Below are positions 1-64,000 of a stretch of DNA of 64,000 nucleotides, piece after piece. The DNA is taken from contig JBDWAQ010000005.1 of the NCBI GenBank assembly GCA_039978835.1, forward strand, positions 586,631 through 650,630, in the 5' to 3' direction. The notes under the pieces are model-generated. The model was given only the letters and a program-made list of their open reading frames with translations. It was not told the origin of the DNA and made no database searches. Made by a program: the position numbers and the translations under genes. The DNA is from Parasphingorhabdus sp. (GTDB lineage Bacteria; Pseudomonadota; Alphaproteobacteria; Sphingomonadales; Sphingomonadaceae). Position 1 is the stretch's first letter; each line of letters begins with the position of its first letter.

Positions 1-1
1 T

Positions 2-661
2 GGGGAAAGCGAATATGCAAAGGACAGCAAAACCTACCATCCGAAATCCTATGTCGCTGATATCATCAAATTGATGGATGAATTGGATATCCCAAAAGCA
101 ATTTTCTTGGGGACATCTTTGGGCGGGATCGTGACAATGGTATTGGCGGCTTCCCATCCGTCGCGTGTGGCCGGAGCCATGTTAAATGATATCGGACCCG
201 AAGTTGATCCAAAGGGACTTGAACGCATCGGCAACTATGTTGGGCAGGGACGTAGTTTTGAAACATGGGCGCATGCAGCGCGTGATATGGCGTCGACGAG
301 TAACGACATATTTCCGGATTACAGTTTGAATGACTGGATAGCTTTTTCGAAAAAACTGTACCGAATGAATAGCTCCGGTCGCATCAAACTAGATTACGAT
401 TTGAAAATTGCAGAGCCATTTGATTCCAAGGGTGGTGGCAGTGCCGCTCTGTGGAAGGCGTTAGAAGCATTGAAAAATAGCCCGACTCTATTGCTGCGAG
501 GAGAATTGTCGGATTTGTTTAGCGATGAAACTGCCGCAAAGATGTTGGAAGTGCTTGATGATGGTGAATTGGCAATCATTCCAAAAGTGGGCCACGCTCC
601 AACGTTGGAGGAGCCCGTTGCACTCGAAGCGATATCGGGTTTTCTAGAACGGATGGCTTGA
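2..661 (+). CDS. Alpha/beta-fold hydrolase, 5'-partial (frame open to the window edge)
   Basis: Nucleophile motif GTSLGG and C-terminal GHAP His motif. The frame is open from base 2 (GESEYAKDSKTY...), upstream of the ORF-track start at 71. Confidence 0.85.
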   Translation, partial: GESEYAKDSKTYHPKSYVADIIKLMDELDIPKAIFLGTSLGGIVTMVLAASHPSRVAGAMLNDIGPEVDPKGLERIGNYVGQGRSFETWAHAARDMASTSNDIFPDYSLNDWIAFSKKLYRMNSSGRIKLDYDLKIAEPFDSKGGGSAALWKALEALKNSPTLLLRGELSDLFSDETAAKMLEVLDDGELAIIPKVGHAPTLEEPVALEAISGFLERMA

Positions 662-1800
662 TGAAACCATCTAAAATTCTCCATCTGCACAGTACCTTTA
701 ACCTCGGCGGAAAAGAGGCGAGGGCGGTACGCCTGATGAATCATTTCGGTGATAAGGCAGAGCATATAATTTTGTCTGCCGAACCAGAGCAATTGTCTGC
801 GCGCGAAGCGTTGGACAAGAGCATCAAGGTGGACTTTCCAAAAGGTGCACCGTCGTTGGCAGGCAAGCCGTCACTCGGCCGCTACCGAGAATTTGTTGAA
901 TATTTCCGGCAGTTTGACTTGATCCTATCATACAATTGGGGTTCGATGGATGGTGTGATGGCCCGTACGCTGTTCGCGCGGGTTGGAGGCTTACCCCCGC
1001 TGATCCATCATGAAGATGGGTTTAATGAGGATGAACGTGAAAAACTGAACTGGAAACGGAATCTATTTCGCAAATTTGCGCTGGGCGGCAGTATGGCATT
1101 GGTTGTCCCGTCCATTCGATTGGAGGATATCGGGAAAAATATCTGGAAACAGCCGGCAAGTAAAATACAGCGTATTCCCAATGGCATAGATGTTAAGCGG
1201 TTTGAGAAGAAACCACAGCGGGGATCAATCCCTGGATTCAAGAAAGCCGATGACGAACTTGTTGTAGGAACGATTGCTGGATTGCGAACGATTAAGAACT
1301 TGCCACGGCTTGTCCGTGCCGCCGCCGCTGGCGGTGATAAGGTAAAGTTAGTAATCGTCGGGGAGGGACCAGAGAAAGAGAATATCTTAGCGGAGGCAGA
1401 AAAGCATGGCATGTCGGATCGACTGCTGATGCCGGGTTTCCTTCCTGACCCCGCCCGTTATGCCGGACTTTTTGATGTATTTGCTCTCTCTTCCGATAGT
1501 GAGCAATTTCCCATCTCGCTGATTGAGGCAATGGCTGCTGGGTGCCCAGTAGTGGCGACCGACGTGGGCGATGTAAAATCCATGGTGTCACAGCCCAATC
1601 AGGGCTTCATAAAGTCGCCATCAAATGAAAAACAGTTTGCAGAAGCTCTGGTGACACTGGTTCAGCATAAACAACTACGCGAAGATATAGGCGCGCAAAA
1701 CAAGATGAAGGCGCAGGCAGAGTATAACGAAAGCAAAATGCTTGGTCGCTATGCACAATTGTACGGACATGCTCTAGGCCGGAGTGATTTGGGAGTCTAA
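661..1800 (+). CDS. Glycosyltransferase family 4 (GT-B)
   Basis: IPNGID motif and the GT4 signature SEQFPISLIEAMAAGCPVVATDVG. Start overlaps the upstream stop (TGATG). Confidence 0.88.
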   Translation: MKPSKILHLHSTFNLGGKEARAVRLMNHFGDKAEHIILSAEPEQLSAREALDKSIKVDFPKGAPSLAGKPSLGRYREFVEYFRQFDLILSYNWGSMDGVMARTLFARVGGLPPLIHHEDGFNEDEREKLNWKRNLFRKFALGGSMALVVPSIRLEDIGKNIWKQPASKIQRIPNGIDVKRFEKKPQRGSIPGFKKADDELVVGTIAGLRTIKNLPRLVRAAAAGGDKVKLVIVGEGPEKENILAEAEKHGMSDRLLMPGFLPDPARYAGLFDVFALSSDSEQFPISLIEAMAAGCPVVATDVGDVKSMVSQPNQGFIKSPSNEKQFAEALVTLVQHKQLREDIGAQNKMKAQAEYNESKMLGRYAQLYGHALGRSDLGV

Positions 1801-1890
1801 AAGAGTGGGACGCACCCAAGGTTCGTTTTTTTGGAGATTTTTCGAAATAGAGTGCCTATAGCGGCGCCAAGGGGAACGCAGGAGATTTCA

Positions 1891-3294
1891 TTGTTTAAGG
1901 GTTTAAAACCCATCCAATATGGCGGTCGCGAAGTTTGGCCGTTAATTGAGGGTGGAAAAGGGGTCGCTGCAACCAATCATGCCAGCTCAGGAGCCTGGGC
2001 TGCCGCGGGCGGAATCGGAACGGTTTCAGCTGTAAATGCGGATAGCTATGATGAAGATGGCAACGTCATTCCGCAGATATATCATGGCCGGAAGCGCGAA
2101 GAACGGCATGAGGAATTGGTGCAATATGGCATTGATGGAGCAGTAACGCAGGTTACCAAGGCCTATGAAATCGCCAATGGAAAAGGCGCTATCAACATCA
2201 ACGTCCTATGGGAAATGGGCGGTGCAGAACAGATTTTGCACGGTGTTTTGGAGCAAACCAAAGGCATGATTGCCGGTGTTACATGTGGGGCTGGAATGCC
2301 TTACAAACTTGCCGAGATTGCCAAGCAATATGGCGTCAATTACTTGCCTATTATCAGTTCAGCCCGAGCCTTTAGAGCGCTCTGGAAGAGATCTTATAAG
2401 AAGGTGCCTGAACTGATGGCTGCCGTGGTCTATGAAGACCCTTGGTTGGCTGGCGGACATAATGGTCTCTCCAATGCCGAAGATCCGTTAATGCCCGAGG
2501 ATCCTTACCCGCGCGTCAAAGCTTTGCGGGATGTTATGCGAGGGGAAGGTATATCGGATGATGTTCCTATCATCATGGCAGGTGGTGTTTGGCACTTGCG
2601 TGATTGGGAAAACTGGATCGATAGCGAAGAACTTGGTCAAATCGCTTTCCAATTTGGAACGCGACCATTGTTGACTAAGGAAAGTCCAATTCCGGAGAGC
2701 TGGAAGAGTGAGTTGATCAAGATTAATGAAGGCGATGTTCTGCTTCATAAATTTTCACCAACTGGTTTTTATTCATCTGCAGTACGCAACGAGTTTTTGC
2801 GTAGCTTGGAAGCTCGGTCAGAGCGCCAAATTCCTTACTCAACTGAAAAAGATGAACAGCATACACACCAACTTGATGTTGGGGTGAAGGGTAAGAATTT
2901 TTGGGTAACGCGAAACGATCTTTTGCGCGCCCGTGAATGGCATGGTCTAGGTTTTACCATGGCGATGAAAACGCCAGATAGCTCCGTGATTTTCGCAACA
3001 CCGGAAGAGGCAAAAATGGTTCGCAAGGATCAGGCCGACTGCATGGGTTGCCTGTCACATTGCGGCTTTTCGTCGTGGAAAGATCATGACAATAACAGCA
3101 CAGGTCGATTGGCCGATCCCCGTAGTTTCTGCATCCAAAAAAGCTTGCAGGAAATTGTGCACGGAGCTCCGGTAGAAGAACATTTGATGTTCGCGGGTCA
3201 TGGTGCCTATAATTTTGGCAAAGACCCCTTCTATTCCAACGGCTTTGTTCCGACAGTGAAGCAATTGGTTGATCGCATACTGACTGGCGATTGA
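1891..3294 (+). CDS. NAD(P)H-dependent flavin oxidoreductase, nitronate monooxygenase family
   Basis: PLIEGGKG, GAGMP, AGGHNG, MAGGV and FGTRPL FMN TIM-barrel motifs. TTG start with GGAG at 1881. Confidence 0.8.
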   Translation: MFKGLKPIQYGGREVWPLIEGGKGVAATNHASSGAWAAAGGIGTVSAVNADSYDEDGNVIPQIYHGRKREERHEELVQYGIDGAVTQVTKAYEIANGKGAININVLWEMGGAEQILHGVLEQTKGMIAGVTCGAGMPYKLAEIAKQYGVNYLPIISSARAFRALWKRSYKKVPELMAAVVYEDPWLAGGHNGLSNAEDPLMPEDPYPRVKALRDVMRGEGISDDVPIIMAGGVWHLRDWENWIDSEELGQIAFQFGTRPLLTKESPIPESWKSELIKINEGDVLLHKFSPTGFYSSAVRNEFLRSLEARSERQIPYSTEKDEQHTHQLDVGVKGKNFWVTRNDLLRAREWHGLGFTMAMKTPDSSVIFATPEEAKMVRKDQADCMGCLSHCGFSSWKDHDNNSTGRLADPRSFCIQKSLQEIVHGAPVEEHLMFAGHGAYNFGKDPFYSNGFVPTVKQLVDRILTGD

Positions 3295-3339
3295 ATTCAA
3301 GCGAATATTAACAGTTCCTTTCCTTTTGAACGTTACAGT

Positions 3340-3690
3340 TTGACGGAATTGGGGATTATTGTGGCTTTGAAATCGACACGATATCAAAAGGTAAAACCGG
3401 CGGCGCTAAACCGTCGCGCGATGGCGCGTCACCAAGTCAATGTTACCGGCTCTTTTGTGAAACGCAGCCAGAAAAACAAAATCCAAGCAACCATATTGGA
3501 CGTTTCGATATATGGCTGTAAATTGGCCCTCGACGCCATTTTACCGGAGGGCGAGGTGATCCAGATACAGATTGCTGATACAGATACAGTGGATGCTACC
3601 ATTGTATGGCAAAAGGCCCGGGAGGTTGGTTGCCGGTTCGCCGATGCGATTTCTCCACAAAAAATGAAAGCACTCACACCTTCAAGTTAA
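3340..3690 (+). CDS. PilZ-domain protein
   Basis: RxxxR (RAMAR) and DxSxxG (DVSIYG) c-di-GMP-binding motifs, and C-terminal VGCRF. Start uncertain. Confidence 0.75.
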   Translation: MTELGIIVALKSTRYQKVKPAALNRRAMARHQVNVTGSFVKRSQKNKIQATILDVSIYGCKLALDAILPEGEVIQIQIADTDTVDATIVWQKAREVGCRFADAISPQKMKALTPSS

Positions 3691-3766
3691 CCTGGCAGGT
3701 AATTGCATCTTTCAGTTGTTTCCCCCTACTGTGAACAACCATGATATAGGTTGCGTGGAGGGGAAA

Positions 3767-4123
3767 ATGCTGGAGCGAGTTTGTTGGGTAGTACTGGCGT
3801 TGATTCATCTATCGCCATTTGCGGCCTTCTTTGCGCCAACGATGATCACTCGCTTATACTCTGTTGAAACAGGCGATCCAAGTTTCGCGATATTGCATCA
3901 TCGGGCGGCGTTGTTTGGTTTGATTGTCATCGCATGCCTCTGGGCAGTTTTCGATCCGAATGTCCGGAAATTGGCCGTAGTTTTAACCTCCCTATCAATG
4001 TTCAGTTTTCTGTTAATCTACATGGCCTACGGACAACCGCTGCCGCTCAAAGCAATAGCGATTGTCGACATTTTAGGGTTACCCTTTTTGGCTCTTGTCG
4101 CCTGGAAAGCTTTTAGTGTTTAA
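3767..4123 (+). CDS. Small membrane protein, function unknown
   Basis: About 4 hydrophobic segments. ATG preceded by GGAGGGG. Confidence 0.6.
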   Translation: MLERVCWVVLALIHLSPFAAFFAPTMITRLYSVETGDPSFAILHHRAALFGLIVIACLWAVFDPNVRKLAVVLTSLSMFSFLLIYMAYGQPLPLKAIAIVDILGLPFLALVAWKAFSV

Positions 4124-5433
4124 TCCAAATCCCAAGCGCGTTCGCCATGGTTAGCAATGTCTAAACCATCGCGTTCATCATCTTCACTAACCCGCATGGG
4201 CAGTATGAAGCTGATACCGAAACCAAGTAGGAAAGTTGCGAATGCGGACCAGAGTGCAACTGTTGCCACACCGATTAACTGGGCCACAAACTGGCTGCCA
4301 AAGGCCATGTTTTCGGCATAGCCTGTTCCACCAAATCCTTCGCTGATGAAAAGAGCCAAAAGCAATGATCCCAGTATTCCGCCGATTCCGTGAACAGCAA
4401 ATACATCGAGGCTATCATCGATCCCAAAACCATTTTTAACCAGACCCACTGCGAAGAAGCAGACCAACCCGGCCAAAGCGCCAATAATGATGGACGCTCC
4501 CGGGCCCACAAAACCAGCCGCTGGCGTGATAGTCGCTAGACCTGAAATTGCACCGGTTGCAATACCGATTGCTGTGGATTTCCCGACCTTTATTTTCTCT
4601 ATAACTATCCACATCAGAGCCGCCATTGATGCGGCGATATGCGTGTTGATTATCGCCTGTGAAGCGTCATCGGTGGCTGTTAATGCTGAGCCACCATTAA
4701 ATCCAAACCAGCCAACCCAAAGCAAGCCGGCACCGGCTACGGTGAGAGCAGGGCTATGCGGCAACATAAGTGTCTTCGGCCAGCCTATCCGCTTGCCTAG
4801 CATGATAGCCACTACCAAAGCGGATACGCCAGCTGTCGTGTGCACTACGATACCGCCGGCAAAATCTAGCACACCCAGTCCGGATAGCCAGCCTCCGCCC
4901 CAAACCCAATGGGTGACCGGAGCATAAACGACGAGCAACCATAATGCTGAAAAAGCGACGACCCAACCAAAGCGCGCCCGTTCAACCCAAGCACCGACCA
5001 TAAGCGCGGGGGTAATGACTGCAAAAGTCATCTGGAACATCGCGAATGTTGATTCCGGAATAGTAGTGGATTCGCGCACATTGCCGAGATTGAGGAACAT
5101 CCAGTTCAGGCCACCGCCTAAAAATCCGTTGGTTACGGGACCGAATGCCAGCGTATAGCCCACAATGACCCAGAGTATGGAGCAGATTCCGCCAACTGCC
5201 ATGCATTGGATGAGAACGGACAGAAAGTTTTTGGATCGGACCAGACCGCCATAGAACAGCGCGAGGCCGGGGAGGGTCATCAGTAATACCAACGCGGTTG
5301 CGGTAATAATCCAAGCTGTGTCACCGCTATCATTGACGGCTGCTGTTGGATCAATCACATCCTGAGCAAGTGCTGGTGTGGCCAATAAAAAAGTCACGAG
5401 CATAGCGCTCAGATATTTGCTCAATTTATTCAT
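4120..5433 (-). CDS. amtB: Ammonium transporter
   Basis: Signal peptide, DFAGGIVVH, WVGWFGFNGGS and DDSLDVFAVHG motifs. Confidence 0.95.
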   Translation of the reverse strand: MNKLSKYLSAMLVTFLLATPALAQDVIDPTAAVNDSGDTAWIITATALVLLMTLPGLALFYGGLVRSKNFLSVLIQCMAVGGICSILWVIVGYTLAFGPVTNGFLGGGLNWMFLNLGNVRESTTIPESTFAMFQMTFAVITPALMVGAWVERARFGWVVAFSALWLLVVYAPVTHWVWGGGWLSGLGVLDFAGGIVVHTTAGVSALVVAIMLGKRIGWPKTLMLPHSPALTVAGAGLLWVGWFGFNGGSALTATDDASQAIINTHIAASMAALMWIVIEKIKVGKSTAIGIATGAISGLATITPAAGFVGPGASIIIGALAGLVCFFAVGLVKNGFGIDDSLDVFAVHGIGGILGSLLLALFISEGFGGTGYAENMAFGSQFVAQLIGVATVALWSAFATFLLGFGISFILPMRVSEDDERDGLDIANHGERAWDLD

Positions 5434-5502
5434 GATCTTCCCCGAAGAATCCTAGATGGGCAGTTAACTAGTCGAGAGAATTGGTTGGTTCAACTAATAT
5501 AC

Positions 5503-6501
5503 TTAGGCCCAGCCTTCCAACACTTGATCCGGAGGACGGTGACCATCGGCCCACACGCGAATATTGGCTATTACACGTTCGCCCGAAGCTTCGCGCCCCT
5601 CAAACGTTGCACTGCCCATATGAGGCAGGAGGACCGTATTTTTGAGATCCAGAAATCTCGCGTCAACATTGGGTTCTTGTTGATAAACATCTAGTCCTGC
5701 GCCGCCAATTTTCTCTTCTTGAAGCGCATTAATCAAAGCATCCTCGTCGATCAGATCCCCGCGCGCTGTATTGATCAAATAAGCGGACGGTTTCATCGCT
5801 GCTATTCGCCCTGAATTGATCATCTCATGGGTTTCTTCGGTATGCGGGCAATGCAATGAAATAATATCGCATTCCCGGATCAATGTATCGAGATCTTCAA
5901 TATAGTTTGCGTTGAGTGATTCCTCCACAGCCGGGGGTAACTGTCTGCGGTTATGATAGCATATCGACATGCCAAATCCGGATGCGCGGCGAGCAACGGC
6001 CTGGCCAATGCGACCCATGCCAACAATGCCCAATTTTTTGCCGCCTATACAATGTCCCAACATTCCGCCAGGACGCCAGCCAGTCCACTTTCCGGATCGC
6101 ATAATTTTTTCACCTTGGGCCAACCGACGGGGAACAGAGAGGATCAACGCCATGGTCATATCGGCGGTATCTTCGGTAAATACGCCCGGTGTATTGGTAA
6201 CCAATATCTTCTTGGCTCTAGCTGCAGCAAGATCAATATGATCCACACCTGCGCCAAAGCTTGCAATTAATTTTAGCCGATCCGGCGCTTGTTCGATCAT
6301 TTCAGCGTCGATCTGATCTGTAACGGTTGGAACCAGCACGTCGCAGTCTGCCATCGCTGCGATCAGTTCCGCCCTAGAAAACTCTTTGTCTTTATAGTTC
6401 GGAACAGCATCGAAAAGTTCGCACATACGATCCTGATTGCTGTCAGCCAGTTCACGTGTGATGATAACGCGGGGTTGTGTGGGACGTTCATATTCAGCCA
6501 T
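5503..6501 (-). CDS. D-isomer-specific 2-hydroxyacid dehydrogenase (glyoxylate reductase/D-glycerate dehydrogenase-like)
   Basis: GIVGMGRIG, INTARG, LDVYQQEP and LLPHMGSAT motifs. Confidence 0.9.
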   Translation of the reverse strand: MAEYERPTQPRVIITRELADSNQDRMCELFDAVPNYKDKEFSRAELIAAMADCDVLVPTVTDQIDAEMIEQAPDRLKLIASFGAGVDHIDLAAARAKKILVTNTPGVFTEDTADMTMALILSVPRRLAQGEKIMRSGKWTGWRPGGMLGHCIGGKKLGIVGMGRIGQAVARRASGFGMSICYHNRRQLPPAVEESLNANYIEDLDTLIRECDIISLHCPHTEETHEMINSGRIAAMKPSAYLINTARGDLIDEDALINALQEEKIGGAGLDVYQQEPNVDARFLDLKNTVLLPHMGSATFEGREASGERVIANIRVWADGHRPPDQVLEGWA

Positions 6502-6603
6502 AGCGCAACGCTATGCCCGAAAATTTTGACAGGTCAAGCAGGCGGGCCTTGATGAAGAATCCCTTTTCAGTTTAAGAGCAAATTGTCGGGGGACAGTTTG
6601 AGT

Positions 6604-7077
6604 ATGACCATGCGCATTATAATAGCCTTTACTCTTGGTTCGATGGTCGTTTCGCCTGCTTTGGCGCAGCGTGAACCGCCCTATTGGGGCTCGATAGACG
6701 AACCAGAGGCCAGAATGCGCACCGGCCCAAGCACCGAGTATCCCACAATGTGGATATACAAACGTGAACGGATGCCAGTCAAAATACTGGCTCGATACAA
6801 GGCTTGGCGTAAAATTGAGGATGTTGATGGTGTGCAAGGATGGATGCATGCGCGGCTTCTGAGTGCGAGCAGAACAGCATTGGTGCAAGGTGAGGCCGAA
6901 AAGGTACTTGTTCTGAGATCAAACCCTAGTGGTGATGCCAAAGTGACCTGGCGCGTTCAACCCGGGGTGCTGGGTAACATTAGCCAGTGTCAAAGCGGCT
7001 GGTGCCTGTTCGACGTTACCGGTCGCCAGGGGTATATTAAATTTGATCAGATTTGGGGTGAAGAGGCACTGAAGTGA
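6604..7077 (+). CDS. Secreted bacterial SH3-domain protein
   Basis: Signal peptide, then RMRTGPSTEYP and WRKIEDVDGVQGWMH, with a second SH3-like repeat. Confidence 0.8.
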   Translation: MTMRIIIAFTLGSMVVSPALAQREPPYWGSIDEPEARMRTGPSTEYPTMWIYKRERMPVKILARYKAWRKIEDVDGVQGWMHARLLSASRTALVQGEAEKVLVLRSNPSGDAKVTWRVQPGVLGNISQCQSGWCLFDVTGRQGYIKFDQIWGEEALK

Positions 7078-7091
7078 CAAGTGCTTTGGCG

Positions 7092-8282
7092 TTAGTCCGC
7101 CAATTCAACCGCAACCGCCGTTGCTTCGCCGCCACCAATGCACAATGCTGCTACGCCCTTTTTTAGACCGCGTTTCTTAAGAGCAGCAACCAATGTAACC
7201 ATTATCCGCGCACCACTGGCGCCGATGGGATGGCCGAGCGCCGTCGCACCGCCATTTACGTTCAATTTGTCGCGGGTGATGCCAATATCCTGCATCGCAA
7301 ACATGGCAACACAGGCAAATGCTTCGTTTACTTCCCAAAGGTCTACGTCGCCAACTTCCCATCCTGCATTTTTAAGAACCTTTTGAATGGCCGAAACGGG
7401 AGCAGTGGTGAATTTAGCTGGTGCATGAGCATGCGCGGCATGCGCAACAATTTTTGCAACTGGCTTTAGGCCTTTTTCTTCCGCAACGCTGGAACGGGAA
7501 AGTACCATCGCAGCGGCACCATCGGAAATCGACGAAGCATTGGCAGCTGTAATGGTACCGTCTTTAGCAAAAGCAGGTCGCAATTGTGGTATTTTATCCG
7601 GACGTCCTTTGAGAGGTTGTTCATCTTTGTCGACAGTCACGGTGCCTTTTCGGGTTTTTACTTCGACTGCAACAACCTCATCGTCGAACGCATCGCCTTC
7701 TACAGCGGCCTTTGCCCGGGCTAGCGATTCGATTGCATATTCATCCTGCGCTTCGCGGGTCAATTGATATTCGCCGGCCGTTTCTTCGGCAAAGCTTCCC
7801 ATTGCGCGACCTGGCTCATAAGCATCTTCCAAGCCGTCGAGGAACATATGGTCCTTTACTTCAGCGTGGCCCAACCGCGCGCCACCGCGCATCTTTGGTA
7901 ACAAATATGGAGCATTGGTCATGCTTTCCATGCCGCCTGTGACGATCATATCAACTGAACCCGCGGCAAGGGCTTCTGCACCCATGATGGCGGTCTGCAT
8001 GCCCGACCCGCACATTTTGTTCACGGTGGTAGCTTCCACTGATTGCGGCAAGCCGCCCAATATGGCTGCCTGACGGGCAGGGGCTTGTCCCTGACCGGCT
8101 GACAGTACGTTGCCCATATAAATGCGCTCAACATCTCCACCATCGATGCCCGCGCGTTCGACCGCAGCTCTGACCGCGGTCGCGCCCAAATCTGACGCGC
8201 TCACTTCACCAAGCGTTCCTTGCATGCCGCCCATAGGAGTGCGAGCGTATGAAAGAATGACAATGGGATCGGGGTTAGACAT
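7092..8282 (-). CDS. Acetyl-CoA C-acyltransferase (thiolase)
   Basis: NKMCGSG, NEAF, GHPIGASG and CIGGG motifs. Start set at MSNPDPIV (8282), not the longer ORF-track start. Confidence 0.93.
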   Translation of the reverse strand: MSNPDPIVILSYARTPMGGMQGTLGEVSASDLGATAVRAAVERAGIDGGDVERIYMGNVLSAGQGQAPARQAAILGGLPQSVEATTVNKMCGSGMQTAIMGAEALAAGSVDMIVTGGMESMTNAPYLLPKMRGGARLGHAEVKDHMFLDGLEDAYEPGRAMGSFAEETAGEYQLTREAQDEYAIESLARAKAAVEGDAFDDEVVAVEVKTRKGTVTVDKDEQPLKGRPDKIPQLRPAFAKDGTITAANASSISDGAAAMVLSRSSVAEEKGLKPVAKIVAHAAHAHAPAKFTTAPVSAIQKVLKNAGWEVGDVDLWEVNEAFACVAMFAMQDIGITRDKLNVNGGATALGHPIGASGARIMVTLVAALKKRGLKKGVAALCIGGGEATAVAVELAD

Positions 8283-8411
8283 GGGAGTGGCCTTTCTTTT
8301 TTCGCTTGTTGCGAAATCTGATTTATCTTTGGCGCAGACATAGGGGCGGCTGCTCCAGTTTTCAATCGCGAGATTGCACAGAATGGTTGCGCGTGGCAAA
8401 TCTGAAAAACC

Positions 8412-9191
8412 ATGATTCTCGATGTTGACCTGCCATTTTTTGCTTTACCGATAGCAGGAGCGATCCTGGGTTTGATTGTTGGTAGTTTTTTAGCAACGTT
8501 GGCGGTGCGTTGGCCGCAAGGGCAATCTGTCATGAAGGGTCGTTCAAAATGCGATGCGTGTGACCGGCAACTTGGTTCCTTGGAATTGATTCCCATTATC
8601 AGCTGTGTTTGGCAGAGAGGCAAATGCGTGAAGTGTGGGGTACCCATAAACAAACGCCATTTGGCTGTTGAACTTACAGCAGGCTTAATCGGTGGATTGG
8701 CTCTGATAGTTGCCCCTGATGCAGTCGGATTGACGGGCGCTGTTTTCGGATGGATACTGCTGACCTTGGCAATGCTCGACATAGATCATTATTGGTTGCC
8801 GGACAGATTAACCGCTTTGTTAGCGGCGCTGGGGTTACTGTCTGTACTCATTGTGGAACAGCCAACGGTAGTGGATCGCCTGCTCGGCGGTTTAATTGGT
8901 TATTTTTCGTTGCTTTTGATTGCGATAGTTTATCGTACAATCCGAGGACGAGACGGGCTTGGCGGTGGCGACCCCAAGATGTTGGGAGCAATTGGGTTGT
9001 GGCTCGGGTGGCAGTATTTGCCGTTCATTCTATTAGGTGCATCAATCATTGGGTTAGTAATTGCAATCGTGCTCAAGTCGAGAAACCAACCTGTTGGGTT
9101 GGAGAGTCAATTTCCATTGGGTAGTTTGATGGCGATAGCAGCATTTCCAATCTGGCTAATCCATTCGGCAGGCGTGAATCTTCTGGGCTAG
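8412..9191 (+). CDS. Prepilin peptidase, A24 family (PilD-like)
   Basis: N-terminal CxxC...CxxC zinc site (CDAC, CVKC), DIDHYWLPD and GLGGGDPK aspartate motifs. Confidence 0.9.
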   Translation: MILDVDLPFFALPIAGAILGLIVGSFLATLAVRWPQGQSVMKGRSKCDACDRQLGSLELIPIISCVWQRGKCVKCGVPINKRHLAVELTAGLIGGLALIVAPDAVGLTGAVFGWILLTLAMLDIDHYWLPDRLTALLAALGLLSVLIVEQPTVVDRLLGGLIGYFSLLLIAIVYRTIRGRDGLGGGDPKMLGAIGLWLGWQYLPFILLGASIIGLVIAIVLKSRNQPVGLESQFPLGSLMAIAAFPIWLIHSAGVNLLG

Positions 9192-9212
9192 CTGACAACC
9201 TTCTAAAAACCA

Positions 9213-9241
9213 TTGCCAGCCCGCAACCAAGTCGCTAACAG
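9213..9241 (+). promoter_or_regulatory. Putative sigma70 promoter of the host tRNA-Leu
   Basis: TTGCCA (9213-9218), 17 nt, then TAACAG within GCTAACAG, about 45 nt upstream of the tRNA 5' end. Confidence 0.45.
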
Positions 9242-9285
9242 AGCGGCGTTTTGATGGTCGCTAGATAGCGACCTAGTCAATAAGT

Positions 9286-9324
9286 GCCCCTGTGGTGGAA
9301 TTGGTAGACGCGCTCGACTCAAAA
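9286..9324 (+). pseudogene. 5' half of host tRNA-Leu(CAA), ending at the anticodon loop (attL)
   Basis: GCCCCTGTGGTGGAATTGGTAGACGCGCTCGACTCAAAA is followed by non-tRNA sequence (GGTTGAGTATAT). It pairs exactly with the 3' half at 63730-63783. Confidence 0.92.
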
Positions 9325-9408
9325 GGTTGAGTATATAAGGAGGAACGAGACTAAAGCATTTCCGAATTACATTTAAAAACAATGACTTAGTGAAGCATGC
9401 AGGGCGAT

Positions 9409-9440
9409 TTGACATATACGCGCCCGACAATGTGTAGATC
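9409..9440 (+). promoter_or_regulatory. Possible island-borne promoter for the internal tRNA-Leu
   Basis: Consensus TTGACA at 9409-9414. The -10 candidate (GTAGAT, about 9434-9439) has non-ideal spacing. Confidence 0.3.
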
Positions 9441-9477
9441 GAAGTTGGGCGCGGCTAAGGTGGTCACGTCATGATGT

Positions 9478-9562
9478 GCGGGCGTGGTGGAATTGGTAGA
9501 CGCGCGGGATTCAAAATCCCGTTCCGCAAGGAGTGTGGGTTCGATTCCCACCGCCCGCACCA
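9478..9562 (+). tRNA. Complete island-borne tRNA-Leu(CAA), copy A
   Basis: 85 nt. Acceptor GCGGGCG/CGCCCGC, anticodon stem CGGGA/TCCCG with loop TTCAAAA (CAA at 9512-9514), variable arm TCC-GCAA-GGA, T arm GTGGG-TTCGATT-CCCAC, encoded ACCA. Confidence 0.95.
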
Positions 9563-10211
9563 TCAAATAGCGATAATATTCGGAAATGTTTAGCTAGTGC
9601 CTATTAGAATCGACTTTTCGGGTGGTTTTTGTCGATTATTTTTGCCATCAAAATTGGTCGATAGAATGGCAGAGCATCGATAATTGACTTTATCTATTTT
9701 TTGGAAGGCTTCTGGGCCGATTGTAGACTGTCCGGTTTGTACCTCGACATCAGACAAATCGACATTCGACTTACGCCCCAGTTGCCGTCGTTTCCGCTGA
9801 TTTTTCATCTACCTGAAAGCTGTCTTAGTTATCGTCAGTTGATTCAAAAATTGTAATAAAGATGAAGTTACATGATAATAAATAATTAACTGACCAAATA
9901 TTGATGAAATATTTTGATTGAAATAAGTTCCCAATGAGATGGAATTAGAATATCTTACAATATGACGATTATTTGTCTTGTGTTTAAGATTTTCCGTACT
10001 TGCTTGGGGATGTTCAAAGAAGAGTTGCTCGATACCGACTGGGCGTCAGGCCCGTTTCGCGCTTAAATGCCTTGATGAAATGAGCTTGGCTAGAAAACCC
10101 GCTTTTGAACGCGACGTTTACAAAGGTCTGTCGTTTGTCAGCAATTAGTTTTTTGGCCAAGTTCAATTTCTGAGCAGTAACATACTGGTGGGGAGTTACG
10201 CCGACATTTTT

Positions 10212-10411
10212 TTAAAGGTTCTCGAGCAGAAAGGCGTTTTAGTCAGGCTGAGCTTGCAGAGATGGTGGGGGTTTCCGGAAACTCGATCAATTCTATTGAG
10301 AATGGAAAATTCGATCCTTCATTGCCGCTGCCATTTCGTATCGCTCATGTTTTTGATCATTCGGTCGAGGAGGCGTTCGAAAAGGTCGAAGCAGTAGCAG
10401 AGATCAAGTAA
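10212..10411 (+). pseudogene. Frameshifted XRE/Cro-type HTH regulator
   Basis: Restoring one base at about 10223 (CTC-GA-GCA) gives LKVL(R)AERRFSQAELAEMVGVSGNSINSIENGKFDPSLPLPFRIAHVF...*, a typical small XRE protein. No clear start codon. Confidence 0.7.
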
Positions 10412-10428
10412 ACGCGGTCGGAACGGCC

Positions 10429-10637
10429 GTCCACAACTGGGGTCGAAAGCCGCCACTACCGCTTCAGTGAGTTTGCGTCTGCTTTCGCCGTCTTCAGTTC
10501 CCAAAGCAGACCGTCGGTTTACCACCCCATAAGCTGACGCTGTAATGCAAACTAGCGCGTTCTGGTAGCTGACTGGCTGTTAGCGTGATTTAGCTGCTGA
10601 GAGCGGCATTTCTTCCAACGACCCAATTGCGGACATT
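10429..10637. repeat. Cluster of short dispersed-repeat units
   Basis: GTCCACAACTGGGGTCGAAAGCCGCC (10429-10454) resembles 59630-59654. ACCCAATTGCGGACATT (10621-10637) is the exact reverse complement of 58971-58987. Confidence 0.6.
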
Positions 10638-10722
10638 CAAGGTCGATGGCCGCGGCAGCTCCTGCCAACTATAGCGGGCTGCATCTAATATTTGATCACG
10701 TATTGAGTGCAGCCCGATCAAG

Positions 10723-10980
10723 TCAGTCAAGACGTAAGCGGCCAGCGGCGAGCGCCTCAGTCAGTTCTGCTAGCGTTACAAACCCGTCTCTATTTACGTC
10801 TGTCACCCTGAATTCGGCAAGGGTTGCCTTGCATCTAAGGGCTTCTTTCTCTGTGATTTTTCCATCTTTGGAACGATCACACTGTTCCATCAAATGTGGC
10901 GCTGCGTTCGTCTGCGACGGCGTCGCACACCCCGTTAGTGGGGCGAGGATTACGACTAAAATGAGAGAATTTCTAATCAT
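10723..10980 (-). CDS. Small EF-hand lipoprotein
   Basis: Lipobox LTGC and two EF-hand-like loops, DRSKDGKITEKE and DVNRDGFVTLAE. Confidence 0.7.
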   Translation of the reverse strand: MIRNSLILVVILAPLTGCATPSQTNAAPHLMEQCDRSKDGKITEKEALRCKATLAEFRVTDVNRDGFVTLAELTEALAAGRLRLD

Positions 10981-11026
10981 TATCGATACTCCGGCAATGA
11001 AGATACTGTGGGCAATAGGATAGTCA

Positions 11027-11065
11027 CCGCGACAGGGCTGGAGCGGTCCCCCGGCCCTGTCGCGG
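11027..11065. terminator. GC-rich hairpin after the beta-barrel gene
   Basis: 12-bp stem CCGCGACAGGGC/GCCCTGTCGCGG just 3' of the minus-strand stop at 11073. No clear U-tract. Confidence 0.55.
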
Positions 11066-11072
11066 CTATCGG

Positions 11073-11672
11073 CTAGAAACGAACGAGCGCACCGACCGAT
11101 ATTTTGCTCTGCTTGAAATCCTGATCGAAATTGGTGCGATTATATTCCGCCCGGACGGCGAGATTTTCGGACAAGGCGAGCTCAATGCCGCCGCCATAAG
11201 TGAAGCCCTTCTGCGTGATCGTGTTTGAGAAATTGCCGGCGGCTTGGTCCACCACGGATTCCTCAACCCTCAGCCAGCGGTAACCGCCACGCCCATAGAC
11301 AACGAGACCATTTGTGGGCGTAATGCCTGCACGCGCCGTTGCGTCATATGAAAGGCCCGGATCAGCTTTGTAGCGGCCGGGCGCAGTTAGAGACAGCTGG
11401 TCAACCGTACGGCCACCCAGGCCTACGCCGACCTCGGCACCGACCAGTAGGAAGTTACCGAGGACCAAATCATAACCGGCATGAACGCGTCCGCCGAAGC
11501 CTTTGCGCGAAGCCTCAGTGGTGCTTGTCGGTTGACTGACCTCGTTGGAATCTCGTGTTGCATCAATACCGAAATGCAACCCTTGCAGTTGGTTTTCAGA
11601 ATTGTCCTGCGCGGATACCGCAGCTGGCGCGGCCAGCAGTGCAGTTGCCAAGAAGATAAAGGGGGATTTCAT
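11073..11672 (-). CDS. Outer-membrane beta-barrel (porin-family, OmpA-like) protein
   Basis: Signal peptide, alternating amphipathic strands, GGGIE...VRAEY motif and C-terminal Phe. Confidence 0.8.
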   Translation of the reverse strand: MKSPFIFLATALLAAPAAVSAQDNSENQLQGLHFGIDATRDSNEVSQPTSTTEASRKGFGGRVHAGYDLVLGNFLLVGAEVGVGLGGRTVDQLSLTAPGRYKADPGLSYDATARAGITPTNGLVVYGRGGYRWLRVEESVVDQAAGNFSNTITQKGFTYGGGIELALSENLAVRAEYNRTNFDQDFKQSKISVGALVRF

Positions 11673-11747
11673 TGTCTACTCCATTTTCATATGGCGGCGG
11701 GCTGCCAACCATAGCGGAGTAACTGAACCTGGATCGTCGAGTTTGTG

Positions 11748-12962
11748 TCAGTTCTTTGTGGAGAATTGTTGGAGATCGGATGAGTGCGGCAGTCTCATTT
11801 CGACGACCGTTCCGCCTTCGTCGGCATTCCTGATAAAGACGTGTCCGCGGTGCGCTTCCACTATGGTTCTTACGACCGCAAGCCCCAATCCGGACCCACC
11901 AGTATTTCGATTTCGCGATGCTTCGCCCCGCCAGAAGCGATCAAAGGCTAGGGTTTCTGCGCCAGACGGCAGGCCCGGTCCTGAGTCGGTTATCTGTAGA
12001 ACCGCATCGTCGCCCGCAACGAAGGTCGCAATTTTCAACATGCCGCTATCGGGCGCGTAGCGCACGACGTTCGATAATACCGCTATGATAACTTGCCGCA
12101 CCCGCATCCCGTCGGCAGCCAATGGCACCGCGTCCAGCTTCAACGACGCCTCCAGATTTGCTTTTTCCAGATCAGGACCGACTACAGCCAAAACTCGGTG
12201 TACTTCTTCAGCCAAATCGATCTCTTCCAGCGTGAGCACCAGCCGCTGCGAGTTAGCCAAGCTAAGCGTTTGCAAATCGTCAACAAGCCGACCCAGCCCT
12301 TCGACTTGCAGAATAAGTCCGGTAATTTCGCCGGGCTCGAGGTCAAAAACCCCGTCCGCAATCCCATGCAAACGTCCCCTAAGGACGGTAAGCGGCGTTC
12401 GGAGTTCATGCGCGATCGAAGCAGTGCTTTCGGCAAGCTCTCTTTCCGCCCTCTCTAGTGAAGCCGCCATCGCGTTGAAATCATCGGCCAATCGAGATTC
12501 TTCGGACGATGTAAATTTTGACCTTCTGGCCCGAACGGAAAGGTCACCTTCGGAGATGCTTCGCGCTGCGGCGCCAACATTGCTCAACCCGCGGCCTAAA
12601 CGGCCGACAGCAAGATATCCGATGCCATAGGTTGCCGCAGCCGCGACAAGTACCATTGTGTAGAGAATTAAGTCGGATTGATCATCGAGCTCTGCAACAA
12701 TGGTTTCCAGTTCCGGACTTAACTTTTCCCATTCTTCTGGGGTTGGAATTTGCCCATCGTTCGATTTCTGCAGGATTTCCCTCACGTCGGGCGGCAGTTC
12801 TGAAACGCCCTGAACAAATGCGTAGTTGCCCCAGGCATCCGTCGCTACAATGATCAGCATGGCATTACCGACCATCGCAACCGCGAACAACAGTGATATC
12901 TGCCGAGTAAGGGGCCAGCGCCGCAATCTGGCTGCTAGCGCACTTAAAATGCCGCCGCTCAT
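11748..12962 (-). CDS. Sensor histidine kinase, BaeS/AdeS-like
   Basis: Two TM segments, HAMP domain, H-box IAHELRTPL, DSGPG, FDRFWRGEASR and GSGLGLAVV. Confidence 0.92.
   Translation of the reverse strand: MSGGILSALAARLRRWPLTRQISLLFAVAMVGNAMLIIVATDAWGNYAFVQGVSELPPDVREILQKSNDGQIPTPEEWEKLSPELETIVAELDDQSDLILYTMVLVAAAATYGIGYLAVGRLGRGLSNVGAAARSISEGDLSVRARRSKFTSSEESRLADDFNAMAASLERAERELAESTASIAHELRTPLTVLRGRLHGIADGVFDLEPGEITGLILQVEGLGRLVDDLQTLSLANSQRLVLTLEEIDLAEEVHRVLAVVGPDLEKANLEASLKLDAVPLAADGMRVRQVIIAVLSNVVRYAPDSGMLKIATFVAGDDAVLQITDSGPGLPSGAETLAFDRFWRGEASRNRNTGGSGLGLAVVRTIVEAHRGHVFIRNADEGGTVVEMRLPHSSDLQQFSTKN
11759..11775 (-). promoter_or_regulatory. Candidate OmpR-family response-regulator box
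   Basis: On the minus strand TCTCCA-N5-TCTCCA (11-bp period), about 90 nt upstream of the beta-barrel gene and inside the kinase 3' end. Confidence 0.45.
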
Positions 12963-13651
12963 GCCGCGATCAGCCGATATCCAACACCGCGAACGACAAC
13001 GCAGTGGCCGGGCGCCCCGACCGTGGTTAGTTTGCGTCGCAAATTGCTGACATGGCTATCGACAGTGCGCTCCAATGCGTCGCTTTCGGGCATACAGACA
13101 TCGACCAGCTCTGCGCGGCTGAAAACCCGGCGCGGCGCTCGGGCCATGTGTTCCAGAATTCGGTATTCCGTCAGGGTCAGTTCTAATGTTTTGTGTTCGT
13201 TCCCGATCGCTACACGGGCGATGTAACATTGGGTGTCGATCTCGATGGAGCCGACGCGGATCATCGTCGAATCTTCAGCTCCGCCACTGGTGCGTCGCAA
13301 AACCGCCTTTACCCGTGCGACGACCTCCATCGGATTGAATGGCTTGACAACATAATCATCTGCCCCAACGTGGAGCGCGGATAACTTATCCAAATCGTCC
13401 GCGCGTGCTGTCGCCATAATAACCGGCGTACTGCCCCGGCGCCTCAATTCCGCAAGAACCGAAAATCCATCACGGATCGGCATTTGCACATCCAGCAACA
13501 CCAGATCGGGTTTTAACAGTTGATGGTGCATCAAAGCTGTATGACCGTCGTTCGCAGTCACCGTGCGAAACCCATCACGCTCCAGATATGACACGAGAAT
13601 CGTGGCAATCTCTTGCTCATCTTCTGCCACCAATATTAGAGCATTTTCCAC
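12959..13651 (-). CDS. OmpR-family response regulator, BaeR/AdeR-like
   Basis: AEDE, LLDVQMP, GADDYVVKPF and winged helix ending VRGVGYRL. GTG start at 13651 follows GAGAAAGG. Confidence 0.92.
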   Translation of the reverse strand: MENALILVAEDEQEIATILVSYLERDGFRTVTANDGHTALMHHQLLKPDLVLLDVQMPIRDGFSVLAELRRRGSTPVIMATARADDLDKLSALHVGADDYVVKPFNPMEVVARVKAVLRRTSGGAEDSTMIRVGSIEIDTQCYIARVAIGNEHKTLELTLTEYRILEHMARAPRRVFSRAELVDVCMPESDALERTVDSHVSNLRRKLTTVGAPGHCVVVRGVGYRLIAA

Positions 13652-13849
13652 GACCGGAGCCTTTCTCACTTGGGTCCACGACACTCGGTAATCTATAGCG
13701 ACGCAAGTGTCGAGATCGCGTGGAGTAATGGCCGAGATTTATCGAGATCGGAATTTACCGCGAGTTTCGCACCGCCTTAATGCAATCTCCACTCTCTCTT
13801 CGCACACTCGCCCTTTTGTCAGTCGCAATCATGAAGAGGGCGTGCCGAT

Positions 13850-14944
13850 ATGCAGAAACTTGGACTCTATATTTGCACCGGTGCGGTAGCATTTCTTTTA
13901 GCGTTCTCTGCACCTGCATCGGCTCAACACACAGAGTCAGACGATTGGCCTAGGGCATCAAGTGCGGAGCTATCTGTCCTGACATATAACGTGCGCGGAT
14001 TGCCTTGGCCGATTGCCAAGAACCGTTCACGCGCACTCAGAAAAATCGCAGCAACGCTTCGTCAAATGCGCGAAAATGATGAGCACCCGCAAATTGTATT
14101 GCTGCAAGAAGCATTTACTGGCTCTGCGCGCGCGATTGGCAGGTTAGCTGGGTATAAATACGTAATCTCTGGACCTTCGTCGAAGGAGAAAAACAATGCT
14201 ATTGCCAGCCCTGCCGACAGAGAGTTTTTGACGTCGGCACAATGGGACAAGGGCGAGGGATTGGGAAAAATCTTTGGCAGCGGCTTGCAGATCCTGTCTG
14301 ACTATCCGGTCACCGAAATCCATAAATTGGCGTTTCCAAAATATGCGTGCGCAGGCTTTGATTGTCTCGCAAACAAGGGTGTTGTGCTGGTCACCGTGGA
14401 CATTCCGCGGCTCGGCTCGACGGTTCAGATCGCCAATGCCCACCTGAATGCAAAACGCAGCTCAAGAGTAAGCGAAGAACGTCGGAAGTTTGCTGTCCAG
14501 CGTCAGATCGAGGCTGCTCACGCGTTCATTGGGCAACATCTCGGGCTAGGCAGCCCGCTCATTTTCGGTGGTGACTTTAACGTCGGCAACGTCGCTTGGC
14601 GCAGGGAACTGCTGTTTGGGATGGATTGGCCGATCAAGCTCAATGCAGATGCCCTGCGAAGGCTTGCGGCCAACACAGAGTTAGAAGCCGACGCACAGGA
14701 GGCGTTGGACCGTGCGACCGATTGGCAGTTTTTCCATTCGGGCAAATCACTACAGATTATCCCTCAGCGCGTATCAATCCCTTTCGGGCGCGACGTCGAT
14801 GGCAATATGCTTTCAGATCATGTCGGTTATACGATTATATACAAGCTCACTAATATTGGAACTGAGAGTCCAGAGGTCGCGGTTCCGACTCGAGAAAGCG
14901 GACTTACTAGACCGGCATCTACGAGATTTGCTGGGACTCGATAA
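13850..14944 (+). CDS. Secreted endonuclease/exonuclease/phosphatase-family protein (sphingomyelinase-like)
   Basis: Signal peptide, TYNV, LQEAF, GSGL, NAHL, GGDFN and SDH catalytic motifs. Confidence 0.85.
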   Translation: MQKLGLYICTGAVAFLLAFSAPASAQHTESDDWPRASSAELSVLTYNVRGLPWPIAKNRSRALRKIAATLRQMRENDEHPQIVLLQEAFTGSARAIGRLAGYKYVISGPSSKEKNNAIASPADREFLTSAQWDKGEGLGKIFGSGLQILSDYPVTEIHKLAFPKYACAGFDCLANKGVVLVTVDIPRLGSTVQIANAHLNAKRSSRVSEERRKFAVQRQIEAAHAFIGQHLGLGSPLIFGGDFNVGNVAWRRELLFGMDWPIKLNADALRRLAANTELEADAQEALDRATDWQFFHSGKSLQIIPQRVSIPFGRDVDGNMLSDHVGYTIIYKLTNIGTESPEVAVPTRESGLTRPASTRFAGTR

Positions 14945-15453
14945 ACCGAACTGGGTCTGGTTCAATAATGTAAAAATGAACTTGCGGCCGGATGCCCGAC
15001 TTCCCTAGGCTTGACGAGCAAAGCACTTTCACGCGGCGTTTCCTTCTTATTACTGGGCGATCACCGTCCCCGCTCTACAATGCTCAATCCGAATGAATGT
15101 CGGTTTCCGCCCATTACCTGCCGTTGCAATGGGATCAGTAGAATGGCAGCCTCCTACCCCAATGTCTGTCGTTTCGCTGCCGCTCGAAGTGGGCCGATTG
15201 CACACTGTCTGCTGCGAGAGGCAGTGAAGCCATAAACTGCCATTCATCTAATACCACATTTGCAGACGTTCATTCCACGAAGATAAAGCAGTCGATATCG
15301 CATCGACGCGGACTTTCCGCATTCGCTGGTGACCTAGTCCAAATTGGCCCGGACCGCCGCAATCATCTGTTCACGCCCACTTTCATATTCGCCAAGGAAA
15401 GTATCAGGCGCATTGGATTGAATCTGTCTGATGCATCAGGCGTGGCCGGCGGC

Positions 15454-15647
15454 TTACAGTCGGTTCCAGCTTGCATCCGAAGCGCCGTAGAAGTACTCGC
15501 CGATCTTGCCGACGGTCTGGACACTGCCGTGGTCTGGACCGGCTTGGCCTCAATTCCCATGGTTTCGAGATCGTGGACCGTATCGGCACTGATGCCGAGT
15601 TCGACCTTGATCTGGTGGTTATTGTCACGCTTAAAACATCTCACCAT
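15454..15647 (-). pseudogene. Possible decayed C-terminal fragment of a gamma-glutamyltransferase-like gene
   Basis: HQIKVELGISADTVHDLETMG, then after a frameshift at about 15540 GPDHGSVQTVGKIGEYFYGASD. This resembles the GGT C-terminus; by-eye similarity only. Confidence 0.35.
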
Positions 15648-16071
15648 TCAATAGATTGGGCGCAGACTTTCAAGTATCATCTTGATGGTATTTTTGGCGT
15701 GTTCGACCTTTATCGCATCGTCGAGGAGTGGGATTATCTGATCAGGGCTCTCCCCAGCGGGACCTATACAGCACTCTGTCCTGGGCATCTAGAGCTGCGG
15801 TCCTGAGTGTGCGGTGTTCTTTTATTGGCGCGGCCCGCACTCTGGATCAGCGACAACGGATTGAAGTGCCGCCGGGCAGGCGACAGATCCCGCCTAAACC
15901 AGCGGCGCGGGAAACCAAATAGCAGGGACCTAGTTTGCAACAACAATGAATACTTTAGAACGAGCAAGGAAATCTCGGAAGAGCTTCAAAACCATATGGA
16001 ATTTAGTGTACCGTCAATGTCGTCAATCTAAGTTTGTCACAAAAAGCAACTACAATGATGATCAGTACAAT

Positions 16072-16722
16072 TTAAATTTCATAATGGGCAGAGGTTTTGG
16101 TTGCCACGTTTTCTGTTGAGACCCCGGGAGCCAGCTCTACTAATTTGAACGAGTTTTGGTGGTCGGCGCGTTGCATGACGCATAAATCACTTATGATCAT
16201 ATCCACGACATTTTGCCCGGTCAGTGGCAGCGTGCACTCGGGAATGAGTTTTGGACTGCCGTCCTTGGAACAGTGATCCATGACTACGATGATTTTTTTC
16301 ACACCGGCGACCAGGTCCATGGCGCCGCCCATCCCTTTGACCATCTTGCCCGGTATCATCCAATTGGCAATATCTCCGTTTTCGGCAACCTGCATCGCGC
16401 CCAGCACGGCGAGATCAATATGACCACCGCGGATCATCGCAAAACTGTCGCCGCTCGAGAAGAAGCTCGATGTTGGTAGTGCACTGACGGTTTGTTTCCC
16501 GGCGTTGATCAAGTCCGGGTCTTCCTCGCCCTCAAATGGGAACGGCCCGATACCGAGCATCCCATTTTCCGATTGCAGAGTTACCTCGACTCCATCGGGA
16601 ATATGATTGGCCACCAGCGTCGGAATACCAATACCCAGATTGACATAAAAACCATCCTGCAATTCCTGCGCGGCCCGCGCCGCCATTTCATCGCGTGTCC
16701 AACCTTTTTGCAATACAGTCAT
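16072..16722 (-). CDS. 3-oxoacid CoA-transferase subunit B (ScoB/PcaJ-like)
   Basis: [15 protein letters not shown] (catalytic Glu) and GMGGAMDLV motifs. Confidence 0.92.
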
Positions 16723-16974
16723 CCATCGTCCTTCCCGACCATTTGTACAGGGTCTTTCAATGGCACATGAATAGCCCAGCGGTCCTGTGCAGGATAGATC
16801 GACACAGCCAAATATCGTTCAGATCATGCGCTCAAAAAACTAATCCGAAGTCGCAGGATAACGGGGTGAAATGCAGCTCCTTTAGCGAATCTAATCCGGC
16901 ATAAGAGAAAATCTAAGATGCAATATGGGTTGAGTCCGATCATTGTGACGAGGTGTATTTTGGGTGATGGGATA

Positions 16975-18090
16975 ATGGCGAAAATCGACAATATCAGGGT
17001 GGTCATTGCGGATATTCCGACCATTCGCCCACATGTACTCGCCATGACCACGATGATGTCGCAAACCATGGTGCTGGTTTTTGTCCGGCGTGATGATGGC
17101 ATTGTCGGGGTAGGTGAGGCCACAACCATAGGCGGGCTAGCCTATGGAGAAGAAAGCCCGGAAAGCATCAAGACCAATATCGATACCTATTTTGCACCAA
17201 TGTTGATCGGGCAGGATGCCGATAATCCGGCGGCGGCTATGGCGCGGCTCGCCGGACTAATCGTCGGTAATCGCTTTGCCAAATGTGCGATAGAAACCGC
17301 GCTGCTGGATGGATTGGGTCAAGCAAAGAACCGGCCGGTGAGTGCCTTGTTGGGTGCGGTACAGCATGAAAAACTGCCGATTGCCTGGACGCTCGCCAGC
17401 GGCAATACCGAAGAGGATATAGAGGAAGGCGAGCGTGTTTTGAGCGCGCAGCTCCACAGGGATTTCAAACTGAAAATCGGCACGCGCAATGTTGCTGATG
17501 ACTGTGCTCATGTTGCGGCCATCGCCCGCGCTTTCGAAGGACGAGCCAGCATTCGGGTTGATGTGAATCAGCATTGGACTCGGGAACAGGCTGACGAGGG
17601 CGCAGCGCTGCTGCAAGATGCTGGCGTTGATCTGATCGAGCAACCTCTGGTTGGTCATGATGTCGCGGGGATGAAGGCGTTATGCGATCAGTTTGATATC
17701 GCGATCATGGCGGATGAGGCTCTGACCGGACCGGTCAGCGCGCAGCGTTTTGCGGATGAACAGGCCGCCGATGTCTTTGCCCTCAAAATCGCGCAATCGG
17801 GAGGCTTGACGGCTGGACGCGAAGTGGCTGCCATCGCGAATAGCGCCGCCATCGCGCTGTATGGCGGGACGATGCTGGAAGGGGCGGTCGGGACCGCTGC
17901 GTCGGCGCACCTGTTTGCCACACTGGGCCCGATGCAATGGGGAACGGAGTTGTTTGGTCCATTGCTGATGACTGAAGAAATACTGGAAGAGTCGCTCGAA
18001 TATGGTGACTTTTCACTCAGCGTACCGGCCGGGCCGGGGTTGGGAGTAAAAGTGGATGAGGACAAATTGGCGCGATTTGCCCGCAGCTGA
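16975..18090 (+). CDS. catB: Muconate cycloisomerase
   Basis: Enolase superfamily: GEATTIGGLAYGEESPE, FKLKIG, RVDVNQ, IEQP, MADE and LYGGTMLE. Start set at ATG 16975. Confidence 0.93.
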   Translation: MAKIDNIRVVIADIPTIRPHVLAMTTMMSQTMVLVFVRRDDGIVGVGEATTIGGLAYGEESPESIKTNIDTYFAPMLIGQDADNPAAAMARLAGLIVGNRFAKCAIETALLDGLGQAKNRPVSALLGAVQHEKLPIAWTLASGNTEEDIEEGERVLSAQLHRDFKLKIGTRNVADDCAHVAAIARAFEGRASIRVDVNQHWTREQADEGAALLQDAGVDLIEQPLVGHDVAGMKALCDQFDIAIMADEALTGPVSAQRFADEQAADVFALKIAQSGGLTAGREVAAIANSAAIALYGGTMLEGAVGTAASAHLFATLGPMQWGTELFGPLLMTEEILEESLEYGDFSLSVPAGPGLGVKVDEDKLARFARS

Positions 18091-18104
18091 CAGACAAGGA
18101 GAAG

Positions 18105-18392
18105 ATGATGTTGTTCATGGTAGAGATGGTAGTGAATCCACCGCTGGATATCGACAAGGATGAATTTGAAGCGTTGAAAGCGACGGAAAAGGCGCGCGCG
18201 GAAGAACTGCAGAATAGTGGAAAATGGCGACATTTATGGCGGGTGACAGGGCAATATGCCAATGTCAGCATTTTCGATGTTGCCGACGCGCAGGAACTAC
18301 ATGACATTATGATGAGCCTGCCGCTTTATCCCTTCATGGATGTGCACGTCACATCACTTTGCCAGCATCCATCCGCAATTGAACAGATTTAA
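18105..18392 (+). CDS. catC: Muconolactone delta-isomerase
   Basis: MLFMVEM...GKWRHLWRVTGQYANVSIFDV...LPLYPFM...HPS, located between catB and catA. Confidence 0.93.
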   Translation: MMLFMVEMVVNPPLDIDKDEFEALKATEKARAEELQNSGKWRHLWRVTGQYANVSIFDVADAQELHDIMMSLPLYPFMDVHVTSLCQHPSAIEQI

Positions 18393-18406
18393 TCAGGAGA
18401 GCAATC

Positions 18407-19294
18407 ATGACTGACATAGTAAAAGGCGCAGCCGTTCAGGATCTTCTCGATCGCGCTAGCGGACTGAGCGAGGATGATAGCACGCCCCGCCTGAAGGCGA
18501 TCACCCGGGACCTGCTGGAAGCCATCATGGCTATTGTTGAGAAGCACGATATTACCGAAAGTGAATTTTGGGAAGCCACGGCCTTTTTGCAGGGCGGGGC
18601 AGAGGAATTTGGTTTAATCGTCCCCGGTGTCGGACTGGAGCATTTTCTGGATCTGCATATGGATGCCAAAGATGCTGAAAATGGCTATGAAGGCGGGACG
18701 CCCCGCACCATTGAGGGACCTCTTTATGTTGAAGGCGCACCGCTGGCAGAAAATGGTGTGAATCTCTCCACCGACCCGGATGATACCGAAACATTGACCA
18801 TGTCCGGAGTATTACGCGGACCGGATGGTGAACCGGTAAAGGATGCCATCCTGCATGTATGGCATGCCAATTCCAAAGGTTTCTATTCGCACTTCGATCC
18901 AACCGGTGAACAATCACCGTTCAACAATCGCCGCCGTATCCAGTTGGGCGATGACGGGCGCTATGCGTTTGAATCGAAAATGCCGCGCGGTTACAGCTGT
19001 CCTCCTGGCGGTGCGACCGAGAAGCTGATGCAGCTGCTTGGTCGTCATGGCGACCGGCCGGCCCATGTGCATTTCTTTGTTGAAGCTCCCGGTTACCGCG
19101 CATTGACCACGCAGATTAATTTCGGAGATGACCCGCTGGCCCGCAGCGATTTCGCTTTCGGGACACGAGATGGTTTGTTGCCTGTGCCAAATCGAGATGG
19201 CGATACCGCCCATGTCGAATTTGATTTCGAGCTTCAGAAAGCCAAATCATCGGACGATGAAAAATTCTCAGCTCGACCGCGTTTGAGCGCTTAG
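18407..19294 (+). CDS. catA: Catechol 1,2-dioxygenase
   Basis: GTPRTIEGPLYV, WHANSKGFYS and RPAHVHF intradiol dioxygenase motifs. Confidence 0.93.
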   Translation: MTDIVKGAAVQDLLDRASGLSEDDSTPRLKAITRDLLEAIMAIVEKHDITESEFWEATAFLQGGAEEFGLIVPGVGLEHFLDLHMDAKDAENGYEGGTPRTIEGPLYVEGAPLAENGVNLSTDPDDTETLTMSGVLRGPDGEPVKDAILHVWHANSKGFYSHFDPTGEQSPFNNRRRIQLGDDGRYAFESKMPRGYSCPPGGATEKLMQLLGRHGDRPAHVHFFVEAPGYRALTTQINFGDDPLARSDFAFGTRDGLLPVPNRDGDTAHVEFDFELQKAKSSDDEKFSARPRLSA

Positions 19295-20002
19295 ATGGTA
19301 CAGAAAGTCTTTGATAATCCGGAAGCTGCTCTGGAGGGCGTGCTGTTCGATGGCATGACAATAATGTCCGGCGGTTTTGGTCTTTCGGGAAACCCGGAAA
19401 GCCTGATCCCTGCCATTCGGGACGTGGGCGTCAAGGACCTGACAATAATCTCGAACAATTGCGGAGCGGATGGCTTTGGGCTGTGGATGTTGCTCAATAA
19501 TGGTCAGATCAAAAAGATGATCAGCTCTTATGTCGGTGAGAATAAACTTTTTGAAAGCCTGTATCTGGAAGGCAAGCTGGAACTGGAGCTCAGCCCGCAA
19601 GGAACATTGGCTGAGCGTATTCGTGCCGGTGGTGCCGGAATTCCAGCGTTCTTTACCAGGACCGGCGTTGGAACAGTGGTTGCTGAAGGGAAACCGGTCG
19701 AAGAGTTTGACGGGGAGCTTTATGTGCGCGAGAAATGGCTGCGTGCGGATTTGTCGATCATAAAGGCATGGCGTGCGGACACGGCCGGTAATTTGATGTT
19801 CCGCAAAACTGCGCGTAACTTCAATCCCAATATGGCAACCGCGGGGAAAGTGACAGTGGTGGAAGTGGAGGAGATTGTTGAACCCGGAGCATTCGATCCG
19901 GACTGCATCCATATTCCCGGCATTTATGTCGACCGGATCATTCAAAGCACGATCAACGAGAAACGCATCGAAAAGCTGACCACAAGGCCGCGACCGGTAT
20001 GA
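19295..20002 (+). CDS. 3-oxoacid CoA-transferase subunit A (ScoA/PcaI-like)
   Basis: SGGFGLSGNPE, PQGTLAERIRAGGAGIPAF and KTARNFNP motifs. Confidence 0.92.
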   Translation: MVQKVFDNPEAALEGVLFDGMTIMSGGFGLSGNPESLIPAIRDVGVKDLTIISNNCGADGFGLWMLLNNGQIKKMISSYVGENKLFESLYLEGKLELELSPQGTLAERIRAGGAGIPAFFTRTGVGTVVAEGKPVEEFDGELYVREKWLRADLSIIKAWRADTAGNLMFRKTARNFNPNMATAGKVTVVEVEEIVEPGAFDPDCIHIPGIYVDRIIQSTINEKRIEKLTTRPRPV

Positions 20003-20793
20003 CGGCGGGCAGCTTCCTCACCGACGACGGTTGCCGGATAGTCTATGATTATCAGCCCCGGACAGGCACACCGGTTATTCTGTTCTCTCCTTCGCTAGGT
20101 ACGGCAATGGCGCTTTTCGACGCGCAGGCAGAGGCGTTGGGAGCGCATTTTTCCGTGCTGCGCTATGATATGCGTGGCCATGGCGCATCCGATGCACCGG
20201 ATGGCGGCTATGCAATGGACCGGCTGGGCAGGGATGTTGTCGAGCTGCTTGATCATCTCGAGATTGAAAAAGCGCATTTTCTGGGCGTTTCGCTGGGCGG
20301 TATGACCGGACAATGGTTAGGTTACCGCGCGCCGGAGCGGATTGATCGGCTGATACTGGCCAATACTTCGGCCTATATGGGACCCCCGGCCGGCTGGGAG
20401 GATCGCATCGCGGCGGTTCTGGAAAGTGGGATGGGGCCGATGGTTGAACCGGTTCTGGAGCGTTGGTTCACACCAGATTTTCGGGAGTCCGGCGATGCAG
20501 CAGTAGAGAAAATAGGCCAGCTTCTGGAACGGACCAAAGCGACGGGCTATGCCGGTTGTTCTGCTGCCATTCGGGACATGGATATGCGCCCGATCCTGTC
20601 GTTGATTTCTGTTCCTACCTTAGTCGTTGCGGGACTCAGAGACCCGGCAACACCGCCGGAACATGCACAGTATCTCGCAAATAATATTCCGGATGCAAGT
20701 TTCGTTGAACTGAATGCCGCGCATCTTAGCAACGTTGAGTTACCTGACGAGTTCTCGGTTGCAGTGCGCAATTTTCTGGGGGTTCCATCGTGA
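19999..20793 (+). CDS. pcaD: 3-oxoadipate enol-lactonase
   Basis: YDMRGHG, GVSLGG and AAHLSNVE motifs; in the cat operon. Confidence 0.88.
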   Translation: MTAGSFLTDDGCRIVYDYQPRTGTPVILFSPSLGTAMALFDAQAEALGAHFSVLRYDMRGHGASDAPDGGYAMDRLGRDVVELLDHLEIEKAHFLGVSLGGMTGQWLGYRAPERIDRLILANTSAYMGPPAGWEDRIAAVLESGMGPMVEPVLERWFTPDFRESGDAAVEKIGQLLERTKATGYAGCSAAIRDMDMRPILSLISVPTLVVAGLRDPATPPEHAQYLANNIPDASFVELNAAHLSNVELPDEFSVAVRNFLGVPS

Positions 20794-21968
20794 CCGACCT
20801 CAAACAGGATTTTCTGCAAGGCATGAGCTTTGCGGCCGCGACCGTCAACATTGTGACGACCGGCGGTCCAGCTGGGCGCTCTGGTGTGACTGTCTCGGCC
20901 ATGTCATCGGTATCGGCGGACACGGAAAACCCGACATTGCTCGTCTGTGTCAATGATGCCAGCTCTGGCGCTGCGCCGATCATGGAAAATGGGGTGTTCT
21001 GCGTGAATATCTTGCGTGATGATCAATCGTTTATTTCAGACACATTTGCCGGGCGCTATGGTGACAAAGGCGAAGCCAAATTTGCGTGCGGGAATTGGCA
21101 GGAATTAGCCACTGGCGCACCTGCGTTGGAAAACGCGCTGGTTTCGTTTGACTGCCGCCTGACCAATGACGTGGTCGTTGGAACCCATCATGTGTTCTTC
21201 GGTGAAGTACAGGCGATGAAACTCGCGGATACGGGCTTGCCGCTGATTTACGCCAATCGTTCCTATGGTACCCCTTTCAGCTTACCCAATGCCGCACTCG
21301 AAAAATCCTCCCGACAGGAGAAAGTGGACAGGGTCAGGCTCGGTTGCCTCAATTCCTTCGGCCCATTTATACTGCCCGAGCTGCTGACCGGTATTCAAAA
21401 AAAGCAACCGTCCCTGCAGATTGAAGTGATCGAAGGGGATCAGGCGCAGGCGGTTGATGCAGCAGCCAGTCACGATGTGGATTTTTCGATCGTTTATGAT
21501 CGGCATTTGCCGGATAGTTTATCTGTAAAACCGCTGGCCGAGCTGCGACCCTATATTCTGCTTCCCGAAAGTCATATTTTGGCGAACGAGAAATCCGTTT
21601 CATTGGCGCAGCTTCAAACAGATCCGCTCATTCTTCTCGATGCACCACTCAGTCGCGAATATTTCCTGTCGCTATTTGAGGCCGCCGGTCTGAAACCTCA
21701 AATCGGAATGCGAACGTCGTCGTTTGAGCTGGTTCGTTCGATGGTGGCCAATGGTGCGGGCTATGCGTTGCTAGTGACCAAGCCAGCCAATATGATGAGT
21801 TATGATGGCAAGCCGTTGGTCACCAAACAGATTACCGATGATGTCGAAAAAATTGGCATCTCAATCGCCGGCCGTGCCGACACTGATCTGTCCGAAGCGG
21901 CAAAATCGGTCGAATTATATTGTCAGGAATATTTTGCGGAACTGCGAAACAGTAACAACACACCCTAG
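20790..21968 (+). CDS. Flavin reductase (IacG/HpaC-like) fused to a LysR substrate-binding domain, no HTH
   Basis: About aa 1-160: GRSGVTVSAMSSVS...PTLLVCVN...GTHHVFFGEV...PLIY. After a linker of about 25 aa comes a LysR effector domain (RLGCLNSFGPFILPELL...EGDQ...DFSIVYD...LVRSMVANGAGYALL). Confidence 0.8.
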   Translation: MTDLKQDFLQGMSFAAATVNIVTTGGPAGRSGVTVSAMSSVSADTENPTLLVCVNDASSGAAPIMENGVFCVNILRDDQSFISDTFAGRYGDKGEAKFACGNWQELATGAPALENALVSFDCRLTNDVVVGTHHVFFGEVQAMKLADTGLPLIYANRSYGTPFSLPNAALEKSSRQEKVDRVRLGCLNSFGPFILPELLTGIQKKQPSLQIEVIEGDQAQAVDAAASHDVDFSIVYDRHLPDSLSVKPLAELRPYILLPESHILANEKSVSLAQLQTDPLILLDAPLSREYFLSLFEAAGLKPQIGMRTSSFELVRSMVANGAGYALLVTKPANMMSYDGKPLVTKQITDDVEKIGISIAGRADTDLSEAAKSVELYCQEYFAELRNSNNTP

Positions 21969-22711
21969 CGCAGATACAGTCCGCCATTGACGTCATAGGT
22001 TGCACCTATGGCCGATACTGCAGCAGGGTCGGCCAATAACAGAACCAGCTTTGCGATATAATCGGGATCGCCGAGAACACCGGCGGGAATGGATCTGGTT
22101 ACGGCTTCCAACTTGTCGGGCGGCAGCAGGGAGCGAACGGAATCCAGGTCCAGCGGCCCTGGCGATATTGCATTGACGGTCACGCCATCGGCGGCGAGAT
22201 CGCGGGCAAAGACCTTGGTGAGAGTCATGATGCCGCCCTTGGACGCTGCATAGTGGGCGCCCGTTGCCGCGCCACCATTTTGACCGGCCAAAGAGGCCAT
22301 ATTGATGATCCGTCCATAGCCGCTTTCACGCATATGCCGTCCCAGCACCTGACAGCCGACAAACGTACCTTTCAGCGCAATTGCGGTAACTGCGTCAAAT
22401 TCTTCGGGAGAAATGTCGAACAGCGGCGTTGTTTTTGTCAGTGCCGCGTTGTTGATTAGAACGCCGACACCGCCCCATTTTTCGCTGGCCAGTTCTACGA
22501 CCGCACGAAAGCTCTCGGGATCGCGCACGTCCAATATGGTGGTTGTTACCTCTCCGCCTATCTCCGCCGCAGCAGATTCAAGACCACTGGCATCAACATC
22601 AGTCATGACAACCCGATATCCTGCACCAGCAAGGCGATTGGAGATTACCGCACCCAGTCCGCCTGCGGCCCCGGTGACAATAGCCACGTTATGATGCGCG
22701 GGTATCGTCAT
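21965..22711 (-). CDS. iacE: Short-chain dehydrogenase of the IAA pathway
   Basis: TGAAGGLG, NNAA and YAASKGG motifs; position directly after the dioxygenase beta subunit. Confidence 0.8.
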   Translation of the reverse strand: MTIPAHHNVAIVTGAAGGLGAVISNRLAGAGYRVVMTDVDASGLESAAAEIGGEVTTTILDVRDPESFRAVVELASEKWGGVGVLINNAALTKTTPLFDISPEEFDAVTAIALKGTFVGCQVLGRHMRESGYGRIINMASLAGQNGGAATGAHYAASKGGIMTLTKVFARDLAADGVTVNAISPGPLDLDSVRSLLPPDKLEAVTRSIPAGVLGDPDYIAKLVLLLADPAAVSAIGATYDVNGGLYLR

Positions 22712-23196
22712 AGCAAAAAAGTTATCCCGGCAAGGGCGTCCGTAGAGTTTATCAAACGCACGATTTTCCGGACGACTTTAAAGCTATCGCCGTAAGGTCG
22801 TAAAGACCATGTAACGTTGGCCGCATAGATACCATGCTTGTCGAATTTATACTGCACCAGATTTTGTGCACAGCGAATATGGATGTTGTCGTCGCCGTCA
22901 TTTTCAAGCCGGCGAAACCGTGAAACCGTACGCAATGTGTGGGCCGCGTGAGCAGCCGACATCGATTGCCCGCTGGACAATCTGCGTACGCGCATGTCGC
23001 GCATGGCGCCGCCGTCATAGGCATAATTCAGACTATTCTCGAAATCCGTTTCGAGTGGATCAATCGGGATGATATATTTCCCGTCATCGTCCCACAATGT
23101 GAGCCATTCCTGATAGTCCTTCTGGTCGAGCAAATCCGCCTCAAACCAGATAAATTCTGCTGCGGCGGCCAGATCGGTTTTCAGCTTCTGGTTCAT
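22708..23196 (-). CDS. iacD: Aromatic ring-hydroxylating dioxygenase beta subunit
   Basis: EFIWFEADLLD...WLTLW...YIIP. ATGA overlap with the alpha subunit. Confidence 0.85.
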   Translation of the reverse strand: MNQKLKTDLAAAAEFIWFEADLLDQKDYQEWLTLWDDDGKYIIPIDPLETDFENSLNYAYDGGAMRDMRVRRLSSGQSMSAAHAAHTLRTVSRFRRLENDGDDNIHIRCAQNLVQYKFDKHGIYAANVTWSLRPYGDSFKVVRKIVRLINSTDALAGITFLL

Positions 23197-24428
23197 GCGA
23201 CCATCATCCTTTTCCACATTTGATAGGCGGCCCGCATCCCGGTTTCAGCGGTTACATCGCCGGCATTGGTGGTGGTTTTGTCCTCTCCGCGATTGAGCAT
23301 GATCCAGATGTCATCCTCTCCGGCTTCGGAACCGCGCTGGACACGCTCCCATGCTTCCGCATCATCGGGCGTACCAAAGCCCATGGGTCCCTGAAAATGT
23401 TCGTGCAGCCGCAGCCGTGCCTGATTGGCTGCAGCCGGGCCGCCGTCCATGCCAATGGCGATATGGCGAATTTCGGTTTCCTCGACCGAAAGGGGTCGCA
23501 GCACCCGGAAAAAGGCCATGGAACAGGCCAGATTGGGAAACAGGTTGACGTTGAATCCGGTTCCGGTGACCGCGCGAACGATCCGACGAACTTCCTCTTC
23601 GCTATGATCCTGACGCAAATCTTCCGCCAGTTCGGCAAAGCGTTCTGGAATGGGATCATCAAGATTGGCTTCCAGATCCACCAGTTCGGGGATCATCACC
23701 ATGACGCTGTGACCATTGCCAAGATCTTCGACATAGCCGCCTGCATCCATAAAGGAAAATAGCTGTTCCGTGTCGCCATCCAGCGAGGTCAGGAAGCTTT
23801 TGTGAACCACCGGAAAATGATAGGCGTCGGTGGTGTTCTCCAGCTGGATTTTCCAGTTACCAGGGAAGGTAAACTTATGTTCACCCATGGTTTTGACCGG
23901 AAACCCGCCGCCCTGTTTCATGAACAGGTCGATCCACGGTTTTGCCCGACCCAAAAATTCATCGAGCGGTTGTACATCATCATTCATGGTCGCAAAGATC
24001 AGACCATTATAGCTTTCGGTCCGCAGCGTGATCAGGCCATATTCCGACTTGTCAAAATCCTTATAGCCTTTGGGCAAAGGCAAGCCTTTCAGGCTTCCAT
24101 CCTGTCCATAAGTCCACGCGTGGTAGGGACAGACAAAGCCAACCGCATTGCCCTTCTTATGCTCGCAAATCGTCGCGCCGCGATGGCGGCAGCGGTTGAG
24201 CATCACGCGTATTTCACCCTTTTTGTCGCGATTGACGATCACTGGCTGGCGGCCAATATGAGTGGTTACAAAGTCACTGGGATTGGGCAGTTCGCTTTCA
24301 TGAGCAACCCAGACCCAGGTCTGGTTGAAGATGCGATCAATCTCTTCCTCAAAAATTGCAGGATCTTTGTAAAGTGATGTGTGAACGCGATCTGGTTTCA
24401 CAAGGTCTTCATAGGACACGGATGTCAT
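23193..24428 (-). CDS. iacC: Rieske ring-hydroxylating dioxygenase alpha subunit
   Basis: CRHRG...CPYH Rieske ligands and DAYHFPVVH mononuclear-iron motif; cluster context. Confidence 0.88.
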   Translation of the reverse strand: MTSVSYEDLVKPDRVHTSLYKDPAIFEEEIDRIFNQTWVWVAHESELPNPSDFVTTHIGRQPVIVNRDKKGEIRVMLNRCRHRGATICEHKKGNAVGFVCPYHAWTYGQDGSLKGLPLPKGYKDFDKSEYGLITLRTESYNGLIFATMNDDVQPLDEFLGRAKPWIDLFMKQGGGFPVKTMGEHKFTFPGNWKIQLENTTDAYHFPVVHKSFLTSLDGDTEQLFSFMDAGGYVEDLGNGHSVMVMIPELVDLEANLDDPIPERFAELAEDLRQDHSEEEVRRIVRAVTGTGFNVNLFPNLACSMAFFRVLRPLSVEETEIRHIAIGMDGGPAAANQARLRLHEHFQGPMGFGTPDDAEAWERVQRGSEAGEDDIWIMLNRGEDKTTTNAGDVTAETGMRAAYQMWKRMMVA

Positions 24429-24961
24429 TTTATCGCTCCATCTTTTGAATTATCTGGTACCGGAATATCTTCGGCGTCGGTCCAGCGATCGACACGACGC
24501 GCAAAAATATTGGTGCTGCGGAAACGGGAAATACGCCACGTGCCATCTTCATTCCGGAAATCGATATTCAGACAGGCACTACGCAAATCCGATTTGTCAT
24601 CTGCATAAGTCGAACATTGGAGCATCATCCAGGCACCGCTTGCAGTGGCGCCGGAGACCTGAATATCTTCCGCAGAAAAGAAATGGCCGGTCATCGCAAA
24701 ATGTGGGTCGGGCGCGCAATAACTACCAATCATGGCGACAATCGCGTCGCGGCCTTGATAACCACCAAAGGCCTTTGCATATCGCCCCTTGCCTTCCCAC
24801 AAGGCATCGATCGTGAACAATTCGCCCAGATCATCCAGCGGAGTGTCCGGTCCCAGATCATCGCAGATCTGGAAATAGCGCGCCATCAACTGCCGGATTG
24901 CACTTTCCGATTCCAATCGCTCCAAACGTTGGCTCAGGTCCGAAAGAGAGATGTCACTCAT
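24425..24961 (-). CDS. iacI: SnoaL/NTF2-like protein
   Basis: RLESESAIRQLMARY...LFT.DA.W.G pattern; lies between iacB and iacC as in iacHABICDE clusters. Confidence 0.72.
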   Translation of the reverse strand: MSDISLSDLSQRLERLESESAIRQLMARYFQICDDLGPDTPLDDLGELFTIDALWEGKGRYAKAFGGYQGRDAIVAMIGSYCAPDPHFAMTGHFFSAEDIQVSGATASGAWMMLQCSTYADDKSDLRSACLNIDFRNEDGTWRISRFRSTNIFARRVDRWTDAEDIPVPDNSKDGAIK

Positions 24962-25317
24962 TCAGGCATCACCAGTTCGCGGCCAATGCGGGCTTCGACG
25001 CGCATATATTTCCATAAGCGATAGTCACTCACTTCGGTGGTGCGAAACAGGTTACAGGCTTCTACAACGGTTTCACGCGTGTCGACATGGGCCAATATGT
25101 AAAAGGTCCATGGAAAACCGGTTGGCGATGTGCCGACCATGGTTTCATCATCATCCATCGTGCCAATCACTTCGACACCAGGGATCTCGCGCATGATACG
25201 GAGCATTTTTCCGGTCGCTTTCAAAACGTCCATGATATCTGCGGAGGGCAGATCAAAAAACGATTGCAGTACTGCACCGCAAAAGAGCACACGTAGTTTT
25301 TCAGGTTGGTCATTCAT
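24958..25317 (-). CDS. iacB: IacB-family protein
   Basis: 119 aa, LRVLFC...FFD...DDDETMVG...FPWTFYIL...LWKY..VEARIGR, directly after iacA. Confidence 0.78.
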   Translation of the reverse strand: MNDQPEKLRVLFCGAVLQSFFDLPSADIMDVLKATGKMLRIMREIPGVEVIGTMDDDETMVGTSPTGFPWTFYILAHVDTRETVVEACNLFRTTEVSDYRLWKYMRVEARIGRELVMPE

Positions 25318-25348
25318 CAGTCGATCCTTTGTCTGTTATGCTGTTCGC

Positions 25349-26494
25349 TTATGGATATCCCGGAGGCGCTCCGTTGCCGAGCAATACGGAGCCGCCCGAT
25401 TGCCAAGTTTCATCGTTCATAAAGGCGTGCTGGGCGACAACCATCGCGTCTTGCACGTGACGGGATAGCGGGTGTGTGTTGAAGATACCGGTAGTGCCCG
25501 ACATCTCGAAAGCGCGGCGCGTGACATCGGCGCCAACGCGTGCCGCATTGGTTGATGCAATGCGGATCATCGCCAGTTCCTTTTGCGACAACTCGTCGCC
25601 AGCGACAATCACCTCCCACGCCTTTTCAGTCACTTCATAGAACCACGCCCGAGCTGACCCCAAAGCGGCTTCCATTTGCGAATAAGCGATCTGAAAATTG
25701 GGTCGATCCGACATGGACGGTGCGCCGGTGATGGAATTTTTACGGGTGGCGAGGCGGACGATCTCATCAATGGCCTCACGTGCGACACCCAATCCGACAA
25801 CCGCGAGCACTTGTGCGGCAATGCCCATGCTTGGGTAACGATAGGCCGGTGTATCGATGGTTGGTGCGGCGCCGCGAATGAGCGTATAATGCTCGGGGAC
25901 AAGAACGTTATCTACAACCAGATCATGACTGCCGGTGGCCAGCATGCCCATAACGTCCCAGTTTTCCTCGATTGAAATTTTGCTGCGCGGCATGACGGCC
26001 ATACGCGGCAGGCCTCCACCTTCGCCTTCGATCTTTATACCAACGCCGATCAGCGAGGCACCCATTGAACCGCTGCCAAAGCCCCAACGGCCTTTGACCC
26101 GGTAGCCACCTGCTTCCTTGACCGCCAATTGTGGCGGGAAAACCGCACCGGCAAAGACGATATCAGGTGTATCGGCATATATTTCAGCCAGTGTGTCGGC
26201 GGGAAGCGAGGAGAGATATTTGGTTGCAAAGCCAAAGCTGGCAACCCAACCGGTCGATCCATCGGCGGAGGAAATTTGCTCAATCACGCGAAGGAATTCC
26301 ATTGGCGTCTTCTCGGTTCCGCCAAATTGTTTCGGAACAAAGGCGCGATAAATTCCGGCAGACTGAAACCGCTCGATGATATCCTGTGAGATATGCCCCT
26401 GCTCATGAAATTCCGAACGCCGTGCGCGGATATCATCCAGCAGAGCGGAAAAATCGCTATCCTGATCTTCTTCCTTCAGTTTCACTACGCTCAT
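25349..26494 (-). CDS. iacA: Flavin-dependent monooxygenase, acyl-CoA dehydrogenase fold (indole-3-acetate oxygenase)
   Basis: GIYRAFVPKQFGG, DGSTGWVASFG, W.VMGMLATGSHD motifs. Start set at ATG 26494 after GAGGAG. Confidence 0.82.
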   Translation of the reverse strand: MSVVKLKEEDQDSDFSALLDDIRARRSEFHEQGHISQDIIERFQSAGIYRAFVPKQFGGTEKTPMEFLRVIEQISSADGSTGWVASFGFATKYLSSLPADTLAEIYADTPDIVFAGAVFPPQLAVKEAGGYRVKGRWGFGSGSMGASLIGVGIKIEGEGGGLPRMAVMPRSKISIEENWDVMGMLATGSHDLVVDNVLVPEHYTLIRGAAPTIDTPAYRYPSMGIAAQVLAVVGLGVAREAIDEIVRLATRKNSITGAPSMSDRPNFQIAYSQMEAALGSARAWFYEVTEKAWEVIVAGDELSQKELAMIRIASTNAARVGADVTRRAFEMSGTTGIFNTHPLSRHVQDAMVVAQHAFMNDETWQSGGSVLLGNGAPPGYP

Positions 26495-26507
26495 ATTCTC
26501 TCTCTCC

Positions 26508-27641
26508 TCATCCTTCAATCGGCACCAGGCCAGCAAGCGCGCAAAGCGCTTCGTCCTGGTTCATTTTTCCCACAAGCTGCATGGCAACCGGACTTCCCTC
26601 AATCTCTCCGATGGGAAGCGATATGGCCGGATGCCCTGACAGATTAAACGGACGGCATGTTGTGGTAATGGGAATGGCTGCTGCAGCATCCTTCGCCGCG
26701 ATCAATGTGGGTACGGGGCAAGGCATGCTTGGCAGGACCAGCGCGTCGACCAGTTCCAATGCGGCATCAACCTGGGCGCGAAAAGCGATCCGGATATCCT
26801 CCGCTTTTTGTAATTGTGCATCGGTAATCTGTTTCGCAGCGGTCAGCCGATCGGCAACATCCTGCCCGACCTGTCCTGTTTCCAGCAAGTGAGCAAAGGC
26901 ATTTGCAGTTTCATGTCCGATGATTTTCATGCCCGCATCGACGGCATCCATGAACAAAGGTAACGTAACTTCAGTAACATTGAAAATCGCCTTGGCCTGC
27001 TTCCGGACCATGTTCGCAATCGGCGCATCGGATTGGGTCGTCACAAAACCAACGCGTCCCGGTGTAATGGGACCTACCGGTTTCCAATTCGGGACCAGTA
27101 TTGCCATGGCCCGGGCAATCATATCAACCGACATGGCAAAGGGGCCGATGCAATCCAGGCTGCTTTTATCTGGCACGGCGCCAATCCTGCTAACCCGTCC
27201 ATATGTGGGTTTCAGGCCGGCAATACCGCAACATGTGGCAGGTACGCGGATCGAGCCGCCAGTATCTGTACCAATCGCGAAGTCGACGATATTGGCGGCG
27301 ACCGCAGCAGCAGATCCACTAGAGGAACCACCCGGGATCAGATCAGGATATCTGGGGTTTATCGGAGTCCCGGTCCAATGATTGACGCCGGTGACACCAA
27401 AGGCCAGCTCATGCATATTGGTGCGACCGATCAATCGGCAGCTTGCGGTTTCAAGAGCTGAGATAACATCGGCTGAATCATTTGCGGGTTCAGCATTGGA
27501 AAGAGCCTCGCATCCTCCGCCGGTCACTTCGCCTTTGCGGTTGAGAACGTCCTTGTATGCGACGCGCAGTCCATCCCCTGAAGCAGGAAATTGCTCCAGA
27601 AAAATGACTGATTGATCGCACATTAAGGCCATAGCTGTCAT
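26508..27641 (-). CDS. iacH: Amidase-signature family protein
   Basis: [14 protein letters not shown] and [12 protein letters not shown] (Ser-cisSer-Lys triad); first gene of the iac operon. Start uncertain. Confidence 0.78.
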
Positions 27642-27770
27642 TGGCTCCCAATATTTCAATGGCCCTGTACGGCCATTCAACAGAAGCAACATAAACCATC
27701 ACAGCACTATCGGGACATGAGTTCTACTTATGCGGTTGCCTGAATCTATTTTGTTCCAGGCTGGGAAAAA

Positions 27771-29108
27771 TCAAGGGCAGCGTGTTTCCTCGCATTTGAA
27801 AACTTCGCCATTTTTCATTACGAATTTCACCGATTGTAGCGTTGAAATATCGGTGAGAGGGTTTCCTTCAACGGAAATGATGTCAGCCAGTTTTCCCACT
27901 TCCAGTGTCCCGAGATCTTTGCTTTTGTCAATCAAATCGGCGGCATGTACTGTTGCTGACTTGATCGCATCGGATGCGGGCATTCCGGCCTTAACGTAAA
28001 AAACGAGTTCATCTGCATTTTTACCATGCTTCGTTACACCAGCATCGCTTCCAGCAGCAATTTTTACACCTGCTCGATAGGCCGCCATGAAGTTCTTGGC
28101 ATGACCATCAATGAAACCTTGCATTACAGTGCGCATTGGACCTTGCGCCTTCTTTAACCCTGCACGGACGTTATTTTCGACAACTGCTGTTGTAGGGACC
28201 AGGAAGCCACCGTTCCTTTTCAAAATGTCTCTCGCCTCTTGTGGCATAAAAGAACCATGTTCGATTGAATCAGCTCCGGCTTTTACCGAGCGTAAAATAC
28301 CGTCACTGGCATGGCCATGAGCCGCAACCCGCATCTGGCGCGAACGGGCGGTTGCGATTATCGCATCCAATTCATCGTCTAGAAATATTCCCGGAGCATC
28401 TTTCTGACCACAAGGTTTGCTGCCGCTGCAAGTGGCATAGATTTTTATGAGATCGGCGCCCATATCAATTTGCCGGCGAACCGCACGGCGGCAACCTTCC
28501 ACGCCGGAACACGCGCCCGGATCATCACCGGAACCGGGATGAAGTGTGTGCATGGCCGTTAAAATCCGTGGTCCATCAATTCGGCCAGCATTGATTGCCT
28601 GTTTTAGTGCCGGTATATGCCATCCGAAGCTGCCAACATTGCGTACAGTTGTATAGCCAGCCATCAGCGTTTTGTTGGCATAGCCAATTGCATTGATCAT
28701 CCCGGAAACATCATCTTTTTGGTTTTTATCAAGTCCGGCGATTTCATCTGCTACGCCTCTTAGTTTGAAATCATTGGCATCATACTGAAAAGAAAGATGC
28801 ACGTGCATGTCCATCAGACCGGGTAGAACAAACCGGTCCTTCATATCGATGACATGGTTATCATCTTCATTGTCCTGCGGCGGTGAAACAAACCCGTCTG
28901 CAATCGATTCAATGCGGTCGTTGCGAACTATAATGGTCTTGTTTGACAGCACGGATTGGCCAGGTTCAGCTAGCAACTGGCCTGCATGGACATATGTCAC
29001 CCGGTCCGGTTTCTCAGCCTCCGTCTGTTCGGCATCTTCCGCCTCAGCCATTGCGGGAGAGGACAGGATTGTCGCAGCAACAAGTGCACTGGCCAAAATA
29101 TTTCTCAT
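27771..29108 (-). CDS. Secreted metal-dependent amidohydrolase (Xaa-Pro dipeptidase-like)
   Basis: Signal peptide, PGLMDMHVH, GADLIKIYA, AAHGH, IEHG and AGSDAG motifs. Confidence 0.85.
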   Translation of the reverse strand: MRNILASALVAATILSSPAMAEAEDAEQTEAEKPDRVTYVHAGQLLAEPGQSVLSNKTIIVRNDRIESIADGFVSPPQDNEDDNHVIDMKDRFVLPGLMDMHVHLSFQYDANDFKLRGVADEIAGLDKNQKDDVSGMINAIGYANKTLMAGYTTVRNVGSFGWHIPALKQAINAGRIDGPRILTAMHTLHPGSGDDPGACSGVEGCRRAVRRQIDMGADLIKIYATCSGSKPCGQKDAPGIFLDDELDAIIATARSRQMRVAAHGHASDGILRSVKAGADSIEHGSFMPQEARDILKRNGGFLVPTTAVVENNVRAGLKKAQGPMRTVMQGFIDGHAKNFMAAYRAGVKIAAGSDAGVTKHGKNADELVFYVKAGMPASDAIKSATVHAADLIDKSKDLGTLEVGKLADIISVEGNPLTDISTLQSVKFVMKNGEVFKCEETRCP

Positions 29109-29109
29109 A

Positions 29110-32100
29110 TTATTTACTCCGTTTGTCCGGGTTCCATTCACCAGCTTTCTGAAACTCCGGTGCGGGCACGGGTTGGTAGTTCTCCAGTTGCTTCATCATT
29201 TCTGCGATCGCCCGATCCAGTTGTTGATCGACGCCGTTTGCAAGCTGAGCCGGGTCATTGGCAACTTCAATATTGGGACGCACGCCTTCATTGCCTTCTG
29301 CCCACTTTCCATTGACTGTTGCTACGCGAATAGGGGGAGCGGAGATGAAACCGCCATTGATCAGCGGCAATGACAATCCGGGGCCGATTAACCCGCCCCA
29401 TGTCCGCTCTCCAATGAGCGGGCCAAGTTTGGCTGTTTTGAACAGCAAGGGAAATCCGTCGCCTCCTGAATAGCTCCATCCATTGATCAGCATAGCCTTG
29501 GGACCGCGAAACGCGTTTTCCGGCAGTGGATAGGATGTGCTGTTGCGGGCCCGGAAATAAATCAGTGGAGGACGGTTTAGCAGTTCGACGAACCTGTCAC
29601 CCAAGGCTCCACCGGTGTTGAAACGCTCGTCTATGATGAGCGCATCCTTGTCGATCTGGGATCGATACTGGATCATCAATTCGTTTTGGCCTTCGCGACC
29701 GGTGTTCGGCACATAGATATAGCCGATACGGCCACCGCTAGCCTTTTCGACCTTTTTCCGGTTTTCCTCGACCCATACCAGTTCGCGCAACTTGCGCTCA
29801 CTTTTGAGTGTTTTGACTTTTACAGTTCGCGCATCCGAACCATCGGGCGAACTGGCGATTCGCAATTCTACGGTTTTGTCAGCCAGACCCTCAAAAGGTT
29901 GCCATGGATTTGTTGCCGTTGTGATGGGTTTATCATTAACGGCCAAGATAACGGTTCCCTCATTGATCGCCAATGCAGGATCATCCAGTGGAGAATGATG
30001 TTCAAGATGCCGATTACCGGTTCGGATTATCTTGCCGACACGATAAACATCGCCATCAGGAACGAAATCGATCCCCAACAGACCTACATTGTCAGCATCG
30101 CTGCGACGACGCGGGGCGGTCGCGGACGCATAAACATGGCCGCCTTCCAGTTCACCCTCCATCTCTCGGACAATAAAGGTCAAATCATCGTCGATATAGG
30201 CATAGGGTAGCAGCGCTTCATAGCGGGAGCGAACTGCATTCCAATCCACACCGTGAATCGTTGGATCATAATAAAAATCGCGAGGATAGCGCCATGCATC
30301 TGCAAACATCTGCCGATATTCTGCCTGCCGATCAACGGTCGCGGTCAAACCATCGGTTTTCAGGGCTTTGACTTTGCCTTTCTTGGCGGTGTTGACAATG
30401 AACAGCTTTTTATCCGCTTTAGTCAGCATGTAAGGGCCCGCCGCGCTGGCCAACGACAATTGAGTTTCTTCCTGAAGCGTCACTGGTTTATCGGAACCAA
30501 ACACATATTTCTCTAGGATACTCTTGGTTCCTTGAGATCTATCGCCTTGCCGCAGCAATGCATAACCATCATCGGTAGCGGCAAGAGCTGCGATATTGCC
30601 CGGTTTGGCTCCGAGAAGCGCAAGCCGCCGTTCTGCGTTTCGGGGGGATATCGTTACGCGTTCCGGTTTCCCGGGCATGGCCCAATCCTCCGAGCCGGGA
30701 CTTGGCACGGCGGGATTGAGCGGCAGGATTACGGCAGCGACACTATTGGTATAGGTCCATGTTGCATCAACAATAAAATCGCCATAGGTCGCGGAAAAAT
30801 TGCGGTTGGACAGAAACATCAGATAATTGCCACTGTCATCAAAAACCGGCGAAAAGTCGTTGTACAGACCAGATGTAAGCTGGTGCTTCCGTGCGGTTTC
30901 TATCTCATAGGCGAAGATAGCGTGATTACGATTGTCGAGGCCATTGGCATAGCTGATCCACCGGCTGTCTGGTGACCATGCGATTGGCAATGTGCCCAGA
31001 TCCCAATGAAACCACCACTTGCCCTGATCGACGCGTGTTTTGATGCCAGTTTCAATATCAACCAGCCACAAGACCTGTTGATAGTCCATTAATGCGACCC
31101 GTTTCCCATCCGGCGACCAATAAGGATTGTAGCGGAGCCCGGGTCCAAAATCGGCGACTTTGCGTTCCACGCCATCGGAGCTGCGAACATATAGTGCATA
31201 TTCGCCATCACTATCGCTGAAATAGGCGACGCGACCATCGGCAGAAATTTGCGGATATCGCTCCGCAGAACCGGACGATTGCGTTATATTTGCAGCGTTC
31301 TTCTTGCGGCCCTTATAGCGGAAAATATCCCCCCGGGCTTCGATAACAACATCGCCATCGCCATTAATCGCTGCATTACTAATCCGGTCTGCAACTTTTT
31401 GCTGTTTGGGTTTCCATTTCACCATGTCCATTTCGGTGCTGAGAGAAATGCGTTCCGGGCTGGATTTAGTGGATGGATCCAGGCGATAAAGCTGTCCGCC
31501 AGCCTCAAAGATTATTTGCCTACCATCGGCAGACGGACGACGGACATCCGTGTCTGTAAAATGGGTAACCTGAACGGGTTCCTGACCGTCCTGACCCAGC
31601 CGCCAGATGTTGGACCGGCCATTATCGTCTCGCTCGGTAAGATAATAGACGGCATCTCCGACCTGCATCGGAGTAGAATCAGAAGCTTCATGATTGGTGA
31701 GCTGGTTTCCGCTTCCGGTTACCGGATCATAGGACCATAGGTCCGGTGCGCGCCCCCCGCGATACCGTTTCCATGCTTCCTCCTGAAAATCCCGCAAATA
31801 GCTGTAGAGGATGGTTTTACCATCATTGGCATAGGTGGCTGTTTCGCCATATGGAACAGGTAGCTTTTTTGGCAGGCCGCCTTGTGCCGGCACAATATGC
31901 AGTTGGTTGTACACAGCACGTGGACTGGACATGGTGGATGCGAATAACACGCCTGTGCCATCTGGTGACCAATCCAGAGCATAATCTTTGGCTGGATGGT
32001 GTGTTATCCGCTTAGGTTCGCCGCCTGCTGCGGGAATGACATAGATGTCGAGATTGCCGTCTACCTTTGCCGAAAACGCAATTTGGGAACCGTCGGTCGA

Positions 32101-32322
32101 AAACTTCGGTCGGCTCAATTCAGTGCCGAATTCTGTCAAGGATTTTGCAGCCCCGCCGTTCGCGTTCGCGATCCAGATCTTGTCGGCATAAGCAAATGTT
32201 ATCTGGTCTTGATGGATATCGGGATACCGAGCCAGTCCGATATTTTTGGCTGCACTTGGAAATGAAATACAAAGTAGCGAAGATATTATGGCTGAGTATC
32301 CAAGTTGTTTGGAATATGGCAT
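29110..32322 (-). CDS. Tricorn-like S41 family peptidase
   Basis: Signal peptide, beta-propeller repeats (FSTDG, WSPDG), PDZ-like region, GYIYVPN, IIDERFNTGG, SGGD and IGERTWGG motifs. Confidence 0.88.
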   Translation of the reverse strand: MPYSKQLGYSAIISSLLCISFPSAAKNIGLARYPDIHQDQITFAYADKIWIANANGGAAKSLTEFGTELSRPKFSTDGSQIAFSAKVDGNLDIYVIPAAGGEPKRITHHPAKDYALDWSPDGTGVLFASTMSSPRAVYNQLHIVPAQGGLPKKLPVPYGETATYANDGKTILYSYLRDFQEEAWKRYRGGRAPDLWSYDPVTGSGNQLTNHEASDSTPMQVGDAVYYLTERDDNGRSNIWRLGQDGQEPVQVTHFTDTDVRRPSADGRQIIFEAGGQLYRLDPSTKSSPERISLSTEMDMVKWKPKQQKVADRISNAAINGDGDVVIEARGDIFRYKGRKKNAANITQSSGSAERYPQISADGRVAYFSDSDGEYALYVRSSDGVERKVADFGPGLRYNPYWSPDGKRVALMDYQQVLWLVDIETGIKTRVDQGKWWFHWDLGTLPIAWSPDSRWISYANGLDNRNHAIFAYEIETARKHQLTSGLYNDFSPVFDDSGNYLMFLSNRNFSATYGDFIVDATWTYTNSVAAVILPLNPAVPSPGSEDWAMPGKPERVTISPRNAERRLALLGAKPGNIAALAATDDGYALLRQGDRSQGTKSILEKYVFGSDKPVTLQEETQLSLASAAGPYMLTKADKKLFIVNTAKKGKVKALKTDGLTATVDRQAEYRQMFADAWRYPRDFYYDPTIHGVDWNAVRSRYEALLPYAYIDDDLTFIVREMEGELEGGHVYASATAPRRRSDADNVGLLGIDFVPDGDVYRVGKIIRTGNRHLEHHSPLDDPALAINEGTVILAVNDKPITTATNPWQPFEGLADKTVELRIASSPDGSDARTVKVKTLKSERKLRELVWVEENRKKVEKASGGRIGYIYVPNTGREGQNELMIQYRSQIDKDALIIDERFNTGGALGDRFVELLNRPPLIYFRARNSTSYPLPENAFRGPKAMLINGWSYSGGDGFPLLFKTAKLGPLIGERTWGGLIGPGLSLPLINGGFISAPPIRVATVNGKWAEGNEGVRPNIEVANDPAQLANGVDQQLDRAIAEMMKQLENYQPVPAPEFQKAGEWNPDKRSK

Positions 32323-32748
32323 AGAATCTGGTTCCTCAATGCTACTTATACCCGCAGTGCCGGGTTCGGCATTTTCCTTGTTGCGGACCATATTGTCGAC
32401 TGAAACCAACTGACAATCAAATACTGCTCATTGGATATATCAGCGCAGGTAATGACCCAACCAGTTTCGTAAAATTGAACTCGATACAGCCGAGAACTCT
32501 GCAAATCAGTCTGTTTGGAGTGCATGAGTAATATTGTTGTCAATCCCATGAGGACAGGTAATGCAGAGTGCAAATTTATCTAGATTGTGGTTTCGATGCC
32601 TCCATTCGTAAATTGCAGGCAATGACTGATGCGGCGTTTTCGGCATCTTATCCAAGTTTAGGCCGGGGCAACAAAAGCATCAGTCAGCAAACCAGTTTGG
32701 AATTGTCGGTGCGGTCGGAGAACCGTATTGGCGCTTAGGGAGGTTAAT

Positions 32749-35247
32749 ATGGCTGCAAGAGTAAATAGTTTTTCCGGTTTGCGCAGTACTATCATGGGTG
32801 GAATTTCAGCAGTTGCTTTATCGGCAACCATTGCAATTCCAGCACAAGCGCAAGATGCTGCCGCGGAGGAGAAAGACAGTGGTGTCGGTATCATTGTTGT
32901 AACGGCACAGCGACAACAACAGACCATCTTGGATGTGCCGGTGAGCGCTACTGTGCTAACTGAAACGGCGCTAGAGCAGACCAATTCCCAAAGCGCGTTG
33001 GATTATTTGAAGCTTACCCCGAACGTTAGTTTTCGGCAGTCAGGCCGGAACGGTGCGCGTGAGATTGTTATTTCCATTCGCGGTATTGCTGATTTGAAGG
33101 GCGGCGAGAAAGTTAGTACACAAAGTGCGTTCACAACCTTTGTCGATGATTTCAGTCTCGGTACATTGGCAACTAGTCAAGCCAACCCCAATATCTATGA
33201 CGTTGAGGCGGTTGAAGTACTACGCGGCCCGCAAGGCGTGTTTTTCGGACGTAATGCCGAAGGCGGAGCCATCAATATTCGCACCAAGCGGCCGGAACCG
33301 GAGCTGGGCGGCCGGGTTGATGTGGGCTGGGGACGTTTTGATAGTTTTGAACTGGCTGGTGTCGCTAATATCCCCATTTCGGACACGGTGTTTACTCGCT
33401 TTTCCGCGCAAGGGACGAAAACGGATAGCTTTTTGACAAACTTGCACCCGACCGGCGGTGATGGCGGTAATGAGTATCTCAATATTCGTGGCCAGATACG
33501 CTGGGTTCCAACGGATGCAACGACGATTGATCTGCAGGTCAATCATACTACAGACAATCAGAATTACACGCCCAAGCTTTCAACCTGTGTCAATCCGAGT
33601 TTCGGTTTTAACCCGTTTGATGGTAACATATTGGGTGGTATCGGTTGTTACAGCCCAAATGGAGCATTGGCGACCGAAGTAGCTGCGGGGCGTGTCACGC
33701 TGCCTGCTGGTGTTACTCTGGCTTCTATAGCGGACAACCGTAGCCTTACCTATCAGAACTCTCCAGAATACACTCGTAACAAAACCAATTATTTTATTGG
33801 CCAGATCGAGCATGTCTTTAATGATTCAGTCGTGCTTAATGCGGTTTCGGGTTATTCCGAATCGAAAAGTGACCAATATCTTGATCTCGACAAATCGGGA
33901 CTCGATTCGGTCGACCGTTCCGGGTTTTTTGAGACAGAATCCTATAGTCAGGAGATAAGGCTGGCTTCCGTCGGTGAAAATACTATCGATTGGACCATTG
34001 GCGGTATTTATTACAGTGAAAAATCTGATGCACAGAACAAAATTCGTATCAAAGGTTTCTTGGGCCCATGGCTAAGAGGCGATTTTGCCAACGAAAACCG
34101 TATTGGTGTTGAACGCGATGGTTGGGGTATTTTCGGTAATGCGGAATGGCATGTCAGTGATCAGTTCTCGATCATGGGTGGTTTGCGTTATTCCCAAGAT
34201 AAAGATTCTCAGAATTGGACGGAAGTCTTTGCTGCTTGTCCTCGCAGACCGATCGGAACACCATTGGCTGCTGGCTGTACACTACGTCCGGATCAATTGC
34301 TGATCAATACAGCGCAAGTGGATGCTATGGGCAATGTGTTCGTCTCTGGTGGACGGCAATCGCAAACCACCGGAACATTCGGAGAGGGTAAAACAAAAGA
34401 TCTCTCTGGCCGTGCGGCTGTAAACTGGAAGCCCAATGATGAAATAAACCTCTACGCTTCAGTTTCCAAAGGCTATAAGCCGGGCGGTGCTCGGGCTAAC
34501 CCCGATGCGGGAACTTTGGCCAATGTCAGTATCTTCGGCAAAGAGACTTTATGGAACTATGAAATTGGCGGAAACGCCTATCTCTGGGACCGTAAGGCCT
34601 TACTTCAGTTTGCTGTATTCTACATGGATTGGCGCGATATGCAGGTCGAACTGCGAGAGCAATTCTGCACGAACGATCCTGCCAATCCTGTACCCATTGA
34701 TCAGTTTGTAGGAACAGGCTGTGTTATCACGCCGCTTGATCGGACGGTCAATGCCAACAAGGCGCGGTCCAAGGGCTTCGAATTGGCCGCGGTCGTTAAG
34801 CCACTTGACGGCCTAACGCTGCGCGGCGCTCTCGGCTTCACGGATGCCAAGTTTGTCGATTTCCGTGACACTGTTCGCAACACGCCGGCGGATTTGTCAG
34901 GTCAAAGGATCGGTCTTGCTCCCAAGTGGACTGGCTCCGCCGGTGCGCAATATGATTTTGCCGTTGGCGATGCCGAAGCAAATATCGGCATAGATTGGAG
35001 CATCCGCAGTTCGGCAGACCTTGGCTTGGTCCAGCGAGCAGCAAACAACTTTCCCGGTAAAATCCCGGCCTATGGAACGGTCGATATACGCGGCGGCATT
35101 GATTTCGGGAATCATCGCCTAAACATCAAGTTCGAGAATATATTAGGCAGTGACTATTATACCGGTACTGATGGCTTCAGCTTTGGCGGTGCTCAGGTAG
35201 ACTATCACCCAACCAGCTACTTTATTAGCTGGACGGCCGAAATGTAG
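32749..35247 (+). CDS. TonB-dependent receptor
   Basis: IIVVTAQR TonB box, VEVLRGPQGVFFGRNAEGGAINI plug motif, C-terminal barrel strand. ATG after GGAGG. Confidence 0.93.
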   Translation: MAARVNSFSGLRSTIMGGISAVALSATIAIPAQAQDAAAEEKDSGVGIIVVTAQRQQQTILDVPVSATVLTETALEQTNSQSALDYLKLTPNVSFRQSGRNGAREIVISIRGIADLKGGEKVSTQSAFTTFVDDFSLGTLATSQANPNIYDVEAVEVLRGPQGVFFGRNAEGGAINIRTKRPEPELGGRVDVGWGRFDSFELAGVANIPISDTVFTRFSAQGTKTDSFLTNLHPTGGDGGNEYLNIRGQIRWVPTDATTIDLQVNHTTDNQNYTPKLSTCVNPSFGFNPFDGNILGGIGCYSPNGALATEVAAGRVTLPAGVTLASIADNRSLTYQNSPEYTRNKTNYFIGQIEHVFNDSVVLNAVSGYSESKSDQYLDLDKSGLDSVDRSGFFETESYSQEIRLASVGENTIDWTIGGIYYSEKSDAQNKIRIKGFLGPWLRGDFANENRIGVERDGWGIFGNAEWHVSDQFSIMGGLRYSQDKDSQNWTEVFAACPRRPIGTPLAAGCTLRPDQLLINTAQVDAMGNVFVSGGRQSQTTGTFGEGKTKDLSGRAAVNWKPNDEINLYASVSKGYKPGGARANPDAGTLANVSIFGKETLWNYEIGGNAYLWDRKALLQFAVFYMDWRDMQVELREQFCTNDPANPVPIDQFVGTGCVITPLDRTVNANKARSKGFELAAVVKPLDGLTLRGALGFTDAKFVDFRDTVRNTPADLSGQRIGLAPKWTGSAGAQYDFAVGDAEANIGIDWSIRSSADLGLVQRAANNFPGKIPAYGTVDIRGGIDFGNHRLNIKFENILGSDYYTGTDGFSFGGAQVDYHPTSYFISWTAEM

Positions 35248-35384
35248 TCCAACACCAATGGCGATGAGCGTCTCCATTTAAACGTCTTGCGTGATGATCG
35301 CATGAAGGAATTCTCATCCCGGGAATCGTTCATGCGGTCATTGCGATATAAAGCGCCCGCGACATGGAGTTTTGGGAGAGTGAA

Positions 35385-36980
35385 ATGAACGACACCTATT
35401 CTTTGGCAAAATGGTTTAGCTTCATTTTTTTTGCGGCACTTCTTTTTGTGAATCCCTTGGGAGCAAGATCGGCGGAGGCGAAGGCCGGCAAAATCAAACG
35501 CCCCAATATCATCCTCATTGTCACTGATAATCAAAGTGAGCGGCTGTTGGGAGCCTATGGAAACACCCATATCAAAACGCCTCATATCGATCAGCTTGCG
35601 GCGGAGGGAAGCCTTGTTGCAAATGCCTTTGCAGCCAGCGGTGTATGCTCCCCAACCCGCGCCGCTCTGTTGACCGGATTGATGCCGTCTCAGACCGGCA
35701 TTCATGTTGCGCTGCCGCCGGTTGTGGATTTGGAGAATTGGTCCGCGATAGAGGAATTTCGCAATCTACCGTCTGCGCTGTCGGCGGCAGGTTATGTAAC
35801 CGGTCTGGTTGGCAAATATCATTTGGGAAATCATTATAAGCCTCAGATTGGCTTTGATCATTGGGTCACATTCCATGGCGGGCATACGACGACATTCTGG
35901 GATCAGGAAGTTGTCGATAATGGCGAAACTTATAGAATGCAGGGCCATCTGACGGATTTCTGGACCGACAAAGCGATAGAATTTGTCCGTGACCAAACGG
36001 ACAAAAAACCGTTTTTTCTGATGCTCGCCTATAACGGCCCCTATATGTTACCGCCAACGGTACTGATGGAACCGCGCGGGAAACACGCCGCTTACTATAG
36101 CAAAAATATTCCCCCGATGCCGCAGACACCGATCCACCCCTATCTGGAATCCTGGGCTCGGGGCAAAGGTCCGACGGGACAGATGGTAAAGGATGGAACA
36201 ACCGCCTGGCGGGCGATACGCGCGTTGAACAATCCGATTGCGATGATCAATACAGCGGCCGAAATGTCCTTGCTCGATGATGGTATTGGTCGTCTAGTGG
36301 CTTCCTTAAAAGCGCAAGGATTGGATGAAGATACGTTGATCGTCTTCACATCGGATCAGGGCAGTTCCTATGGCCAACATGGCCTGTGGGGTAACACCTC
36401 GTGGTCATTTCCTTTTGCCGCCTATAATATGAACATGCGGGTTCCATTGATCGTGCGTTATCCGCGCTTGATAGCCGCGGGGCAAACCACCGATCGCATC
36501 GTTAATCAGGTCGATATTTTTCCAACCATATTGGACTATGCGAATGTTGCGGACAAAAACATTCCCAATTCATCGGGAAAAAGCATTGTGTCTATATTGG
36601 AAGGCAAAAATACTGACTGGGACGATGTTGCTTTCTTTGAATTTGTGACGGTTCGGGTGATAGAGACGCCCAAATGGAAGTATAGCAAAAGCTATCATGA
36701 TGATGTGACGGCTGAATTATATGATTTAGAAGCCGATCCGGAGGAGCTTAACAATCTGATTGCTGTGTCTGAACATACGAAGATCATAGAACAGCTGGAT
36801 CAGCAGTTGGATGCCTATTTCACGAAATATTCAGACAGCAAATATGATCTGTGGCGTGGCGGCACGGCAAAGGCACAATTGCTCGGCAATCATTACGGCA
36901 AAGATTATATTTTCTCAGACCGGTTTCCCGATTGGAAGACTCCCAAAGTTGAAAAGCTGTCTCCCTATGTTGAGAAATGA
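35385..36980 (+). CDS. Exported Cys-type sulfatase
   Basis: Signal peptide, RPNIILIVTD, CSPTRAALLTG (formylglycine motif), GKYHLG and FTSDQG. Confidence 0.9.
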   Translation: MNDTYSLAKWFSFIFFAALLFVNPLGARSAEAKAGKIKRPNIILIVTDNQSERLLGAYGNTHIKTPHIDQLAAEGSLVANAFAASGVCSPTRAALLTGLMPSQTGIHVALPPVVDLENWSAIEEFRNLPSALSAAGYVTGLVGKYHLGNHYKPQIGFDHWVTFHGGHTTTFWDQEVVDNGETYRMQGHLTDFWTDKAIEFVRDQTDKKPFFLMLAYNGPYMLPPTVLMEPRGKHAAYYSKNIPPMPQTPIHPYLESWARGKGPTGQMVKDGTTAWRAIRALNNPIAMINTAAEMSLLDDGIGRLVASLKAQGLDEDTLIVFTSDQGSSYGQHGLWGNTSWSFPFAAYNMNMRVPLIVRYPRLIAAGQTTDRIVNQVDIFPTILDYANVADKNIPNSSGKSIVSILEGKNTDWDDVAFFEFVTVRVIETPKWKYSKSYHDDVTAELYDLEADPEELNNLIAVSEHTKIIEQLDQQLDAYFTKYSDSKYDLWRGGTAKAQLLGNHYGKDYIFSDRFPDWKTPKVEKLSPYVEK

Positions 36981-36999
36981 TAGCATCGCAGAGCCTTCC

Positions 37000-38133
37000 T
37001 CAACCCAATAGCTTGAACATTCCCAGACCGAAGAAATTCCCTATGGCATAGCCCAGCATGCCGGTTGCGATGGCGGGTGTGACAAGGTTTTTCCATCCTT
37101 TGGCTGAAGCAATACCAGCAGCCGGTGCTGCTCCGACAATATTGGCACCCGACCCGATGATGGTTTCCGCCAGGTCGAATTTGAAAATCTTCGCGACCAG
37201 TAACATCAACCCGATATGACCAAAAATTATGATCAGTCCGTAGAGAAAGAATATGGGCGCCTTGGTAACGAAAGTGATCGCATCCGTGCTGGCCCCGATG
37301 GCGGCGAAAAACAGATACATGCCAAACATTCCAAACTCGAAATCACCCTTCAACTTGTTAAGAGATGCGGAGAATATGTTCGCTAACAGCACGGCGATGA
37401 TTGTGATGAGAAACAAGAGATAGTTACCAAGATCGAAATAGTCGGTAATCATCTCGCTAACGACGCAAATAATTGCGCTCAGAGCCAAAGCCCCGGCAAC
37501 ATGCGTCAGCTTAAACGACACATGTTCAGCCTGCATCGACGGCATGTTTTTGTCTTCAGCCTGCTCATCCATAATTTTGGATGAAAAGTGCCGGCGAATG
37601 AAAGGTATCTGAGGTAGAATCGCGAGAGTGCTAAGACCAATAATACTCACTGGCGCACTGGCGCTTACCACTACAGAAAATTCTGATGGTGACATCTGGG
37701 TAAGCTCTGACAGGGCAACGAGATTTACCATGCCGCCGACCCACGCTGCGGTGTAGGTCGCAGCTACTTTTGGTCCCAGTTCACCGAGATCGAGAATATA
37801 ATAGCCGAGTAGTGCAGCAATAAAAACGGCCACTGATCCGATGAGGAATATCGGTAATACCATGCCACTTTCCTTGAGGATTTTGGTGAGCGTGGCTTTG
37901 TACAGAAGGAGGGGGACTGCAAGCGGCAGAATATACCCAAATATCACGCCATACAGATCGGACTCAAAAGGAAGAATTCCGGTGTTTGATAAGGCCACTC
38001 CCAATATCAGTATCCACACAACTCCGGGAATTTTGCAAGCGATCGGATGGGTTTCGGACCAGAATCCAAACCAGACCAGGCTCAGGAGCACAGCCAATTG
38101 AAGAAAATAGTCTTCCGCACCAATTAGTGTCAT
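37000..38133 (-). CDS. DUF819-like multi-pass membrane protein
   Basis: About 11 TM segments; GG.VN, SGANIVGA and GMLGYAIGN motifs. Confidence 0.7.
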   Translation of the reverse strand: MTLIGAEDYFLQLAVLLSLVWFGFWSETHPIACKIPGVVWILILGVALSNTGILPFESDLYGVIFGYILPLAVPLLLYKATLTKILKESGMVLPIFLIGSVAVFIAALLGYYILDLGELGPKVAATYTAAWVGGMVNLVALSELTQMSPSEFSVVVSASAPVSIIGLSTLAILPQIPFIRRHFSSKIMDEQAEDKNMPSMQAEHVSFKLTHVAGALALSAIICVVSEMITDYFDLGNYLLFLITIIAVLLANIFSASLNKLKGDFEFGMFGMYLFFAAIGASTDAITFVTKAPIFFLYGLIIIFGHIGLMLLVAKIFKFDLAETIIGSGANIVGAAPAAGIASAKGWKNLVTPAIATGMLGYAIGNFFGLGMFKLLG

Positions 38134-38157
38134 TTTCCGTCCTCCCCAACGTCGCTT

Positions 38158-38892
38158 CTACGACTTCAACCACCCGTTGCCGGTGATTTTTCTTACAATT
38201 GATTCTGCTCTAACACCTCTATCGAGATCAAGTTGATCCGACACAAACTGACCCGTATTGCCAAGTGGATATCGCATTTCGGGCCCGGGCTGTTCCACAA
38301 TGTCGGCAATTTGACGGGCCACCGTGTCCGGATCATCGCCGGTTTCATTCCCTGCAAAGCCCGTTGCTATCGCACCGGGTTCAATCACAAGTACGCGAAT
38401 GGCGCGCGGGGCCAGTTCGGCGGCGAGGCTCTGGCTCATACCTTCTAGCGCAAATTTGCTTGCAGCATAGGCTCCGTCGCGCGGAAGTCCGACCAGACCC
38501 GACAGTGATGAAATCATAACGATCGTACCGCCATCTGGCATGTAAGGCAGAGCCGCCTTGGTAAGGCGCCAGACACCAAGCAGATTCACATCCAGAATAT
38601 GTTTGAAATCATCTTGTTCCAGATCCTCCAACCGACCATCCATATGTATCCCGGCATTGTTGATAAGGATATCCAGAGCGCCTTCGGCGGCACTATTACC
38701 GCATGCGTTAGCAGTGGATTCGAGATCACGAACATTTAGTGAGACCGGAGAGATTGTCCCGTTCGAGCTATGATCAAATTGCGGTTTGTTGGAATAATAG
38801 CCTGCGTGAACGTGATCGCCGCGCTGTGCGAATTCCTGGGCCAGCGCCCGCCCCAGGCCGCGTGATGCGCCACTAATCAATATATTCGCGAT
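38158..38892 (-). CDS. Short-chain dehydrogenase/reductase with an apparent ATC start codon
   Basis: SGASRGLG, NNAG and YAASKFALEG motifs. GGGAG, 8 nt, then ATC GCG AAT ATA TTG ATT gives (M)ANILISG. Confidence 0.8.
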   Translation of the reverse strand: MANILISGASRGLGRALAQEFAQRGDHVHAGYYSNKPQFDHSSNGTISPVSLNVRDLESTANACGNSAAEGALDILINNAGIHMDGRLEDLEQDDFKHILDVNLLGVWRLTKAALPYMPDGGTIVMISSLSGLVGLPRDGAYAASKFALEGMSQSLAAELAPRAIRVLVIEPGAIATGFAGNETGDDPDTVARQIADIVEQPGPEMRYPLGNTGQFVSDQLDLDRGVRAESIVRKITGNGWLKS

Positions 38893-39080
38893 GGAGCCTA
38901 CTCCCGATCAATATTGTTTTCCGAAGACGAGATTACCGGAATTTCGTGTATTACGATGCATTTTTATTTTTAGGCACCCATGAATATTGCTCACGCGGCC
39001 TATCAGCGTGACTAATTTCCCACTGCGTCCAATTATCGATACATTCGAGATCACGTTCAAAAAATTGGATTGGGGAAACG

Positions 39081-40655
39081 ATGGCGGATTTTGATGTCGT
39101 GGTTGCCGGCGGCGGCGTAAATGGCCTTGCCTGTGCAGCGACGCTTTCCCGCAAGGGATTGAAAGTCTGTGTGGTGGAGCGCAATCCGTGGGTCGGTGGC
39201 GGCGCCGTTACGCAGGAAGTAACGCTCCCCGGATTCAAGCATGATCTTTACGGATCATCGCATGTCTGGATTCAGTGTAACCCCGACTTCAAGGAAATTC
39301 AGCCTGACCTTGAACGGCTTGGTTTGAAATATCTGGAACCCGATGATCATATCACCGGTCATCCCGACAAAAATGGTGGGCCAGGCATTGTTATCTACAA
39401 GTCCATCGACAAGACCTGCGAATCCATCGCCGCCTATTCAGAGGCCGATGCCGCGCGATACAAATCAGTCTATGCGGATTTCGAACAGGTTCGGGAAGGC
39501 TTTATCAAAGCCTTTTTCTCGCCTCCCGCGGCACCGTCCGCGCTATCCAGTGCGCTGGAAACCAGCGAGGCGGGGCTTCGCCGACTGCGGGAGTTTTCCA
39601 TGTCGGCGCGTGCCTGGGTAGAATCGAATTTTGAAAATGATTTTGTCAAAGCAGTCATGCTCAATTGGGCACTGGCTCCGCAGATACTGCCGGATCAGGA
39701 GGGTGCAGGCCAATCCTTCTACATCATGATCCCCGCTATCCACTATTACGGACAGGCTATTCCCGAAGGCGGCAGCATGGAATTGCCAATCGCCATGGCG
39801 AAGCTGGTGGAGGAGCAGGGCGGAAAAGTGATGACTGAAGCTCCGATCGACAAGATTATCGTCGAAGATGGTCAGGCGAAAGGTGTGCGGTTGGAAAGCG
39901 GCGAAACGATCATGGCGAGCCGTGCCGTTGTCTCGGCGCTGGAACCCAAACAGATGTTCCACAAATTTATCGGCGAAGAGCATTTTGAGCCGGAATTCAA
40001 CGATATGGTGAAAAGCTATTCTTTCGGCAAGATCAGCATCTGTCGTGCACAGCTAGCACTCAGCGAAGCGCCTGAGTTCACCAACGGCGCGGATATGAGC
40101 AAATGTCCGTTCCACCGGATCGTGGATTCGATGGATCAGATGATCAACTTCTATGCCGAACTGGCTACCGGCAAGCCGCCCAGTGATCCCTTTCTCTGGT
40201 CGGCTTGCTGGACCAAGCTGGATCCCACGCGTGCACCCGAGGGACAACATACGTTGATCTTTGACACTTATGTTTCGAACTGGCTTGCGGATGGACGGAC
40301 GTGGGACGAGATCGGCGAGGAATATACCAAGACGGTCTTGCTGCCAAAGCTTCAGGAATATGCGCCCAATATCAATGAGAAAACTATATTGGGAATGCAC
40401 ATTCAACACAGACACACACTCGAGGATGCCAATCCCAGCTTTGTCGACGGAACGACAAATGGCGGGGAACGGATTGCCGCACAATTGGGAAGTTTCCGGC
40501 CTTTCCCCGGATATGCCCATTACCGCTCACCGATCAAGGATTTGTACATGACCGGGCCGCATTGCCATCCGGGCGGCGGAATTTCGGCAATGGGAACGAT
40601 TACGGCACGCGTGATGCTTGACGATATGGGAATTGAACCTGCGGACTTCTGGTAG
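39081..40655 (+). CDS. FAD-dependent oxidoreductase, phytoene dehydrogenase-like
   Basis: VVVAGGGVNGL...VERNPWVGG, PEGGS and C-terminal DLYMTGPHCHPGGGI motifs. Confidence 0.85.
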   Translation: MADFDVVVAGGGVNGLACAATLSRKGLKVCVVERNPWVGGGAVTQEVTLPGFKHDLYGSSHVWIQCNPDFKEIQPDLERLGLKYLEPDDHITGHPDKNGGPGIVIYKSIDKTCESIAAYSEADAARYKSVYADFEQVREGFIKAFFSPPAAPSALSSALETSEAGLRRLREFSMSARAWVESNFENDFVKAVMLNWALAPQILPDQEGAGQSFYIMIPAIHYYGQAIPEGGSMELPIAMAKLVEEQGGKVMTEAPIDKIIVEDGQAKGVRLESGETIMASRAVVSALEPKQMFHKFIGEEHFEPEFNDMVKSYSFGKISICRAQLALSEAPEFTNGADMSKCPFHRIVDSMDQMINFYAELATGKPPSDPFLWSACWTKLDPTRAPEGQHTLIFDTYVSNWLADGRTWDEIGEEYTKTVLLPKLQEYAPNINEKTILGMHIQHRHTLEDANPSFVDGTTNGGERIAAQLGSFRPFPGYAHYRSPIKDLYMTGPHCHPGGGISAMGTITARVMLDDMGIEPADFW

Positions 40656-40679
40656 GCCGCACTGAAAGAGGAAACAAAG

Positions 40680-41834
40680 ATGACAGCACCGAAGATTGAC
40701 AAATATACCGCATTGATAATGCAACCTCATGTTGTGGTTGCTGATGATCGTGACGGGATTAAACAAAACCTCGATCGCGCAATGAACATGATCGATTTTG
40801 GCGTCGGGTACTTTTGGGAATTGCCATCGCGTCTGGTCGTTTTTCCGGAATATTTCATGCAGGGTGTGACAACGCCTGGCAAAGGTGAGCATGGCATTGA
40901 CAGCTTCATGAAGAAGGCCATTACAATTGACGGTCCGGAAATGCAGGCGCTTGGTGAAAAGGCCAAGGAATATAATCTCTACATTGCTGGTGGCGGGGTC
41001 ATTGAAAAGGTACCGGAATTTCCGGATCGCTGGTTCAATACCGCATTCATTATCGGGCCATCCGGGGACGTTGTTCTAAAATATCACAAATGGCATATTC
41101 CGGCTTCCATTGGCCTTGGTACCAGCCCGCACGATATTTTTGACGAGTATAAAGAGGTCTTCGGTGGCGATATCAGGGACCTGTTCCCGGTTATCGATAC
41201 CGACATTGGTAAGCTGGGCACCATGACCTGTCACGATGGCTGCACACCCGAAGTATCGCGGGCGCTGGGTTACAATGGCGCTGAAGTCATCTGCCATCCG
41301 GTGGCACTGCAAGAAGTCGAAGGCGTTTCCGAGCCTTGGGATTTCTGGATGTTCACACGCCGCACACGCGCGCATGATAATATGGCTTATGTGCTGGGAT
41401 CCAACTGGGGAACGGTGGATTATGATTTTTACCCCAAAGCTTTTTGCCCCGGCAACAGCTTTGCGATTGATTATCAAGGCATGGTGATGCGTCATTCGCC
41501 CTATCCGCAGGAACAGGTAATGGGTGTCACCATCGATATCGAAGGTTTGCGTGAGCATCGTTCGCGCTGCAATCACAATACATGGGTGGACGTGCGGACC
41601 GAAGGCTTCCGTCAGATTTACGAGAATCCGATTTATCCGGCCAATCAATTTCCGAGCGGAAAGCCGCCGCGGACATTGGCCGATAAAATGGATCCCGTTA
41701 AGGAAGTGTTCCGTGACATTTATGGCCGCGGGCAGTTTACTCCCCCAGCCGGCAAGACCGTCGACGACATGGCCAATCAGCATGCAGAACGTGTGAAACG
41801 GGCGCAGGATATTGGTACGTTGAAACGCGACTAA
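40680..41834 (+). CDS. Nitrilase-superfamily C-N hydrolase, formamidase-like
   Basis: Triad FPEYF (E), YHK (K), TCHDG (C). The CHDG context resembles AmiF-type formamidases. Confidence 0.8.
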   Translation: MTAPKIDKYTALIMQPHVVVADDRDGIKQNLDRAMNMIDFGVGYFWELPSRLVVFPEYFMQGVTTPGKGEHGIDSFMKKAITIDGPEMQALGEKAKEYNLYIAGGGVIEKVPEFPDRWFNTAFIIGPSGDVVLKYHKWHIPASIGLGTSPHDIFDEYKEVFGGDIRDLFPVIDTDIGKLGTMTCHDGCTPEVSRALGYNGAEVICHPVALQEVEGVSEPWDFWMFTRRTRAHDNMAYVLGSNWGTVDYDFYPKAFCPGNSFAIDYQGMVMRHSPYPQEQVMGVTIDIEGLREHRSRCNHNTWVDVRTEGFRQIYENPIYPANQFPSGKPPRTLADKMDPVKEVFRDIYGRGQFTPPAGKTVDDMANQHAERVKRAQDIGTLKRD

Positions 41835-41847
41835 GGAAGGGTTACTA

Positions 41848-42138
41848 ATGCGTGTAGTCAGTTCTCTTGCTGATATTGATTTTAGCATAGGCCGTATCGT
41901 CCGTCGCGGCGGCAATATGGTCATTGAAAGCAGTGCGGACAGCACGCTGGAAACAATTGTGACCGTTACCCCGCGAGATGCTTTGAAGTCTCTGGTGGCA
42001 TTGGCCGTCAGCCCGTCGGCGTGGATATTTGTCTTAACGCTGCCCTTTGCTCTGCTTGTAAGGGGGAATGGATCAACCGCTTCCGATGATGATTGGGAGG
42101 AGCGGCGGTCACGCATAGGTTTGAACAAGCCGTGGTAG
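41848..42138 (+). CDS. Small hypothetical protein with one hydrophobic segment
   Basis: 96 aa, RBS AAGGAAGG, co-oriented within the operon; overlaps the eda start by 7 nt. Confidence 0.6.
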   Translation: MRVVSSLADIDFSIGRIVRRGGNMVIESSADSTLETIVTVTPRDALKSLVALAVSPSAWIFVLTLPFALLVRGNGSTASDDDWEERRSRIGLNKPW

Positions 42139-42767
42139 AACCGGGTGCTTTCGATCGAATTGCACAGGATCGCATTGTTCCGGTGGTCATTCCCGGTGAA
42201 CCCATACAGATGGAGGGACTTGTTGAAGCGCTTTTTCTGGGAGGGCTGGGAACGATAGAAATCACCCTGCGTTCCGAAACTGCAATTGATGCCATTTCCA
42301 TTGCGGCAAAACAAAATAATCTGATTGTTGGCGCGGGAACCGTCTTGAGCGTTGAGCAGGCGGAAAATGCGGTTGGAGCCGGAGCAAGATTTCTGGTTAG
42401 CCCGGGCTTCGATCCGGCAGTTGTTGGCTGGGCAAAGCGCAATGATGTACCGATAATTCCTGGAATTGCGACAGTTAGCGAAGCGATGCGTGCGATCGGT
42501 TCGGGCCTGCATTTTGTGAAATTGTTCCCGGCTGAGCAACTGGGCGGTGCGAAAACGGTACAAGCCATGGGTGCCGTGCTCCCGGACCTTAAAATCATGC
42601 CAACTGGTGGTGTTACGCTGAAAAACCTGACGGATTATCTTTCTGTGCCAGCAGTTGGAGCCGTCGGTGGAACCTGGATCGCGCCAGCTGATGATATTGT
42701 GAATGGCCATTTTGCCAAAATCACCGAACGAGCGAAAGCCGCCGTGGCTTTGTCACTTTCCCTATAA
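42132..42767 (+). CDS. eda: KDPG/KHG aldolase
   Basis: IEITLRS, VGAGTVL, FLVSPG, VKLFPA and MPTGGV motifs. GTG start at 42132. Confidence 0.9.
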   Translation: MVEPGAFDRIAQDRIVPVVIPGEPIQMEGLVEALFLGGLGTIEITLRSETAIDAISIAAKQNNLIVGAGTVLSVEQAENAVGAGARFLVSPGFDPAVVGWAKRNDVPIIPGIATVSEAMRAIGSGLHFVKLFPAEQLGGAKTVQAMGAVLPDLKIMPTGGVTLKNLTDYLSVPAVGAVGGTWIAPADDIVNGHFAKITERAKAAVALSLSL

Positions 42768-43774
42768 TGTCCGTTTCACGATCAATTATCTGTTTCGGTG
42801 AAATGCTACTCAGACTTTCTGCCTCGGAAACTGATCAGGAGTTGATAAGCTCATCACATTATTCCTCTCGCGTTGCCGGTGCGGAAGCAAATGTCGCTAT
42901 CTCCCTGGCTTCGTTAGGACTGCAATCCCGTATGGCAACGATCCTTCCTGACAATATGCTGGGTGATCGCGCTTTGAAGACCTTGTCGGATCACGGCGTT
43001 AACACCGGACCGGTCGTTCGCAAGCCGGGCCGAATGGGACTGTTTTTCCTGAACTCGCAAATCGCTGGCCGGGAAGGGGGCTTGATTTACGACCGGGAGG
43101 GTTCGGCATTTGCCTCGGCTGCTCCTGACGAGATCGATTGGACGAAAGCATTATCGAATGCGACATGGCTACATATCTCCGGTATTACCGCCGCTTTGGG
43201 AGAGGGTCCTTTACAAGCACTGCATAATGCCTGCACCGCTGCCAAAGATGCTGGCGTCAAAATCTCTTTTGATTGCAACTATCGGCCATTGCTCTGGCAA
43301 TACAGGGAACAGGAGGCGCCAGCAATCTTGGCGGCATTGGCACAGCATGCAGATCTACTCTTTGCCGGGCCTTGGGATGTATCACTTATGACTGGTACGC
43401 CACAGAGTGAAGAAAAAGCGTTGGATGCGTTTGAGAGTTCTGCGGAAGCGGCCTTTCGAGAATTCCCCAATCTGGCTATGATTGCAGCCACTTCACGAAC
43501 CATCGTCGGAAGCGAACATCATCAACTTGGTGCGCATATCGGCACACGATCGGGAGCAGTTCACGAGCCTCCGCAAACAATAAACCCGGTAATTGATCGT
43601 ATAGGCAGTGGTGATGCTTTCGCTGCGGCGGTGCTTTATGGTGTCACGCATGATTGGGATGCTACACGGATCGCGAGATTTGCCCTGCAGGCTTGTGTCA
43701 TGAAACACGCAATTCATGGTGATTTTAGCAATCTGAATGCAAGGGAAGTCGAAGCAGCATTGTCAGCTGAGTAA
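42767..43774 (+). CDS. kdgK: 2-keto-3-deoxygluconate kinase (PfkB family)
   Basis: FGEMLLRLS, AGAEANVA, SFDCNYRPLLW and DRIGSGDAFAA motifs. Confidence 0.85.
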   Translation: MSVSRSIICFGEMLLRLSASETDQELISSSHYSSRVAGAEANVAISLASLGLQSRMATILPDNMLGDRALKTLSDHGVNTGPVVRKPGRMGLFFLNSQIAGREGGLIYDREGSAFASAAPDEIDWTKALSNATWLHISGITAALGEGPLQALHNACTAAKDAGVKISFDCNYRPLLWQYREQEAPAILAALAQHADLLFAGPWDVSLMTGTPQSEEKALDAFESSAEAAFREFPNLAMIAATSRTIVGSEHHQLGAHIGTRSGAVHEPPQTINPVIDRIGSGDAFAAAVLYGVTHDWDATRIARFALQACVMKHAIHGDFSNLNAREVEAALSAE

Positions 43775-43776
43775 AT

Positions 43777-45048
43777 TTAACTGGATTCTGCCTCTTGATC
43801 TTCCAGCTTTAGTCCCCCCGCAATCATGGTGGCTATTGCTGCAAACCCGGCAAGCGTAAACAGCACACCCTGTTCGCCAAACGGTTCGATCAATGGACCA
43901 AGCATGGCCGCACCGAACACTAGCGCGATATTCCCGCAGACCATTGTGAAAGAGAATTGGGTCGCGGCGATCATCTTCCAGCATTGCCTCATGGTGGCTG
44001 CAAAAAACGCGATGAAAATGAACACCAGCAGCATTTCAAAAGCAGCAAGATAAAGCCCGCCGAGTTGAAACCGAAGTGCCATTGCCATTGCAAAATTAAC
44101 GGCCATAAGTGTTGCAAAAAGTGTGACCAGTGATCGTCGATGTCCCAGGTAATCCACCAGCACTCCGCCGGCAAATATACCGGCAACACCGGCAACAAGT
44201 TTGAGGCTGGATCGAAACTGGGAATAGTCGGTTTCGTTCCAGTGAAATTCCTGCACCAGCAATACGGGCAGCAAGGCACCTGACAATCCGGCGATCAATC
44301 CTATGCAGATCGAAATTCCAATCAAACGCATCGCAGACGGACGGCGGATGGCAGCAAATAACTGGGCCAGCAGTATCTTCCAGCTGGAAGTCTGTCTTGC
44401 TGCGGTTTCGGCGCTAGTCGCGCCAGCAGTCCAGGGCAGAAAGCGCTCACCTGACCGTTCTTTCACAGCAAGAACAAATATTAGCACCACAAGCAATATT
44501 GCAGCGGCAAAATAGGCCATGGCTTCAAATCCGGCAAAGGCGAGTATTGCCGCGCCGCTGGCTCCGGCAGCAGCGGTGCCAAGGGTTTTGCTGCCCCACA
44601 TGATCCCATTGGCGCGGCCCTGCTCATGAGACGGCACAACATCCATCACCATTCCGTCAGTCGCAACGTCCTGAAACACCGTCGCCAATGTGATGCAAAA
44701 GGCACCAATAGCGAACAGACTGAGGTTATCCGCTGGTTCACCAATGGAGGCGAGAAACAGAAAACTGATGGCTATTCCGAACTGGCCAAAAATTACCCAG
44801 GGTCGCCGTCGCCCCATCGGTAGATAGGCCACGCGATCAATGAGCGGTCCGACAAATAATTTTGCCGAGTTTGGCAACATTGCAGTCGCCAGAAAAGTTC
44901 CGATAGCAGCTGCTGTCATCCCATTTGCGGCCAGATAGGCCGGAAAGATGATCAACACCATTGCATCGGGAATACCCTGTGCCGCGTAAAGTGTTGCAAA
45001 TGCGGAATACCGCAGCCATTTATTCTGACTGAGATCGAATTCCGTCAT
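43777..45048 (-). CDS. MFS transporter (AmpG-like)
   Basis: 12 TM segments; LYAAQGIP, GRRRPW and QDVATDG motifs. Confidence 0.8.
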   Translation of the reverse strand: MTEFDLSQNKWLRYSAFATLYAAQGIPDAMVLIIFPAYLAANGMTAAAIGTFLATAMLPNSAKLFVGPLIDRVAYLPMGRRRPWVIFGQFGIAISFLFLASIGEPADNLSLFAIGAFCITLATVFQDVATDGMVMDVVPSHEQGRANGIMWGSKTLGTAAAGASGAAILAFAGFEAMAYFAAAILLVVLIFVLAVKERSGERFLPWTAGATSAETAARQTSSWKILLAQLFAAIRRPSAMRLIGISICIGLIAGLSGALLPVLLVQEFHWNETDYSQFRSSLKLVAGVAGIFAGGVLVDYLGHRRSLVTLFATLMAVNFAMAMALRFQLGGLYLAAFEMLLVFIFIAFFAATMRQCWKMIAATQFSFTMVCGNIALVFGAAMLGPLIEPFGEQGVLFTLAGFAAIATMIAGGLKLEDQEAESS

Positions 45049-45075
45049 CCTACAATGTTGTGGAGCGGTTGAACA

Positions 45076-46284
45076 TCACCAGTGCCAAAGCGTTCCGTCT
45101 TCCAGGCGGTTTACCGGCAAATAGGCGGGTTTGTAGGGATATTTCGCAGCGAGCTCTTCATCGATATCGACGCCATGGCCCGAAGTATCTCCCGGGAAGA
45201 GCGCTCCGTCCTTGAAGCTGTAACTATGGGGGAAGACCGCATCGGTTTCTTCGGTGTGACGCATGTATTCCTGAATACCGAAATTGGGCACCCAGATATC
45301 GAAGTTCAGAGCTGCTCCCATGCATACCGGCGACAGATCGGTTGCGCCGTGGCAGCCGGTCCGGATCTGATACATGGCCGCAAGATCGGCAATGCGCCGC
45401 AAATGGGTTATCCCGCCAGCATGGACGACCGTCGCGCGGATATAATCGATCAACTGATTCTGGATGAGATCTTTGCAATCCCAGATTGTGTTGAATATCT
45501 CACCGACAGCAAGCGGTGTCACCGTATGTTGCCGGATCAGGCGAAAGGCCTCCTGATTTTCTGCGGGCGTGGCATCTTCCATCCAGAATAGTCTGTAAGG
45601 TTCGAGCGATTTTCCCAATCTGCCAGCTTCAATCGGGGTCAGCCGGTGGTGCACATCGTGCAGAAAATGAGGTTCGAAACCAAAGCGTTCACGCAGATGC
45701 TCAAAAAGCTTTGGCGTGTGATCAAGATATTTTTCTGTCGACCAGACGTTTTCCGACGGTAGTTCGGCATCAGCAGGCTCGTAATACATCTTGTCCTGTG
45801 ACACGCCGTATGTAGACGCCAATCCCGGAATACCAGTTTGCGCCCGAATGGCTTTATAGCCCATCTCGATATATCGAGAGACTTCATCCGAAGTTTCTTC
45901 AATGTCGCGTCCATTGGCATGGCCGTATACCATCACCGATTCCCGGCTTTTTCCTCCCAACAACTGGTAAAGGGGCATCCCGGCGGCTTTGGCTTTGATG
46001 TCCCACAATGCCGTATCAACGGCGGCTATGGCGGCCATCGTGATCGGCCCGCGACGCCAATAGGCTCCGCGATACAGATAGTGCCAGATATCCTCAATTC
46101 GACTCGCATCCTTACCAATCAAACAGGGGATTACATGATCATCAAGATAGGACACAACCGATAGCTCGCGCCCGTTGACGGTAGCATCCCCGAGTCCGTA
46201 GATTCCCTCGTCTGTTTCGATTTTCAGCGTAACAAAATTGCGCCCAGGACAGGTGACGATCGTTTTTGCGGATATGATTTTCAT
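45076..46284 (-). CDS. manD: D-mannonate dehydratase (RspA/ManD family)
   Basis: [36 protein letters not shown] and [12 protein letters not shown] motifs. Confidence 0.92.
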
Positions 46285-46398
46285 AATGTGTACCATCTCA
46301 GTAACAGGCTGTGACTCAATTGACTAAAGCAACCGGGGGTCGCTTTACAAACTGGGGTTAGTCATTCAAAAGATTAGCCTAACTTATGTGGTAGAAAA

Positions 46399-47316
46399 AT
46401 GACCCGCCGCTTACCTCCTCTTTTGGCTTTGCGTGTCTTCGAATGCGCCGGTCGACATCTCAGCTTCACCAAAGCTGCCGAGGAGCTATGTGTAACACAG
46501 GCTGCAGTTAGCCATCAGATAAGAGCCCTCGAAACATGGTTTGGAAAACCGTTGTTCAAGCGCCTCAACCGATCATTGAAATTGACCGTCGAGGGTGAAC
46601 GGATGCTGGGTCCGATGACTGAAGCGCTGGATATAATGGCTACGGCAACATCTGAAATCGCGCAGGATGACGATAGTCAGGTTTTGAATGTCTCTGTGCT
46701 GGATTCGTTTGCCAGTGTCTGGATATTGCCGCGGTTGCAGAGTTTTCATCAGCGCTTTCCTGATATTGATGTCCGCTTTGACTCGTCGCCGGTCGAAGAA
46801 GATAGTTTGGGCAGCGGTCATTCGGATCTGGAAATCCGTTATGGCAATGGTACTTGGCCAGGGCTGCATGTCTACAAGTTCATGGATGAGGAAATTTTCC
46901 CCGTTTGCAGTCCGAAATTGCTGGAAGGACGGGATTGCCCGACCAGTCTTGACGAGTTGGAGGAGTTTGAGTTGCTCCACGATGTCATGTCGATCGACTG
47001 GGAACTGTTCCTGAAGAATTTTGGTGTGAAAGCAATGAACGTCCGGCGCGGTTTCGGGTTCAACCATTCCCAACTTGTCGTTCAGGCCTGTATTGAAGGG
47101 AATGGATTTGCGCTGGGCCGCGGTGCTTTGGTTGCCGACGCGATAAAAACAGGCAAACTGGTAAGGCCGTTTAAGGAATCAATGCCGGCAGGACTGGCCT
47201 ATTACGTTGTTTGCCGGCCCGGAGACTCTGACGATGCTGCGATCAAGGCATTTTCCTATTGGTTGATGGATGAAATAGAGGCAGAAAATGCGTTGGAAAC
47301 TAAAGACGCATCATGA
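46399..47316 (+). CDS. LysR-family regulator, GcvA-like
   Basis: LPPLLALRVFECAGRHLSFTKAAEELCVTQAAVSHQIR HTH plus effector domain. Confidence 0.92.
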   Translation: MTRRLPPLLALRVFECAGRHLSFTKAAEELCVTQAAVSHQIRALETWFGKPLFKRLNRSLKLTVEGERMLGPMTEALDIMATATSEIAQDDDSQVLNVSVLDSFASVWILPRLQSFHQRFPDIDVRFDSSPVEEDSLGSGHSDLEIRYGNGTWPGLHVYKFMDEEIFPVCSPKLLEGRDCPTSLDELEEFELLHDVMSIDWELFLKNFGVKAMNVRRGFGFNHSQLVVQACIEGNGFALGRGALVADAIKTGKLVRPFKESMPAGLAYYVVCRPGDSDDAAIKAFSYWLMDEIEAENALETKDAS

Positions 47317-48775
47317 CCGATCGTGTTTCGGTAAACGCTTTTAACCCCTGAAGACCGTGCTCCCGTCCGATGCCGGATTGCTTAACACCGCCTATCGGCA
47401 TGGCCAGCTCCGGGATTCCATGATCGTTGATCCAGATTATACCTGATTCAATATCCGCCGAGAGGCGCAGTGCACGGGACAGATCCTTGGTCCAGATGCT
47501 GGCGGCCAGACCATATTTGCTATCGTTGGCAAGCCGCAAAGCATCGGCCTCGTCATCAAAGGGTGTTATTGTCACAACCGGCCCAAAGACTTCCTCTTGC
47601 ACGACGGCGCAGCTTTGCTCCGCCCCGGTCAACACTGTTGGCGCATAGAAAAATCCGGCGCCGTCCAGTATTTTTCCGCCTGTCACGATGCTGGCACCAT
47701 CAGCTGCTGCTTGTTCGACCATCGCATGAACACCGTTTCGGTGATTGCTGCTGATTAGCGGACCCATAGTGGTGTTGGGGTCAACCCCTGGTCCAACCTG
47801 ATGACCCTCCGCAATGGCAGTGATGCCGGAGACAATTTTATCAAAGATACCGCGCTGCGCATAAATGCGCGAGCCAGCCACACAGACTTGCCCGGCATTT
47901 CCAAAAATCGCGTCGGCAGCGGTCGGGATGGCGATGTCGAGGTCGGCATCATCGAAGATCAATACCGGCGACTTGCCGCCGAGTTCCAGCGATAGCCGGG
48001 TGATATCGTCTTTGCTATCCGCCAGCAGTTGTTTGCCAACGCTGGTTGATCCGGTGAACGAGACTTTCGACACCAGCGGATGTTTAACCAGAGCTGCGCC
48101 AACATCCCGCCCTTTTCCGGGCAAGACGTTGACAACGCCGTCCGGAACGCCCGCTTCCATTAGCAACCGGCCCAGGTAAAGCGACGACAAAGGTGTCAAT
48201 TCCGCTGGTTTTAAAATACAGCTGCAACCCGCCGCCAGAGCAGGGGCTAGTTTCCAAGCGGCCGATACCAGCGCGCCGTTCCATGGTGTAATCAACGCCG
48301 CAACTCCAACCGCGTCCTCCCGGACAAAGGCGTGATATTCGCGACCGGGTACAGAGGGTTCAAAAACCTGTCCACCCAGCTTCGTGACCCATCCGGCATA
48401 ATATCGAAACGTCTCCGCACAATGCGGAATTTCGCCATGAAGCGCACCTCCATAGGGCTTGCCGCCATTTATGGTCTCAAGCTCCGCCAATATTTGGGCA
48501 TCACGTTCAATCAGATCGGCCACACGCAACAAAATCCGCTGTCGTTCCGCCGGGGTTTTTCCGCGCCAGCGTTTGTCGACGAATGCGCGGCGCGCGGCAA
48601 TCGCGGCACGATCGGCATCGACTGCCGTGGCCAGCGCCGCGCTGCCGATCTCTGTCCCGGTGGCGGGATCAAGACACGGGATAACAGACGCGCTGTCTCC
48701 CATCTCCCATTTTCCATCAATCAGGAAGGGCTGTGTTTCGTTTAGGAAAGACGTCGCGGCGGAAATGCTGTGCAT
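47300..48775 (-). CDS. Aldehyde dehydrogenase, aryl-acetaldehyde dehydrogenase-like
   Basis: TPWNG, KPAELTP, FTGST, LELGGKSP, GQVC and EEVFGPV motifs. Confidence 0.88.
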   Translation of the reverse strand: MHSISAATSFLNETQPFLIDGKWEMGDSASVIPCLDPATGTEIGSAALATAVDADRAAIAARRAFVDKRWRGKTPAERQRILLRVADLIERDAQILAELETINGGKPYGGALHGEIPHCAETFRYYAGWVTKLGGQVFEPSVPGREYHAFVREDAVGVAALITPWNGALVSAAWKLAPALAAGCSCILKPAELTPLSSLYLGRLLMEAGVPDGVVNVLPGKGRDVGAALVKHPLVSKVSFTGSTSVGKQLLADSKDDITRLSLELGGKSPVLIFDDADLDIAIPTAADAIFGNAGQVCVAGSRIYAQRGIFDKIVSGITAIAEGHQVGPGVDPNTTMGPLISSNHRNGVHAMVEQAAADGASIVTGGKILDGAGFFYAPTVLTGAEQSCAVVQEEVFGPVVTITPFDDEADALRLANDSKYGLAASIWTKDLSRALRLSADIESGIIWINDHGIPELAMPIGGVKQSGIGREHGLQGLKAFTETRSVMMRL

Positions 48776-48792
48776 GATATTCCTCTATCCGC

Positions 48793-49920
48793 TTAGCTTG
48801 CCATAAATTCACGCAGTACCGCAATGACGCGATCATTTTGCTCGGGAAGGCCGACCGTGATGCGTAGGCAATTCTCCGGACCACCGGCATTGACCGGGCG
48901 TGGAATTATGCCATTGGCCTCCAGATAGGCGCCCGCACCAGCAGGCGTTTTTGCATCGCTGGTAAATTTCAGTAGATAGAAATTCGCCACCGACGGGATG
49001 AACTCTATGCCCATTTCGGTTGTTGCAGCCGCAATGCGTTCCAATTCCCTATTGTTCATATTGCGCATCTGCTTGGCATAATCCTGATCCAGTACCGCGG
49101 CTTCCGCAGCGGCCAGAGCGGCGGCATTGGCGTTAAACGGTGTGCGGATGCGTTGCACCGCGTCAATGATCGCGCTGGGCGCATACATCCAGCCGATCCG
49201 CAGAGCTGCAAGGCCGTAGAGTTTGGAAAAAGTTCGGGTCATCACCGTGTTTTCACCTGCCGATACCAGCGCTGAACCGTCCTCATAGTCGTCATTTTCG
49301 ACATAATCGGCATAGGCGGAATCACACAGTAAGATGATGTGAGGCGGCAGACCATCGCGCAGGCGCTGCAACTCGCTGCGAGAAATATATTGCCCCACCG
49401 GATTATTGGGGGAGGCGAGTACTACCATTTTGGTTTTGTCCGTTACTTTTGCCAACATGGCATCGGTATCCGGTTTCAGATCATCCTCTGGTGCGGTAAC
49501 GGGCGTCGCGCCCTGGGCGATGGCATGAACATAGGCCATGCCAAAACTATATTGGCTGACGACCACCTCATCGCCCGGAGACAGATAGGCTCGCATCAAC
49601 AACTGAATCAGTTCATCGGATCCATTGCCACAGACAATGTTATCAGGGTCGATATCAAAAGTGCTGCCAATAGCGGAACGTAAGGCAAATTGGCTTCCAT
49701 CCGGATAACAGCTCAAGCCATTGTCGTCGGTAAAAGCAGCATAAGCGGCCTTGGCCTTCGGGCTGGGCCCGGACATGGATTCATTGGAAGAGAGTTTGAG
49801 CGGTTTTTCTACCCCTTCGATCGCGCCTTTCCCCTGTACATAGGGAGATAGGCTCAGGACGCCGGTTGTCGGTTGGGGCGTATTGCTGTCCGATATGATG
49901 TTGAGATTATTTGTGGCCAT
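48793..49920 (-). CDS. HisC-family (class I/II) PLP aminotransferase
   Basis: LKLSSNE, GNGSDELI, SPNNPVG, DSAY and RTFSKLYGLAALRIGW (PLP Lys) motifs. Confidence 0.88.
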   Translation of the reverse strand: MATNNLNIISDSNTPQPTTGVLSLSPYVQGKGAIEGVEKPLKLSSNESMSGPSPKAKAAYAAFTDDNGLSCYPDGSQFALRSAIGSTFDIDPDNIVCGNGSDELIQLLMRAYLSPGDEVVVSQYSFGMAYVHAIAQGATPVTAPEDDLKPDTDAMLAKVTDKTKMVVLASPNNPVGQYISRSELQRLRDGLPPHIILLCDSAYADYVENDDYEDGSALVSAGENTVMTRTFSKLYGLAALRIGWMYAPSAIIDAVQRIRTPFNANAAALAAAEAAVLDQDYAKQMRNMNNRELERIAAATTEMGIEFIPSVANFYLLKFTSDAKTPAGAGAYLEANGIIPRPVNAGGPENCLRITVGLPEQNDRVIAVLREFMAS

Positions 49921-49923
49921 CGA

Positions 49924-51570
49924 CTAACCCCTTTTGCAACCATCTTCAAACACCGGCTCGCGTATGATGAATGGCCAAGGTGTTGCCATATCCTCTGTCG
50001 GGACCTCTATCAAGCAAGGTTCGCGCCGTTCGAGAGCAGCTTTTACGGCTCTCTCCAACGCTTCAGGTGAGGTTACGCGCTCGGCTCTTATACCAAAGCT
50101 ATCTGCATATTTGATAAAATCAGGATTATGCAGGTCAGAAGCGATCAATCTTCCATCAAACCACTCCTTTTGCTGACGCTGAACATTCTGGAACTTATTA
50201 TTGTTGAACAGCACAGTGACGAGCGGCAGGTTGTAAGCTGCTGCCGTTGCCATTTCATTGGCGGTAAACATGAAACCGCCGTCACCAACGATATTCACAA
50301 CAGCTTTGTCGGGATGAGCAGCCTGCACACCCAATGCCGTGGCATAACCATAGCCCAATGTCCCTTGATAACCGCAGCTAACGTGGTGGCGTGGTTCATA
50401 TACCGGGAATGCATACCAAGAGGCATAACCGGCCTGCGTGATTTCATCCACGAAAAACCCATCATCAGGTAGGGCGCGGCGGATGGCATCGAGAAAACCG
50501 ACCTGCGGTTGAACTTGTTCCTCAATCTGACGACGCAGATTGGCTTTAACACCAGTGAGCTCCTCTTCACGCGATGCTTTCGGCTCGCTGATCTTCTCGA
50601 GCGCTGCGAGCAGGGCAGGGACTGCATCTGCGGCGTCGGCATGGATCGAAACTTCGGGGACGTCGATACGGTCGAGTTCCTCCTCGTCAATATCAATGCG
50701 GATGATCTTCATATCCGGGCCGATACCCCAATAGAGATATTGTTGCTCCATCCGGGTACCCAGGCCAATAATAACATCGGCCTGTTTCCACATATCATTT
50801 CCGGCTGGGAACATTTGCGACAGATAGCCGCGATCACTAATCACGCCGCGTCCGCTGCGGAAACTGACCACCGGTGCTTGCAGGAAAGTTGCGAGTTGCT
50901 CCAATGCGGGACCAGCTGCAACTGCGCCGCCACCGGCAATGATCATGGGTTTTTTCGCACCTGCCAAGAGTTTTGCCGCGCGGTCAATGGCATCGGTATC
51001 CAGTGCTGGCCCAGCCGGTATATCGGCGGCGGGTAAAAGCGACACATCGACTTTCTCTGCCATGATATCCATCGGCATTTCCAGACTGATCGGACGTGGG
51101 CGTCCGCCGCACATGTAATTAAACGCTTCATTTACCAATCCCGGAGCCTCTTGCGGTGTCATCGCACGGTCCGCCCATTTGGTCAGGCTGCGCATGGTCG
51201 CCAATTGATCGGGCAGTTCGTGCAGATAGCCGATGCCCTTTCCAAGGCCGACAGTCGGAATTTGACCGGTCAGGCAAAATACCGGCGCGTTGGTGGCATA
51301 GGCCGAACAGATCGCGGCTGTGCTGTTCAATACGCCAGGACCCGGGACAACCGCATATACGCCTGGCTTGCCGGTGGAGCGGGCATAGCCAAATGCCATA
51401 TAGGCAGCGCCCTGTTCGTGCCGTGTACAATAAGTCGTGATCGTATCACCGGCATTATACATCGCATCAAAAAAGTAATCTAGCTGTCCACCGGGAAGAC
51501 CAAATACCGTATCTACACCGTTAGCCATAATTTGACCCAATATTGCTTCGGCACCTGTCATTTCAGTCAT
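49924..51570 (-). CDS. ThDP-dependent enzyme (acetolactate synthase-like / 2-oxoacid decarboxylase)
   Basis: FGLPGGQ, RHEQGAAYMA, VPGPG and GDGGFMF...NN ThDP-binding motif. Confidence 0.88.
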   Translation of the reverse strand: MTEMTGAEAILGQIMANGVDTVFGLPGGQLDYFFDAMYNAGDTITTYCTRHEQGAAYMAFGYARSTGKPGVYAVVPGPGVLNSTAAICSAYATNAPVFCLTGQIPTVGLGKGIGYLHELPDQLATMRSLTKWADRAMTPQEAPGLVNEAFNYMCGGRPRPISLEMPMDIMAEKVDVSLLPAADIPAGPALDTDAIDRAAKLLAGAKKPMIIAGGGAVAAGPALEQLATFLQAPVVSFRSGRGVISDRGYLSQMFPAGNDMWKQADVIIGLGTRMEQQYLYWGIGPDMKIIRIDIDEEELDRIDVPEVSIHADAADAVPALLAALEKISEPKASREEELTGVKANLRRQIEEQVQPQVGFLDAIRRALPDDGFFVDEITQAGYASWYAFPVYEPRHHVSCGYQGTLGYGYATALGVQAAHPDKAVVNIVGDGGFMFTANEMATAAAYNLPLVTVLFNNNKFQNVQRQQKEWFDGRLIASDLHNPDFIKYADSFGIRAERVTSPEALERAVKAALERREPCLIEVPTEDMATPWPFIIREPVFEDGCKRG

Positions 51571-52207
51571 TGGGTTCTAGCTTCTTTCTCATTTGCAGCA
51601 TTTAGCTGCTTGTTGCAAATTGTTGAACTCAAAGCGGACACTTTCCCACTTCAGAGCGCTATGTTCGAGAAGAAGCCCGATAAGCACAATTGAATCAATC
51701 TAACGCTATCGGATTAGCTGACCTAATCACTGACTGTAAAATCGAGAATATCGCTTTTGTCGTCAGCTGAGTTACTGACAACTGTCGCTGTTTTATGATG
51801 GGGAAAGCGCAGCGTGCCTGCAGACACTTGCGGCAGAGGTAGCAGTGAAAGAACCTGGTCTGCCAACGTTGTCCACCAGCAAGGCGTTTAACTATGCCCC
51901 AGCCTAAAGGCACTGCGGATTACAACAGGCACTAAGGGCCGCATGTGGCCCTATCCTGATCTTCTGCCGACGCCGGAGGCATCGGCTCAACCCAAACCGG
52001 TCAGTCATTGGCAATTGGAGTGATCTAGCGGTTGGTTCGATTTCAGAGTGTGCATGAGTGGAAAGCGGACAATAAGCGGACGTCGATGTTGCCAGTTTAA
52101 GGTTGCTATTGCTATTTCATTTAGAGGAACACCATAATAGGCTCGGAACGCGAGTTCTTTTCCTGCTTCGAACCTCGGAAACGAATGCAAATTCGTTTGT
52201 AGTATGC

Positions 52208-52930
52208 TTAAAGCGACCATGCCCGTCTGAATTGTGAGGGAGTGAAACCGGTAGCCTTACGAAACTGGCGCGTGAATGCACTCTGATCAGCATAGCCGGT
52301 ATCCAAAGAAATTGATGCAATCGGCTTGTTAGTCTTAAGCAACTCTTGACGGGCGAATTCCAACCTTTGCTTCAAGATCCATTGCCCGGTTGTGAGCCCA
52401 AAAATATCTCGTATTCGGCGATCAACTTGATAGGCTGAAAGGCAAGCCATCTTTGCTAAGGAATCGATTTCTGGAGCCTCCGACAGATTCTCCATGACAT
52501 GATCAATCGCCACAACCAGTCGTTCATATTCAGAGTGGGAAGTGTCGGGAGCACGCAAGTCTTGGGATACGCCGGCAATTCCAATCAGTATGTCATTCTC
52601 ATCAAACAGAGCATGTTTATTGGTTAGGCACCAGCCAACCTTGCGGTTAGGATAGATGTGCATTTCCAGCTTGTTGGTGATAGCCTGACCAGTGCTAATC
52701 ACCTGTTGGTCCTGACCCTCATAGCTTGCACCAAGGCGTGCGCCCAAAACTTGTGATGGGCGGCGTCCAATAAGCTCAGACTTGTGCTGCAGGCCGGATC
52801 GCTCGACCAATGTGTTATTCACGCTCATATAATCGCCGTCGATGTCTTTGGTGAAGAACACGGTGTCAGGAAGGCAGTCAAACAATCCTTCCAATGTCGA
52901 GATTTGATTGCGCTCGTTCACTTCGCCCAT
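52208..52930 (-). CDS. AraC-family regulator with an N-terminal PAS-like domain
   Basis: FDCLPDTVFFTKD PAS segment and GYADQSAFTRQFRKATG AraC signature; divergent from the hydroxyproline operon. Confidence 0.85.
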   Translation of the reverse strand: MGEVNERNQISTLEGLFDCLPDTVFFTKDIDGDYMSVNNTLVERSGLQHKSELIGRRPSQVLGARLGASYEGQDQQVISTGQAITNKLEMHIYPNRKVGWCLTNKHALFDENDILIGIAGVSQDLRAPDTSHSEYERLVVAIDHVMENLSEAPEIDSLAKMACLSAYQVDRRIRDIFGLTTGQWILKQRLEFARQELLKTNKPIASISLDTGYADQSAFTRQFRKATGFTPSQFRRAWSL

Positions 52931-53051
52931 CGACCACCTTGTCTATAAATTGTGCAAAAACACTAGTTTTCATTCTTCTTCTGGTCAAGACATTGTCCGC
53001 GCTTAGGCTATCATCGTGCACAATATGATCGCTGAAGAATTGGAATTGAAT

Positions 53052-53999
53052 ATGACTGACGGTGAAAATGTATTCTCTGGGTGCATGCCCGCCCTGATGA
53101 CACCCTGCGATGCTGCTGGTGTGCCTGATTTCGGGGCGTTGGTCGCAAAGAGCCAAGAGTTAATAGCGGCCGGTATGGAGGCGGTCATTTATTGCGGCTC
53201 AATGGGCGATTGGCCTTTGTTGACGGACGAGCAGCGCTGTGAAGGTGTGCAAAAACTATGCGAAAATGGTATCCCAGTGATTGTAGGTACCGGTGCGCAA
53301 AATACGCAGCGCGCAACTACCATCGCGGCCCATGCCGAGAAAGTTGGCGCAGCCGGACTGATGATTATCCCACGGGTTCTGTCGCGTGGGACATCTCATG
53401 CAGCGCAACGCATACATTTTGCGTCTGTTCTGGATGCTGCGCCCACTTTGCCCTCGGTAATTTATAATAGCCCCTATTACGGTTTTGAAACGAAGGCGGA
53501 GCTGTTCTCTAGTCTTCGGACCGATCACAAGAATCTCGTCGGGTTTAAGGAGTTTGGTGGGTCGGATTCGCTTAGCTACGCGGCTGAAAATATCACCGCC
53601 GGTGACCCTGATTTAACCTTGATGGTCGGCGTGGACACGCAGGTCTATCACGGCTTTGTCAATTGCGGGGCCAGCGGTGCGATTACCGGTGTAGGTAACG
53701 CATTGCCACGCGAGGTGCTGCGCCTCGTGGATCTATGCGAGAAGGCCGCTACGGGAGATGCCGAAGCCCGCAAGTTGGCTTATGAATTGGATACTGCCTT
53801 GCATGTCTTGGCCACGTTCGATGAAGGGCCTGATCTGGTACTGTATTACAAGCATCTGATGGTTCTTGAGGGAAGCCCGGAATATGAGCATCACTTCTAC
53901 GGAACGGATAAGCTCAGCTCAACTCAGAAAGCCTATCTTGAGCAGCATTGGAAGCTATTCCGCAATTGGTGGGAAAGCTGGCCAGGCGGCACCTTTTGA
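53052..53999 (+). CDS. DHDPS-family protein, probable pyrroline-4-hydroxy-2-carboxylate deaminase
   Basis: PALMTP, GSMGDW, YNSPYY and GFKEFGG motifs; adjacent to the hydroxyproline epimerase. Confidence 0.82.
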   Translation: MTDGENVFSGCMPALMTPCDAAGVPDFGALVAKSQELIAAGMEAVIYCGSMGDWPLLTDEQRCEGVQKLCENGIPVIVGTGAQNTQRATTIAAHAEKVGAAGLMIIPRVLSRGTSHAAQRIHFASVLDAAPTLPSVIYNSPYYGFETKAELFSSLRTDHKNLVGFKEFGGSDSLSYAAENITAGDPDLTLMVGVDTQVYHGFVNCGASGAITGVGNALPREVLRLVDLCEKAATGDAEARKLAYELDTALHVLATFDEGPDLVLYYKHLMVLEGSPEYEHHFYGTDKLSSTQKAYLEQHWKLFRNWWESWPGGTF

Positions 54000-54033
54000 G
54001 CGCCTTTTCCAATAGTAAACTGAGCGACAGACT

Positions 54034-54969
54034 GTGCATGTAATCGACTCACACACCGGTGGGCAGCCAACACGAGTGATCGTTGACGGCGGTCCTGACT
54101 TGGGAACTGGAACGCTGGCAGAGCGCAAGCTCCGATTTGGCGAACGGTTTGATGATTATCGTATGAAAGCGGTTTTGGAGCCGAAATGCTCCGACGCAAT
54201 GGTTGGTGCGCTGTTGTGCCCGCCGACATTGCCTGATGGTGATTGTTGTGCAGGAGTGATATTCTTCAACAATAGCGGTTATCTGGACATGTGCGGCCAC
54301 GGAACAATCGGTCTGATGGTCACGCTTGGGTATCTGGACAAGATAGGTCTCGGCAAACACTTGTTGGAAACGACAGTTGGCATTGTTGAAACTGAATTGC
54401 TTTCATCGAACACCGTTTCGGTCGAAAATGTGGCAAGCTACTGCCTGAAAAAAGACGTCACCATTGACGTGGACGGATTGGGGCCCGTGGCCGGGAACGT
54501 AGCTTGGGGCGGCAATTGGTTCTTTCTCGTGGAGCAAGCACCGATTCCTCTCAATAGATCAAACATTCGGGCCTTGTCCGAAGCTGCTACAGAAATACGC
54601 CGGGCATTGGTCCAGCAGTCCATCACCGGCGTCGATGGCGCGGAGATCGACCACATCGAGTTTTTCGAAACACCGGAGGATGGGCCTGCCGACAGCCGCA
54701 ATTTCGTCCTTTGTCCGGGGCTGGCTTATGATCGCTCGCCATGCGGAACCGGCACTAGCGCAAAAATCGCCTGCCTTGCCGAGTCCGGAAAACTTGCACC
54801 AGCCGAGGAATGGACCCAAGAAAGCATCATCGGCAGCCGCTTTCGCGGAGTATACCGCCGAGACGATGCTGGACGGATCATTCCCACCATCACTGGTGAG
54901 GCACATATCTACTCTGACACTCAACTGATTTTTCAAACTGGCGATCCTTTTATGCACGGGATCGGGTAA
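54034..54969 (+). CDS. 4-hydroxyproline 2-epimerase (proline racemase family)
   Basis: IDSHTGG, MCGHGTIG and DRSPCGTGTSA, with both catalytic Cys present. Confidence 0.88.
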   Translation: MHVIDSHTGGQPTRVIVDGGPDLGTGTLAERKLRFGERFDDYRMKAVLEPKCSDAMVGALLCPPTLPDGDCCAGVIFFNNSGYLDMCGHGTIGLMVTLGYLDKIGLGKHLLETTVGIVETELLSSNTVSVENVASYCLKKDVTIDVDGLGPVAGNVAWGGNWFFLVEQAPIPLNRSNIRALSEAATEIRRALVQQSITGVDGAEIDHIEFFETPEDGPADSRNFVLCPGLAYDRSPCGTGTSAKIACLAESGKLAPAEEWTQESIIGSRFRGVYRRDDAGRIIPTITGEAHIYSDTQLIFQTGDPFMHGIG

Positions 54970-54970
54970 G

Positions 54971-56227
54971 ATGAAGTCGGGTCAAGAAGCGGTGATCATT
55001 ATCGGTGGCGGGATCATCGGAATTTCCTGCGCTCATTATCTTGTAGATGCTGGGTACAAGGTGACGGTGATCGAGCAGGGCACCATTGCCGGTGCATGTT
55101 CACACGGGAATTGCGGGTATATCTGCCCCAGTCATGTCCTCCCGCTGACCACATCAGATGCGATCTGGGATGCGGCAAGATCGCTGTTTAACTCGGCTGC
55201 TACTTTCCGCGTGAAACCGCGTTTCGATGCTGCCTTTGTCAGTTGGATGTGGCAGTTCGTTAAACGCTGTAACCAGCGCGATATGCTGAAGGCTGCGGGT
55301 CACCTTCACGCTATTCTAAGCTCGTCGATGGCGGAGTATCACAAGTTACTGGGTGAAGACGAGATGGGTAGCCAGTGGCGTCGGAGCGGCCTTATGTATG
55401 TATTCCAGACGGAAGTTGGGCTGAGCGATTTCGCCAATACAGACGAATTGCTCACCGACCAATTCGGCGTGACCGCCCGGCGGATCGAGAGCGCGGAATT
55501 ACCAGAATTGGATGTAGCACTTCGCCCGGATCTGGCGGGTGCGTACCTGTATGAAGGCGATGCTAGCATTCGGCCGGATCGCTTGAGCAAGGCTTGGACG
55601 GAAAAGTTAATCCGTGCCGGTGTGCAATTTGTCGAAGGTTGTACTTTTTTGGGTCTTGAGAAAAAGACGGACGCAGTCAGTCAAATCATAACCTCGCATG
55701 GGACGATGCAAGCTGACCACTTTGTTTTAGCCACAGGTGCGGTTAGCGCCAAGCTTGCCAAGCATTTCGGCACCGACATACCGATCGAGCCGGGCAAAGG
55801 CTATTCCATTACTATGGAAAAGCCACAGGATGGGCCAGAGTATCCCATGCTTCTGCCTGAACATCATGTTGGTGTCACGCCCTTTGACGATGGATTGCGG
55901 CTCGGATCGATGATGGAATTCGTCGGTTATGATCGGTCAATTCCTAAATCGAGATTGCAGCAGCTTAGGCAGTCAACACAGCTCTATTTGCAGTCTCAAT
56001 TGCCTACGACTAACTTGGAAGAATGGTACGGTTGGCGTCCGATGACATGGGATAGCTTGCCAATTATCGGACAAGTTCCCGGGTTCGCAAATGCCTATCT
56101 TGCGACCGGACATAACATGCTTGGCCTGACCCTGGCGCCGGCGACAGGGAAACTCATTAGTGAAACAGTTCAGAGGCAAACGCCTCATATCGATCCGGAG
56201 CCATTTTCTCCGGACAGGTTTAGATAA
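54971..56227 (+). CDS. FAD-dependent D-amino acid dehydrogenase, probable D-hydroxyproline dehydrogenase
   Basis: IIGGGIIG, CSHGNCG, PGKGYS, WYGWRP and ATGHNMLG motifs. Confidence 0.83.
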   Translation: MKSGQEAVIIIGGGIIGISCAHYLVDAGYKVTVIEQGTIAGACSHGNCGYICPSHVLPLTTSDAIWDAARSLFNSAATFRVKPRFDAAFVSWMWQFVKRCNQRDMLKAAGHLHAILSSSMAEYHKLLGEDEMGSQWRRSGLMYVFQTEVGLSDFANTDELLTDQFGVTARRIESAELPELDVALRPDLAGAYLYEGDASIRPDRLSKAWTEKLIRAGVQFVEGCTFLGLEKKTDAVSQIITSHGTMQADHFVLATGAVSAKLAKHFGTDIPIEPGKGYSITMEKPQDGPEYPMLLPEHHVGVTPFDDGLRLGSMMEFVGYDRSIPKSRLQQLRQSTQLYLQSQLPTTNLEEWYGWRPMTWDSLPIIGQVPGFANAYLATGHNMLGLTLAPATGKLISETVQRQTPHIDPEPFSPDRFR

Positions 56228-56263
56228 CCGCATCTTACAACGGCCAACAAAAAGGAACTAGCA

Positions 56264-57700
56264 ATGTCAGTTTTTAGAAACTTTATCGACGGTGATTGGA
56301 TACTGTCGGAATCGACAGTCAAGAACATCAATCCAGCTGACACTAATGATATCATTGGTGAATATGCGCAGGCCGATGCTGATCAAGTGGAACAGGCGAT
56401 TGCTGCGGCGAATGACGCCTTTACGGGCTGGTCGCGCGGTAGCATTCAGCAGCGTTTTGATTGTCTAGACGCGATCGGCACTGAAATTCTGGCTCGGAAG
56501 GCGGAGCTGGGCGAGCTACTGTCGAGAGAAGAAGGCAAGAGCCTAGCCGAAGGCGTCGGTGAGGCTGCGCGTGCTGGCCAAATATTCAAGTTCTTTGCTG
56601 GCGAAACACTTAGGCTACAGGGCGAATTGGTTGCGTCGGTCAGGCCGGGTGTCGATGTTGAAATGACCAGAGAGGCTGTTGGCTCGATTGGCATTATAAC
56701 GCCTTGGAACTTCCCCATTGCCATTCCGGCTTGGAAGATCGCACCGGCGCTCGCCTATGGTAACACCGTAATATTCAAACCGGCCAATCTCGTTCCCGGC
56801 AGTGCTTGGGCGATAGCGGAGATTATTGCCCGTTCGGGTTTACCAAAGGGCGTGTTTAACTTGATCATGGGATCGGGCAGCTCGGTTGGAGGCGCTCTTC
56901 TCAACGATAAGCGCGTAAAGGCGATCAGCTTCACTGGTTCGGTGCAGACAGGCGGTATTGTCGCTGCTGCATGCAGTAAACGGAACGCAAAATATCAGTT
57001 GGAAATGGGCGGTAAGAATCCGCTTATCGTTCTTGCCGATGCAGATATTGATAATGCGGTAAACTGCGCATTGAACGGCGCATTCTTCTCGACCGGTCAA
57101 CGTTGCACCGCATCGTCGCGGCTTATCGTCGAAGCTTCCGTCCACGATGCGTTTGTTGATGCGTTAAAGCTGGCCATTGAAGATTTGACAGTGGGGGATC
57201 CACGCAAAGATGGCACCCAGATCGGTCCGGTAATTGATGAAAAACAGCTGAAGCAGAATCTGGAATATGTTGAAATCGGTAAGGCAGAGGGAGCTACCCT
57301 GCTTACCGGTGGGAGCCGATTGGATCGCGAGACGCCCGGTTTTTATCAGGCACCCGCACTGTTTGTTGATACTCATAACGATATGCGCATCAACCGTGAG
57401 GAAGTGTTTGGTCCTGTCGCTACTGTCATCAAGGTGGCGGATTTTGACGAGGCAATTGCGATTGCTAACGATACAGAATTCGGCCTTTCTGCAGGCATTT
57501 GCACCACATCTTTGAGATTGGCGGGTCGGTTTAAGCGTGAGAGCCAAGCGGGCATGGTGATGGTGAATTTGCCGACTGCTGGTGTCGACTATCACGTACC
57601 ATTTGGCGGTACAAAAGGGTCCAGCTTTGGATCCCGCGAACAGGGAAGTTATGCGCGCGAATTTTATACGACGGTCAAAACCGCCTATATTTGCCCCTGA
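56264..57700 (+). CDS. Aldehyde dehydrogenase, probable 2-oxoglutarate semialdehyde dehydrogenase
   Basis: TPWNFP, LEMGGKNP, STGQRCTASSR and EEVFGP motifs; hydroxyproline operon context. Confidence 0.83.
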   Translation: MSVFRNFIDGDWILSESTVKNINPADTNDIIGEYAQADADQVEQAIAAANDAFTGWSRGSIQQRFDCLDAIGTEILARKAELGELLSREEGKSLAEGVGEAARAGQIFKFFAGETLRLQGELVASVRPGVDVEMTREAVGSIGIITPWNFPIAIPAWKIAPALAYGNTVIFKPANLVPGSAWAIAEIIARSGLPKGVFNLIMGSGSSVGGALLNDKRVKAISFTGSVQTGGIVAAACSKRNAKYQLEMGGKNPLIVLADADIDNAVNCALNGAFFSTGQRCTASSRLIVEASVHDAFVDALKLAIEDLTVGDPRKDGTQIGPVIDEKQLKQNLEYVEIGKAEGATLLTGGSRLDRETPGFYQAPALFVDTHNDMRINREEVFGPVATVIKVADFDEAIAIANDTEFGLSAGICTTSLRLAGRFKRESQAGMVMVNLPTAGVDYHVPFGGTKGSSFGSREQGSYAREFYTTVKTAYICP

Positions 57701-57776
57701 CATTTTTGGCATGGTACCGGCTGTTGGACTACTTCACGGACTTATCTGGTCTCCAATAGGAATTTTTGCTGTGACT

Positions 57777-58934
57777 ATGCCGTCACTTCCACCCTTTGTC
57801 GACGATATCGAGAGGGGACAGAGGATAAACAATCTTCGGGTCGCTATGGCGGGCACCGGTCAAGATGTGGTTATTTTGACTCCCAGCGCCAATATGCGGT
57901 ATTTCCTCGGTCAGACTTTTTATGAAAGAGAACGGTTTCACGGAGCGATCATTACAAGTGATCGTGCGATATTCATCTGTCCGAAATTTGAAGATACGGC
58001 GGTAACTGCCAGGCTTGCGGTGCCAATGGAGATGGCATTTTGGGAAGAGCATGAGAACCCCTATGCGCTTGTTGCAGCCATACTGGCTGACCGTGGCGTC
58101 AAGCTGTGTTCGTTAGATACCAATTGTTCGTATGGACACGCCTCGCAAATCTTTGATGTTCTTACGTCATTGAATCAGCCGGTTCGCTATGGCTCGGCAA
58201 ACTCGGTCATCTCACCGTTGAGAACTTGAAAGTCCGATGTCGAACTGGCACTCATGTCGGCGGCTAAACAACTCACTTTGGGTATCCACCGGACAATCTT
58301 CAGCTGGATACAACCGGGCATGAAAGCCAGTGTGGTGATTGCAGAGATCGATCGCCTACACCGCGATGGCGGTGCGGATAACGGTAGCTCTTTTTGTGCC
58401 GTTCAATTTGGCGAAGCGACGTCGCATCCTCACGGCGTCCCCGGTGATCCTGTGTTGCAGAATGGCGACCTTATCTTGATCGACACCGGCTGCACAATTG
58501 ATGGCTATAATTCTGACATCACCCGGACATACGCCCTGAACAAGGTGGATGATGAAATCGAGGATCTTTGGCAAGTCGAGAAGGAAGCGCAGGAGGCCGC
58601 GTTCGATCTGGCAGCGCCCGGCATCGCCTGCGAAGATGTAGACAAGGCTGCGCGCGATGTCCTGATTAGCCATGGATTGGGCCCGGACTATGATCTGCCG
58701 GGCCTACCTCATCGCACGGGCCATAGCATTGGTCTGGAGATTCATGAACAACCCTATCTGGTAAAAGGTGACCAAACGTCGCTGGCCGAGGGCACGTGCT
58801 TTTCCAATGAACCTATGATCGTGGTTTCGGAGAGGTTTGGTATCCGGTTGGAGGATCATTTTTACGTCACACCCACAGGTTCAGCGTGGTTCACTAAGCC
58901 GCAACACGGCCTGTACCAGCCATTTGAAGAATAA
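57777..58934 (+). pseudogene. M24 Xaa-Pro peptidase interrupted by one in-frame TGA (58227-58229)
   Basis: ORFs 57582-58229 and 58254-58934 are in the same frame (SPLRT*KSDVELALMS). Metal ligands IDTG, SDITRT, HRTGH, NEP and RLED are intact. Confidence 0.8.
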
Positions 58935-58970
58935 TGTTTTCAACGGAGGAGGTCGCGACGTGTGGGAACT

Positions 58971-58987
58971 AATGTCCGCAATTGGGT
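58971..58987 (+). repeat. Dispersed repeat AATGTCCGCAATTGGGT
   Basis: 17/17 match to the reverse complement of 10621-10637 and 16/17 match to 63319-63335. Confidence 0.65.
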
Positions 58988-59044
58988 TGAATCATTGCCG
59001 ATATCTCTTGCGGGCGGGATAAACGGGGCTGGCTGCAAAGGTAC

Positions 59045-59129
59045 GCGGGCGTGGCGGAATTGGTAAATGCGCGGGATTCAAAATCCCGTGCCGCAAGGAG
59101 TGTGGGTTCGATTCCCACTGCCCGCACCA
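59045..59129 (+). tRNA. Second complete island-borne tRNA-Leu(CAA), copy B
   Basis: 85 nt, 80/85 identical to copy A, same CGGGA-TTCAAAA-TCCCG anticodon arm and ACCA end. It has a G-U pair in the acceptor stem and a mismatch in the variable arm. Confidence 0.88.
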
Positions 59130-59163
59130 TCAAAACTGGCAGACAGTTTCGTAGGCATTCGCG

Positions 59164-59595
59164 CGGAACATCGGCGATTTGGTTAGTGGTCCAGAAATCA
59201 GAACTCGAGCGACAATCACGCAGCGTAAGACAGGTCGGCCTTTCCAGTTTGAGATCGCGGCAGACGCCAGAGCAAGCCTGTTCGCCTGGCTGGAACTCAG
59301 AGGTGGTGACGTCGAGGACTTTGTGTTTCCAAGCCGTGTGGATCACGCACGGCATCTCAGCACTCGGCAATATGCAAGGCTGGTCGATGAGTGGGTTGAA
59401 GCGATTGGCCTGCGACCTGGGGAATATGGCACGCATTCGCTGCGCCGAACTAAAGCTTCAATCATCTACAAAGCCACAGGCAACATCCGGGCAATCCAAA
59501 TATTGCTCGGGCACTCCAAGATCGAGAATACCGTGCGATACCTTGGCGTCGATATTGAAGACGCTCTCACGCTTGCCGAGAAGACTGAGATCTGA
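59164..59595 (+). pseudogene. 5'-truncated tyrosine recombinase (phage integrase family)
   Basis: IGDLVSGPEIRTRA...QRKTGRP, then HSLRRTKA and LLGHSKIENTVRY (H-x-x-R, H, Y). An in-frame TAG at 59152 lies upstream, and the N-terminal part with the first catalytic Arg is absent. Confidence 0.8.
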
Positions 59596-59939
59596 CCGAT
59601 GTTGGATGCCAGCCTTGTCCGGGCTGGCTTCCGCAACTGGGGGTGGAAGCTGACGATGGCGTTCAGTCCGAAGTGTAGCGGCTCCATTCCAATGGAGAAA
59701 CGTGACTTCGAGGATGTAGGACGAGCTTAAGTTCACACAGTTTTGATTAGGCTTGTCGATATTCCGACGGCAATACGCCTGTCCAGCGAACGAATGCGCG
59801 TCTAAAATTTGCAGATTCGCTTACTTGCAATTCGGGAGCTCGAGGGAGCATTTTTTTCTCTTCTTTGTGGTGAAAATGTTGGTCAGAGGATCAACAGCCC
59901 ATAGAATGACCGTCGATCCTCTCAATCCGTTGCGGAGCG

Positions 59940-60824
59940 TTAAGCGCTACTCAGCTCTGTCAGCATCGTTTTGAGACGCGTTTGCGCGTCAGACGATAGC
60001 GGCAGAAGCGGCCGACGAGGCGCTCCGACATCTGCGCGTTGAAGAGCAAGGCCTGCTTTGACAGCAGCGGCAAGACCCGATGTCACAATGAATTCGAGAA
60101 ACTCGAATTGCTTGTAAAATAGACTGCGCGCTTGATCATCATTGCCCGCCTGAATGGCAGTGAACAACCGACCCGGCAGATCCCCGATGAGGCACGGTGC
60201 AGCGGTGCACCAACCGCTTGCGCCTGCATTGATCGCTTCGAGCGCCATGTGGTTGCACCCATTGAAGAACGGGACTTCACCACCCGATAGCTTATAGATC
60301 TTGTGCATGCGTTGAATGTCGCCAGTGCTTTCCTTGATCATAGTGGCATTGTCGATTTCATCGACCATGCCCAGCATGAATTCGGGTGACATATCGACGC
60401 CGCAAGTCGCCGGATTGTTGTAAATCATGATCGGCAGTGGGGTCGCGTTCGACACGGTCTGATAGTGCTGGAATATCTCTTCTTCGCTCAGCTTGTAGTA
60501 TGAGAAAGGAGACAGCATGATCGCGTCGGCTCCGATGGAATGCGCATGTTTGACGCGTTTCACCGCTTGCTCCGTCGTCAGTTCGGCAACTCCAATAACG
60601 ACCGGGACCTTGCCAGCCACATAGGTCACCGTTTTCTCAGCAACCGCATTCCATTCCGCTTCGCTCAGATAGGCCGCTTCGCCAGCGCTACCCAGCGCTG
60701 CGATGGCATCCACTTTGGCAGCGAGCAAGGTATCGATCACCGTTTCAAGCTTGCCAAGATCGACATTCGTATTGTCATCGGTGAACGGGGTGACGGGGTA
60801 TGCAATAATTCCTGAAAGGTTCAT
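59940..60824 (-). CDS. DHDPS/N-acetylneuraminate lyase-family protein
   Basis: AYPVTPF, LGSAGE, IYNNPATCG and IKESTGD (Schiff-base Lys) motifs. Confidence 0.85.
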   Translation of the reverse strand: MNLSGIIAYPVTPFTDDNTNVDLGKLETVIDTLLAAKVDAIAALGSAGEAAYLSEAEWNAVAEKTVTYVAGKVPVVIGVAELTTEQAVKRVKHAHSIGADAIMLSPFSYYKLSEEEIFQHYQTVSNATPLPIMIYNNPATCGVDMSPEFMLGMVDEIDNATMIKESTGDIQRMHKIYKLSGGEVPFFNGCNHMALEAINAGASGWCTAAPCLIGDLPGRLFTAIQAGNDDQARSLFYKQFEFLEFIVTSGLAAAVKAGLALQRADVGAPRRPLLPLSSDAQTRLKTMLTELSSA

Positions 60825-60835
60825 ATTCTTAGTCC

Positions 60836-61612
60836 TTAGATACAATCTGTGTGTGTTTTGAGCGCTTGGCGCACGAAGTAGGCGAAATTCACTTTGTTGC
60901 GTTTGTCGGTTGAGACCCAGTCATGCGCTTCTTGAGCGAGTTCATGAGAGACAGGCTGGATCTGCCCAGCAGCCATGGCGAGCAGTTGAAGCTTTGCGGC
61001 GCGCTCTATCAGAACGGCCAGGTTGCATGCTTCTTCGATGGTCTTGCCGGTGACGAGTTGACCGTGATGAGCCAAGAACAGCGCGCGATTTTTGCCCAGT
61101 GCTTCTGAGATCAACTCGCCTTCCTCATTGCCAACCGGCACGCCGGGCCATTCCGCCAAGAAGGAACAATCATTGTAGAGCGCGCAGGTGTCCATTTGAG
61201 AGATCATCAAAGGAACCTTCAGCATTGAAAGCGCGGCAATGTTCGTGGGGTGTGTATGGATGATGCAATTCACATCCGGATGCTCTTTGTAGACCCAGGT
61301 GTGAAAGCGATTGGCAGGGTTCGCCATGCCTTTGCCGTCCAGCGGATTGAGATCTTCATCAACCTCAATCAAATTGTCCGCGGTGATCTCGTCAAAGCCA
61401 AGGCCAAAGCGCTGGGTGAGGAAAGTTTTGGGCTGTTCGCTGCGACAGGTGATCTGTCCGGCAAGGCCGGAATCATGGCCTTTGTCGAACAGAATTCGGC
61501 AGGTGATGGCCAGTTTCTGGCGATCGGTTAAAGCGACATCCTGAAGAAGATCGCTCATAGCGCTTTGAGCGCTATGCATCAGATCATCCTTGGTTGCGGT
61601 TGCTGTTTTCAT
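60836..61612 (-). CDS. Class II aldolase/adducin-family protein
   Basis: AGQIT, NRFHTWVY, IIHTHP and LAHHG zinc ligands. Confidence 0.85.
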   Translation of the reverse strand: MKTATATKDDLMHSAQSAMSDLLQDVALTDRQKLAITCRILFDKGHDSGLAGQITCRSEQPKTFLTQRFGLGFDEITADNLIEVDEDLNPLDGKGMANPANRFHTWVYKEHPDVNCIIHTHPTNIAALSMLKVPLMISQMDTCALYNDCSFLAEWPGVPVGNEEGELISEALGKNRALFLAHHGQLVTGKTIEEACNLAVLIERAAKLQLLAMAAGQIQPVSHELAQEAHDWVSTDKRNKVNFAYFVRQALKTHTDCI

Positions 61613-61730
61613 TTCTAATTTCCTTAGGGATTCGGAGAGTTTTTATTGACAATGATTATCAACTAGAGATAAACAGGCCCAATAGTAAGGCCCAGTTTGG
61701 CAAATATGACTGGTCCAGATTGGAGTGGCG

Positions 61731-63200
61731 ATGTCGAGAGCTTGGGACGTCCAATTTTCGCTGGAGAGAATGGCAGGCAAAACGCTGCATGCCAGCCTGC
61801 TCGAGCAGCTCATATCTGACATAACAAGCGGGCGACTGCTGCCGGGGAGTATGCTTCCAGGAACACGGGCATTGGCCCAGCAGCTAGGCATCAACCGCAA
61901 GACAGTGCAGCAAGTGTATGAAGAGCTTGAGGCGCAAGGCTGGCTGGAAACGCGCAGCCGTTCGGGCACTTTTGTATCACAAAGTCTGCCTGAGAATGGC
62001 CTGACACAAAGCGACGCAGCTCTGGTTGAAACGGCCACGAGCGCCAAAATGCCCTCGCAGCTCTTGGAGGGTTTGTATAACGAAGCCTTATCAAGCTTCC
62101 AGCATGCCAATATGGTGAATGACGGTACGCCGGACCAGCGCAATATCCCCTATGAACTTCTTGCACGCACATACCGCCGCGTTTGCATGGGCATGAGGCA
62201 AGGCTTTGAACTCGGCTATGGTGACCCCAAAGGCACGCATGGCTTTCGCAAGTCCGTCTGCACAATGTTAAACAGTGATCGGTTCATGAATTGCGATCTG
62301 GATCAGGTGTGCATTGTACGCGGAAGCCAGATGGGCATTTACCTGACTGCAAAGGTCCTAGACCCGCAAGCCGGGGCGATCGTGATGGAGGAGCTCTCCT
62401 ATCTGCCCGCCAAAGCCGCGTTTCAATCGAACGGTTTTGAAGTGATTGATTGCCGTCTCGACGAGAACGGGCTTGAGATCGACCATTTGCGTAACATTCT
62501 TGAACGGCAACCGATTGCAGGGATCTATCTAACTCCGCATCACCAATATCCGACGACCGTATGCCTTCCAATGGACCGGCGCTTGGAGCTGCTCGATTTG
62601 TCGCGAACATACGGCTTTGCAGTGATCGAGGATGATTACGATCACGAGTTTCACTATGCGGCTAACCCGATTCCACCACTCGCAAGCCTGCCGAACTCGG
62701 AAAATGTCATCCATATCGGCTCAATGTCCAAGGTGTTTTCACCAGGATTGAGGCTCGGGTATGTTGCTACCAGTGCACAGTTCATAGAACGTATCGCACA
62801 GGAAATCATTGTGGTTGACCGTCAGGGTAATACGCTGAGCGAACTGGTTCTTTCCGACCTTATGGAAAGCGGCGAGGTGAAGCGTCATATTCGCAAGACG
62901 CGCAAGCTTTACGAGGCGCGGCGTGATTTTGCTGTGGTAGAGTTTCGGCGGGTGTTTGGCGATCAGGTATCATTCACAACGCCGAGCGGTGGTCTGGCGA
63001 TCTGGGCTGACATCTCAAAGCTGACCCATGGATTTTCGTCAGTCGATTTCGGCAGCCGCGATCTGACGTTGAACACATTCTACACCTCCGATGAAACACA
63101 GCCCACGCATGTGCGATTTGGCTTTGGAGGTATCAACGAGCGGGAGATTACCCGTGCAATCGAATTGTTGTCAGAAGCTATTAATCGGAAGGGAGCCTAA
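61731..63200 (+). CDS. MocR/GabR-family regulator (GntR HTH plus PLP aminotransferase domain)
   Basis: LPGTRALAQQLGINRKTV HTH, TPHHQYPT, EDDYDHEF and SMSKVFSPGLRLGY motifs. Confidence 0.9.
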   Translation: MSRAWDVQFSLERMAGKTLHASLLEQLISDITSGRLLPGSMLPGTRALAQQLGINRKTVQQVYEELEAQGWLETRSRSGTFVSQSLPENGLTQSDAALVETATSAKMPSQLLEGLYNEALSSFQHANMVNDGTPDQRNIPYELLARTYRRVCMGMRQGFELGYGDPKGTHGFRKSVCTMLNSDRFMNCDLDQVCIVRGSQMGIYLTAKVLDPQAGAIVMEELSYLPAKAAFQSNGFEVIDCRLDENGLEIDHLRNILERQPIAGIYLTPHHQYPTTVCLPMDRRLELLDLSRTYGFAVIEDDYDHEFHYAANPIPPLASLPNSENVIHIGSMSKVFSPGLRLGYVATSAQFIERIAQEIIVVDRQGNTLSELVLSDLMESGEVKRHIRKTRKLYEARRDFAVVEFRRVFGDQVSFTTPSGGLAIWADISKLTHGFSSVDFGSRDLTLNTFYTSDETQPTHVRFGFGGINEREITRAIELLSEAINRKGA

Positions 63201-63318
63201 GCAAAGAAGGTCTAGTGTAACGCAACCGTTGTTATCGCGGATACATTTGTACGCTGACCCAGTAATAGGTCCCGCAACGGAGCGGAAAACGTATTAGTGC
63301 AACTAAAGGTTACATTTC

Positions 63319-63410
63319 AATGTCCGCAAGTGGGTCGGAAGTCGACTGTCAGCTTTCTGAAGTGCAGGAGCCTAAACAAGACAGTCCGCAAACGGCCCAG
63401 AATCAGCCAT
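63319..63410 (+). repeat. Dispersed-repeat units near the right island end
   Basis: AATGTCCGCAAGTGGGTCGGAAGTCGAC (from 63319) and a second GTCCGCAA unit at about 63385. Confidence 0.55.
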
Positions 63411-63650
63411 AATGGATGCAGCGATTGCAGGTGCTTGCCTAAATTTTGTTTGCGTTACCTATGCCCCGCTTAGACTAGCTGGAGCAGAATAATTGCTGCA
63501 GAACGATCAATTTTATAAAACGCTTGATCAGGTTAATGAGGCAAATTGGGATCAACGATTATATCAATTTGGGTCAAGACAATGGCTACTTTGCTTACTT
63601 TGATTCTTAATGGGAGGGGAGGGTATTAAACCGCATCAGCGAGCACAATA

Positions 63651-63670
63651 CTTACACAAAACCTTACACA
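63651..63670. promoter_or_regulatory. Candidate integrase arm-type sites
   Basis: Tandem direct repeat CTTACACA at 63651-63658 and 63663-63670, 60-80 nt inside the right att core. Confidence 0.4.
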
Positions 63671-63729
63671 CTTTTCAGTTGTGCAAGATAATATGTTATG
63701 TTATCAAATAGTTACGTTAGTCCCGTCTC

Positions 63730-63783
63730 ACTCAAAATCGAGTTCCGCAAGGAGTGTCCGTTCGAGTCGGACCAGGGGCACCA
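63730..63783 (+). pseudogene. 3' half of host tRNA-Leu(CAA), starting at the anticodon loop (attR)
   Basis: ACTCAAAATCGAGTTCCGCAAGGAGTGTCCGTTCGAGTCGGACCAGGGGCACCA, preceded by non-tRNA sequence (GTTAGTCCCGTCTC). Confidence 0.92.
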
Positions 63784-64000
63784 TTTCCCAAATTTGATCG
63801 ATGAACGCGAAGGAGAGGTGTTCTCGGACCTCCTTTACATGATCTCGCTAAGCCGCGAGATTGGATGTCATAATGGTTGTTTTTGCGACGAGACACTGTG
63901 GCTATGTTGCAACATTTACGCTGTCAATTGACTATTTTGTGGTGAAATCATCGAGTGCCGCAACATAATTGCTGGACTTAATCGATTGATTAGTTGAATG

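What the first reader, a model, noticed from the sequence alone, without database searches (positions are those of the whole stretch)
20790..21968. Flavin reductase fused to a LysR effector-binding domain with no DNA-binding HTH
Seen: a single 392-aa ORF has an HpaC-type flavin reductase domain, a short linker and a complete LysR substrate-binding domain, with no HTH. It ends the cat operon and overlaps the convergent iacE stop. Established: IacA-type monooxygenases need reduced flavin from a partner reductase (IacG), and no stand-alone iacG is present here. Inference: this is the IacG equivalent, possibly ligand-gated so that flavin is reduced only when an indole or muconate-type effector is bound. 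Alternatively it could modulate a LysR regulator by hetero-oligomerisation.
Basis: partly seen in the sequence, partly recalled or inferred. Interest (0 to 1): 0.65.

Follow-up and report, generated by a model that had tools for sequence, protein, structure and literature searches.

The report
Sensor-tagged flavin reductase for auxin breakdown
This gene fuses a flavin reductase to the small-molecule-sensing half of a LysR-type regulator; the fusion is real, widespread and unstudied, and here it probably feeds reduced flavin to the first enzyme of auxin (IAA) breakdown, perhaps only when a pathway metabolite is bound.

Summary
ORF 20790-21968(+) encodes 392 aa: Flavin_Reduct (residues 14-160), a roughly 15-residue low-confidence linker, and a complete LysR_substrate domain (176-381). 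It has no HTH. It is not strain-specific: more than 1,300 same-architecture homologues and at least 442 genome loci exist. Both domains are under purifying selection (dN/dS 0.03 and 0.11).

The window protein belongs to a well-supported Sphingomonadales clade of 19 members. In 13 of 16 informative loci the gene lies in or beside iacHABICDE, usually as the last gene of an iac-cat supra-operon and once directly upstream of iacH. No other flavin reductase lies in the 64-kb window, so it is the likely IacG equivalent for IacA.

In the sister clade (69 loci) the gene typically follows an HpaB-family oxygenase in a cluster that looks like hinFLHG/hinK, the imidazole-4-acetate pathway.

The fused sensor domain is closest (~45% identity) to HinK, the imidazole-4-acetate-sensing LTTR, not to CatM/BenM. 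The closest functional analogue is C1 of Acinetobacter HPA hydroxylase, a reductase fused to a MarR-like effector domain and activated by substrate.

Ligand gating is inferred, not shown. I rate this a new variant of a known kind.

The parts
20790..21968 (+). Fusion gene (392 aa): flavin reductase, linker, LysR-type effector-binding domain, no HTH
   Evidence: ORF; Pfam; more than 1,300 same-architecture homologues; exact match in independent run contigs
20829..21269 (+). Flavin_Reduct domain (residues 14-160), HpaC/RutF/TftC class
   Evidence: Pfam E 3.6e-34. NCBIfam RutF 153 bits, HpaC 112 bits. PDB sequence search: TftC 3k86 E 1.8e-32, CobR 3cb0. pLDDT about 90. dN/dS 0.03 against L001.
21270..21314 (+). 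Interdomain linker (about residues 161-175), variable in sequence and length across the family
   Evidence: AF2 pLDDT below 50 for residues 156-176; variable columns in alignment A1
21315..21932 (+). LysR_substrate effector-binding domain (residues 176-381), HinK subfamily
   Evidence: Pfam E 2.2e-34. Best solved relatives are HinK 6M5F and 3FZV, E about 1e-39. They are also the top Foldseek hits. pLDDT above 90. dN/dS 0.11.
16918..20793 (+). cat operon upstream of the fusion, probably translationally coupled to it: catB 16918-18090, catC 18105-18392, catA 18407-19294, CoA-transferase subunit A 19295-20002, 3-oxoadipate enol-lactonase 19999-20793
   Evidence: Pfam. pcaD equivalog TIGR02427 scores 298 bits, above its cut-off of 256. 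The order is syntenic in all Sphingomonadales loci.
16072..16722 (-). CoA-transferase subunit B, inverted and divergent from catB. In relatives it lies between subunit A and pcaD.
   Evidence: Pfam CoA_trans; 71% identity to the in-operon subunit of L082
21965..27692 (-). Convergent iac operon: iacH 26508-27692, iacA 25349-26536 (ACAD-fold monooxygenase, the presumed client), iacB 24958-25317, iacI 24425-24961, iacC 23193-24428, iacD 22708-23217, iacE 21965-22711
   Evidence: Pfam. iacA hits HsaA and the C2 oxygenase models. The same gene set and order occur in relatives. iacF and iacG are absent after iacE.

Best explanation
The gene encodes the NAD(P)H:flavin reductase component of a two-component monooxygenase. 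In this genome it is the functional equivalent of IacG. It would supply reduced flavin to IacA, the ACAD-fold group-D oxygenase that starts indole-3-acetate catabolism.

Its C-terminal half is an intact ligand-binding domain of the HinK subfamily of LysR regulators. It has lost the DNA-binding domain and the linker helix, so it cannot act as a transcription factor.

The most likely role of that domain is allosteric. It would bind a pathway metabolite, most plausibly a heteroaryl-acetate such as IAA or an early oxidation product. Its closure, or a rearrangement of the dimer, would then switch on flavin reduction. NADH would be spent, and free reduced flavin (hence H2O2) produced, only when the oxygenase has substrate. 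This is how the C1 reductase of Acinetobacter p-hydroxyphenylacetate hydroxylase works.

Shown: the architecture, its conservation, purifying selection on both halves, the HinK-type origin of the sensor, and the linkage to iac and HpaB-type oxygenase genes.

Inferred: reductase activity, IacA as the client, ligand binding, the identity of the ligand, and gating.
For: (1) Architecture and integrity.

(2) A large conserved family. There are 1,325 hits; the top 120 all carry PF01613+PF03466 and are 380-424 aa long. At least 442 genome loci encode a relative. Invariant residues occur in both halves. dN/dS is 0.03 for the reductase half and 0.11 for the sensor half.

(3) Client linkage in this clade. 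The clade has 19 members and support of 100. Arrangements seen:
- iacHABICDE-catBCA-catI(J)-pcaD-FUS on one strand in L002, L069, L082, L084 and L086.
- FUS-iacHABICDE-ferredoxin reductase without any cat genes in L083.
- cat-FUS-MFS-iacHABICDE in L004, L007, L008 and L087.

(4) In the sister clade an HpaB-family oxygenase lies within 10 kb in 32 of 69 loci. In 18 of them it is immediately upstream on the same strand, which is the position of a reductase component.

(5) No other Flavin_Reduct domain lies in the window. IacA needs a reductase, IacG (PMC7225977).

(6) The sensor domain is closest to HinK (6M5F is named as HinK in PMC11495319). HinK senses imidazole-4-acetate, the substrate of the hinF-encoded monooxygenase step (PMC8231116, PMC6467879).

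(7) There is a precedent. C1 is a flavin reductase fused to a NadR/MarR-like domain, activated allosterically by HPA, and it pairs with an ACAD-fold oxygenase (PMC11618861). IacA hits the C2 model and the fusion hits the C1 model.

(8) The predicted pocket loops (188-192 and 216-219) are conserved within each clade but differ between the two clades, whereas S288 and Y291 are shared.
Against: There are no biochemical data for any member of the family. AF2 places the two domains with a disordered linker and pTM 0.63, so no autoinhibitory interface is predicted.

In most relatives the gene sits at the end of the cat genes rather than beside iacA. Two clade members (L030, L085) have no iac genes within 10 kb.

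E. coli host reductases can substitute for IacG (PMC7225977), so a dedicated reductase is not strictly required.

Thirty of the 69 sister-clade loci have no recognisable oxygenase nearby.

No RNA reads were found for this organism. The rest of the genome could not be searched for a stand-alone iacG.
Confidence: 0.5

Rival explanations
1. The protein is a constitutive reductase whose LysR-type domain is only structural. It would act as an oligomerisation or docking module, for example to tetramerise the dimeric reductase or to tether it to the oxygenase, with no small-molecule control.
For: AF2 predicts no interdomain interface. LTTR effector domains are natural dimerisation modules (established knowledge). 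Thirty sister-clade loci lack any obvious pathway context.
Against: The inferred pocket-lining loops are conserved within clades and diverge between clades with different pathway contexts. A mere scaffold would not be expected to show that. The domain stays closest to a ligand-sensing LTTR of the same pathway type. There is a precedent for gating in C1 (PMC11618861).
Confidence: 0.2
2. The HTH-less effector domain forms mixed oligomers with a HinK-type LTTR, or titrates its inducer. The protein would then be mainly a regulator (anti-activator or co-sensor) that couples transcription to flavin/NADH status.
For: In 30 of 69 sister-clade loci a full-length LTTR with a paralogous effector domain lies nearby, within ~3 kb in most. 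Both belong to one HinK-like clade.
Against: No such LTTR was found in any of the 11 Sphingomonadales genome loci tested, nor in the 64-kb window. One relative has a MarR-type regulator upstream of iacH. The only LTTR in the window (46399-47316) is too distant to be detected with the fused domain. The reductase half is the more strongly conserved of the two.
Confidence: 0.12
3. The reductase serves a client other than IacA. Examples are a general flavin or quinone reductase protecting against catechol/quinone stress in the cat pathway, or an oxygenase encoded elsewhere. Its linkage to iac would be secondary.
For: The strictest synteny is with pcaD and the cat operon. L030 and L085 have cat+FUS without iac within 10 kb.
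Against: L083 has FUS directly upstream of iacH and no cat genes. The cat pathway has no flavin-dependent step (established knowledge). Thirteen of 16 informative loci carry iacA.
Confidence: 0.1

Closest known systems
C1, reductase component of p-hydroxyphenylacetate 3-hydroxylase, Acinetobacter baumannii (PDB 5zc2; PMC11618861)
   Same: Both have an N-terminal PF01613 flavin reductase joined by a flexible loop to a C-terminal ligand-binding domain. That domain is derived from a transcription-factor family and no longer binds DNA. Both are partnered with an ACAD-fold group-D oxygenase: C2 there, IacA here (IacA hits the C2 model at 106 bits). The fusion hits the C1 model and 5zc2 through its reductase half.
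   Different: C1's sensor is a helical MarR/NadR-like domain. Here it is a two-lobed LysR-type effector domain. The two are unrelated folds, so the fusions arose independently. Effector activation is shown experimentally for C1 and is untested here.
IacG of iac clusters (Pseudomonas putida 1290, Caballeronia, Paraburkholderia; PMC7225977, PMC11676955)
   Same: A flavin reductase encoded with iac genes and presumed to reduce flavin for IacA.
   Different: The IacG in the paper read is a single-domain protein of 183 aa that follows iacF at the end of iacHABICDEFG-type clusters (the wider size range and the cluster order are from memory). Here the reductase carries an extra sensor domain of about 220 aa and usually ends an iac-cat operon. 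Direct sequence comparison with a characterised IacG was not possible.
HinK (PA0218), imidazole-4-acetate-responsive LTTR of Pseudomonas aeruginosa (PDB 6M5F/3FZV; PMC8231116, PMC11495319)
   Same: The effector-binding domain aligns over its whole length at about 45% identity. HinK is the top fold match. The YDG and S-R-x-Y motifs are shared.
   Different: HinK has the winged HTH and linker helix and binds hin promoters. The fusion has a flavin reductase in their place.
Stand-alone HpaC/RutF/TftC-class flavin reductases (PDB 3k86, 3cb0, 2ecr)
   Same: Same fold and conserved motif region (TVSAMSSVS...P, invariant His133). Identity to TftC is 44%.
   Different: They are single-domain proteins with no sensor.

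Membership tests
PF01613 / HpaC-RutF-TftC class NAD(P)H:flavin reductases | Full-length match to the Flavin_Reduct domain and homology to solved reductases | tested here: met
   Pfam residues 14-160, profile positions 3-150 of 153, E 3.6e-34. TftC E 1.8e-32, CobR, HpaC. Foldseek TftC 44% identity.
PF01613 / HpaC-RutF-TftC class NAD(P)H:flavin reductases | Equivalog-level identity with RutF or HpaC | tested here: not met
   RutF 153.6 bits against a cut-off of 254.75; HpaC 112.5 bits against 205.95. It is a member of the class, not an orthologue of either.
PF01613 / HpaC-RutF-TftC class NAD(P)H:flavin reductases | NAD(P)H-dependent reduction of free FMN/FAD | not testable with these tools
   Needs an enzyme assay.
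LysR-type transcriptional regulators (LTTR) | N-terminal winged helix-turn-helix (PF00126) plus linker helix | tested here: not met
   No HTH_1 hit. Residues 1-160 are the reductase. The neighbouring LTTR of L040 does show HTH_1.
LysR-type transcriptional regulators (LTTR) | Complete two-lobed effector-binding domain (PF03466) | tested here: met
   Profile positions 2-207 of 209. pLDDT above 90. HinK and CatM effector domains appear among the fold hits.
IacG (reductase of the IAA catabolic cluster) | Flavin reductase gene linked to iacA and the other iac genes | tested here: met
   iacA lies within 5 kb here. Thirteen of 16 informative loci of the clade carry iacA.
IacG (reductase of the IAA catabolic cluster) | Single-domain protein of about 170-185 aa; supplies IacA | tested here: not met
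   392 aa with two domains. Supply to IacA cannot be tested here.
C1-type effector-controlled flavin reductases | Reductase domain fused to a regulator-derived ligand-binding domain without DNA binding | tested here: met
C1-type effector-controlled flavin reductases | MarR/NadR-like C-terminal domain | tested here: not met
   The C-terminal domain is PF03466, not MarR. The match to 5zc2 covers only residues 15-174.
C1-type effector-controlled flavin reductases | Stimulation of NADH oxidation by the oxygenase's substrate | not testable with these tools
   Needs kinetics with and without ligands.

The most novel reading that the evidence does not exclude
The family is a second, independently evolved class of substrate-gated flavin reductases. 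The sensor was copied from the pathway's own LysR regulator (HinK type, imidazole-4-acetate). In Sphingomonadales it was retuned to an indole-acetate-type ligand. The window protein would then be an auxin-gated redox enzyme that releases reduced flavin to IacA only when IAA or its first oxidation product is present. It would also be a ready-made, HTH-free IAA-binding module.
Probability: 0.3. Interest if true: 0.7.

Novelty: new variant of a known kind. Interest (0 to 1): 0.55.

Why it matters
Two-component flavin monooxygenases waste NADH and make H2O2 if their reductase runs without substrate. Only one solution, C1 of HPA hydroxylase, has been worked out.

This is a large, uncharacterised family (more than 1,300 proteins in Alpha- and Gammaproteobacteria) that appears to have reached the same solution with a different sensor fold. 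That would show effector-gated flavin supply to be a general design principle. It would also explain how marine sphingomonads run the iac pathway without iacG. Finally, it would offer a natural pair of sensor domains (imidazole-acetate against indole-acetate contexts) for studying ligand retuning and for biosensor engineering.

Tried and rejected
- Assembly or frameshift artefact: rejected. Independent contigs are identical, and a relative shows substitutions only.
- Strain-specific fusion or decaying effector domain: rejected.
- CatR/BenM-type muconate sensor: not supported. CatM/BenM are only distant fold hits at 20-24% identity, while HinK is about 45% in the sequence alignment.
- A hidden or decayed LTTR in the ORF-poor gap 14944-16072: no trace, no Rfam hit, and no similarity to L001.
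- Reaching Pseudomonas HinF from the HpaB-like neighbour: failed. The 120 best hits are all at least 78% identical marine homologues, so the hinF assignment rests on gene content, gene order and the HinK-type regulator only.
- Literature search for this architecture: nothing found.
- RNA evidence: no reads in the one RNA run tried.
- Promoter and terminator scans: at chance level.

Full report
**Observation.** Window 20790-21968 (+) is a single ORF of 392 codons, from a GTG start to a TAG stop.
- Pfam finds Flavin_Reduct at residues 14-160 (E 3.6e-34) and a complete LysR_substrate domain at residues 176-381 (E 2.2e-34, profile 2-207 of 209). No HTH_1 is found.
- NCBIfam scores the N-terminal half best against RutF (153 bits) and HpaC (112 bits), both below their equivalog cut-offs. 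It is an HpaC/RutF/TftC-class reductase rather than an orthologue of either.
- The GTG overlaps the stop of the upstream 3-oxoadipate enol-lactonase gene by 4 nt (GTGA). The TAG overlaps the stop of the convergent SDR gene within CTAG.
- Contigs of two independent runs match 19900-22800 exactly. A relative at about 96% identity differs by 118 substitutions and no indel. The fusion is therefore not an assembly error.

**Surroundings.**
- On the + strand lie catB, catC, catA, CoA-transferase subunit A, pcaD and then the fusion. pcaD (TIGR02427) scores 298 bits, above its cut-off.
- On the - strand, converging on the fusion, lie iacH, iacA (ACAD-fold), a 119-aa ORF, a SnoaL_4 ORF, iacC, iacD and iacE.
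- By the sizes in PMC11676955, the 119-aa ORF is iacB and the 178-aa ORF is iacI. The order is then iacHABICDE, as recalled (not checked in a paper here) for the Acinetobacter/Enterobacter clusters, with iacF and iacG missing after iacE.
- tblastn finds no second flavin-reductase domain and no HinK-type LTTR in the 64 kb.
- The window also lacks the ferredoxin reductase, MarR and in-operon thiolase that some relatives have.

**The family.**
- The protein has 1,325 homologues at E<=1e-3 among the candidates scored. The best 120 all carry both Pfam domains and are 380-424 aa long.
- A genome scan found at least 442 loci that encode a relative, and 80 were kept. They come from Sphingomonadales, Hyphomicrobiales, Rhodobacterales, Rhodospirillales, Arenicellales and Steroidobacteraceae.
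- Alignments show invariant residues in both halves.
- Against the 95%-identical Parasphingorhabdus MAG (L001), dN/dS is 0.03 for the reductase half and 0.11 for the sensor half.
- The refutation condition 'unique to this strain with a degenerate effector domain' is not met.

**Two clades, two contexts.** A maximum-likelihood tree splits the 80 loci plus the window into a Sphingomonadales clade (12 rows, SH-aLRT 100) and a sister clade of 69. Seven further contigs fetched by identity all fall in the first clade, giving 19 rows against 69 with support 100.

In the Sphingomonadales clade the gene follows pcaD almost everywhere, and iac genes are nearby:
- One-strand runs iac(H)ABICDE-catBCA-catI(J)-(thiolase)-pcaD-FUS occur in L002, L069, L082, L084 and L086.
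- The order cat-FUS-MFS-iacHABICDE occurs in L004, L007, L008 and L087.
- The window and L001 have an inverted, convergent version.
- In L083, the deepest branch of the clade, FUS lies directly upstream of iacH-A-B-I-C-D-E-ferredoxin reductase, with no cat genes at all.
- Thirteen of 16 informative loci carry iacA within 10 kb.
- L030 and L085 do not. In them the fusion is followed by a block of a TPP-dependent decarboxylase, an aminotransferase and an aldehyde dehydrogenase.

In the sister clade:
- 32 of 69 loci have an HpaB-family oxygenase within 10 kb. In 18 it lies immediately upstream on the same strand, where a reductase component is expected.
- 27 loci have RidA, 27 have DUF1028, 15 have an M20 deacylase, and 30 have a full-length LTTR whose effector domain is paralogous to the fused one.

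**Origin of the sensor domain.**
- Sequence and fold searches agree. The best solved relatives of residues 176-392 are HinK of P. aeruginosa (6M5F, and 3FZV with the same sequence), at E about 1e-39 and about 45% identity over the whole domain. They are also the top Foldseek hits. CatM/BenM follow far behind at 20-24% identity. PMC11495319 names 6M5F as HinK.
- The neighbouring LTTR of L040 is also closest to HinK, over both HTH and effector domain.
- In a tree of effector domains, the fused domains, the neighbouring LTTRs and HinK form one group, separated with 99% support from two distant LTTRs. The order inside the group is unresolved.
- HinK responds to imidazole-4-acetate (PMC8231116).
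- The hinFLHG products are a monooxygenase, an enamine deaminase and two amidases (PMC6467879 Table 3). This matches the run HpaB-like - FUS - RidA - DUF1028 - M20.
- I could not compare HinF directly, so the hin-like assignment is an inference from gene content, gene order and the regulator.

**Structure.** AF2 with 121 sequences gives mean pLDDT 88.4. Both domains score about 90 or higher, residues 156-176 score below 50, and pTM is 0.63. These are two well-formed domains on a flexible tether, with no confident interface.

**Mechanism.** IacA is a group-D flavin monooxygenase that needs a reductase, IacG (PMC7225977). Here IacA hits the HsaA and C2 oxygenase models, and the fusion hits the C1 reductase model and structure through its N-terminal half.

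The best-studied relative in design is C1 of A. baumannii HPA hydroxylase. It is a flavin reductase joined by a flexible loop to a NadR/MarR-like domain. That domain binds HPA, the oxygenase's substrate, and thereby releases the reductase (PMC11618861).

The fusion family repeats this logic with a different sensor fold. The sensor is a paralogue of the regulator that senses the oxygenase's substrate in the (probable) hin clusters.

The loops that line LTTR ligand pockets, by analogy with BenM/CatM (my own knowledge), are conserved within each clade but differ between them. These are the beta1-alpha1 loop (188-192) and the beta2-alpha2 loop (216-219). The iac clade reads CLsSFAp / EGDQaQ and the sister clade reads cfhtFGPy / EGDQRr. 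S288 and Y291, at the N-terminus of the RD-II helix, are shared by all groups, including the neighbouring LTTRs and HinK itself. This fits a common carboxylate anchor with a retuned ring pocket.

I therefore commit to an IacG-equivalent reductase whose activity is gated by a heteroaryl-acetate-type pathway metabolite. My estimates are about 0.75 for the client (IacA), about 0.45 for gating, and 0.5 overall.

**Rivals.**
- A constitutive reductase with a purely structural domain (0.2).
- Hetero-oligomerisation with, or inducer titration from, a HinK-type LTTR (0.12). This is plausible in the sister clade but unsupported here. The clade has no such LTTR nearby, and one relative has a MarR upstream of iacH.
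- A client other than IacA (0.1). This is weakened by L083.

**Novelty.** No paper in the library describes this architecture, and databases give only generic names. Earlier AI notes of this scan on other members reached the same C1-analogue and hin-cluster reading. They are leads, not independent support. New here is the Sphingomonadales sub-clade recruited to the iac-cat supra-operon with an ACAD-fold client. I rate it a new variant of a known kind, with interest 0.55.

Noticed in passing
window 43777-51570; L030 11355-19140; L085 11500-17002: The window holds a block of MFS, an enolase-superfamily enzyme, an LTTR, an aldehyde dehydrogenase, an aminotransferase and a TPP-dependent decarboxylase. 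This is an Ehrlich / indole-3-pyruvate-type route to an aryl-acetate. It lies 22 kb from the fusion here, but its orthologue (65-78% aa identity) lies immediately downstream of the fusion in L030 and L085, the two clade members without iac genes within 10 kb.
   Followed up: partly
window 14944-16072: About 1.1 kb upstream of the inverted CoA-transferase B gene has no ORF of 150 aa or more, no Rfam hit and no LTTR remnant. It has no nucleotide similarity to the otherwise roughly 90%-identical L001. It is a strain-specific, unexplained stretch.
   Followed up: partly
window 16072-16722 (-): CoA-transferase subunit B is inverted and divergent from catB. In L002, L082 and L084 it lies between subunit A and pcaD/thiolase on the operon strand. 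Together with the convergent iac operon, this points to local inversions in this lineage.
   Followed up: partly
window 21965-27692; L083 16889-18139; L085 1-769: The window has no iacF. In L083 a Pyr_redox_2/Reductase_C ferredoxin reductase follows iacE, and L085 starts with one. No homologue of it is in the window. The electron supply for the Rieske oxygenase IacCD is unaccounted for here.
   Followed up: partly
L086 1-367: A MarR-family gene lies directly upstream of iacH in one relative. It is the expected IacR-type regulator. No homologue is in the window.
   Followed up: no
L081 3551-6490; L084 12343-15261; L087 19115-20086; L004/L007/L008 upstream of catB: An ornithine cyclodeaminase/mu-crystallin gene recurs next to the cat-FUS operon in several Sphingomonadales loci. 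In L081 and L084 it is joined by RidA and a DAO-type FAD oxidase. Function unknown.
   Followed up: no
L020, L022, L060, L071, L077, L012, L026, L051 (Arenicellales): In Arenicellales the fusion is detached from any HpaB gene. It lies beside varied genes: dimethylformamidase-like, class III alcohol dehydrogenase with S-formylglutathione hydrolase, TRAP transporter with amidase, and citrate-synthase-like. The client there is unknown.
   Followed up: no
window 27771-32409 (-): An amidohydrolase and a 1,099-aa tricorn-like protease (PD40, PDZ_Tricorn, Peptidase_S41) are co-oriented with iacH and lie 78 nt upstream of it.
   Followed up: no

Follow-up and report, generated by a model that had tools for sequence, protein, structure and literature searches.

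Which compound is broken down by a locus that places a flavoprotein and a nitrilase-like hydrolase beside genes for sugar-acid catabolism? In this study, we have explored this question in the window (the whole 64,000-nucleotide stretch of Parasphingorhabdus sp. DNA that was analysed), counting conservation over 80 loci and co-occurrence over 50 cluster-bearing genomes, whose hosts include Gammaproteobacteria, versus 56 cluster-free relatives, all from the window's own order, with kin counted as if independent. The genes listed by an initial annotation, as well as their co-oriented run from the flavoprotein to kdgK (39081-43774), are as it described, the genes being separated by gaps of 24 and 13 nt and then overlapping by 7 and 1 nt (Table 1). 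The boundary it drew (32749-46284) encloses real genes but is too narrow: the conserved unit reaches past manD into the LysR, aldehyde dehydrogenase (ALDH), aminotransferase and ThDP enzyme genes (46399-51570), and genes for indole-3-acetate (IAA) catabolism lie at 20790-27692. Neither the aminotransferase/decarboxylase/ALDH module nor the tie to IAA catabolism had been noticed in that first reading. A promoter and terminator scan gave a result at chance level.

Table 1. Features of the locus, with positions in the window and conservation among the 80 loci
Feature	Position	Strand	Family or motif	Loci
cat/pca genes	16072-20793			
iacH-A-B-I-C-D-E (- strand) and flavin reductase fusion (+ strand), IAA catabolism	20790-27692			
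Tricorn-like protease and dipeptidase-like amidohydrolase	27771-32409	-		9/80 and 7/80
TonB-dependent receptor	32749-35247	+		
Sulfatase, N-terminal hydrophobic leader, accessory	35382-36980	+	PF00884; CSPTR	
DUF819 membrane protein, likely inner-membrane importer	37000-38133	-	PF05684	35/80
Classical SDR, possible helper in sugar-C1 oxidation	38158-38880	-		family clusters in 29/80
CrtI/CrtO-like (COG1233-type) FAD oxidoreductase, core; proposed sugar-C1 oxidase/dehydrogenase	39081-40655	+		
Nitrilase-superfamily C-N hydrolase, core; proposed acyl-indole hydrolase releasing mannonate	40680-41834	+	PF00795; TCHDG	
96-aa protein, core, one hydrophobic segment	41848-42138	+		
eda, KDPG aldolase, accessory	42132 (GTG start)-42767	+	TIGR01182	14/80
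kdgK, 2-keto-3-deoxygluconate kinase	42767-43774	+	PfkB, KDG-kinase-like	49/80
AmpG/RhtX-like MFS transporter, accessory	43777-45048	-		6/80
manD, D-mannonate dehydratase	45076-46284	-	NF043051	42/80
GcvA-type LysR regulator	46399-47316	+	NF008352	27/80
Aryl-acetaldehyde dehydrogenase-like ALDH	47300-48775	-		47/80 (at least 45% identity)
HisC-family aminotransferase	48793-49920	-		40/80 (at least 40% identity)
ThDP enzyme, proposed 2-oxo-acid decarboxylase	49924-51570	-	PRK08266	

The flavoprotein gene lies immediately upstream of the hydrolase gene in 78 of the 80 loci and the 96-aa gene is present in 68, and this trio is co-conserved in Alpha- and Gammaproteobacteria with shuffled gene orders. 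The neighbourhood check therefore describes a conserved unit and not the chance mosaic that had been named as the alternative. The small open reading frame is a real gene, as it has 71 homologues and its differences from orthologues are skewed toward third codon positions. Its product belongs to no Pfam family, matches only unnamed Atlas clusters in structure and feature searches, has a hydropathy peak of 1.94 from residue 53 and is possibly an accessory or anchoring subunit. Some TonB receptor occurs in 52 of the 80 loci (the subfamily of this locus, at 40% identity or more, in 8), and a hydroxyproline pathway and tricorn/dipeptidase genes are found among the neighbours. No close hydrolase orthologue was found in a plasmid search. 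The cultured model strain Rhizorhabdus wittichii RW1 has the core cluster, at around 1.88-1.90 Mb of CP000699.1, so the question can be tested directly.

An IAA pathway is present in 47 of the 50 cluster genomes (iac, by iacA, in 13; iad-like, by an IadD-like protein often only 45-48% identical to the query, in 35; both in one) compared to 3 of the 56 relatives without the cluster, and neither route was found in G072, G075 and G078. It lies within 50 kb of the cluster in 25 of the 50 genomes, and the iac or iad label switches at least three times on the hydrolase tree. In Sphingomonas colocasiae, the last iac gene and kdgK overlap, and the cluster comes straight after. The iac cluster of the window, where homologues of iacA, B, C, D, E, H and I are clustered with catechol genes, has the same order as an Acinetobacter baumannii locus (41-67% identity) and agrees in gene set with the table in PMC11373566; no iacF homologue was identified in it. 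The ThDP enzyme occurs in 49/50 cluster genomes and 4/56 controls. The ALDH has StyD as its best match (540 bits, below the cut-off), and a second HisC-family aminotransferase on contig C13 (40% identity) is probably the housekeeping HisC. Taken with the link to IAA catabolism, the aminotransferase/decarboxylase/ALDH module points to tryptophan as the aglycone. We also considered a kynurenine-like route in which ring cleavage comes first. The genome carries a tryptophan dioxygenase and no kynureninase was found in it; this route, which would neither need IAA genes nor give a hexonate, was rejected.

On the sugar side, ManD scores 758.9 bits against NF043051 (cut-off 550) and 749 bits against PDB 2qjj, and it has the motif HGATD, as do 35 of 35 locus copies; we take the Ala in this HG(A/G/P)TD motif to be a mark of mannonate specificity. 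ManD is found in 46 of the 50 cluster genomes and 2 of the 56 controls. Three of the four cluster genomes that lack it have UxuA, which adjoins the cluster in G076 and iad in G102, and the last has, directly after the trio, a gluconokinase and a putative hexonate epimerase of Ni-pincer group 18, related to groups 19/20 that convert mannonate to gluconate (PMC7583248). Each of the 50 genomes contains a mannonate-consuming enzyme, be it ManD, UxuA or the putative Ni-pincer epimerase, and these three families, unrelated to each other, argue for a sugar of manno configuration. The eda product scores 205 bits against TIGR01182 (cut-off 156), and a second copy lies on contig C11. The uronate isomerase and fructuronate reductase, rightly reported as missing from the locus, were not found in the rest of the genome either (99.97% complete; no PF02614, no mannitol/fructuronate dehydrogenase of PF08125). 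As uxaC and uxuB were not found here and uxaC occurs in only 13 of the 50 cluster genomes, an explanation by hexuronates was rejected. No glycoside hydrolase was found among the conserved cluster neighbours.

The cluster is thus co-conserved and linked to both IAA and mannonate catabolism. Since the locus stands between two tRNA-Leu genes and 36 genomes of the same genus lack it, hitch-hiking is possible, and the two modules could be separate functions gathered on niche-adapted islands, the trio acting on an unrelated compound. We find this improbable, because the IAA partner (iac/iad) and the mannonate partner (ManD/UxuA/epimerase) have each been replaced independently across classes, and the gene order has been reshuffled. 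Rather, given the IAA pathway, the ever-present mannonate-consuming enzyme and the scarcity of uronate isomerase, the substrate is most likely a tryptophan-mannose conjugate giving IAA and D-mannonate. More specifically, we lean towards the cluster being a catabolic pathway for C2-alpha-mannosyl-L-tryptophan (C-Man-Trp), a remnant of animal C-mannosylated proteins. The 2018 C-Man-Trp enrichment by Hossain et al. is said to have selected Sphingomonadaceae, which we do not count as evidence. Sponges, ascidians and urine all contain C-Man-Trp, and a bacterial consortium uses it through a mechanism that a 2021 review calls unknown (PMC8433626); a 2026 paper (PMC13066745) cites the 2018 enrichment only. 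IacA oxygenates the indole C2 (PMC7225977), so a C2 substituent would have to leave first.

In the pathway that we propose, the Tricorn-like protease and dipeptidase-like amidohydrolase would release the modified amino acid from peptides and contribute, with the TonB receptor and DUF819, to the uptake of C-Man-Trp. Judging from their families, the aminotransferase, ThDP decarboxylase and ALDH would trim the side chain, leaving 2-mannosyl-IAA. Next, the CrtO-like flavoprotein, possibly helped by the SDR and the small protein, would oxidise the benzylic sugar C1, and addition of water would give ring-opened 2-(D-mannonoyl)-IAA, a 2-acylindole. In the least certain step, the Glu-Lys-Cys hydrolase would remove the acyl group from the indole C2, either by direct C-C cleavage or after a C-to-N acyl shift, yielding IAA and D-mannonate. 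The mannonate would go to pyruvate and glyceraldehyde-3-phosphate through the established families ManD, KdgK and Eda, and the IAA would be broken down by the equally established and linked iac or iad route.

The properties of the two core enzymes bear on this model. The hydrolase is assigned to the nitrilase superfamily by its Glu-Lys-Cys triad (E57, K137 and C184, conserved in every one of 48 orthologues) and by fold matches of a model with a pLDDT of only 66. Among solved structures, formamidases come nearest to it (about 23% identity), and in 14 of the 80 loci a sulfatase belonging to either of two subfamilies lies near the trio; both agree with the suggestion of the initial annotation that the locus may import, desulfate, oxidise and deformylate a sulfated, nitrogen-containing sugar-acid conjugate, here read as N-formyl or N-methyl. 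However, the hydrolase scores only 76.3 bits against the formamidase model of AmiF (NF009803, cut-off 406), an orthologous sulfatase (at least 40% identity) is found in 3 of the 80 loci, the RW1 and S. colocasiae loci contain no sulfatase, and the IAA linkage and aminotransferase module would be left unexplained. Desulfation and deformylation are therefore not supported as core steps, and we give this reading very little credence; a nitrogen-containing conjugate that yields mannonate is what stands of it, with a sulfated variant as a possible side substrate.

No member of the nitrilase superfamily is known to us to hydrolyse the C-C bond of an acyl-indole, and an amide would be a better fit to this superfamily. 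Genomic data alone cannot separate C-linked from N-linked mannose, and with the latter (indole N1-mannosyl-Trp; an N-alpha glycosylamine, Amadori or mannopine-like Trp adduct; a Trp-hexose tetrahydro-beta-carboline) the products would be the same: C1 oxidation by the flavoprotein would give an N-mannonoyl amide, left to ordinary amide hydrolysis in agreement with the normal C-N chemistry of the triad. The IAA and mannonate linkage counts equally for this alternative. Furthermore, G038 has a paralogous cluster (68%) paired with different sugar-acid genes, so that the trio family is not mannose-only, as would suit non-enzymatic adducts of several sugars. Nevertheless, such adducts are expected to be mostly glucose-derived, whereas the three unrelated families indicate manno; the peptidase linkage and sponge-associated hosts fit a protein modification, and simpler routes exist for the breakdown of N-glycosides and Amadori products. 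We consider N-linkage unlikely.

The flavoprotein has the CrtO ketolase as its best NCBIfam match (247 bits, cut-off 1000), a second carotenoid (CrtO/CrtI) family at 92.5 bits (cut-off 238) and a weak PF01593 match. With scores under the curated cut-offs and no crt genes among the conserved neighbours, a carotenoid role was rejected. Its model (pLDDT 87) is closest to the carotenoid desaturase 4rep (TM 0.77); amine-oxidase folds are also among the matches (0.60 at most). These, and the known pattern of a flavoprotein paired with an amidase, would agree with a 2-monooxygenase and amidase acting on the amino-acid side chain in the manner of IaaM/IaaH or DavB/DavA, while some other enzyme (the small protein, for example, or the IAA oxygenases) removes the sugar. 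But this would duplicate the aminotransferase/ThDP/ALDH route, whose ThDP enzyme is almost always kept, the fold is nearer the desaturase, and no other conserved enzyme remains to release mannonate. We regard it as quite unlikely compared to the removal of mannose by the trio.

In agreement with the earlier remark that no described pathway with this combination was recognised, no paper describing the cluster was found in a search of the literature open without subscription (C-mannosyl tryptophan with Sphingomonadaceae, IAA/cleavage or mannonate). Tentatively, it may be the first gene cluster for C-Man-Trp catabolism and represent a new mode of C-glycoside cleavage. Its chemistry, predicted from sequence, would be a flavin-dependent oxidation that turns the anomeric carbon into an aryl ketone, followed by hydrolysis of the C-C bond by a cysteine enzyme of the nitrilase superfamily, which frees an aldonate and an auxin, with paralogous trios acting likewise on other sugars. 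The cluster names candidate genes, in the cultured RW1, for the unexplained breakdown of C-Man-Trp, a kidney and cancer biomarker in humans that the body is thought not to catabolise (PMC8433626). If our proposal is true, an enzymatic C-Man-Trp assay could follow, two large enzyme families would gain a new C-C cleavage chemistry, possibly a new way of cutting a carbon-carbon sugar bond, DUF819 and the unnamed small protein would gain functions, and the auxin-degradation genes of sponge symbionts and sediment bacteria, remote from plants, could be accounted for.

Compared to known systems, the lower part, from mannonate onward, is that of the hexuronate pathway (uxaC-uxuB-manD/uxuA-kdgK-eda), without its first two genes. 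The aminotransferase, ThDP decarboxylase and ALDH followed by iacH-A-B-I-C-D-E resemble the indole-3-pyruvate (Ehrlich-type) route with iac/iad (PMC9613470, PMC11630574), except for the sugar-acid branch, the uncharacterised trio and a PRK08266-family ThDP enzyme in place of a named indolepyruvate decarboxylase. IaaM/IaaH and DavB/DavA share the flavoprotein gene adjoining an amide hydrolase gene, but their flavoprotein is amine-oxidase-like and they have neither the obligatory small third gene nor a mannonate branch. CrtO converts an activated C-H to a ketone, as we propose for its relative here, which shares the fold and best family match but neither the score nor the carotenoid neighbours of the CrtO/CrtI family. 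Finally, DgpA/DgpB-C, CarA/CarB-C and the glycoside 3-oxidases (PMC8563793, PMC10646112) also oxidise the sugar before aryl C-glycoside C-C cleavage. No TIM-barrel alpha subunit, CGDB beta subunit or 3-oxidase is found among our conserved neighbours, and a PF19906 search of the genome, run without a positive control, gave no match. Those two-step systems pair GMC or Gfo/Idh/MocA 3-oxidases with a TIM-barrel/beta-sandwich eliminase and yield an unsaturated keto sugar, whereas here a flavoprotein of CrtI fold together with a Cys hydrolase would yield an aldonate.

The neighbourhood comparison that the initial annotation had proposed for the flavoprotein, the C-N hydrolase and the 96-aa protein (the trio) was run over 80 loci from sphingomonads, Parvularculaceae, Hyphomonadaceae, Kordiimonadaceae, Woeseiaceae, Steroidobacteraceae and sponge-associated Gammaproteobacteria, with hydrolase orthologues at 74-97% identity. 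The trio is kept in most of them: the flavoprotein occurs at 78 loci, the small gene at 68. Within 10 kb lie kdgK (49 loci), an ALDH (47), manD (42), a ThDP enzyme (40), a HisC-like aminotransferase (40), DUF819 (35) and LysR (27), in many different gene orders; MFS is found in 6. The conserved unit reaches 51570, so that the right boundary first drawn at 46284 was too narrow. At the genome level, the ThDP enzyme occurs in 49 of 50 cluster genomes vs 4 of 56 relatives without the cluster and ManD in 46/50 vs 2/56, the controls in these comparisons and in those for IAA catabolism below being drawn solely from the window's own order and the relatives not being independent of one another. We conclude that the cluster represents a real, conserved and apparently undescribed pathway. 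An SDR and a Gfo/Idh/MocA-like oxidoreductase accompany it as a pair at loci L044/L107, L062 and L078.

A sulfatase does not need to be part of this unit: an orthologue is present at 3 of the 80 loci and any sulfatase at 14. This distribution contradicts the sulfated conjugate originally suggested as the substrate, which we now consider very improbable. At locus L021, the cluster is near-identical (97% for the hydrolase), but the place of the window's TonB receptor and sulfatase is taken by different ones (31% and 28% identity, respectively), a cassette exchange, and the tricorn pair of the window is missing.

In the window, every gene named by the initial annotation was found where it had been placed. 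In the run of flavoprotein, hydrolase, 96-aa ORF, eda and kdgK, the genes are 24 and 13 nt apart at the first two junctions and overlap by 7 and 1 nt at the last two. The 96-aa ORF is genuine, as shown by its 71 homologues and a third-position bias. The closest hydrolase relative (97% identity) is from an uncultured Parasphingorhabdus; no orthologue was found in 36 genomes of the genus. The catabolic region has a tRNA-Leu(CAA) gene on either side, which agrees with its being an island.

Features of the window and of compared loci
Feature	Position	Strand	Remark
CrtI/CrtO-like flavoprotein	window 39081-40655	+	
Nitrilase-superfamily C-N hydrolase	window 40680-41834	+	
96-aa protein	window 41848-42138	+	
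TonB receptor, sulfatase	window 32749-36980		
Exchanged receptor, sulfatase	L021:2477-6021		
tRNA-Leu(CAA)	window 9478-9562		
tRNA-Leu(CAA)	window 59045-59129		
Flavin reductase fused to LysR substrate-binding domain	window 20790-21968		converges on iac operon
4-hydroxyproline catabolic genes, then M24 peptidase	window 52208-58934		peptidase split in two ORFs (57582-58229, 58254-58934)
Gene set shared with L037	L033:12366-20575		
Group-18 epimerase, gluconokinase	L039:11498-13338		
Second trio cluster	G038:C2:668000-696445		L111 and L112
Tryptophan 2,3-dioxygenase	G000:C8:309549-310337		window's genome

Tryptophan is converted to indole-3-acetate (IAA) via indole-3-pyruvate by an aminotransferase, a ThDP decarboxylase and an aryl-acetaldehyde dehydrogenase, and the family assignments of the cluster's aminotransferase, ThDP enzyme and ALDH match these predicted roles. 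Upstream in the window lies iacH-A-B-I-C-D-E, ordered as in an A. baumannii locus (41-67% identity) and accompanied by catechol genes. IacA orthologues (52-97%) occur in 13 of 50 cluster genomes vs 0 of 60 relatives. For the iad route, the query was a Rieske subunit encoded at a locus adjoining the cluster, which matches PDB 7yls/8h2t (E 1.6e-132), presumably Variovorax IadD; its flanking genes (MarR, CoA ligase, thiolase, SDR, cyclase-like) fit this assignment. Matches of at least 45% to the query (IadD-like) were found in 35/50 cluster genomes vs 3/56 controls. Together the two routes cover 47 of the 50 genomes, with both in 1, and by coordinates one lies within 50 kb of the hydrolase in 25. 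The iac/iad label changes at least three times along well-supported branches of the hydrolase tree, so the IAA-route partner was exchanged in independent events. In Sphingomonas colocasiae, the last gene of iacABICDEG is overlapped by kdgK and the cluster follows directly.

In the two Hyphomonadaceae genomes that have neither iac nor iad (L033, L037), shared DNA of 72-85% identity beside the trio encodes a flavin monooxygenase together with alpha/beta hydrolases, an M20 enzyme and a LigB dioxygenase; these may form a third route for IAA or indole. MarR and indolepyruvate:ferredoxin oxidoreductase-like alpha/beta genes adjoin the cluster at L084, L085, L087, L088, L089 and L100. At L104, a salicylyl-CoA 5-hydroxylase-like gene adjoins the IadD-like gene. 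N. aromaticivorans pNL2 (L102) carries an iac-type cluster that is unannotated and comes with a TonB receptor as well as an ALDH sharing 47% identity with that of the window. Searched with TIGR01814, the window's genome yielded no kynureninase.

On the sugar side, the window ManD scores above the curated cut-off. As first noted, uronate isomerase and fructuronate reductase are missing from the locus, and neither family was found across the 99.97% complete genome; uronate isomerase is present in only 13/50 cluster genomes. Of the 4 genomes without ManD, 3 carry UxuA, which also dehydrates mannonate but is unrelated; its gene lies next to the cluster ThDP gene (G076), iad (G102) or uxaC (G082). 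In the fourth (G077), the trio is immediately followed by genes for a group-18 nickel-pincer hexonate epimerase and a gluconokinase. D-mannonate is turned into D-gluconate by epimerases of groups 19 and 20, and those of group 18 are assumed to act in a similar way (PMC7583248); the gene context at L039 suggests mannonate-to-gluconate activity for group 18. Because ManD, UxuA and the epimerase are three unrelated solutions, they point to free D-mannonate of non-glucuronate origin. Such repeated non-orthologous replacement also speaks against separate modules joined by hitch-hiking, to which we give little credence. Genome G038 has a second trio cluster (68% identical) with two flavoproteins and a separate set of aminotransferase, ThDP enzyme and ALDH, in which a UxaA/GarD-like dehydratase, a 396-aa ORF and a KGSA-dehydrogenase-like ALDH replace manD/kdgK, suggesting a sister pathway for another sugar.

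Based on our results, the cluster very probably converts a tryptophan-mannose conjugate to IAA and mannonate. Among natural compounds, C2-alpha-mannosyl-L-tryptophan (C-Man-Trp) fits best, and we lean towards it as the substrate; it has been found in sponges and ascidians as well as in urine, and a bacterial consortium can use it through a mechanism that is not known (PMC8433626; PMC13066745). IacA oxygenates indole C2 (PMC7225977), so the C2 sugar would have to come off beforehand. Mannose N-linked to tryptophan would better match amidase chemistry but accounts less well for the manno specificity, and is unlikely. The tricorn-like and dipeptidase-like neighbours (9 and 7 loci), together with the hydroxyproline pathway of this stretch, agree with modified amino acids being scavenged from animal protein.

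Neither a glycoside hydrolase nor a carotenoid gene was found among the conserved neighbours. Since the conjugate would give IAA and mannonate without a glycosidase, oxidative release at sugar C1 is proposed. The amino group would be removed first, so that the ketone could not cyclise to a dihydro-beta-carboline, which may explain the dedicated side-chain enzymes. The flavoprotein, whose best family match is the ketolase CrtO and whose confident structure model is nearest to a carotenoid desaturase (TM 0.77), would take a hydride from the benzylic C1 and, with water added, give 2-mannonoyl-IAA. The hydrolase, with an invariant Glu57-Lys137-Cys184 triad, would then free mannonate via an acyl-enzyme; this putative C-C hydrolysis is the weakest link, and the full new C-C cleavage mechanism is put forward tentatively. 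An IaaM/IaaH-type role for the two enzymes is doubtful, as it would duplicate the route kept in 49 of 50 genomes and leave no enzyme for sugar release.

The initial annotation recognised no described pathway with this combination, and no published description of the cluster was found in the literature searched, whose scope excluded subscription papers. The pathway hypothesis is testable at once because R. wittichii RW1 carries both the core cluster, with no sulfatase, and an IacA orthologue. The proteins of known C-deglycosylation are absent from the cluster's conserved neighbours; that process differs from the one proposed here in that unrelated proteins carry out a 3-oxidation and an elimination (PMC8563793).

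What the first reader, a model, noticed from the sequence alone, without database searches (positions are those of the whole stretch)
47300..51570. Ehrlich-type operon that could feed tryptophan into the island's IAA pathway
Seen: a tightly packed minus-strand operon of a ThDP enzyme, a HisC-family aminotransferase and an aldehyde dehydrogenase. Established: transamination, 2-oxoacid decarboxylation and aldehyde oxidation is the indole-3-pyruvate route from Trp to IAA, and the analogous route for Phe, Tyr and Arg. HisC paralogs often accept aromatic amino acids. Inference: with iac and cat on the same island this would form a full Trp to IAA to catechol to 3-oxoadipate route, or let the cell both make and destroy auxin. 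The substrate cannot be read from sequence.
Basis: inference. Interest (0 to 1): 0.6.

Follow-up and report, generated by a model that had tools for sequence, protein, structure and literature searches.

The report
Tryptophan-to-auxin side-chain operon in glyco-tryptophan cluster
The three-gene operon is real and most likely shortens a tryptophan side chain to the auxin IAA, but as one arm of a larger, widely conserved and undescribed gene block that also yields a sugar acid, so its substrate is probably a sugar-linked tryptophan rather than free tryptophan.

Summary
Observation confirmed. ThDP enzyme (49924-51570), HisC-family aminotransferase (48793-49920) and aldehyde dehydrogenase (47300-48775) form a tight minus-strand operon with intact catalytic motifs.

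In a 300-genome sample of the same order, all 10 genomes with a close ThDP orthologue also carry an IAA-degradation system, against 24 of the other 290. That system is iac in some genomes and the unrelated iad (IadD/E-type) in others. It often lies directly beside the triad.

The decarboxylase is not an IpdC/PDC enzyme. It belongs to an uncharacterised acetolactate-synthase-like subfamily (PRK08266).

The triad is not a free-standing module. Close ThDP orthologues and the CN hydrolase were found together in 9 genomes of the sample and apart in 3, all fragmented assemblies. The block also holds an FAD oxidoreductase, ManD/KDG kinase/KDPG aldolase, a LysR regulator and a TonB receptor. A conserved operator (CTAAT-N16-19-…TTG) occurs only twice in the window, upstream of the ThDP operon and of ManD.

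Best reading: side-chain module for a hexose-linked tryptophan, possibly C-mannosyl-tryptophan, giving IAA plus an aldonate. An earlier scan agent proposed this substrate for the adjacent region of the same genome (e1-5191829). The substrate remains untested.

The parts
49924..51570 (-). ThDP-dependent enzyme, AHAS-like subfamily PRK08266; proposed (glycosyl-)indole-3-pyruvate decarboxylase
   Evidence: Pfam TPP_enzyme_N/M/C. NCBIfam PRK08266 788.9 bits against cut-off 571. AruI model 399 against 500. IpdC/PPDC model 56+45 bits against 554.5. HEQGA and GDG..NN motifs present.
48793..49920 (-). HisC-family PLP aminotransferase, paralogue of the housekeeping HisC; proposed (glycosyl-)tryptophan transaminase
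   Evidence: PF00155. TIGR01141 273.9 bits against cut-off 276.55. The true hisC is elsewhere (G000:C13, 298 bits) and is 40% identical. The best PDB relatives are a Listeria HisC (3ffh) and the M. tuberculosis putative phenylalanine aminotransferase 4r2n, which tie. TFSK lysine motif present.
47300..48775 (-). NAD(P)-dependent aldehyde dehydrogenase; proposed (glycosyl-)indole-3-acetaldehyde dehydrogenase
   Evidence: PF00171 538 bits. The best NCBIfam model is phenylacetaldehyde DH StyD, 540 bits against 850. The best PDB hit is 4o5h, phenylacetaldehyde dehydrogenase, 461 bits. Glu264 and Cys298 motifs present.
51687..51717 (-). Conserved operator CTAAT-N19-TCAATTG, 147 nt upstream of the ThDP start codon
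   Evidence: One of only two matches to the motif in the 64-kb window on both strands. The same motif lies 90-160 nt upstream of ThDP in 15 of 22 block loci, against a background of 0.0077 per 250 nt.
46348..46377 (-). Second copy of the operator, 81 nt upstream of ManD in the LysR-ManD divergent region
   Evidence: Conserved upstream of ManD in G017, G067, G096, G002, L005 and L006.
46399..47316 (+). GcvA-type LysR regulator. Its 3' end overlaps the ALDH 3' end by 17 nt. Probable regulator of the block.
   Evidence: PF00126 and PF03466. NF008352 GcvA subfamily 342.7 bits against 288. It lies next to ManD and the triad in 12 or more genomes, in varied arrangements.
42093..46296 (.). Sugar-acid module: KDPG aldolase 42093-42767 (+), PfkB/KDG kinase 42767-43774 (+), MFS transporter 43777-45048 (-), ManD-family dehydratase 45076-46296 (-)
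   Evidence: Conserved with the triad.
39081..41834 (+). FAD oxidoreductase (CrtO/amine-oxidase-like) 39081-40655 and CN hydrolase 40680-41834; proposed sugar-releasing pair
   Evidence: The CN hydrolase is 72-86% identical across classes. In the 300-genome sample it was found with close ThDP orthologues in 9 genomes and apart from them in 3.
27771..38880 (.). Uptake and processing genes found with the block in several genomes: dipeptidase-like amidohydrolase, tricorn-like peptidase, TonB-dependent receptor 32728-35247, sulfatase, DUF819 membrane protein, SDR
   Evidence: Co-located with the block in G103, G100, G017, G067 and G096.
16918..27692 (.). cat genes and the iac IAA-degradation cluster, the proposed sink for the triad's product
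   Evidence: An iac cluster abuts the same block in the unrelated Kordiimonas genome G103.

Best explanation
The ThDP-aminotransferase-ALDH operon is the amino-acid side-chain arm of a conserved, LysR-controlled catabolic block for a hexose-conjugated tryptophan. The aminotransferase turns the alpha-amino acid into the 2-oxo acid (an indole-3-pyruvate). The AHAS-like ThDP enzyme decarboxylates it to the aldehyde. The ALDH oxidises that to an indole-3-acetate.

The adjacent FAD oxidoreductase and CN hydrolase would detach the sugar as an aldonate (mannonate or gluconate). ManD, KDG kinase and KDPG aldolase then burn the aldonate. The resulting IAA is degraded by whichever auxin pathway the genome has: iac here, iad elsewhere.

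Shown: gene content, intact motifs, conserved linkage, the shared operator, and co-occurrence and adjacency with iac/iad. Inferred: the reaction chemistry, the identity of the substrate (C-mannosyl-Trp is the leading candidate, N-glycosyl-Trp another), and whether the triad acts before or after deglycosylation.
For: 1. Three enzyme classes sit in one tight operon with intact catalytic motifs.

2. In a 300-genome order sample, 10/10 genomes with a close ThDP orthologue (58% identity or more; 4 families, 6 genera) have IadD-like or iacA, against 24/290 of the rest (Fisher p about 1e-10, though kin are not independent). Distant ThDP paralogues show no enrichment (5/32).

3. Two non-homologous IAA pathways alternate beside the triad.
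- iac: the window, G103, and 5/5 Sphingomonadaceae relatives.
- iad-like: co-directional with the triad in G096 as iadF-iadG-SDR-IadD-IadE-ThDP-AT-ALDH. It is also adjacent in G100, L018, L020, L025 and L014, and about 10 kb away in Aliiroseovarius.
- The Rieske alpha subunit of G100 scores 456-459 bits against Variovorax IadD structures 7YLS/8H2T/9O71, with the next hit at 158.
- The iad pathway removes an acetate side chain through CoA ligase and thiolase (PMC12633357). That is the side chain an Ehrlich-type triad would create.

4. In the sample, close ThDP orthologues and the CN hydrolase were found together in 9 genomes and apart in 3, all fragmented assemblies (G075, G015, G034).

5. A shared operator lies upstream of ThDP, ManD, FADox and the TonB receptor across families. 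It occurs only twice in this window, at exactly the ThDP and ManD promoters.

6. The ALDH's nearest characterised relatives are arylacetaldehyde dehydrogenases. The aminotransferase's best PDB relatives include an aromatic aminotransferase.

7. Bacterial growth on C-Man-Trp is documented but its genes and mechanism are unknown (PMC8433626, PMC12990085, PMC13066745).
Against: - No enzyme assay exists and no substrate can be read from sequence.
- The ThDP enzyme's nearest named relative is 2-ketoarginine decarboxylase AruI, which acts on a cationic substrate rather than an aromatic one.
- Neither iacA nor the IadD-like Rieske gene was found in three block-bearing genomes outside the order sample (G306, G309, G312), although G309 keeps iadF/iadG/SDR-like genes beside the triad (L018). 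In the order sample, G015 (810 contigs), which holds the CN hydrolase and a 54%-identical ThDP homologue, also showed neither.
- The block lacks the known C-glycoside machinery (GMC glycoside 3-oxidase and the Mn-dependent C-C lyase). C-C cleavage would therefore need new chemistry, whereas an N-glycosyl substrate would suit a CN hydrolase better.
- Sulfatase and peptidases are present in only some genomes.
- ManD-family enzymes also act on gluconate, so 'mannose' is not established.
- Sphingomonadaceae co-occurrence may reflect one mobile island lineage rather than independent events.
Confidence: 0.5

Rival explanations
1. Plain Ehrlich/IPyA route. The triad converts free L-tryptophan to IAA, which iac then degrades. 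The sugar-acid, FAD and CN-hydrolase genes are merely neighbours.
For: The enzyme logic fits, and the triad is linked to iac/iad. If deglycosylation came first, the triad would indeed see free Trp.
Against: Close ThDP orthologues and the CN hydrolase were found together in 9 sample genomes and apart only in 3 fragmented assemblies. The ThDP promoter shares its operator with ManD, FADox and the TonB receptor. The linked gene set is kept through many rearrangements and across three proteobacterial classes.
Confidence: 0.15
2. Same three-step chemistry on a different amino acid. One candidate is a glycated or otherwise modified basic amino acid, as in the AruH-AruI-KauB arginine transaminase pathway. 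Another is Phe/Tyr giving arylacetates. The nearby iac/iad-like genes would then act on that product or be unrelated.
For: AruI is the best named model for the ThDP enzyme (399 bits). KauB is among the ALDH's PDB relatives (354 bits). The ALDH's best named matches are phenylacetaldehyde dehydrogenase entries, the StyD models and PDB 4o5h.
Against: The AruI score is below that model's cut-off. No guanidinobutyrase or paa/hpa genes are in the block. Two unrelated IAA-specific systems alternate next to the triad, and the G100 Rieske enzyme is a close IadD homologue.
Confidence: 0.15
3. Not an Ehrlich pathway. The HisC-like enzyme transaminates an amino sugar or amino polyol, as HisC does with histidinol phosphate. 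The AHAS-like enzyme acts as a carboligase, lyase or hydrolase on a sugar-derived keto compound (IolD- or Xsc-like). The ALDH oxidises a sugar-derived aldehyde that feeds ManD.
For: AHAS-like ThDP enzymes have many non-decarboxylase chemistries (PDB list). The triad is co-regulated with sugar-acid genes.
Against: This reading does not explain the alternating iac/iad adjacency and co-occurrence. IolD and Xsc models score far below PRK08266 and AruI.
Confidence: 0.1
4. Auxin production module. The block makes IAA from a tryptophan source in order to influence a plant or algal host. iac/iad, where present, only tune the level.
For: In three block-bearing genomes outside the order sample (G306, G309, G312) neither iacA nor the IadD-like oxygenase gene was found, so IAA could be an end product there.
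Against: Most block-bearing genomes carry a complete IAA sink right beside the triad. The TonB receptor, peptidases and the ED-type sugar-acid module point to nutrition rather than signalling.
Confidence: 0.07

Closest known systems
Indole-3-pyruvate (IPyA) pathway of bacterial IAA synthesis: aromatic aminotransferase, IpdC, and an indole-3-acetaldehyde dehydrogenase such as AldA (own knowledge)
   Same: The same three reaction types in the same order, and the same predicted product class (indole-3-acetate).
   Different: The decarboxylase is not a PDC/IpdC-family enzyme but an AHAS-like PRK08266 member. The genes form one operon inside a catabolic block with sugar-acid genes. The product appears destined for degradation rather than secretion.
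Arginine transaminase pathway of Pseudomonas aeruginosa (AruH, AruI, KauB)
   Same: A catabolic Ehrlich-type sequence that uses an AHAS-like ThDP decarboxylase. AruI is the closest named family to this ThDP enzyme.
   Different: The AruI model score is below its cut-off (399 against 500). The aminotransferase is HisC-family, not AruH-type. There is no guanidinobutyrase. The context is iac/iad and ManD rather than arginine genes.
iac (Pseudomonas putida 1290 type) and iad (Variovorax/Bradyrhizobium type) IAA catabolic clusters (PMC9613470, PMC10374108, PMC12633357)
   Same: These are the downstream partners, physically adjacent in many genomes. The G100 Rieske subunit is a close IadD homologue.
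   Different: Described iac and iad loci take up free IAA. I found no report of an upstream Trp-conjugate-to-IAA feeder module attached to them.
Two-step C-glycoside deglycosylation (GMC glycoside 3-oxidase or DgpA, then a C-C lyase; PMC10646112)
   Same: An oxidise-then-cleave logic is proposed for removing the sugar from the indole.
   Different: The block holds neither a GMC oxidase nor the sugar-isomerase-like lyase. It holds a CrtO/amine-oxidase-type flavoprotein and a CN hydrolase, and the predicted sugar product is an aldonate rather than a keto-sugar.

Membership tests
IpdC/PPDC (indolepyruvate/phenylpyruvate decarboxylase, TIGR03394) | Whole-protein score above the curated cut-off of 554.5 bits | tested here: not met
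   The window ThDP gene scores 56.5 and 44.8 bits in two pieces. No gene in the genome exceeds 129 bits.
NCBIfam PRK08266 (NF006122, unnamed ThDP subfamily) | Score above 571 bits over the full length | tested here: met
   788.9 bits, residues 1-539 aligned to model positions 1-540 of 543.
AruI, 5-guanidino-2-oxopentanoate decarboxylase (NF005712) | Score above 500 bits | tested here: not met
   399.3 bits.
ThDP-dependent enzymes (general) | Cofactor-activating Glu and the GDG-X(24-27)-NN diphosphate/Mg motif | tested here: met
   HEQGA at residue 51; GDGG...NNN at 429-458. Both are invariant in 12 orthologues.
HisC, histidinol-phosphate aminotransferase equivalog (TIGR01141) | Score above 276.55 bits and a role as the genome's his-pathway enzyme | tested here: not met
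   273.9 bits, just under the cut-off. A separate gene at G000:C13 scores 298.4 and is only 40% identical.
Class I/II PLP aminotransferases | Pfam PF00155 and the Schiff-base lysine motif | tested here: met
   188.5 bits; TFSK at 230-233.
StyD-type phenylacetaldehyde dehydrogenase (NF045735) | Score above 850 bits | tested here: not met
   539.8 bits. This is the best-scoring named model but well under its cut-off.
ALDH superfamily | Catalytic Cys and general-base Glu | tested here: met
   ELGGKSP (Glu264) and GQVC (Cys298).
Ehrlich-type catabolic pathway | Actual transamination, decarboxylation and oxidation of one substrate series | not testable with these tools
   Needs enzyme assays. Only gene content, operon structure and context are shown.
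   10/10 against 24/290 in the order sample. Adjacent to iac or iad in 14 or more genomes.

The most novel reading that the evidence does not exclude
The block is the missing bacterial pathway for C-mannosyl-tryptophan, the C-glycosylated amino acid released from animal thrombospondin-repeat proteins and excreted in urine. Glycopeptides would enter through the TonB receptor and be trimmed by the tricorn-like peptidase and dipeptidase. The triad would convert C-Man-Trp to C-Man-IAA. A CrtO-like flavoprotein and a CN hydrolase would then cut the indole-sugar C-C bond by a new oxidise-and-hydrolyse mechanism, giving IAA (to iac/iad) and mannonate (to ManD/KDGK/Eda). The ThDP enzyme would be the first AHAS-like indolepyruvate-type decarboxylase.
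Probability: 0.3. Interest if true: 0.85.

Novelty: new variant of a known kind. Interest (0 to 1): 0.68.

Why it matters
If correct, this gives a non-IpdC, acetolactate-synthase-like decarboxylase for the indole-3-pyruvate step. It also shows that bacterial auxin-degradation clusters of two unrelated types (iac and iad) are fed by a dedicated upstream module. IAA would then be a catabolic intermediate of a tryptophan conjugate as well as a plant signal.

It makes an open question directly testable. Reviews from 2021 to 2026 state that bacteria can grow on C-mannosyl-tryptophan but that the mechanism is unknown. This block offers named candidate genes in cultured strains: Rhizorhabdus wittichii RW1, Sphingomonas sp. 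ERG5, S. colocasiae and Aliiroseovarius conchicola.

Even if the sugar-conjugate idea fails, the link between the triad and IAA catabolism is a solid comparative result.

Tried and rejected
- Rfam scan of 46000-53200 at E<=1 found nothing.
- The sigma-70 and terminator scan of the operon region was at chance level and uninformative.
- Small ORFs in the 637-nt region upstream of ThDP show nothing convincing.
- My first operator regex was mis-specified and missed the ManD site. I redefined it after listing all CTAAT sites.
- Distant ThDP paralogues (44-46% identical; L103-L106) were checked for the same context and lack it. I therefore used 58% identity or more as the orthologue threshold.
- The idea that the convergent LysR gene regulates only ManD was set aside after the same operator turned up at the ThDP promoter.
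- I considered FADox plus CN hydrolase as an IAM-type second route from Trp to IAA. I judged it unlikely because the pair always accompanies the triad and sits in the sugar-acid operon.
- I considered indole glucosinolate breakdown (sulfatase plus a nitrilase-like enzyme). It leaves the aminotransferase and ThDP enzyme without a role, and the sulfatase is absent from many block copies.
- Hossain et al. 2018 (PMID 29335800) is not held.
The only sample record seen was the Logan run that carries P0001.
- No structure prediction or complex prediction was run. Neither would decide the substrate.


Full report
**1. Observation**

- 49924-51570 (-) has the three TPP_enzyme domains.
- 48793-49920 (-) is a class I/II aminotransferase.
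- 47300-48775 (-) is an ALDH.

The gaps are 3 and 17 nt. All catalytic signatures are intact: the ThDP Glu52 and GDG..NN motif, the PLP-lysine TFSK motif, and the ALDH Glu264/Cys298. iac (about 20.8-27.7 kb) and cat (16.9-20.8 kb) are present. Everything lies between two tRNA-Leu(CAA) genes at 9478 and 59045, in line with earlier island notes.

**2. What the enzymes are**

The ThDP enzyme is acetolactate-synthase-like.
- It passes the unnamed NCBIfam subfamily PRK08266 (789 bits against 571).
- It falls short of 2-ketoarginine decarboxylase AruI (399 against 500), which is its best named relative.
- It is not an IpdC/PPDC-family enzyme (56 and 45 bits against 554.5). The genome has no such enzyme.
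- Its best solved relatives are AHAS and glyoxylate carboligase at about 200-224 bits.

The aminotransferase sits just under the HisC equivalog cut-off (273.9 against 276.55). The real hisC is elsewhere (298 bits) and is 40% identical. Among solved structures, the M. tuberculosis putative phenylalanine aminotransferase ties with a HisC.

The ALDH's best named models and best structure are phenylacetaldehyde dehydrogenases, all below equivalog cut-offs.

**3. The triad is part of a larger conserved block**

I took orthologous loci from 26 genomes and six more from the window's GTDB order. They show the triad linked to the same gene set in shuffled orders:
- a GcvA-type LysR regulator;
- a ManD-family dehydratase, PfkB/KDG kinase and KDPG aldolase;
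- a CrtO/amine-oxidase-like FAD enzyme and a 384-aa CN hydrolase (72-86% identical across classes);
- a DUF819 membrane protein, an SDR and a TonB-dependent receptor;
- in some genomes, a sulfatase and a tricorn-like peptidase/dipeptidase pair.

In the window this block spans about 27.8-51.6 kb, so the '20 kb of unrelated genes' between iac and the triad is the rest of the block. Carriers include Sphingomonadaceae, Kordiimonas, Emcibacteraceae, Steroidobacteraceae, Lysobacterales and Aliiroseovarius.

In a 300-genome order sample, the CN hydrolase and close ThDP orthologues were found together in 9 genomes and apart in 3, all fragmented assemblies. None of 174 genomes of the window's own family in that sample has the ThDP gene, which fits island-borne acquisition.

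**4. One regulon**

I listed all CTAAT sites upstream of block genes. This revealed a bipartite motif, CTAAT-N16-19-[TCG][CA][AG][ATC]TTG.
- It occurs only twice in the whole window on both strands. A chance expectation of about 2 hits applies to the whole window, not to specific places.
- The two sites are 147 nt upstream of the ThDP start and 81 nt upstream of ManD.
- It lies upstream of ThDP in 15 of 22 block loci, against a background of 0.0077 per 250 nt.
- It recurs upstream of ManD, FADox and the TonB receptor in G017, G067, G096, G103 and G010.

CTAAT is the half-site known for GcvA-type regulators (own knowledge). The adjacent LysR is therefore the likely regulator. This ties the triad functionally to the sugar-acid genes.

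**5.

iacA is rare in the order sample (6/300). It is present in all five closest Sphingomonadaceae relatives, and in at least three of them it is on the same contig 20-30 kb from the triad. In the Kordiimonas MAG G103, a full iac cluster abuts the block.

Ten other block carriers lack iacA. However, in G100 the block abuts genes for an acyl-CoA ligase, a thiolase, an SDR, Rieske alpha and beta subunits and a quinone oxidoreductase.
- The Rieske alpha subunit scores 456-459 bits against PDB 7YLS/8H2T/9O71, with the next hit at 158.
- Those entries are Variovorax IadD/E, the IAA oxygenase of the iad pathway.
- The iad core also includes an acyl-CoA synthetase, a thiolase and a dehydrogenase (PMC12633357).

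IadD-like genes are present in 9 of the 10 order-sample genomes with close ThDP orthologues. The tenth has iac. The result is 10/10 against 24/290. Distant ThDP paralogues, which lack the block context, show no enrichment (5/32). Outside the order, 7 of 10 carriers have IadD-like genes.

Adjacency is striking.
- In G096 the string iadF-iadG-SDR-IadD-IadE-ThDP-AT-ALDH is co-directional.
- In L025, IadD sits next to the aminotransferase.
- L018, L020 and L014 have iad genes just upstream of ThDP.

Two unrelated auxin-degradation systems alternating beside the same triad is hard to explain unless the triad's product is an indole-3-acetate.

**6. Mechanism**

The most economical reading has four elements:
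- a hexose-conjugated tryptophan, possibly delivered as glycopeptide through the TonB receptor and peptidases;
- the triad shortens the alanyl side chain to acetate;
- FADox and the CN hydrolase release the sugar as an aldonate for ManD/KDGK/Eda;
- IAA goes to iac or iad.

The order of side-chain shortening and deglycosylation is open. Either way the triad produces the acetate side chain.

C-mannosyl-tryptophan is an attractive candidate. It is the known protein-borne Trp glycoside. Bacteria can grow on it, yet the mechanism is stated to be unknown in 2021-2026 reviews (PMC8433626, PMC12990085, PMC13066745). An earlier agent of this scan proposed the same substrate for the adjacent region (e1-5191829). 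I treated that as a lead and added the iad, operator and co-occurrence evidence independently.

Several points cut the other way:
- An N1-glycosyl-tryptophan would fit CN-hydrolase chemistry better.
- The block lacks the known C-glycoside enzymes (PMC10646112).
- ManD enzymes also take gluconate.
- Nothing here identifies the sugar.

**7. Verdict**

It needs three corrections.
- The decarboxylase family is not IpdC.
- The module is dedicated to a larger sugar-linked pathway.
- Free Trp is probably not the natural input.

I found no description of this block or of a PRK08266-type indolepyruvate decarboxylase in the searchable literature.

The genomes are related, so the Fisher p-values overstate the association. 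The spread over 6 genera, the use of two different IAA systems and the negative paralogue control mitigate this.

Noticed in passing
window 41835-42092 (between CN hydrolase and Eda); L102:19433-19723: A small conserved ORF of about 85-96 aa lies between the CN hydrolase and the KDPG aldolase. It is called as a gene in a 94%-identical relative. The sequence upstream of Eda looks coding in G017, G067, G010 and G002. It has no Pfam hit.
   Followed up: no
G002:C2:683148-694368 and G034 contigs: Genus g50 genomes carry a second, divergent copy of the ThDP gene (50% identical) and the CN hydrolase (68%) about 8 kb apart. This may be a paralogous block for a related substrate.
   Followed up: no
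L103-L106 (G058, G099, G118, G067 second copy): ThDP paralogues at 44-46% identity are common in family f8. They lack the block context and show no enrichment for iac/iad.
   Followed up: partly
window ~51590-51620 (minus strand): A nested palindrome, TTTGCAACAAGCAGCTAAATGCTGCAAA, lies 20-50 nt upstream of the ThDP start codon. It could be a second regulatory site or a 5'-UTR hairpin.
   Followed up: no
L102:1-9700 (Logan SRR8168141 contig): In the closest relative (ThDP 94% identical) the DNA upstream of ThDP is a TetR plus glyoxalase, FAD monooxygenase, FAA hydrolase and GST (gentisate-like) cluster instead of the AraC-hydroxyproline cluster. The ThDP start therefore marks the block boundary.
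   Followed up: partly
L099:9123 (G310): The block operator motif also lies in the divergent region between the IadD-like operon and Eda. This hints that iad genes join the same regulon in that genome.
   Followed up: no
window 52208-57700: A PAS-AraC regulator is divergent from a hydroxyproline catabolic operon (deaminase, epimerase, D-amino-acid dehydrogenase, semialdehyde dehydrogenase). Hydroxyproline and C-mannosyl-Trp are both animal-matrix-derived, but this cluster is not conserved next to the triad elsewhere.
   Followed up: partly
window 47300-47316: The ALDH and LysR genes converge and their 3' ends overlap by 17 nt.
   Followed up: no

What the first reader, a model, noticed from the sequence alone, without database searches (positions are those of the whole stretch)
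58971..59654. Second replacement tRNA sits as a cassette against a decapitated integrase, between two repeat units
Seen: copy B (59045-59129) is 80/85 identical to copy A, but the flanks share only 5 nt (TCAAA) after CCA. About 35 nt downstream begins a tyrosine recombinase lacking its N-terminus but retaining HSLRR, GH and Y. The block is bracketed by dispersed-repeat units at 58971 and 59630. No ACTCAAAA junction precedes copy B, so simple tandem integration at the host site does not explain it. The D-stem changes keep pairing (C-G gained, G-U introduced), while the acceptor and variable arms are weakened. Inference: either a relic of a second, related tRNA-carrying element whose tRNA and integrase travelled together, or a tRNA-mediated rearrangement that truncated the recombinase.
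Basis: partly seen in the sequence, partly recalled or inferred. Interest (0 to 1): 0.65.

Follow-up and report, generated by a model that had tools for sequence, protein, structure and literature searches.

The report
Orphan tRNA from a decayed second island
The second tRNA-Leu gene is real and probably still foldable, but it is most likely the last surviving piece of a second, related mobile element that fused with the main island, and the broken recombinase beside it is an unrelated neighbour, not its partner.

Summary
Observation confirmed. Copy B (59045-59129) is a full tRNA-Leu(CAA), 80/85 identical to copy A. Its flanks are unrelated to A's, and a 5'-truncated tyrosine recombinase starts 37 nt downstream. 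Seven assemblies and three independent read sets carry the same junctions, so it is not an artefact.

The recombinase fragment is residues 69-210 of a 210-aa, catalytic-domain-only family. That family never neighbours this tRNA: 0 of 8 recombinase loci, 0 of 48 tRNA loci. The tRNA's usual partner is a 437-aa integrase lying directly upstream of it, found in about 33 of 48 Sphingomonadales loci and absent from the window.

Close relatives of the island (98.5% identical) run unchanged to 59023. They then have about 211 nt of their own right arm and the att core. The block 59024-63711, which holds B, the recombinase stub and a DHDPS-aldolase-MocR module, is missing from them. B keeps 13 nt of the integrase-type elements' trailer. 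The window's right arm carries the CTTACACA repeats typical of those elements.

Best reading: a degenerate two-element array. E1 carries A; a remnant of E2 carries B. The internal att junction and E2's integrase have been deleted. The two bracketing repeats belong to different units, so B is not a cassette. Orphaned replacement tRNAs are common in this family (11 of about 37 loci). Modest interest.

The parts
9281..9324 (+). Host tRNA-Leu(CAA) 5' half, ending in the att core ACTCAAAA (9317-9324); this is attL of the composite island
   Evidence: It joins with 63730-63783 into a perfect 85-nt tRNA (cloverleaf -30.9 kcal/mol).
9325..9477 (+). Left arm of element E1, the 'design II' type with no integrase. 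It contains an inverted arm-type motif, TGTGTAG, about 45 nt before tRNA A.
   Evidence: The same arm is present in L016, L041, L034 and L040. L041 is 89% identical over 9283-9737.
9478..9562 (+). tRNA-Leu(CAA) copy A, the family-standard replacement tRNA
   Evidence: It is 100% identical in 44 of 48 Sphingomonadales loci.
9563..59023 (.). Body of E1, a catabolic cargo mosaic. In relatives, its last module (52000-59023) lies directly next to E1's own right arm.
   Evidence: The X6 contig is collinear from 15110 to 59023. X17 and X18 contigs are 98.5% identical over 52000-59023, after which they diverge.
58971..58987 (+). Dispersed-repeat unit (TAATGTCCGCAATTGGG) belonging to E1, not to the B block
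   Evidence: It is present in relatives X5 and X6, which lack B.
59024..59042 (.). Junction filler of unknown origin between the E1 breakpoint and the B unit. It has no family promoter.
   Evidence: Relatives diverge from the window after 59023. No sigma-70-like site was found. No match was found elsewhere.
59043..59142 (+). The B unit: tRNA-Leu(CAA) copy B (59045-59129) plus 13 nt of family-type 3' trailer (TCAAAACTGGCAG)
   Evidence: blastn to 20 integrase-type loci covers 59043-59142 at 91-92%. Beyond nt 13 the trailer similarity is at chance level (p=0.75).
59143..59166 (.). 24 nt of unassigned sequence between B's trailer and the recombinase truncation point
   Evidence: no significant similarity to any trailer or locus.
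59167..59595 (+). 5'-truncated pseudogene of a 210-aa catalytic-domain-only tyrosine recombinase (residues 69-210). Arg-I is lost.
   Evidence: PF00589, E 9.5e-16. 94% identical to P0001. The closest solved structure is the XerD catalytic domain. A 99%-identical intact copy exists in metagenome X5.
59608..59643 (+). GC hairpin (59608-59628) followed by a TTCCGCAACTGGGGG repeat unit. This is the conserved 3' flank of the recombinase gene.
   Evidence: Alignments to L004, L008 and L057 keep the hairpin plus GTCCGC-N-GGG.
59815..63356 (-). Cargo module: DHDPS-family protein, class II aldolase and a MocR/GntR regulator
   Evidence: 91% identical to L058 7469-11013, which sits in an unrelated context. 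Absent from relatives X6, X17 and X18.
63648..63729 (+). Right arm of the composite island, the 'type 2' arm, with CTTACACA repeats at 63651-63670. It is not E1's own arm.
   Evidence: The CTTACACA repeats are shared with the integrase-bearing element L035. Second-element contigs in X6, X17 and X18 are 84-85% identical. E1's arm in relatives aligns only from 63712.
63730..63783 (+). att core ACTCAAAA plus the host tRNA-Leu(CAA) 3' half (attR)

Best explanation
The 54.4-kb insert in the host tRNA-Leu(CAA) anticodon loop is a fused, degenerate array of two elements from one family. Members of this family disrupt that tRNA and bring a whole replacement copy.

E1 (9325 to about 59023) is an integrase-less member and carries copy A. 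The right-hand 4.7 kb (59024-63729) is what remains of a second member, E2. E2 was of the common type built as core, 437-aa integrase, tRNA, cargo, right arm, core.

I infer that the two sat in tandem at the same att site. A deletion of roughly 1.7 kb then removed E1's 211-nt right arm, the internal core, and E2's integrase and tRNA promoter. It ended about 20 nt before B. A direct illegitimate exchange could have produced the same result.

A separate rearrangement inside E2 placed a truncated 210-aa recombinase gene, which is ordinary cargo or junk, 37 nt after B.

B is therefore an orphaned replacement tRNA. It is structurally intact but redundant with A. It lacks its family promoter and terminator, and it carries five substitutions in a gene that is otherwise invariant. 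If it is expressed at all, that would be by read-through from the co-oriented upstream operon.

Shown: the anatomy, the breakpoints, the absence of the block in relatives, and the lack of tRNA-recombinase linkage. Inferred: the tandem stage, the order of events, and B's expression.
For: 1. Relatives X6, X17 and X18 match the window at 98.5% up to 59023. They then have 193 nt of other sequence and rejoin at 63712, 18 nt before the core. The joint is reported as 'skips 4688, 193 letters between'.

2. E1's own arm in relatives resembles the window's arm only loosely: about 19 of the last 30 nt match, by eye. A different element in the same relatives has an arm 84-85% identical to the window's.

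3. The window's arm shares its CTTACACA repeats with L035, an integrase-bearing element.

4. B's homology to the family spans 59043-59142. This includes a 13-nt trailer typical of integrase-type elements (10 of 13 matching L020).

5. The 437-aa integrase lies directly upstream of this tRNA type in about 33 of 48 loci. tblastn finds no trace of it in the window.

6. Eleven of about 37 fully evaluable loci have this tRNA with the integrase truncated or gone. Breakpoints often lie within about 120 nt of the tRNA, as in L036, L038, L039, L052 and L053.

7. The recombinase family and the tRNA never co-occur.

8. B's 5/85 divergence, against 1.5% for E1 versus its relatives, argues against a recent copy of A.

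9. The right-hand cargo module occurs elsewhere on its own.
Against: - No genome was found with an intact E1-core-integrase-B junction.
- No other copy of the B variant was found, so the tandem stage is inferred only.
- Two independent breakpoints hugging a 100-nt tRNA unit is an awkward coincidence. It needs either past selection for B or a tRNA-proximal recombination hotspot.
- The 193-nt arm of the relatives could be read only as short loose ends, so its relation to the window's arm rests on about 40 nt.
- The family assignment of B's trailer rests on 13 nt.
- Relatives' own arrays could not be resolved.
Confidence: 0.6

Rival explanations
1. One reading: B and the 210-aa recombinase are the two surviving halves of one mobile unit, in which this recombinase is the integrase that targets or moves with the tRNA.
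For: They lie 37 nt apart on the same strand. Both are relics in the same junction.
Against: None of the 8 loci with intact homologues has a tRNA-Leu. The only tRNA found is a tRNA-Lys 2.7 kb away in L008. None of the 48 loci with this tRNA type holds the recombinase. The family has only a catalytic domain plus about 60 N-terminal residues and resembles Xer catalytic domains. The tRNA's regular partner is a 437-aa integrase on the other side of it. Twenty-four unassigned nucleotides separate the two homology blocks.
Confidence: 0.05
2. B is an intra-island duplicate of A that diverged in place. The neighbouring recombinase was truncated by the same duplication or transposition event.
For: The two copies are 94% identical and lie in one island. 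The TCAAA after CCA is shared.
Against: No flank is shared beyond 5 nt. B's trailer fits integrase-type elements better than A's own trailer. The 5.9% divergence compares with 1.5% between E1 and relatives that lack B altogether. The B block ends in a right arm that is not E1's.
Confidence: 0.07
3. There was never a tandem array. The 4.7-kb block (B to the right arm) replaced E1's last 211 nt in one step, by recombination with another family member. A possible mechanism is one crossover at the shared core or last 18 nt and one illegitimate crossover. Alternatively, relatives lost the block and the window's form is ancestral.
For: The last 18 nt and the core are shared between arm types. Modules are swapped freely between related islands: 9738-15109 is replaced in X6, the whole left cargo differs in X17, and the DHDPS module occurs elsewhere.
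Against: B would still be foreign, element-derived DNA, so this differs from the main reading only in route. A loss in the relatives would have to create 193 nt of new sequence. The same breakpoint (59023) and the same following sequence occur in four different sources: X5, X6, X17 and X18.
Confidence: 0.22
4. Copy B, or its junctions, is an assembly artefact caused by the repeated tRNA sequence.
For: The genome is a MAG from mixed samples that also hold more abundant bacteria with near-identical tRNA genes.
Against: B has five private SNPs and no identical run over 28 nt. Independent Logan contigs from three samples cross both junctions with no differences and at the genome's own depth. Seven assemblies carry the flanking gene in the same context, and two were checked to be 100% identical.
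Confidence: 0.02

Closest known systems
Sequential (tandem) integration and decay at one tRNA att site: ICE/CIME accretion in streptococci (reviewed in PMC5704250) and tycheposon arrays in Prochlorococcus (bioRxiv 10.1101/2020.12.28.424599)
   Same: Several elements pile up at one tRNA site. Integrase-less members sit beside integrase-bearing ones. Islands come to contain fragmented integrases and extra tRNA-derived repeats as relics of older integrations.
   Different: In those systems the relics are partial tRNA segments, that is, att repeats. Here the elements carry whole replacement tRNA genes, so the relic is a complete, foldable tRNA. In addition, the internal att junction has been deleted rather than kept.
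Rhizobium phages of the vTRX32-1 group (PMC8631192)
   Same: They integrate inside a tRNA-Leu gene, interrupt it, and carry a complete tRNA-Leu that lacks the att motif. The authors propose that this replaces the lost function and prevents super-integration. A and B likewise read ATTCAAAA where the host core reads ACTCAAAA.
   Different: Those are 42-45 kb podophages with a 12-bp att motif. Here the carriers are cargo islands with a 437-aa integrase or none, an 8-bp anticodon-loop core, and two elements fused.
Classical tRNA-targeting genomic islands and prophages (integrase sublocation classes; Williams 2002, from my own knowledge)
   Same: Tyrosine-integrase elements with the crossover in the anticodon loop and arm-type repeats near the ends.
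   Different: Classical elements restore the tRNA with a partial copy carried in attP. This family leaves the host gene split and supplies a separate whole gene.
Small catalytic-domain-only tyrosine recombinases (PF00589; Xer-like catalytic domain, FimB/FimE-sized)
   Same: The 59167-59595 fragment has the HxxR, H and Y motifs. Its intact relatives are 210 aa.
   Different: The function of this 210-aa alphaproteobacterial family is not established. The window's copy lacks residues 1-68, including Arg-I, so it is a pseudogene.

Membership tests
tRNA-Leu(CAA)-splitting elements with a whole replacement tRNA (Sphingomonadales family) | Carries the family tRNA-Leu(CAA), of GCGGGCG type, with anticodon loop ATTCAAAA instead of the host core ACTCAAAA | tested here: met
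   B is 80/85 identical to the family-standard sequence, which is itself identical in 44 of 48 loci. B's anticodon arm and T arm are identical to it.
tRNA-Leu(CAA)-splitting elements with a whole replacement tRNA (Sphingomonadales family) | A 437-aa tyrosine integrase directly upstream of the tRNA, or a design-II left arm plus att core upstream | tested here: not met
   tblastn of the L030 integrase against the window finds nothing better than E=0.19. No ACTCAAAA lies upstream of B. E1 sequence runs to 59023, 21 nt before B. The B unit is therefore a remnant, not a complete member.
tRNA-Leu(CAA)-splitting elements with a whole replacement tRNA (Sphingomonadales family) | Family 3' trailer after the tRNA (TCyAAnATAGCAGGCTC... 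followed by a CACCGCACGGTGGG hairpin) | tested here: inconclusive
   The first 13 nt match, 10 of 13 to L020. The hairpin is absent, and similarity beyond nt 13 is at chance level (p=0.75).
tRNA-Leu(CAA)-splitting elements with a whole replacement tRNA (Sphingomonadales family) | Right arm with CTTACACA repeats, ending in core ACTCAAAA plus the host tRNA 3' half | tested here: met
   The repeats are at 63651-63670, the core at 63730-63737 and the 3' half runs to 63783. L035 has the same layout. Second-element arms in X6, X17 and X18 are 84-85% identical.
Functional tRNA-Leu (class II tRNA) | Cloverleaf with a long variable arm, G18G19, T-loop, discriminator A73 and CAA anticodon | tested here: met
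   ARAGORN and Rfam call it at 57.9 bits. Cloverleaf energy is -31.3 kcal/mol with one broken pair, 46/55. Aminoacylation and expression cannot be tested with these tools. Three RNA runs gave no reads from this bacterium.
Active tyrosine recombinase (PF00589) | Complete catalytic set R-K-H-R-H/W-Y in an intact reading frame | tested here: not met
   The fragment aligns to residues 69-210 only. Arg-I (LRGCDL, about residues 59-64 of P0001) and the start codon are missing, and a stop codon lies just upstream in frame.
Integron-like or repeat-bounded gene cassette | The unit is bounded by two cognate recombination sites that move with it | tested here: not met
   The left repeat is present in relatives without B. 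The right repeat accompanies the recombinase gene in unrelated contexts. The two are in direct orientation and belong to different units.
Tandem accretion array (ICE/CIME-type) | Two elements separated by an internal att site at one integration locus | tested here: not met
   No internal core or arm remains between E1 and B. The array stage is inferred from the two kinds of ends and from relatives that hold both arm types.

The most novel reading that the evidence does not exclude
In this family, the replacement tRNA gene is the one part that outlives the element. The host copy is destroyed on entry, so selection protects the tRNA while deletions trim everything around it. Islands and chromosomes would then accumulate whole, still-functional 'orphan' tRNA-Leu genes, such as B here and the 11 of about 37 orphan loci elsewhere, some sitting in native-looking positions after a suhB-like gene. 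These identical tRNA genes might then act as portable homology for module exchange between islands. On this reading B would be a live, dosage-adding or back-up tRNA and a recombination landmark, not a dead scar.
Probability: 0.2. Interest if true: 0.55.

Novelty: new member of a known kind. Interest (0 to 1): 0.33.

Why it matters
The result corrects a tempting inference, that the tRNA and the adjacent 'integrase' form one mobile unit. It identifies the real partner integrase of this tRNA type.

It also gives a worked example of how a large catabolic island is built. Two related tRNA-splitting elements fuse, the internal att site and the integrase are lost, and the composite becomes fixed.

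The locus shows what a relic looks like in a family that carries whole tRNA genes: a complete tRNA rather than the usual half-tRNA repeat. For annotation, this means that extra, slightly divergent tRNA-Leu(CAA) genes inside sphingomonad islands can be read as markers of past integrations.

The mechanism itself (sequential integration and decay) is well known, so the finding is instructive rather than surprising.

Tried and rejected
I could not count tRNA-Leu genes, integrases or repeats in the whole genome.

2. A B-specific pattern in metagenome contigs found 0 hits. No B variant appeared among 48 genome-contig loci.

3. I searched metagenome contigs for the first 30 nt of the relatives' right arm, to recover the full 193 nt. 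There were 0 hits. It is also absent from all fetched loci.

4. I tried to fetch the relatives' contigs by exact-protein look-up with the peptidase and the DHDPS-like protein. Only the window's own species came back.

5. Trailer homology beyond 13 nt is not significant.

6. Short-word BLAST of B's flanks and the 59596-59830 spacer against all loci and the window found nothing.

7. The promoter and terminator scan of 58800-59900 found none.

8. Three RNA-seq runs labelled organism A gave zero reads on 58200-59900, so there is no expression evidence either way.

9. I considered integration into the replacement tRNA's own anticodon loop. Both A and B are intact, so I rejected it.

10. I considered homologous recombination between A and B as the origin of the layout. 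The predicted flanks (E1 left arm and core before B) are not there.

11. L038 and L055, two family tRNAs on one contig, looked like a possible parallel array. They lie 368 kb apart, so they are not tandem.

Full report
**What is there**

The window holds two complete tRNA-Leu(CAA) genes: A at 9478-9562 and B at 59045-59129. Rfam scores them almost equally, at 57.8 and 57.9 bits.

A host tRNA-Leu(CAA) is split in its anticodon loop. The 5' half is at 9281-9324 and the 3' half at 63730-63783. ACTCAAAA occurs at both junctions. Everything between them is a 54.4-kb insert.

A and B are 80/85 identical, and their flanks share only TCAAA. On the class-II cloverleaf, B's five changes have these effects:
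- one pair is gained (C11-G25);
- two pairs become G-U (12-24 and 7-75);
- one pair at the base of the variable arm is broken (46/55);
- one D-loop base changes.

Cloverleaf energy is -31.3 kcal/mol for B, against -34.3 for A and -30.9 for the rebuilt host tRNA. B is therefore structurally sound.

**The 'decapitated integrase'**

From 59167 to the stop at 59593-59595, the sequence encodes residues 69-210 of a 210-aa tyrosine recombinase family. It hits PF00589 at E 9.5e-16 and is 94% identical to P0001. The family has more than 7,600 relatives at E<=1e-30. The nearest solved structures are XerD and XerA catalytic domains, at E about 1e-4.

HxxR, H and Y are kept. The N-terminal 68 residues, including Arg-I (LRGCDL), are gone, and an in-frame stop lies just upstream. 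It is a pseudogene.

A marine metagenome run (X5) holds a copy with 1 mismatch in 104 nt that continues upstream with the intact ...KLRGCDLVE... coding sequence. The truncation therefore looks recent.

**Do this recombinase and this tRNA travel together?**

No. Intact homologues on three alphaproteobacterial plasmids, on four metagenome or Logan contigs and on a Qipengyuania chromosome sit among unrelated genes. ARAGORN finds no tRNA-Leu near any of them.

Conversely, an exact-core search of one genome per GTDB species returned 48 Sphingomonadales loci with this tRNA type. None contains the 210-aa recombinase.

In about 33 of those loci, a 437-aa tyrosine integrase ends about 60-70 nt upstream of the tRNA. 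In complete cases the order is:
1. host 5' half and ACTCAAAA;
2. integrase;
3. tRNA;
4. a conserved trailer (TCyAAnATAGCAGGCTC... plus a CACCGCACGGTGGG hairpin);
5. cargo;
6. a right arm with CTTACACA repeats;
7. ACTCAAAA and the host 3' half.

L030 and L035 show this layout. I call this 'design I'.

A minority of loci have no integrase. These are the window's A end and L016, L041, L034 and L040. Instead they have a ~150-nt left arm between the core and the tRNA ('design II'). The window contains no trace of the 437-aa integrase.

The family tRNA is strikingly invariant. It is 100% identical in 44 of 48 loci from many genera. No locus carries B's variants, and a B-specific metagenome scan found none.

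**What the relatives show**

Public runs from three other organisms (X6, X17, X18) and one metagenome (X5) contain close relatives of the island. X17 and X18 have a 43.4-kb contig that is 98.5% identical to the window over 52000-59023 (109 differences). It then continues with 240 nt unlike the window.

X6 has a 2.5-kb contig that matches 56753-59023. It then has 193 other letters and rejoins the window at 63712, 18 nt before the core. The joint is reported as 'skips 4688, 193 letters between'. X6's island is otherwise collinear with the window from tRNA A onward, apart from one swapped 5.4-kb module.

In relatives, then, element E1 ends about 211 nt after 59023. The whole stretch 59024-63711 is absent from them. 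That stretch holds B, the recombinase stub, a DHDPS-aldolase-MocR module and repeats.

The module 59815-63356 occurs on its own, 91% identical, in an unrelated metagenome contig.

The last 30 nt of E1's arm in relatives (ACGGATAATTTATAACATATTATCAAGAGC) resemble the window's arm only loosely. A different contig in the same relatives carries an arm 84-85% identical to the window's 63648-63756, including the CTTACACA region.

The window's island therefore has E1's left end but another element's right end.

**Where B belongs**

blastn of 20 design-I loci against the window aligns 59043-59142 at 91-92%. That is the tRNA plus 13 nt of trailer. Beyond that point, similarity is at chance level (p=0.75).

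Upstream, E1 sequence runs to 59023. Only about 20 nt of unassigned sequence separate it from B. The family promoter is missing, and no sigma-70-like site is detected.

Downstream, 24 unassigned nucleotides separate the trailer from the recombinase truncation point.

B is thus a ~100-nt family fragment, cut on both sides, lying at the left edge of a block that ends in a design-I-type right arm.

**The two repeat units**

The motif is real and over-represented, but the two units do not bound a cassette. The 58971 unit is part of E1 and is present in relatives that lack B. The 59630 unit, preceded by a GC hairpin at 59608-59628, is the conserved 3' flank of the recombinase gene in L004, L008 and L057.

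**Most likely history (inferred)**

Two family members occupied the same tRNA-Leu site in tandem:
- E1, which has no integrase and carries tRNA A;
- E2, a design-I element carrying integrase, tRNA B, cargo and a type-2 arm.

A deletion or illegitimate exchange removed E1's arm, the internal core, and E2's integrase and tRNA promoter. A further rearrangement inside E2 put a truncated recombinase next to B. The composite now has no integrase of its own.

Orphaned family tRNAs are common. Eleven of about 37 fully evaluable loci have the integrase truncated or absent, often with breakpoints within about 120 nt of the tRNA. This fits the idea that the tRNA is the part protected by selection once the host copy is destroyed.

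B is the most diverged near-complete copy seen, at 5/85 against 1.5% between E1 and its relatives. That fits an older or separate lineage that is now redundant with A.

**Reality of the locus**

Logan contigs from three samples cross both junctions without a single difference. Eight samples hold all sampled words. Two deposited MAGs are identical over the locus. B shares no run longer than 28 nt with A.

**Comparison with known systems**

Disrupting a tRNA-Leu and carrying a whole replacement that lacks the att motif has been described for Rhizobium phages of the vTRX32-1 group (PMC8631192).

Piling-up of elements at one tRNA site, followed by decay into fragmented integrases and tRNA-derived relics, is known from tycheposons (bioRxiv 10.1101/2020.12.28.424599). 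It is also known from ICE/CIME accretion (PMC5704250).

The present case is a further example. Its particular feature is that the relic is a complete tRNA gene.

**Limits**

- The tandem stage was not observed directly.
- The relatives' 193-nt arm was read only at its ends.
- There is no expression evidence.

Noticed in passing
window 57582-58934: The M24 (Xaa-Pro) peptidase gene at the end of the hydroxyproline-type operon has an in-frame TGA at 58230-58232. MAG annotations split it into a 150-aa Creatinase_N part and a 226-aa Peptidase_M24 part. Intact relatives are 386 aa. X6 shows small indels at 58217 and 58232.
   Followed up: partly
window 59608-59643; L004 about 10640-10700; L008 10634-10678; L001 2601-2615 and 3490-3504: Genes of the 210-aa recombinase family are followed by a GC hairpin and a GTCCGC-N4-6-GGG unit. 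Intact genes have an inverted GCGGAC copy upstream. The dispersed GTCCGCAAnTGGG repeat seen at module junctions in the island may be linked to this recombinase family, as a possible recombination site or a REP-like element.
   Followed up: partly
L019, L024, L028, L031, L036, L038, L039, L044, L048, L052, L053: Eleven of about 37 evaluable loci carry the family tRNA-Leu(CAA) with its 437-aa integrase truncated or gone. In L024 and L039 the tRNA follows a suhB-like gene as if native. L024 has a compensated A7-U pair at the position where B has G-U.
   Followed up: partly
L036 7106-7335: The host 5' half and core are fused directly to the last ~50 codons of the integrase, followed by the tRNA. 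This is a clean internal deletion of the integrase in a design-I element.
   Followed up: no
window 9738-15109 and 15110-59023, versus runs X6 and X17: Related islands are mosaics. X6 replaces 9738-15109 with 5.8 kb of other DNA and is only about 92% identical over the iac/cat region, but 98.5% identical over 52000-59023. X17 shares only the last 7 kb and has a design-I-like trailer at the start of its 43-kb contig.
   Followed up: partly
runs X6, X17, X18 laid on window 63648-63786: Relatives hold two different right arms leading into the same core plus 3' half. In X6 the 55-nt core-plus-3'-half contig has about twice the genome depth. This suggests either two elements at one site or two occupied tRNA-Leu loci.
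   Followed up: partly
runs X1, X2, X4 laid on window 59040-59142: The samples that yielded this genome also contain much more abundant bacteria (depth about 290 against 11). These carry design-I elements with flanks identical to the Parasphingorhabdus loci L010, L013 and L030. They are a possible source of integrase in trans or of incoming elements.
   Followed up: no
window 59786-59821: Several unrelated contigs in the same samples share this ~36-nt stretch and branch at 59815-59821. This is also the left boundary of the DHDPS-aldolase-MocR module shared with L058, so it may be another short repeat at a module junction.
   Followed up: no
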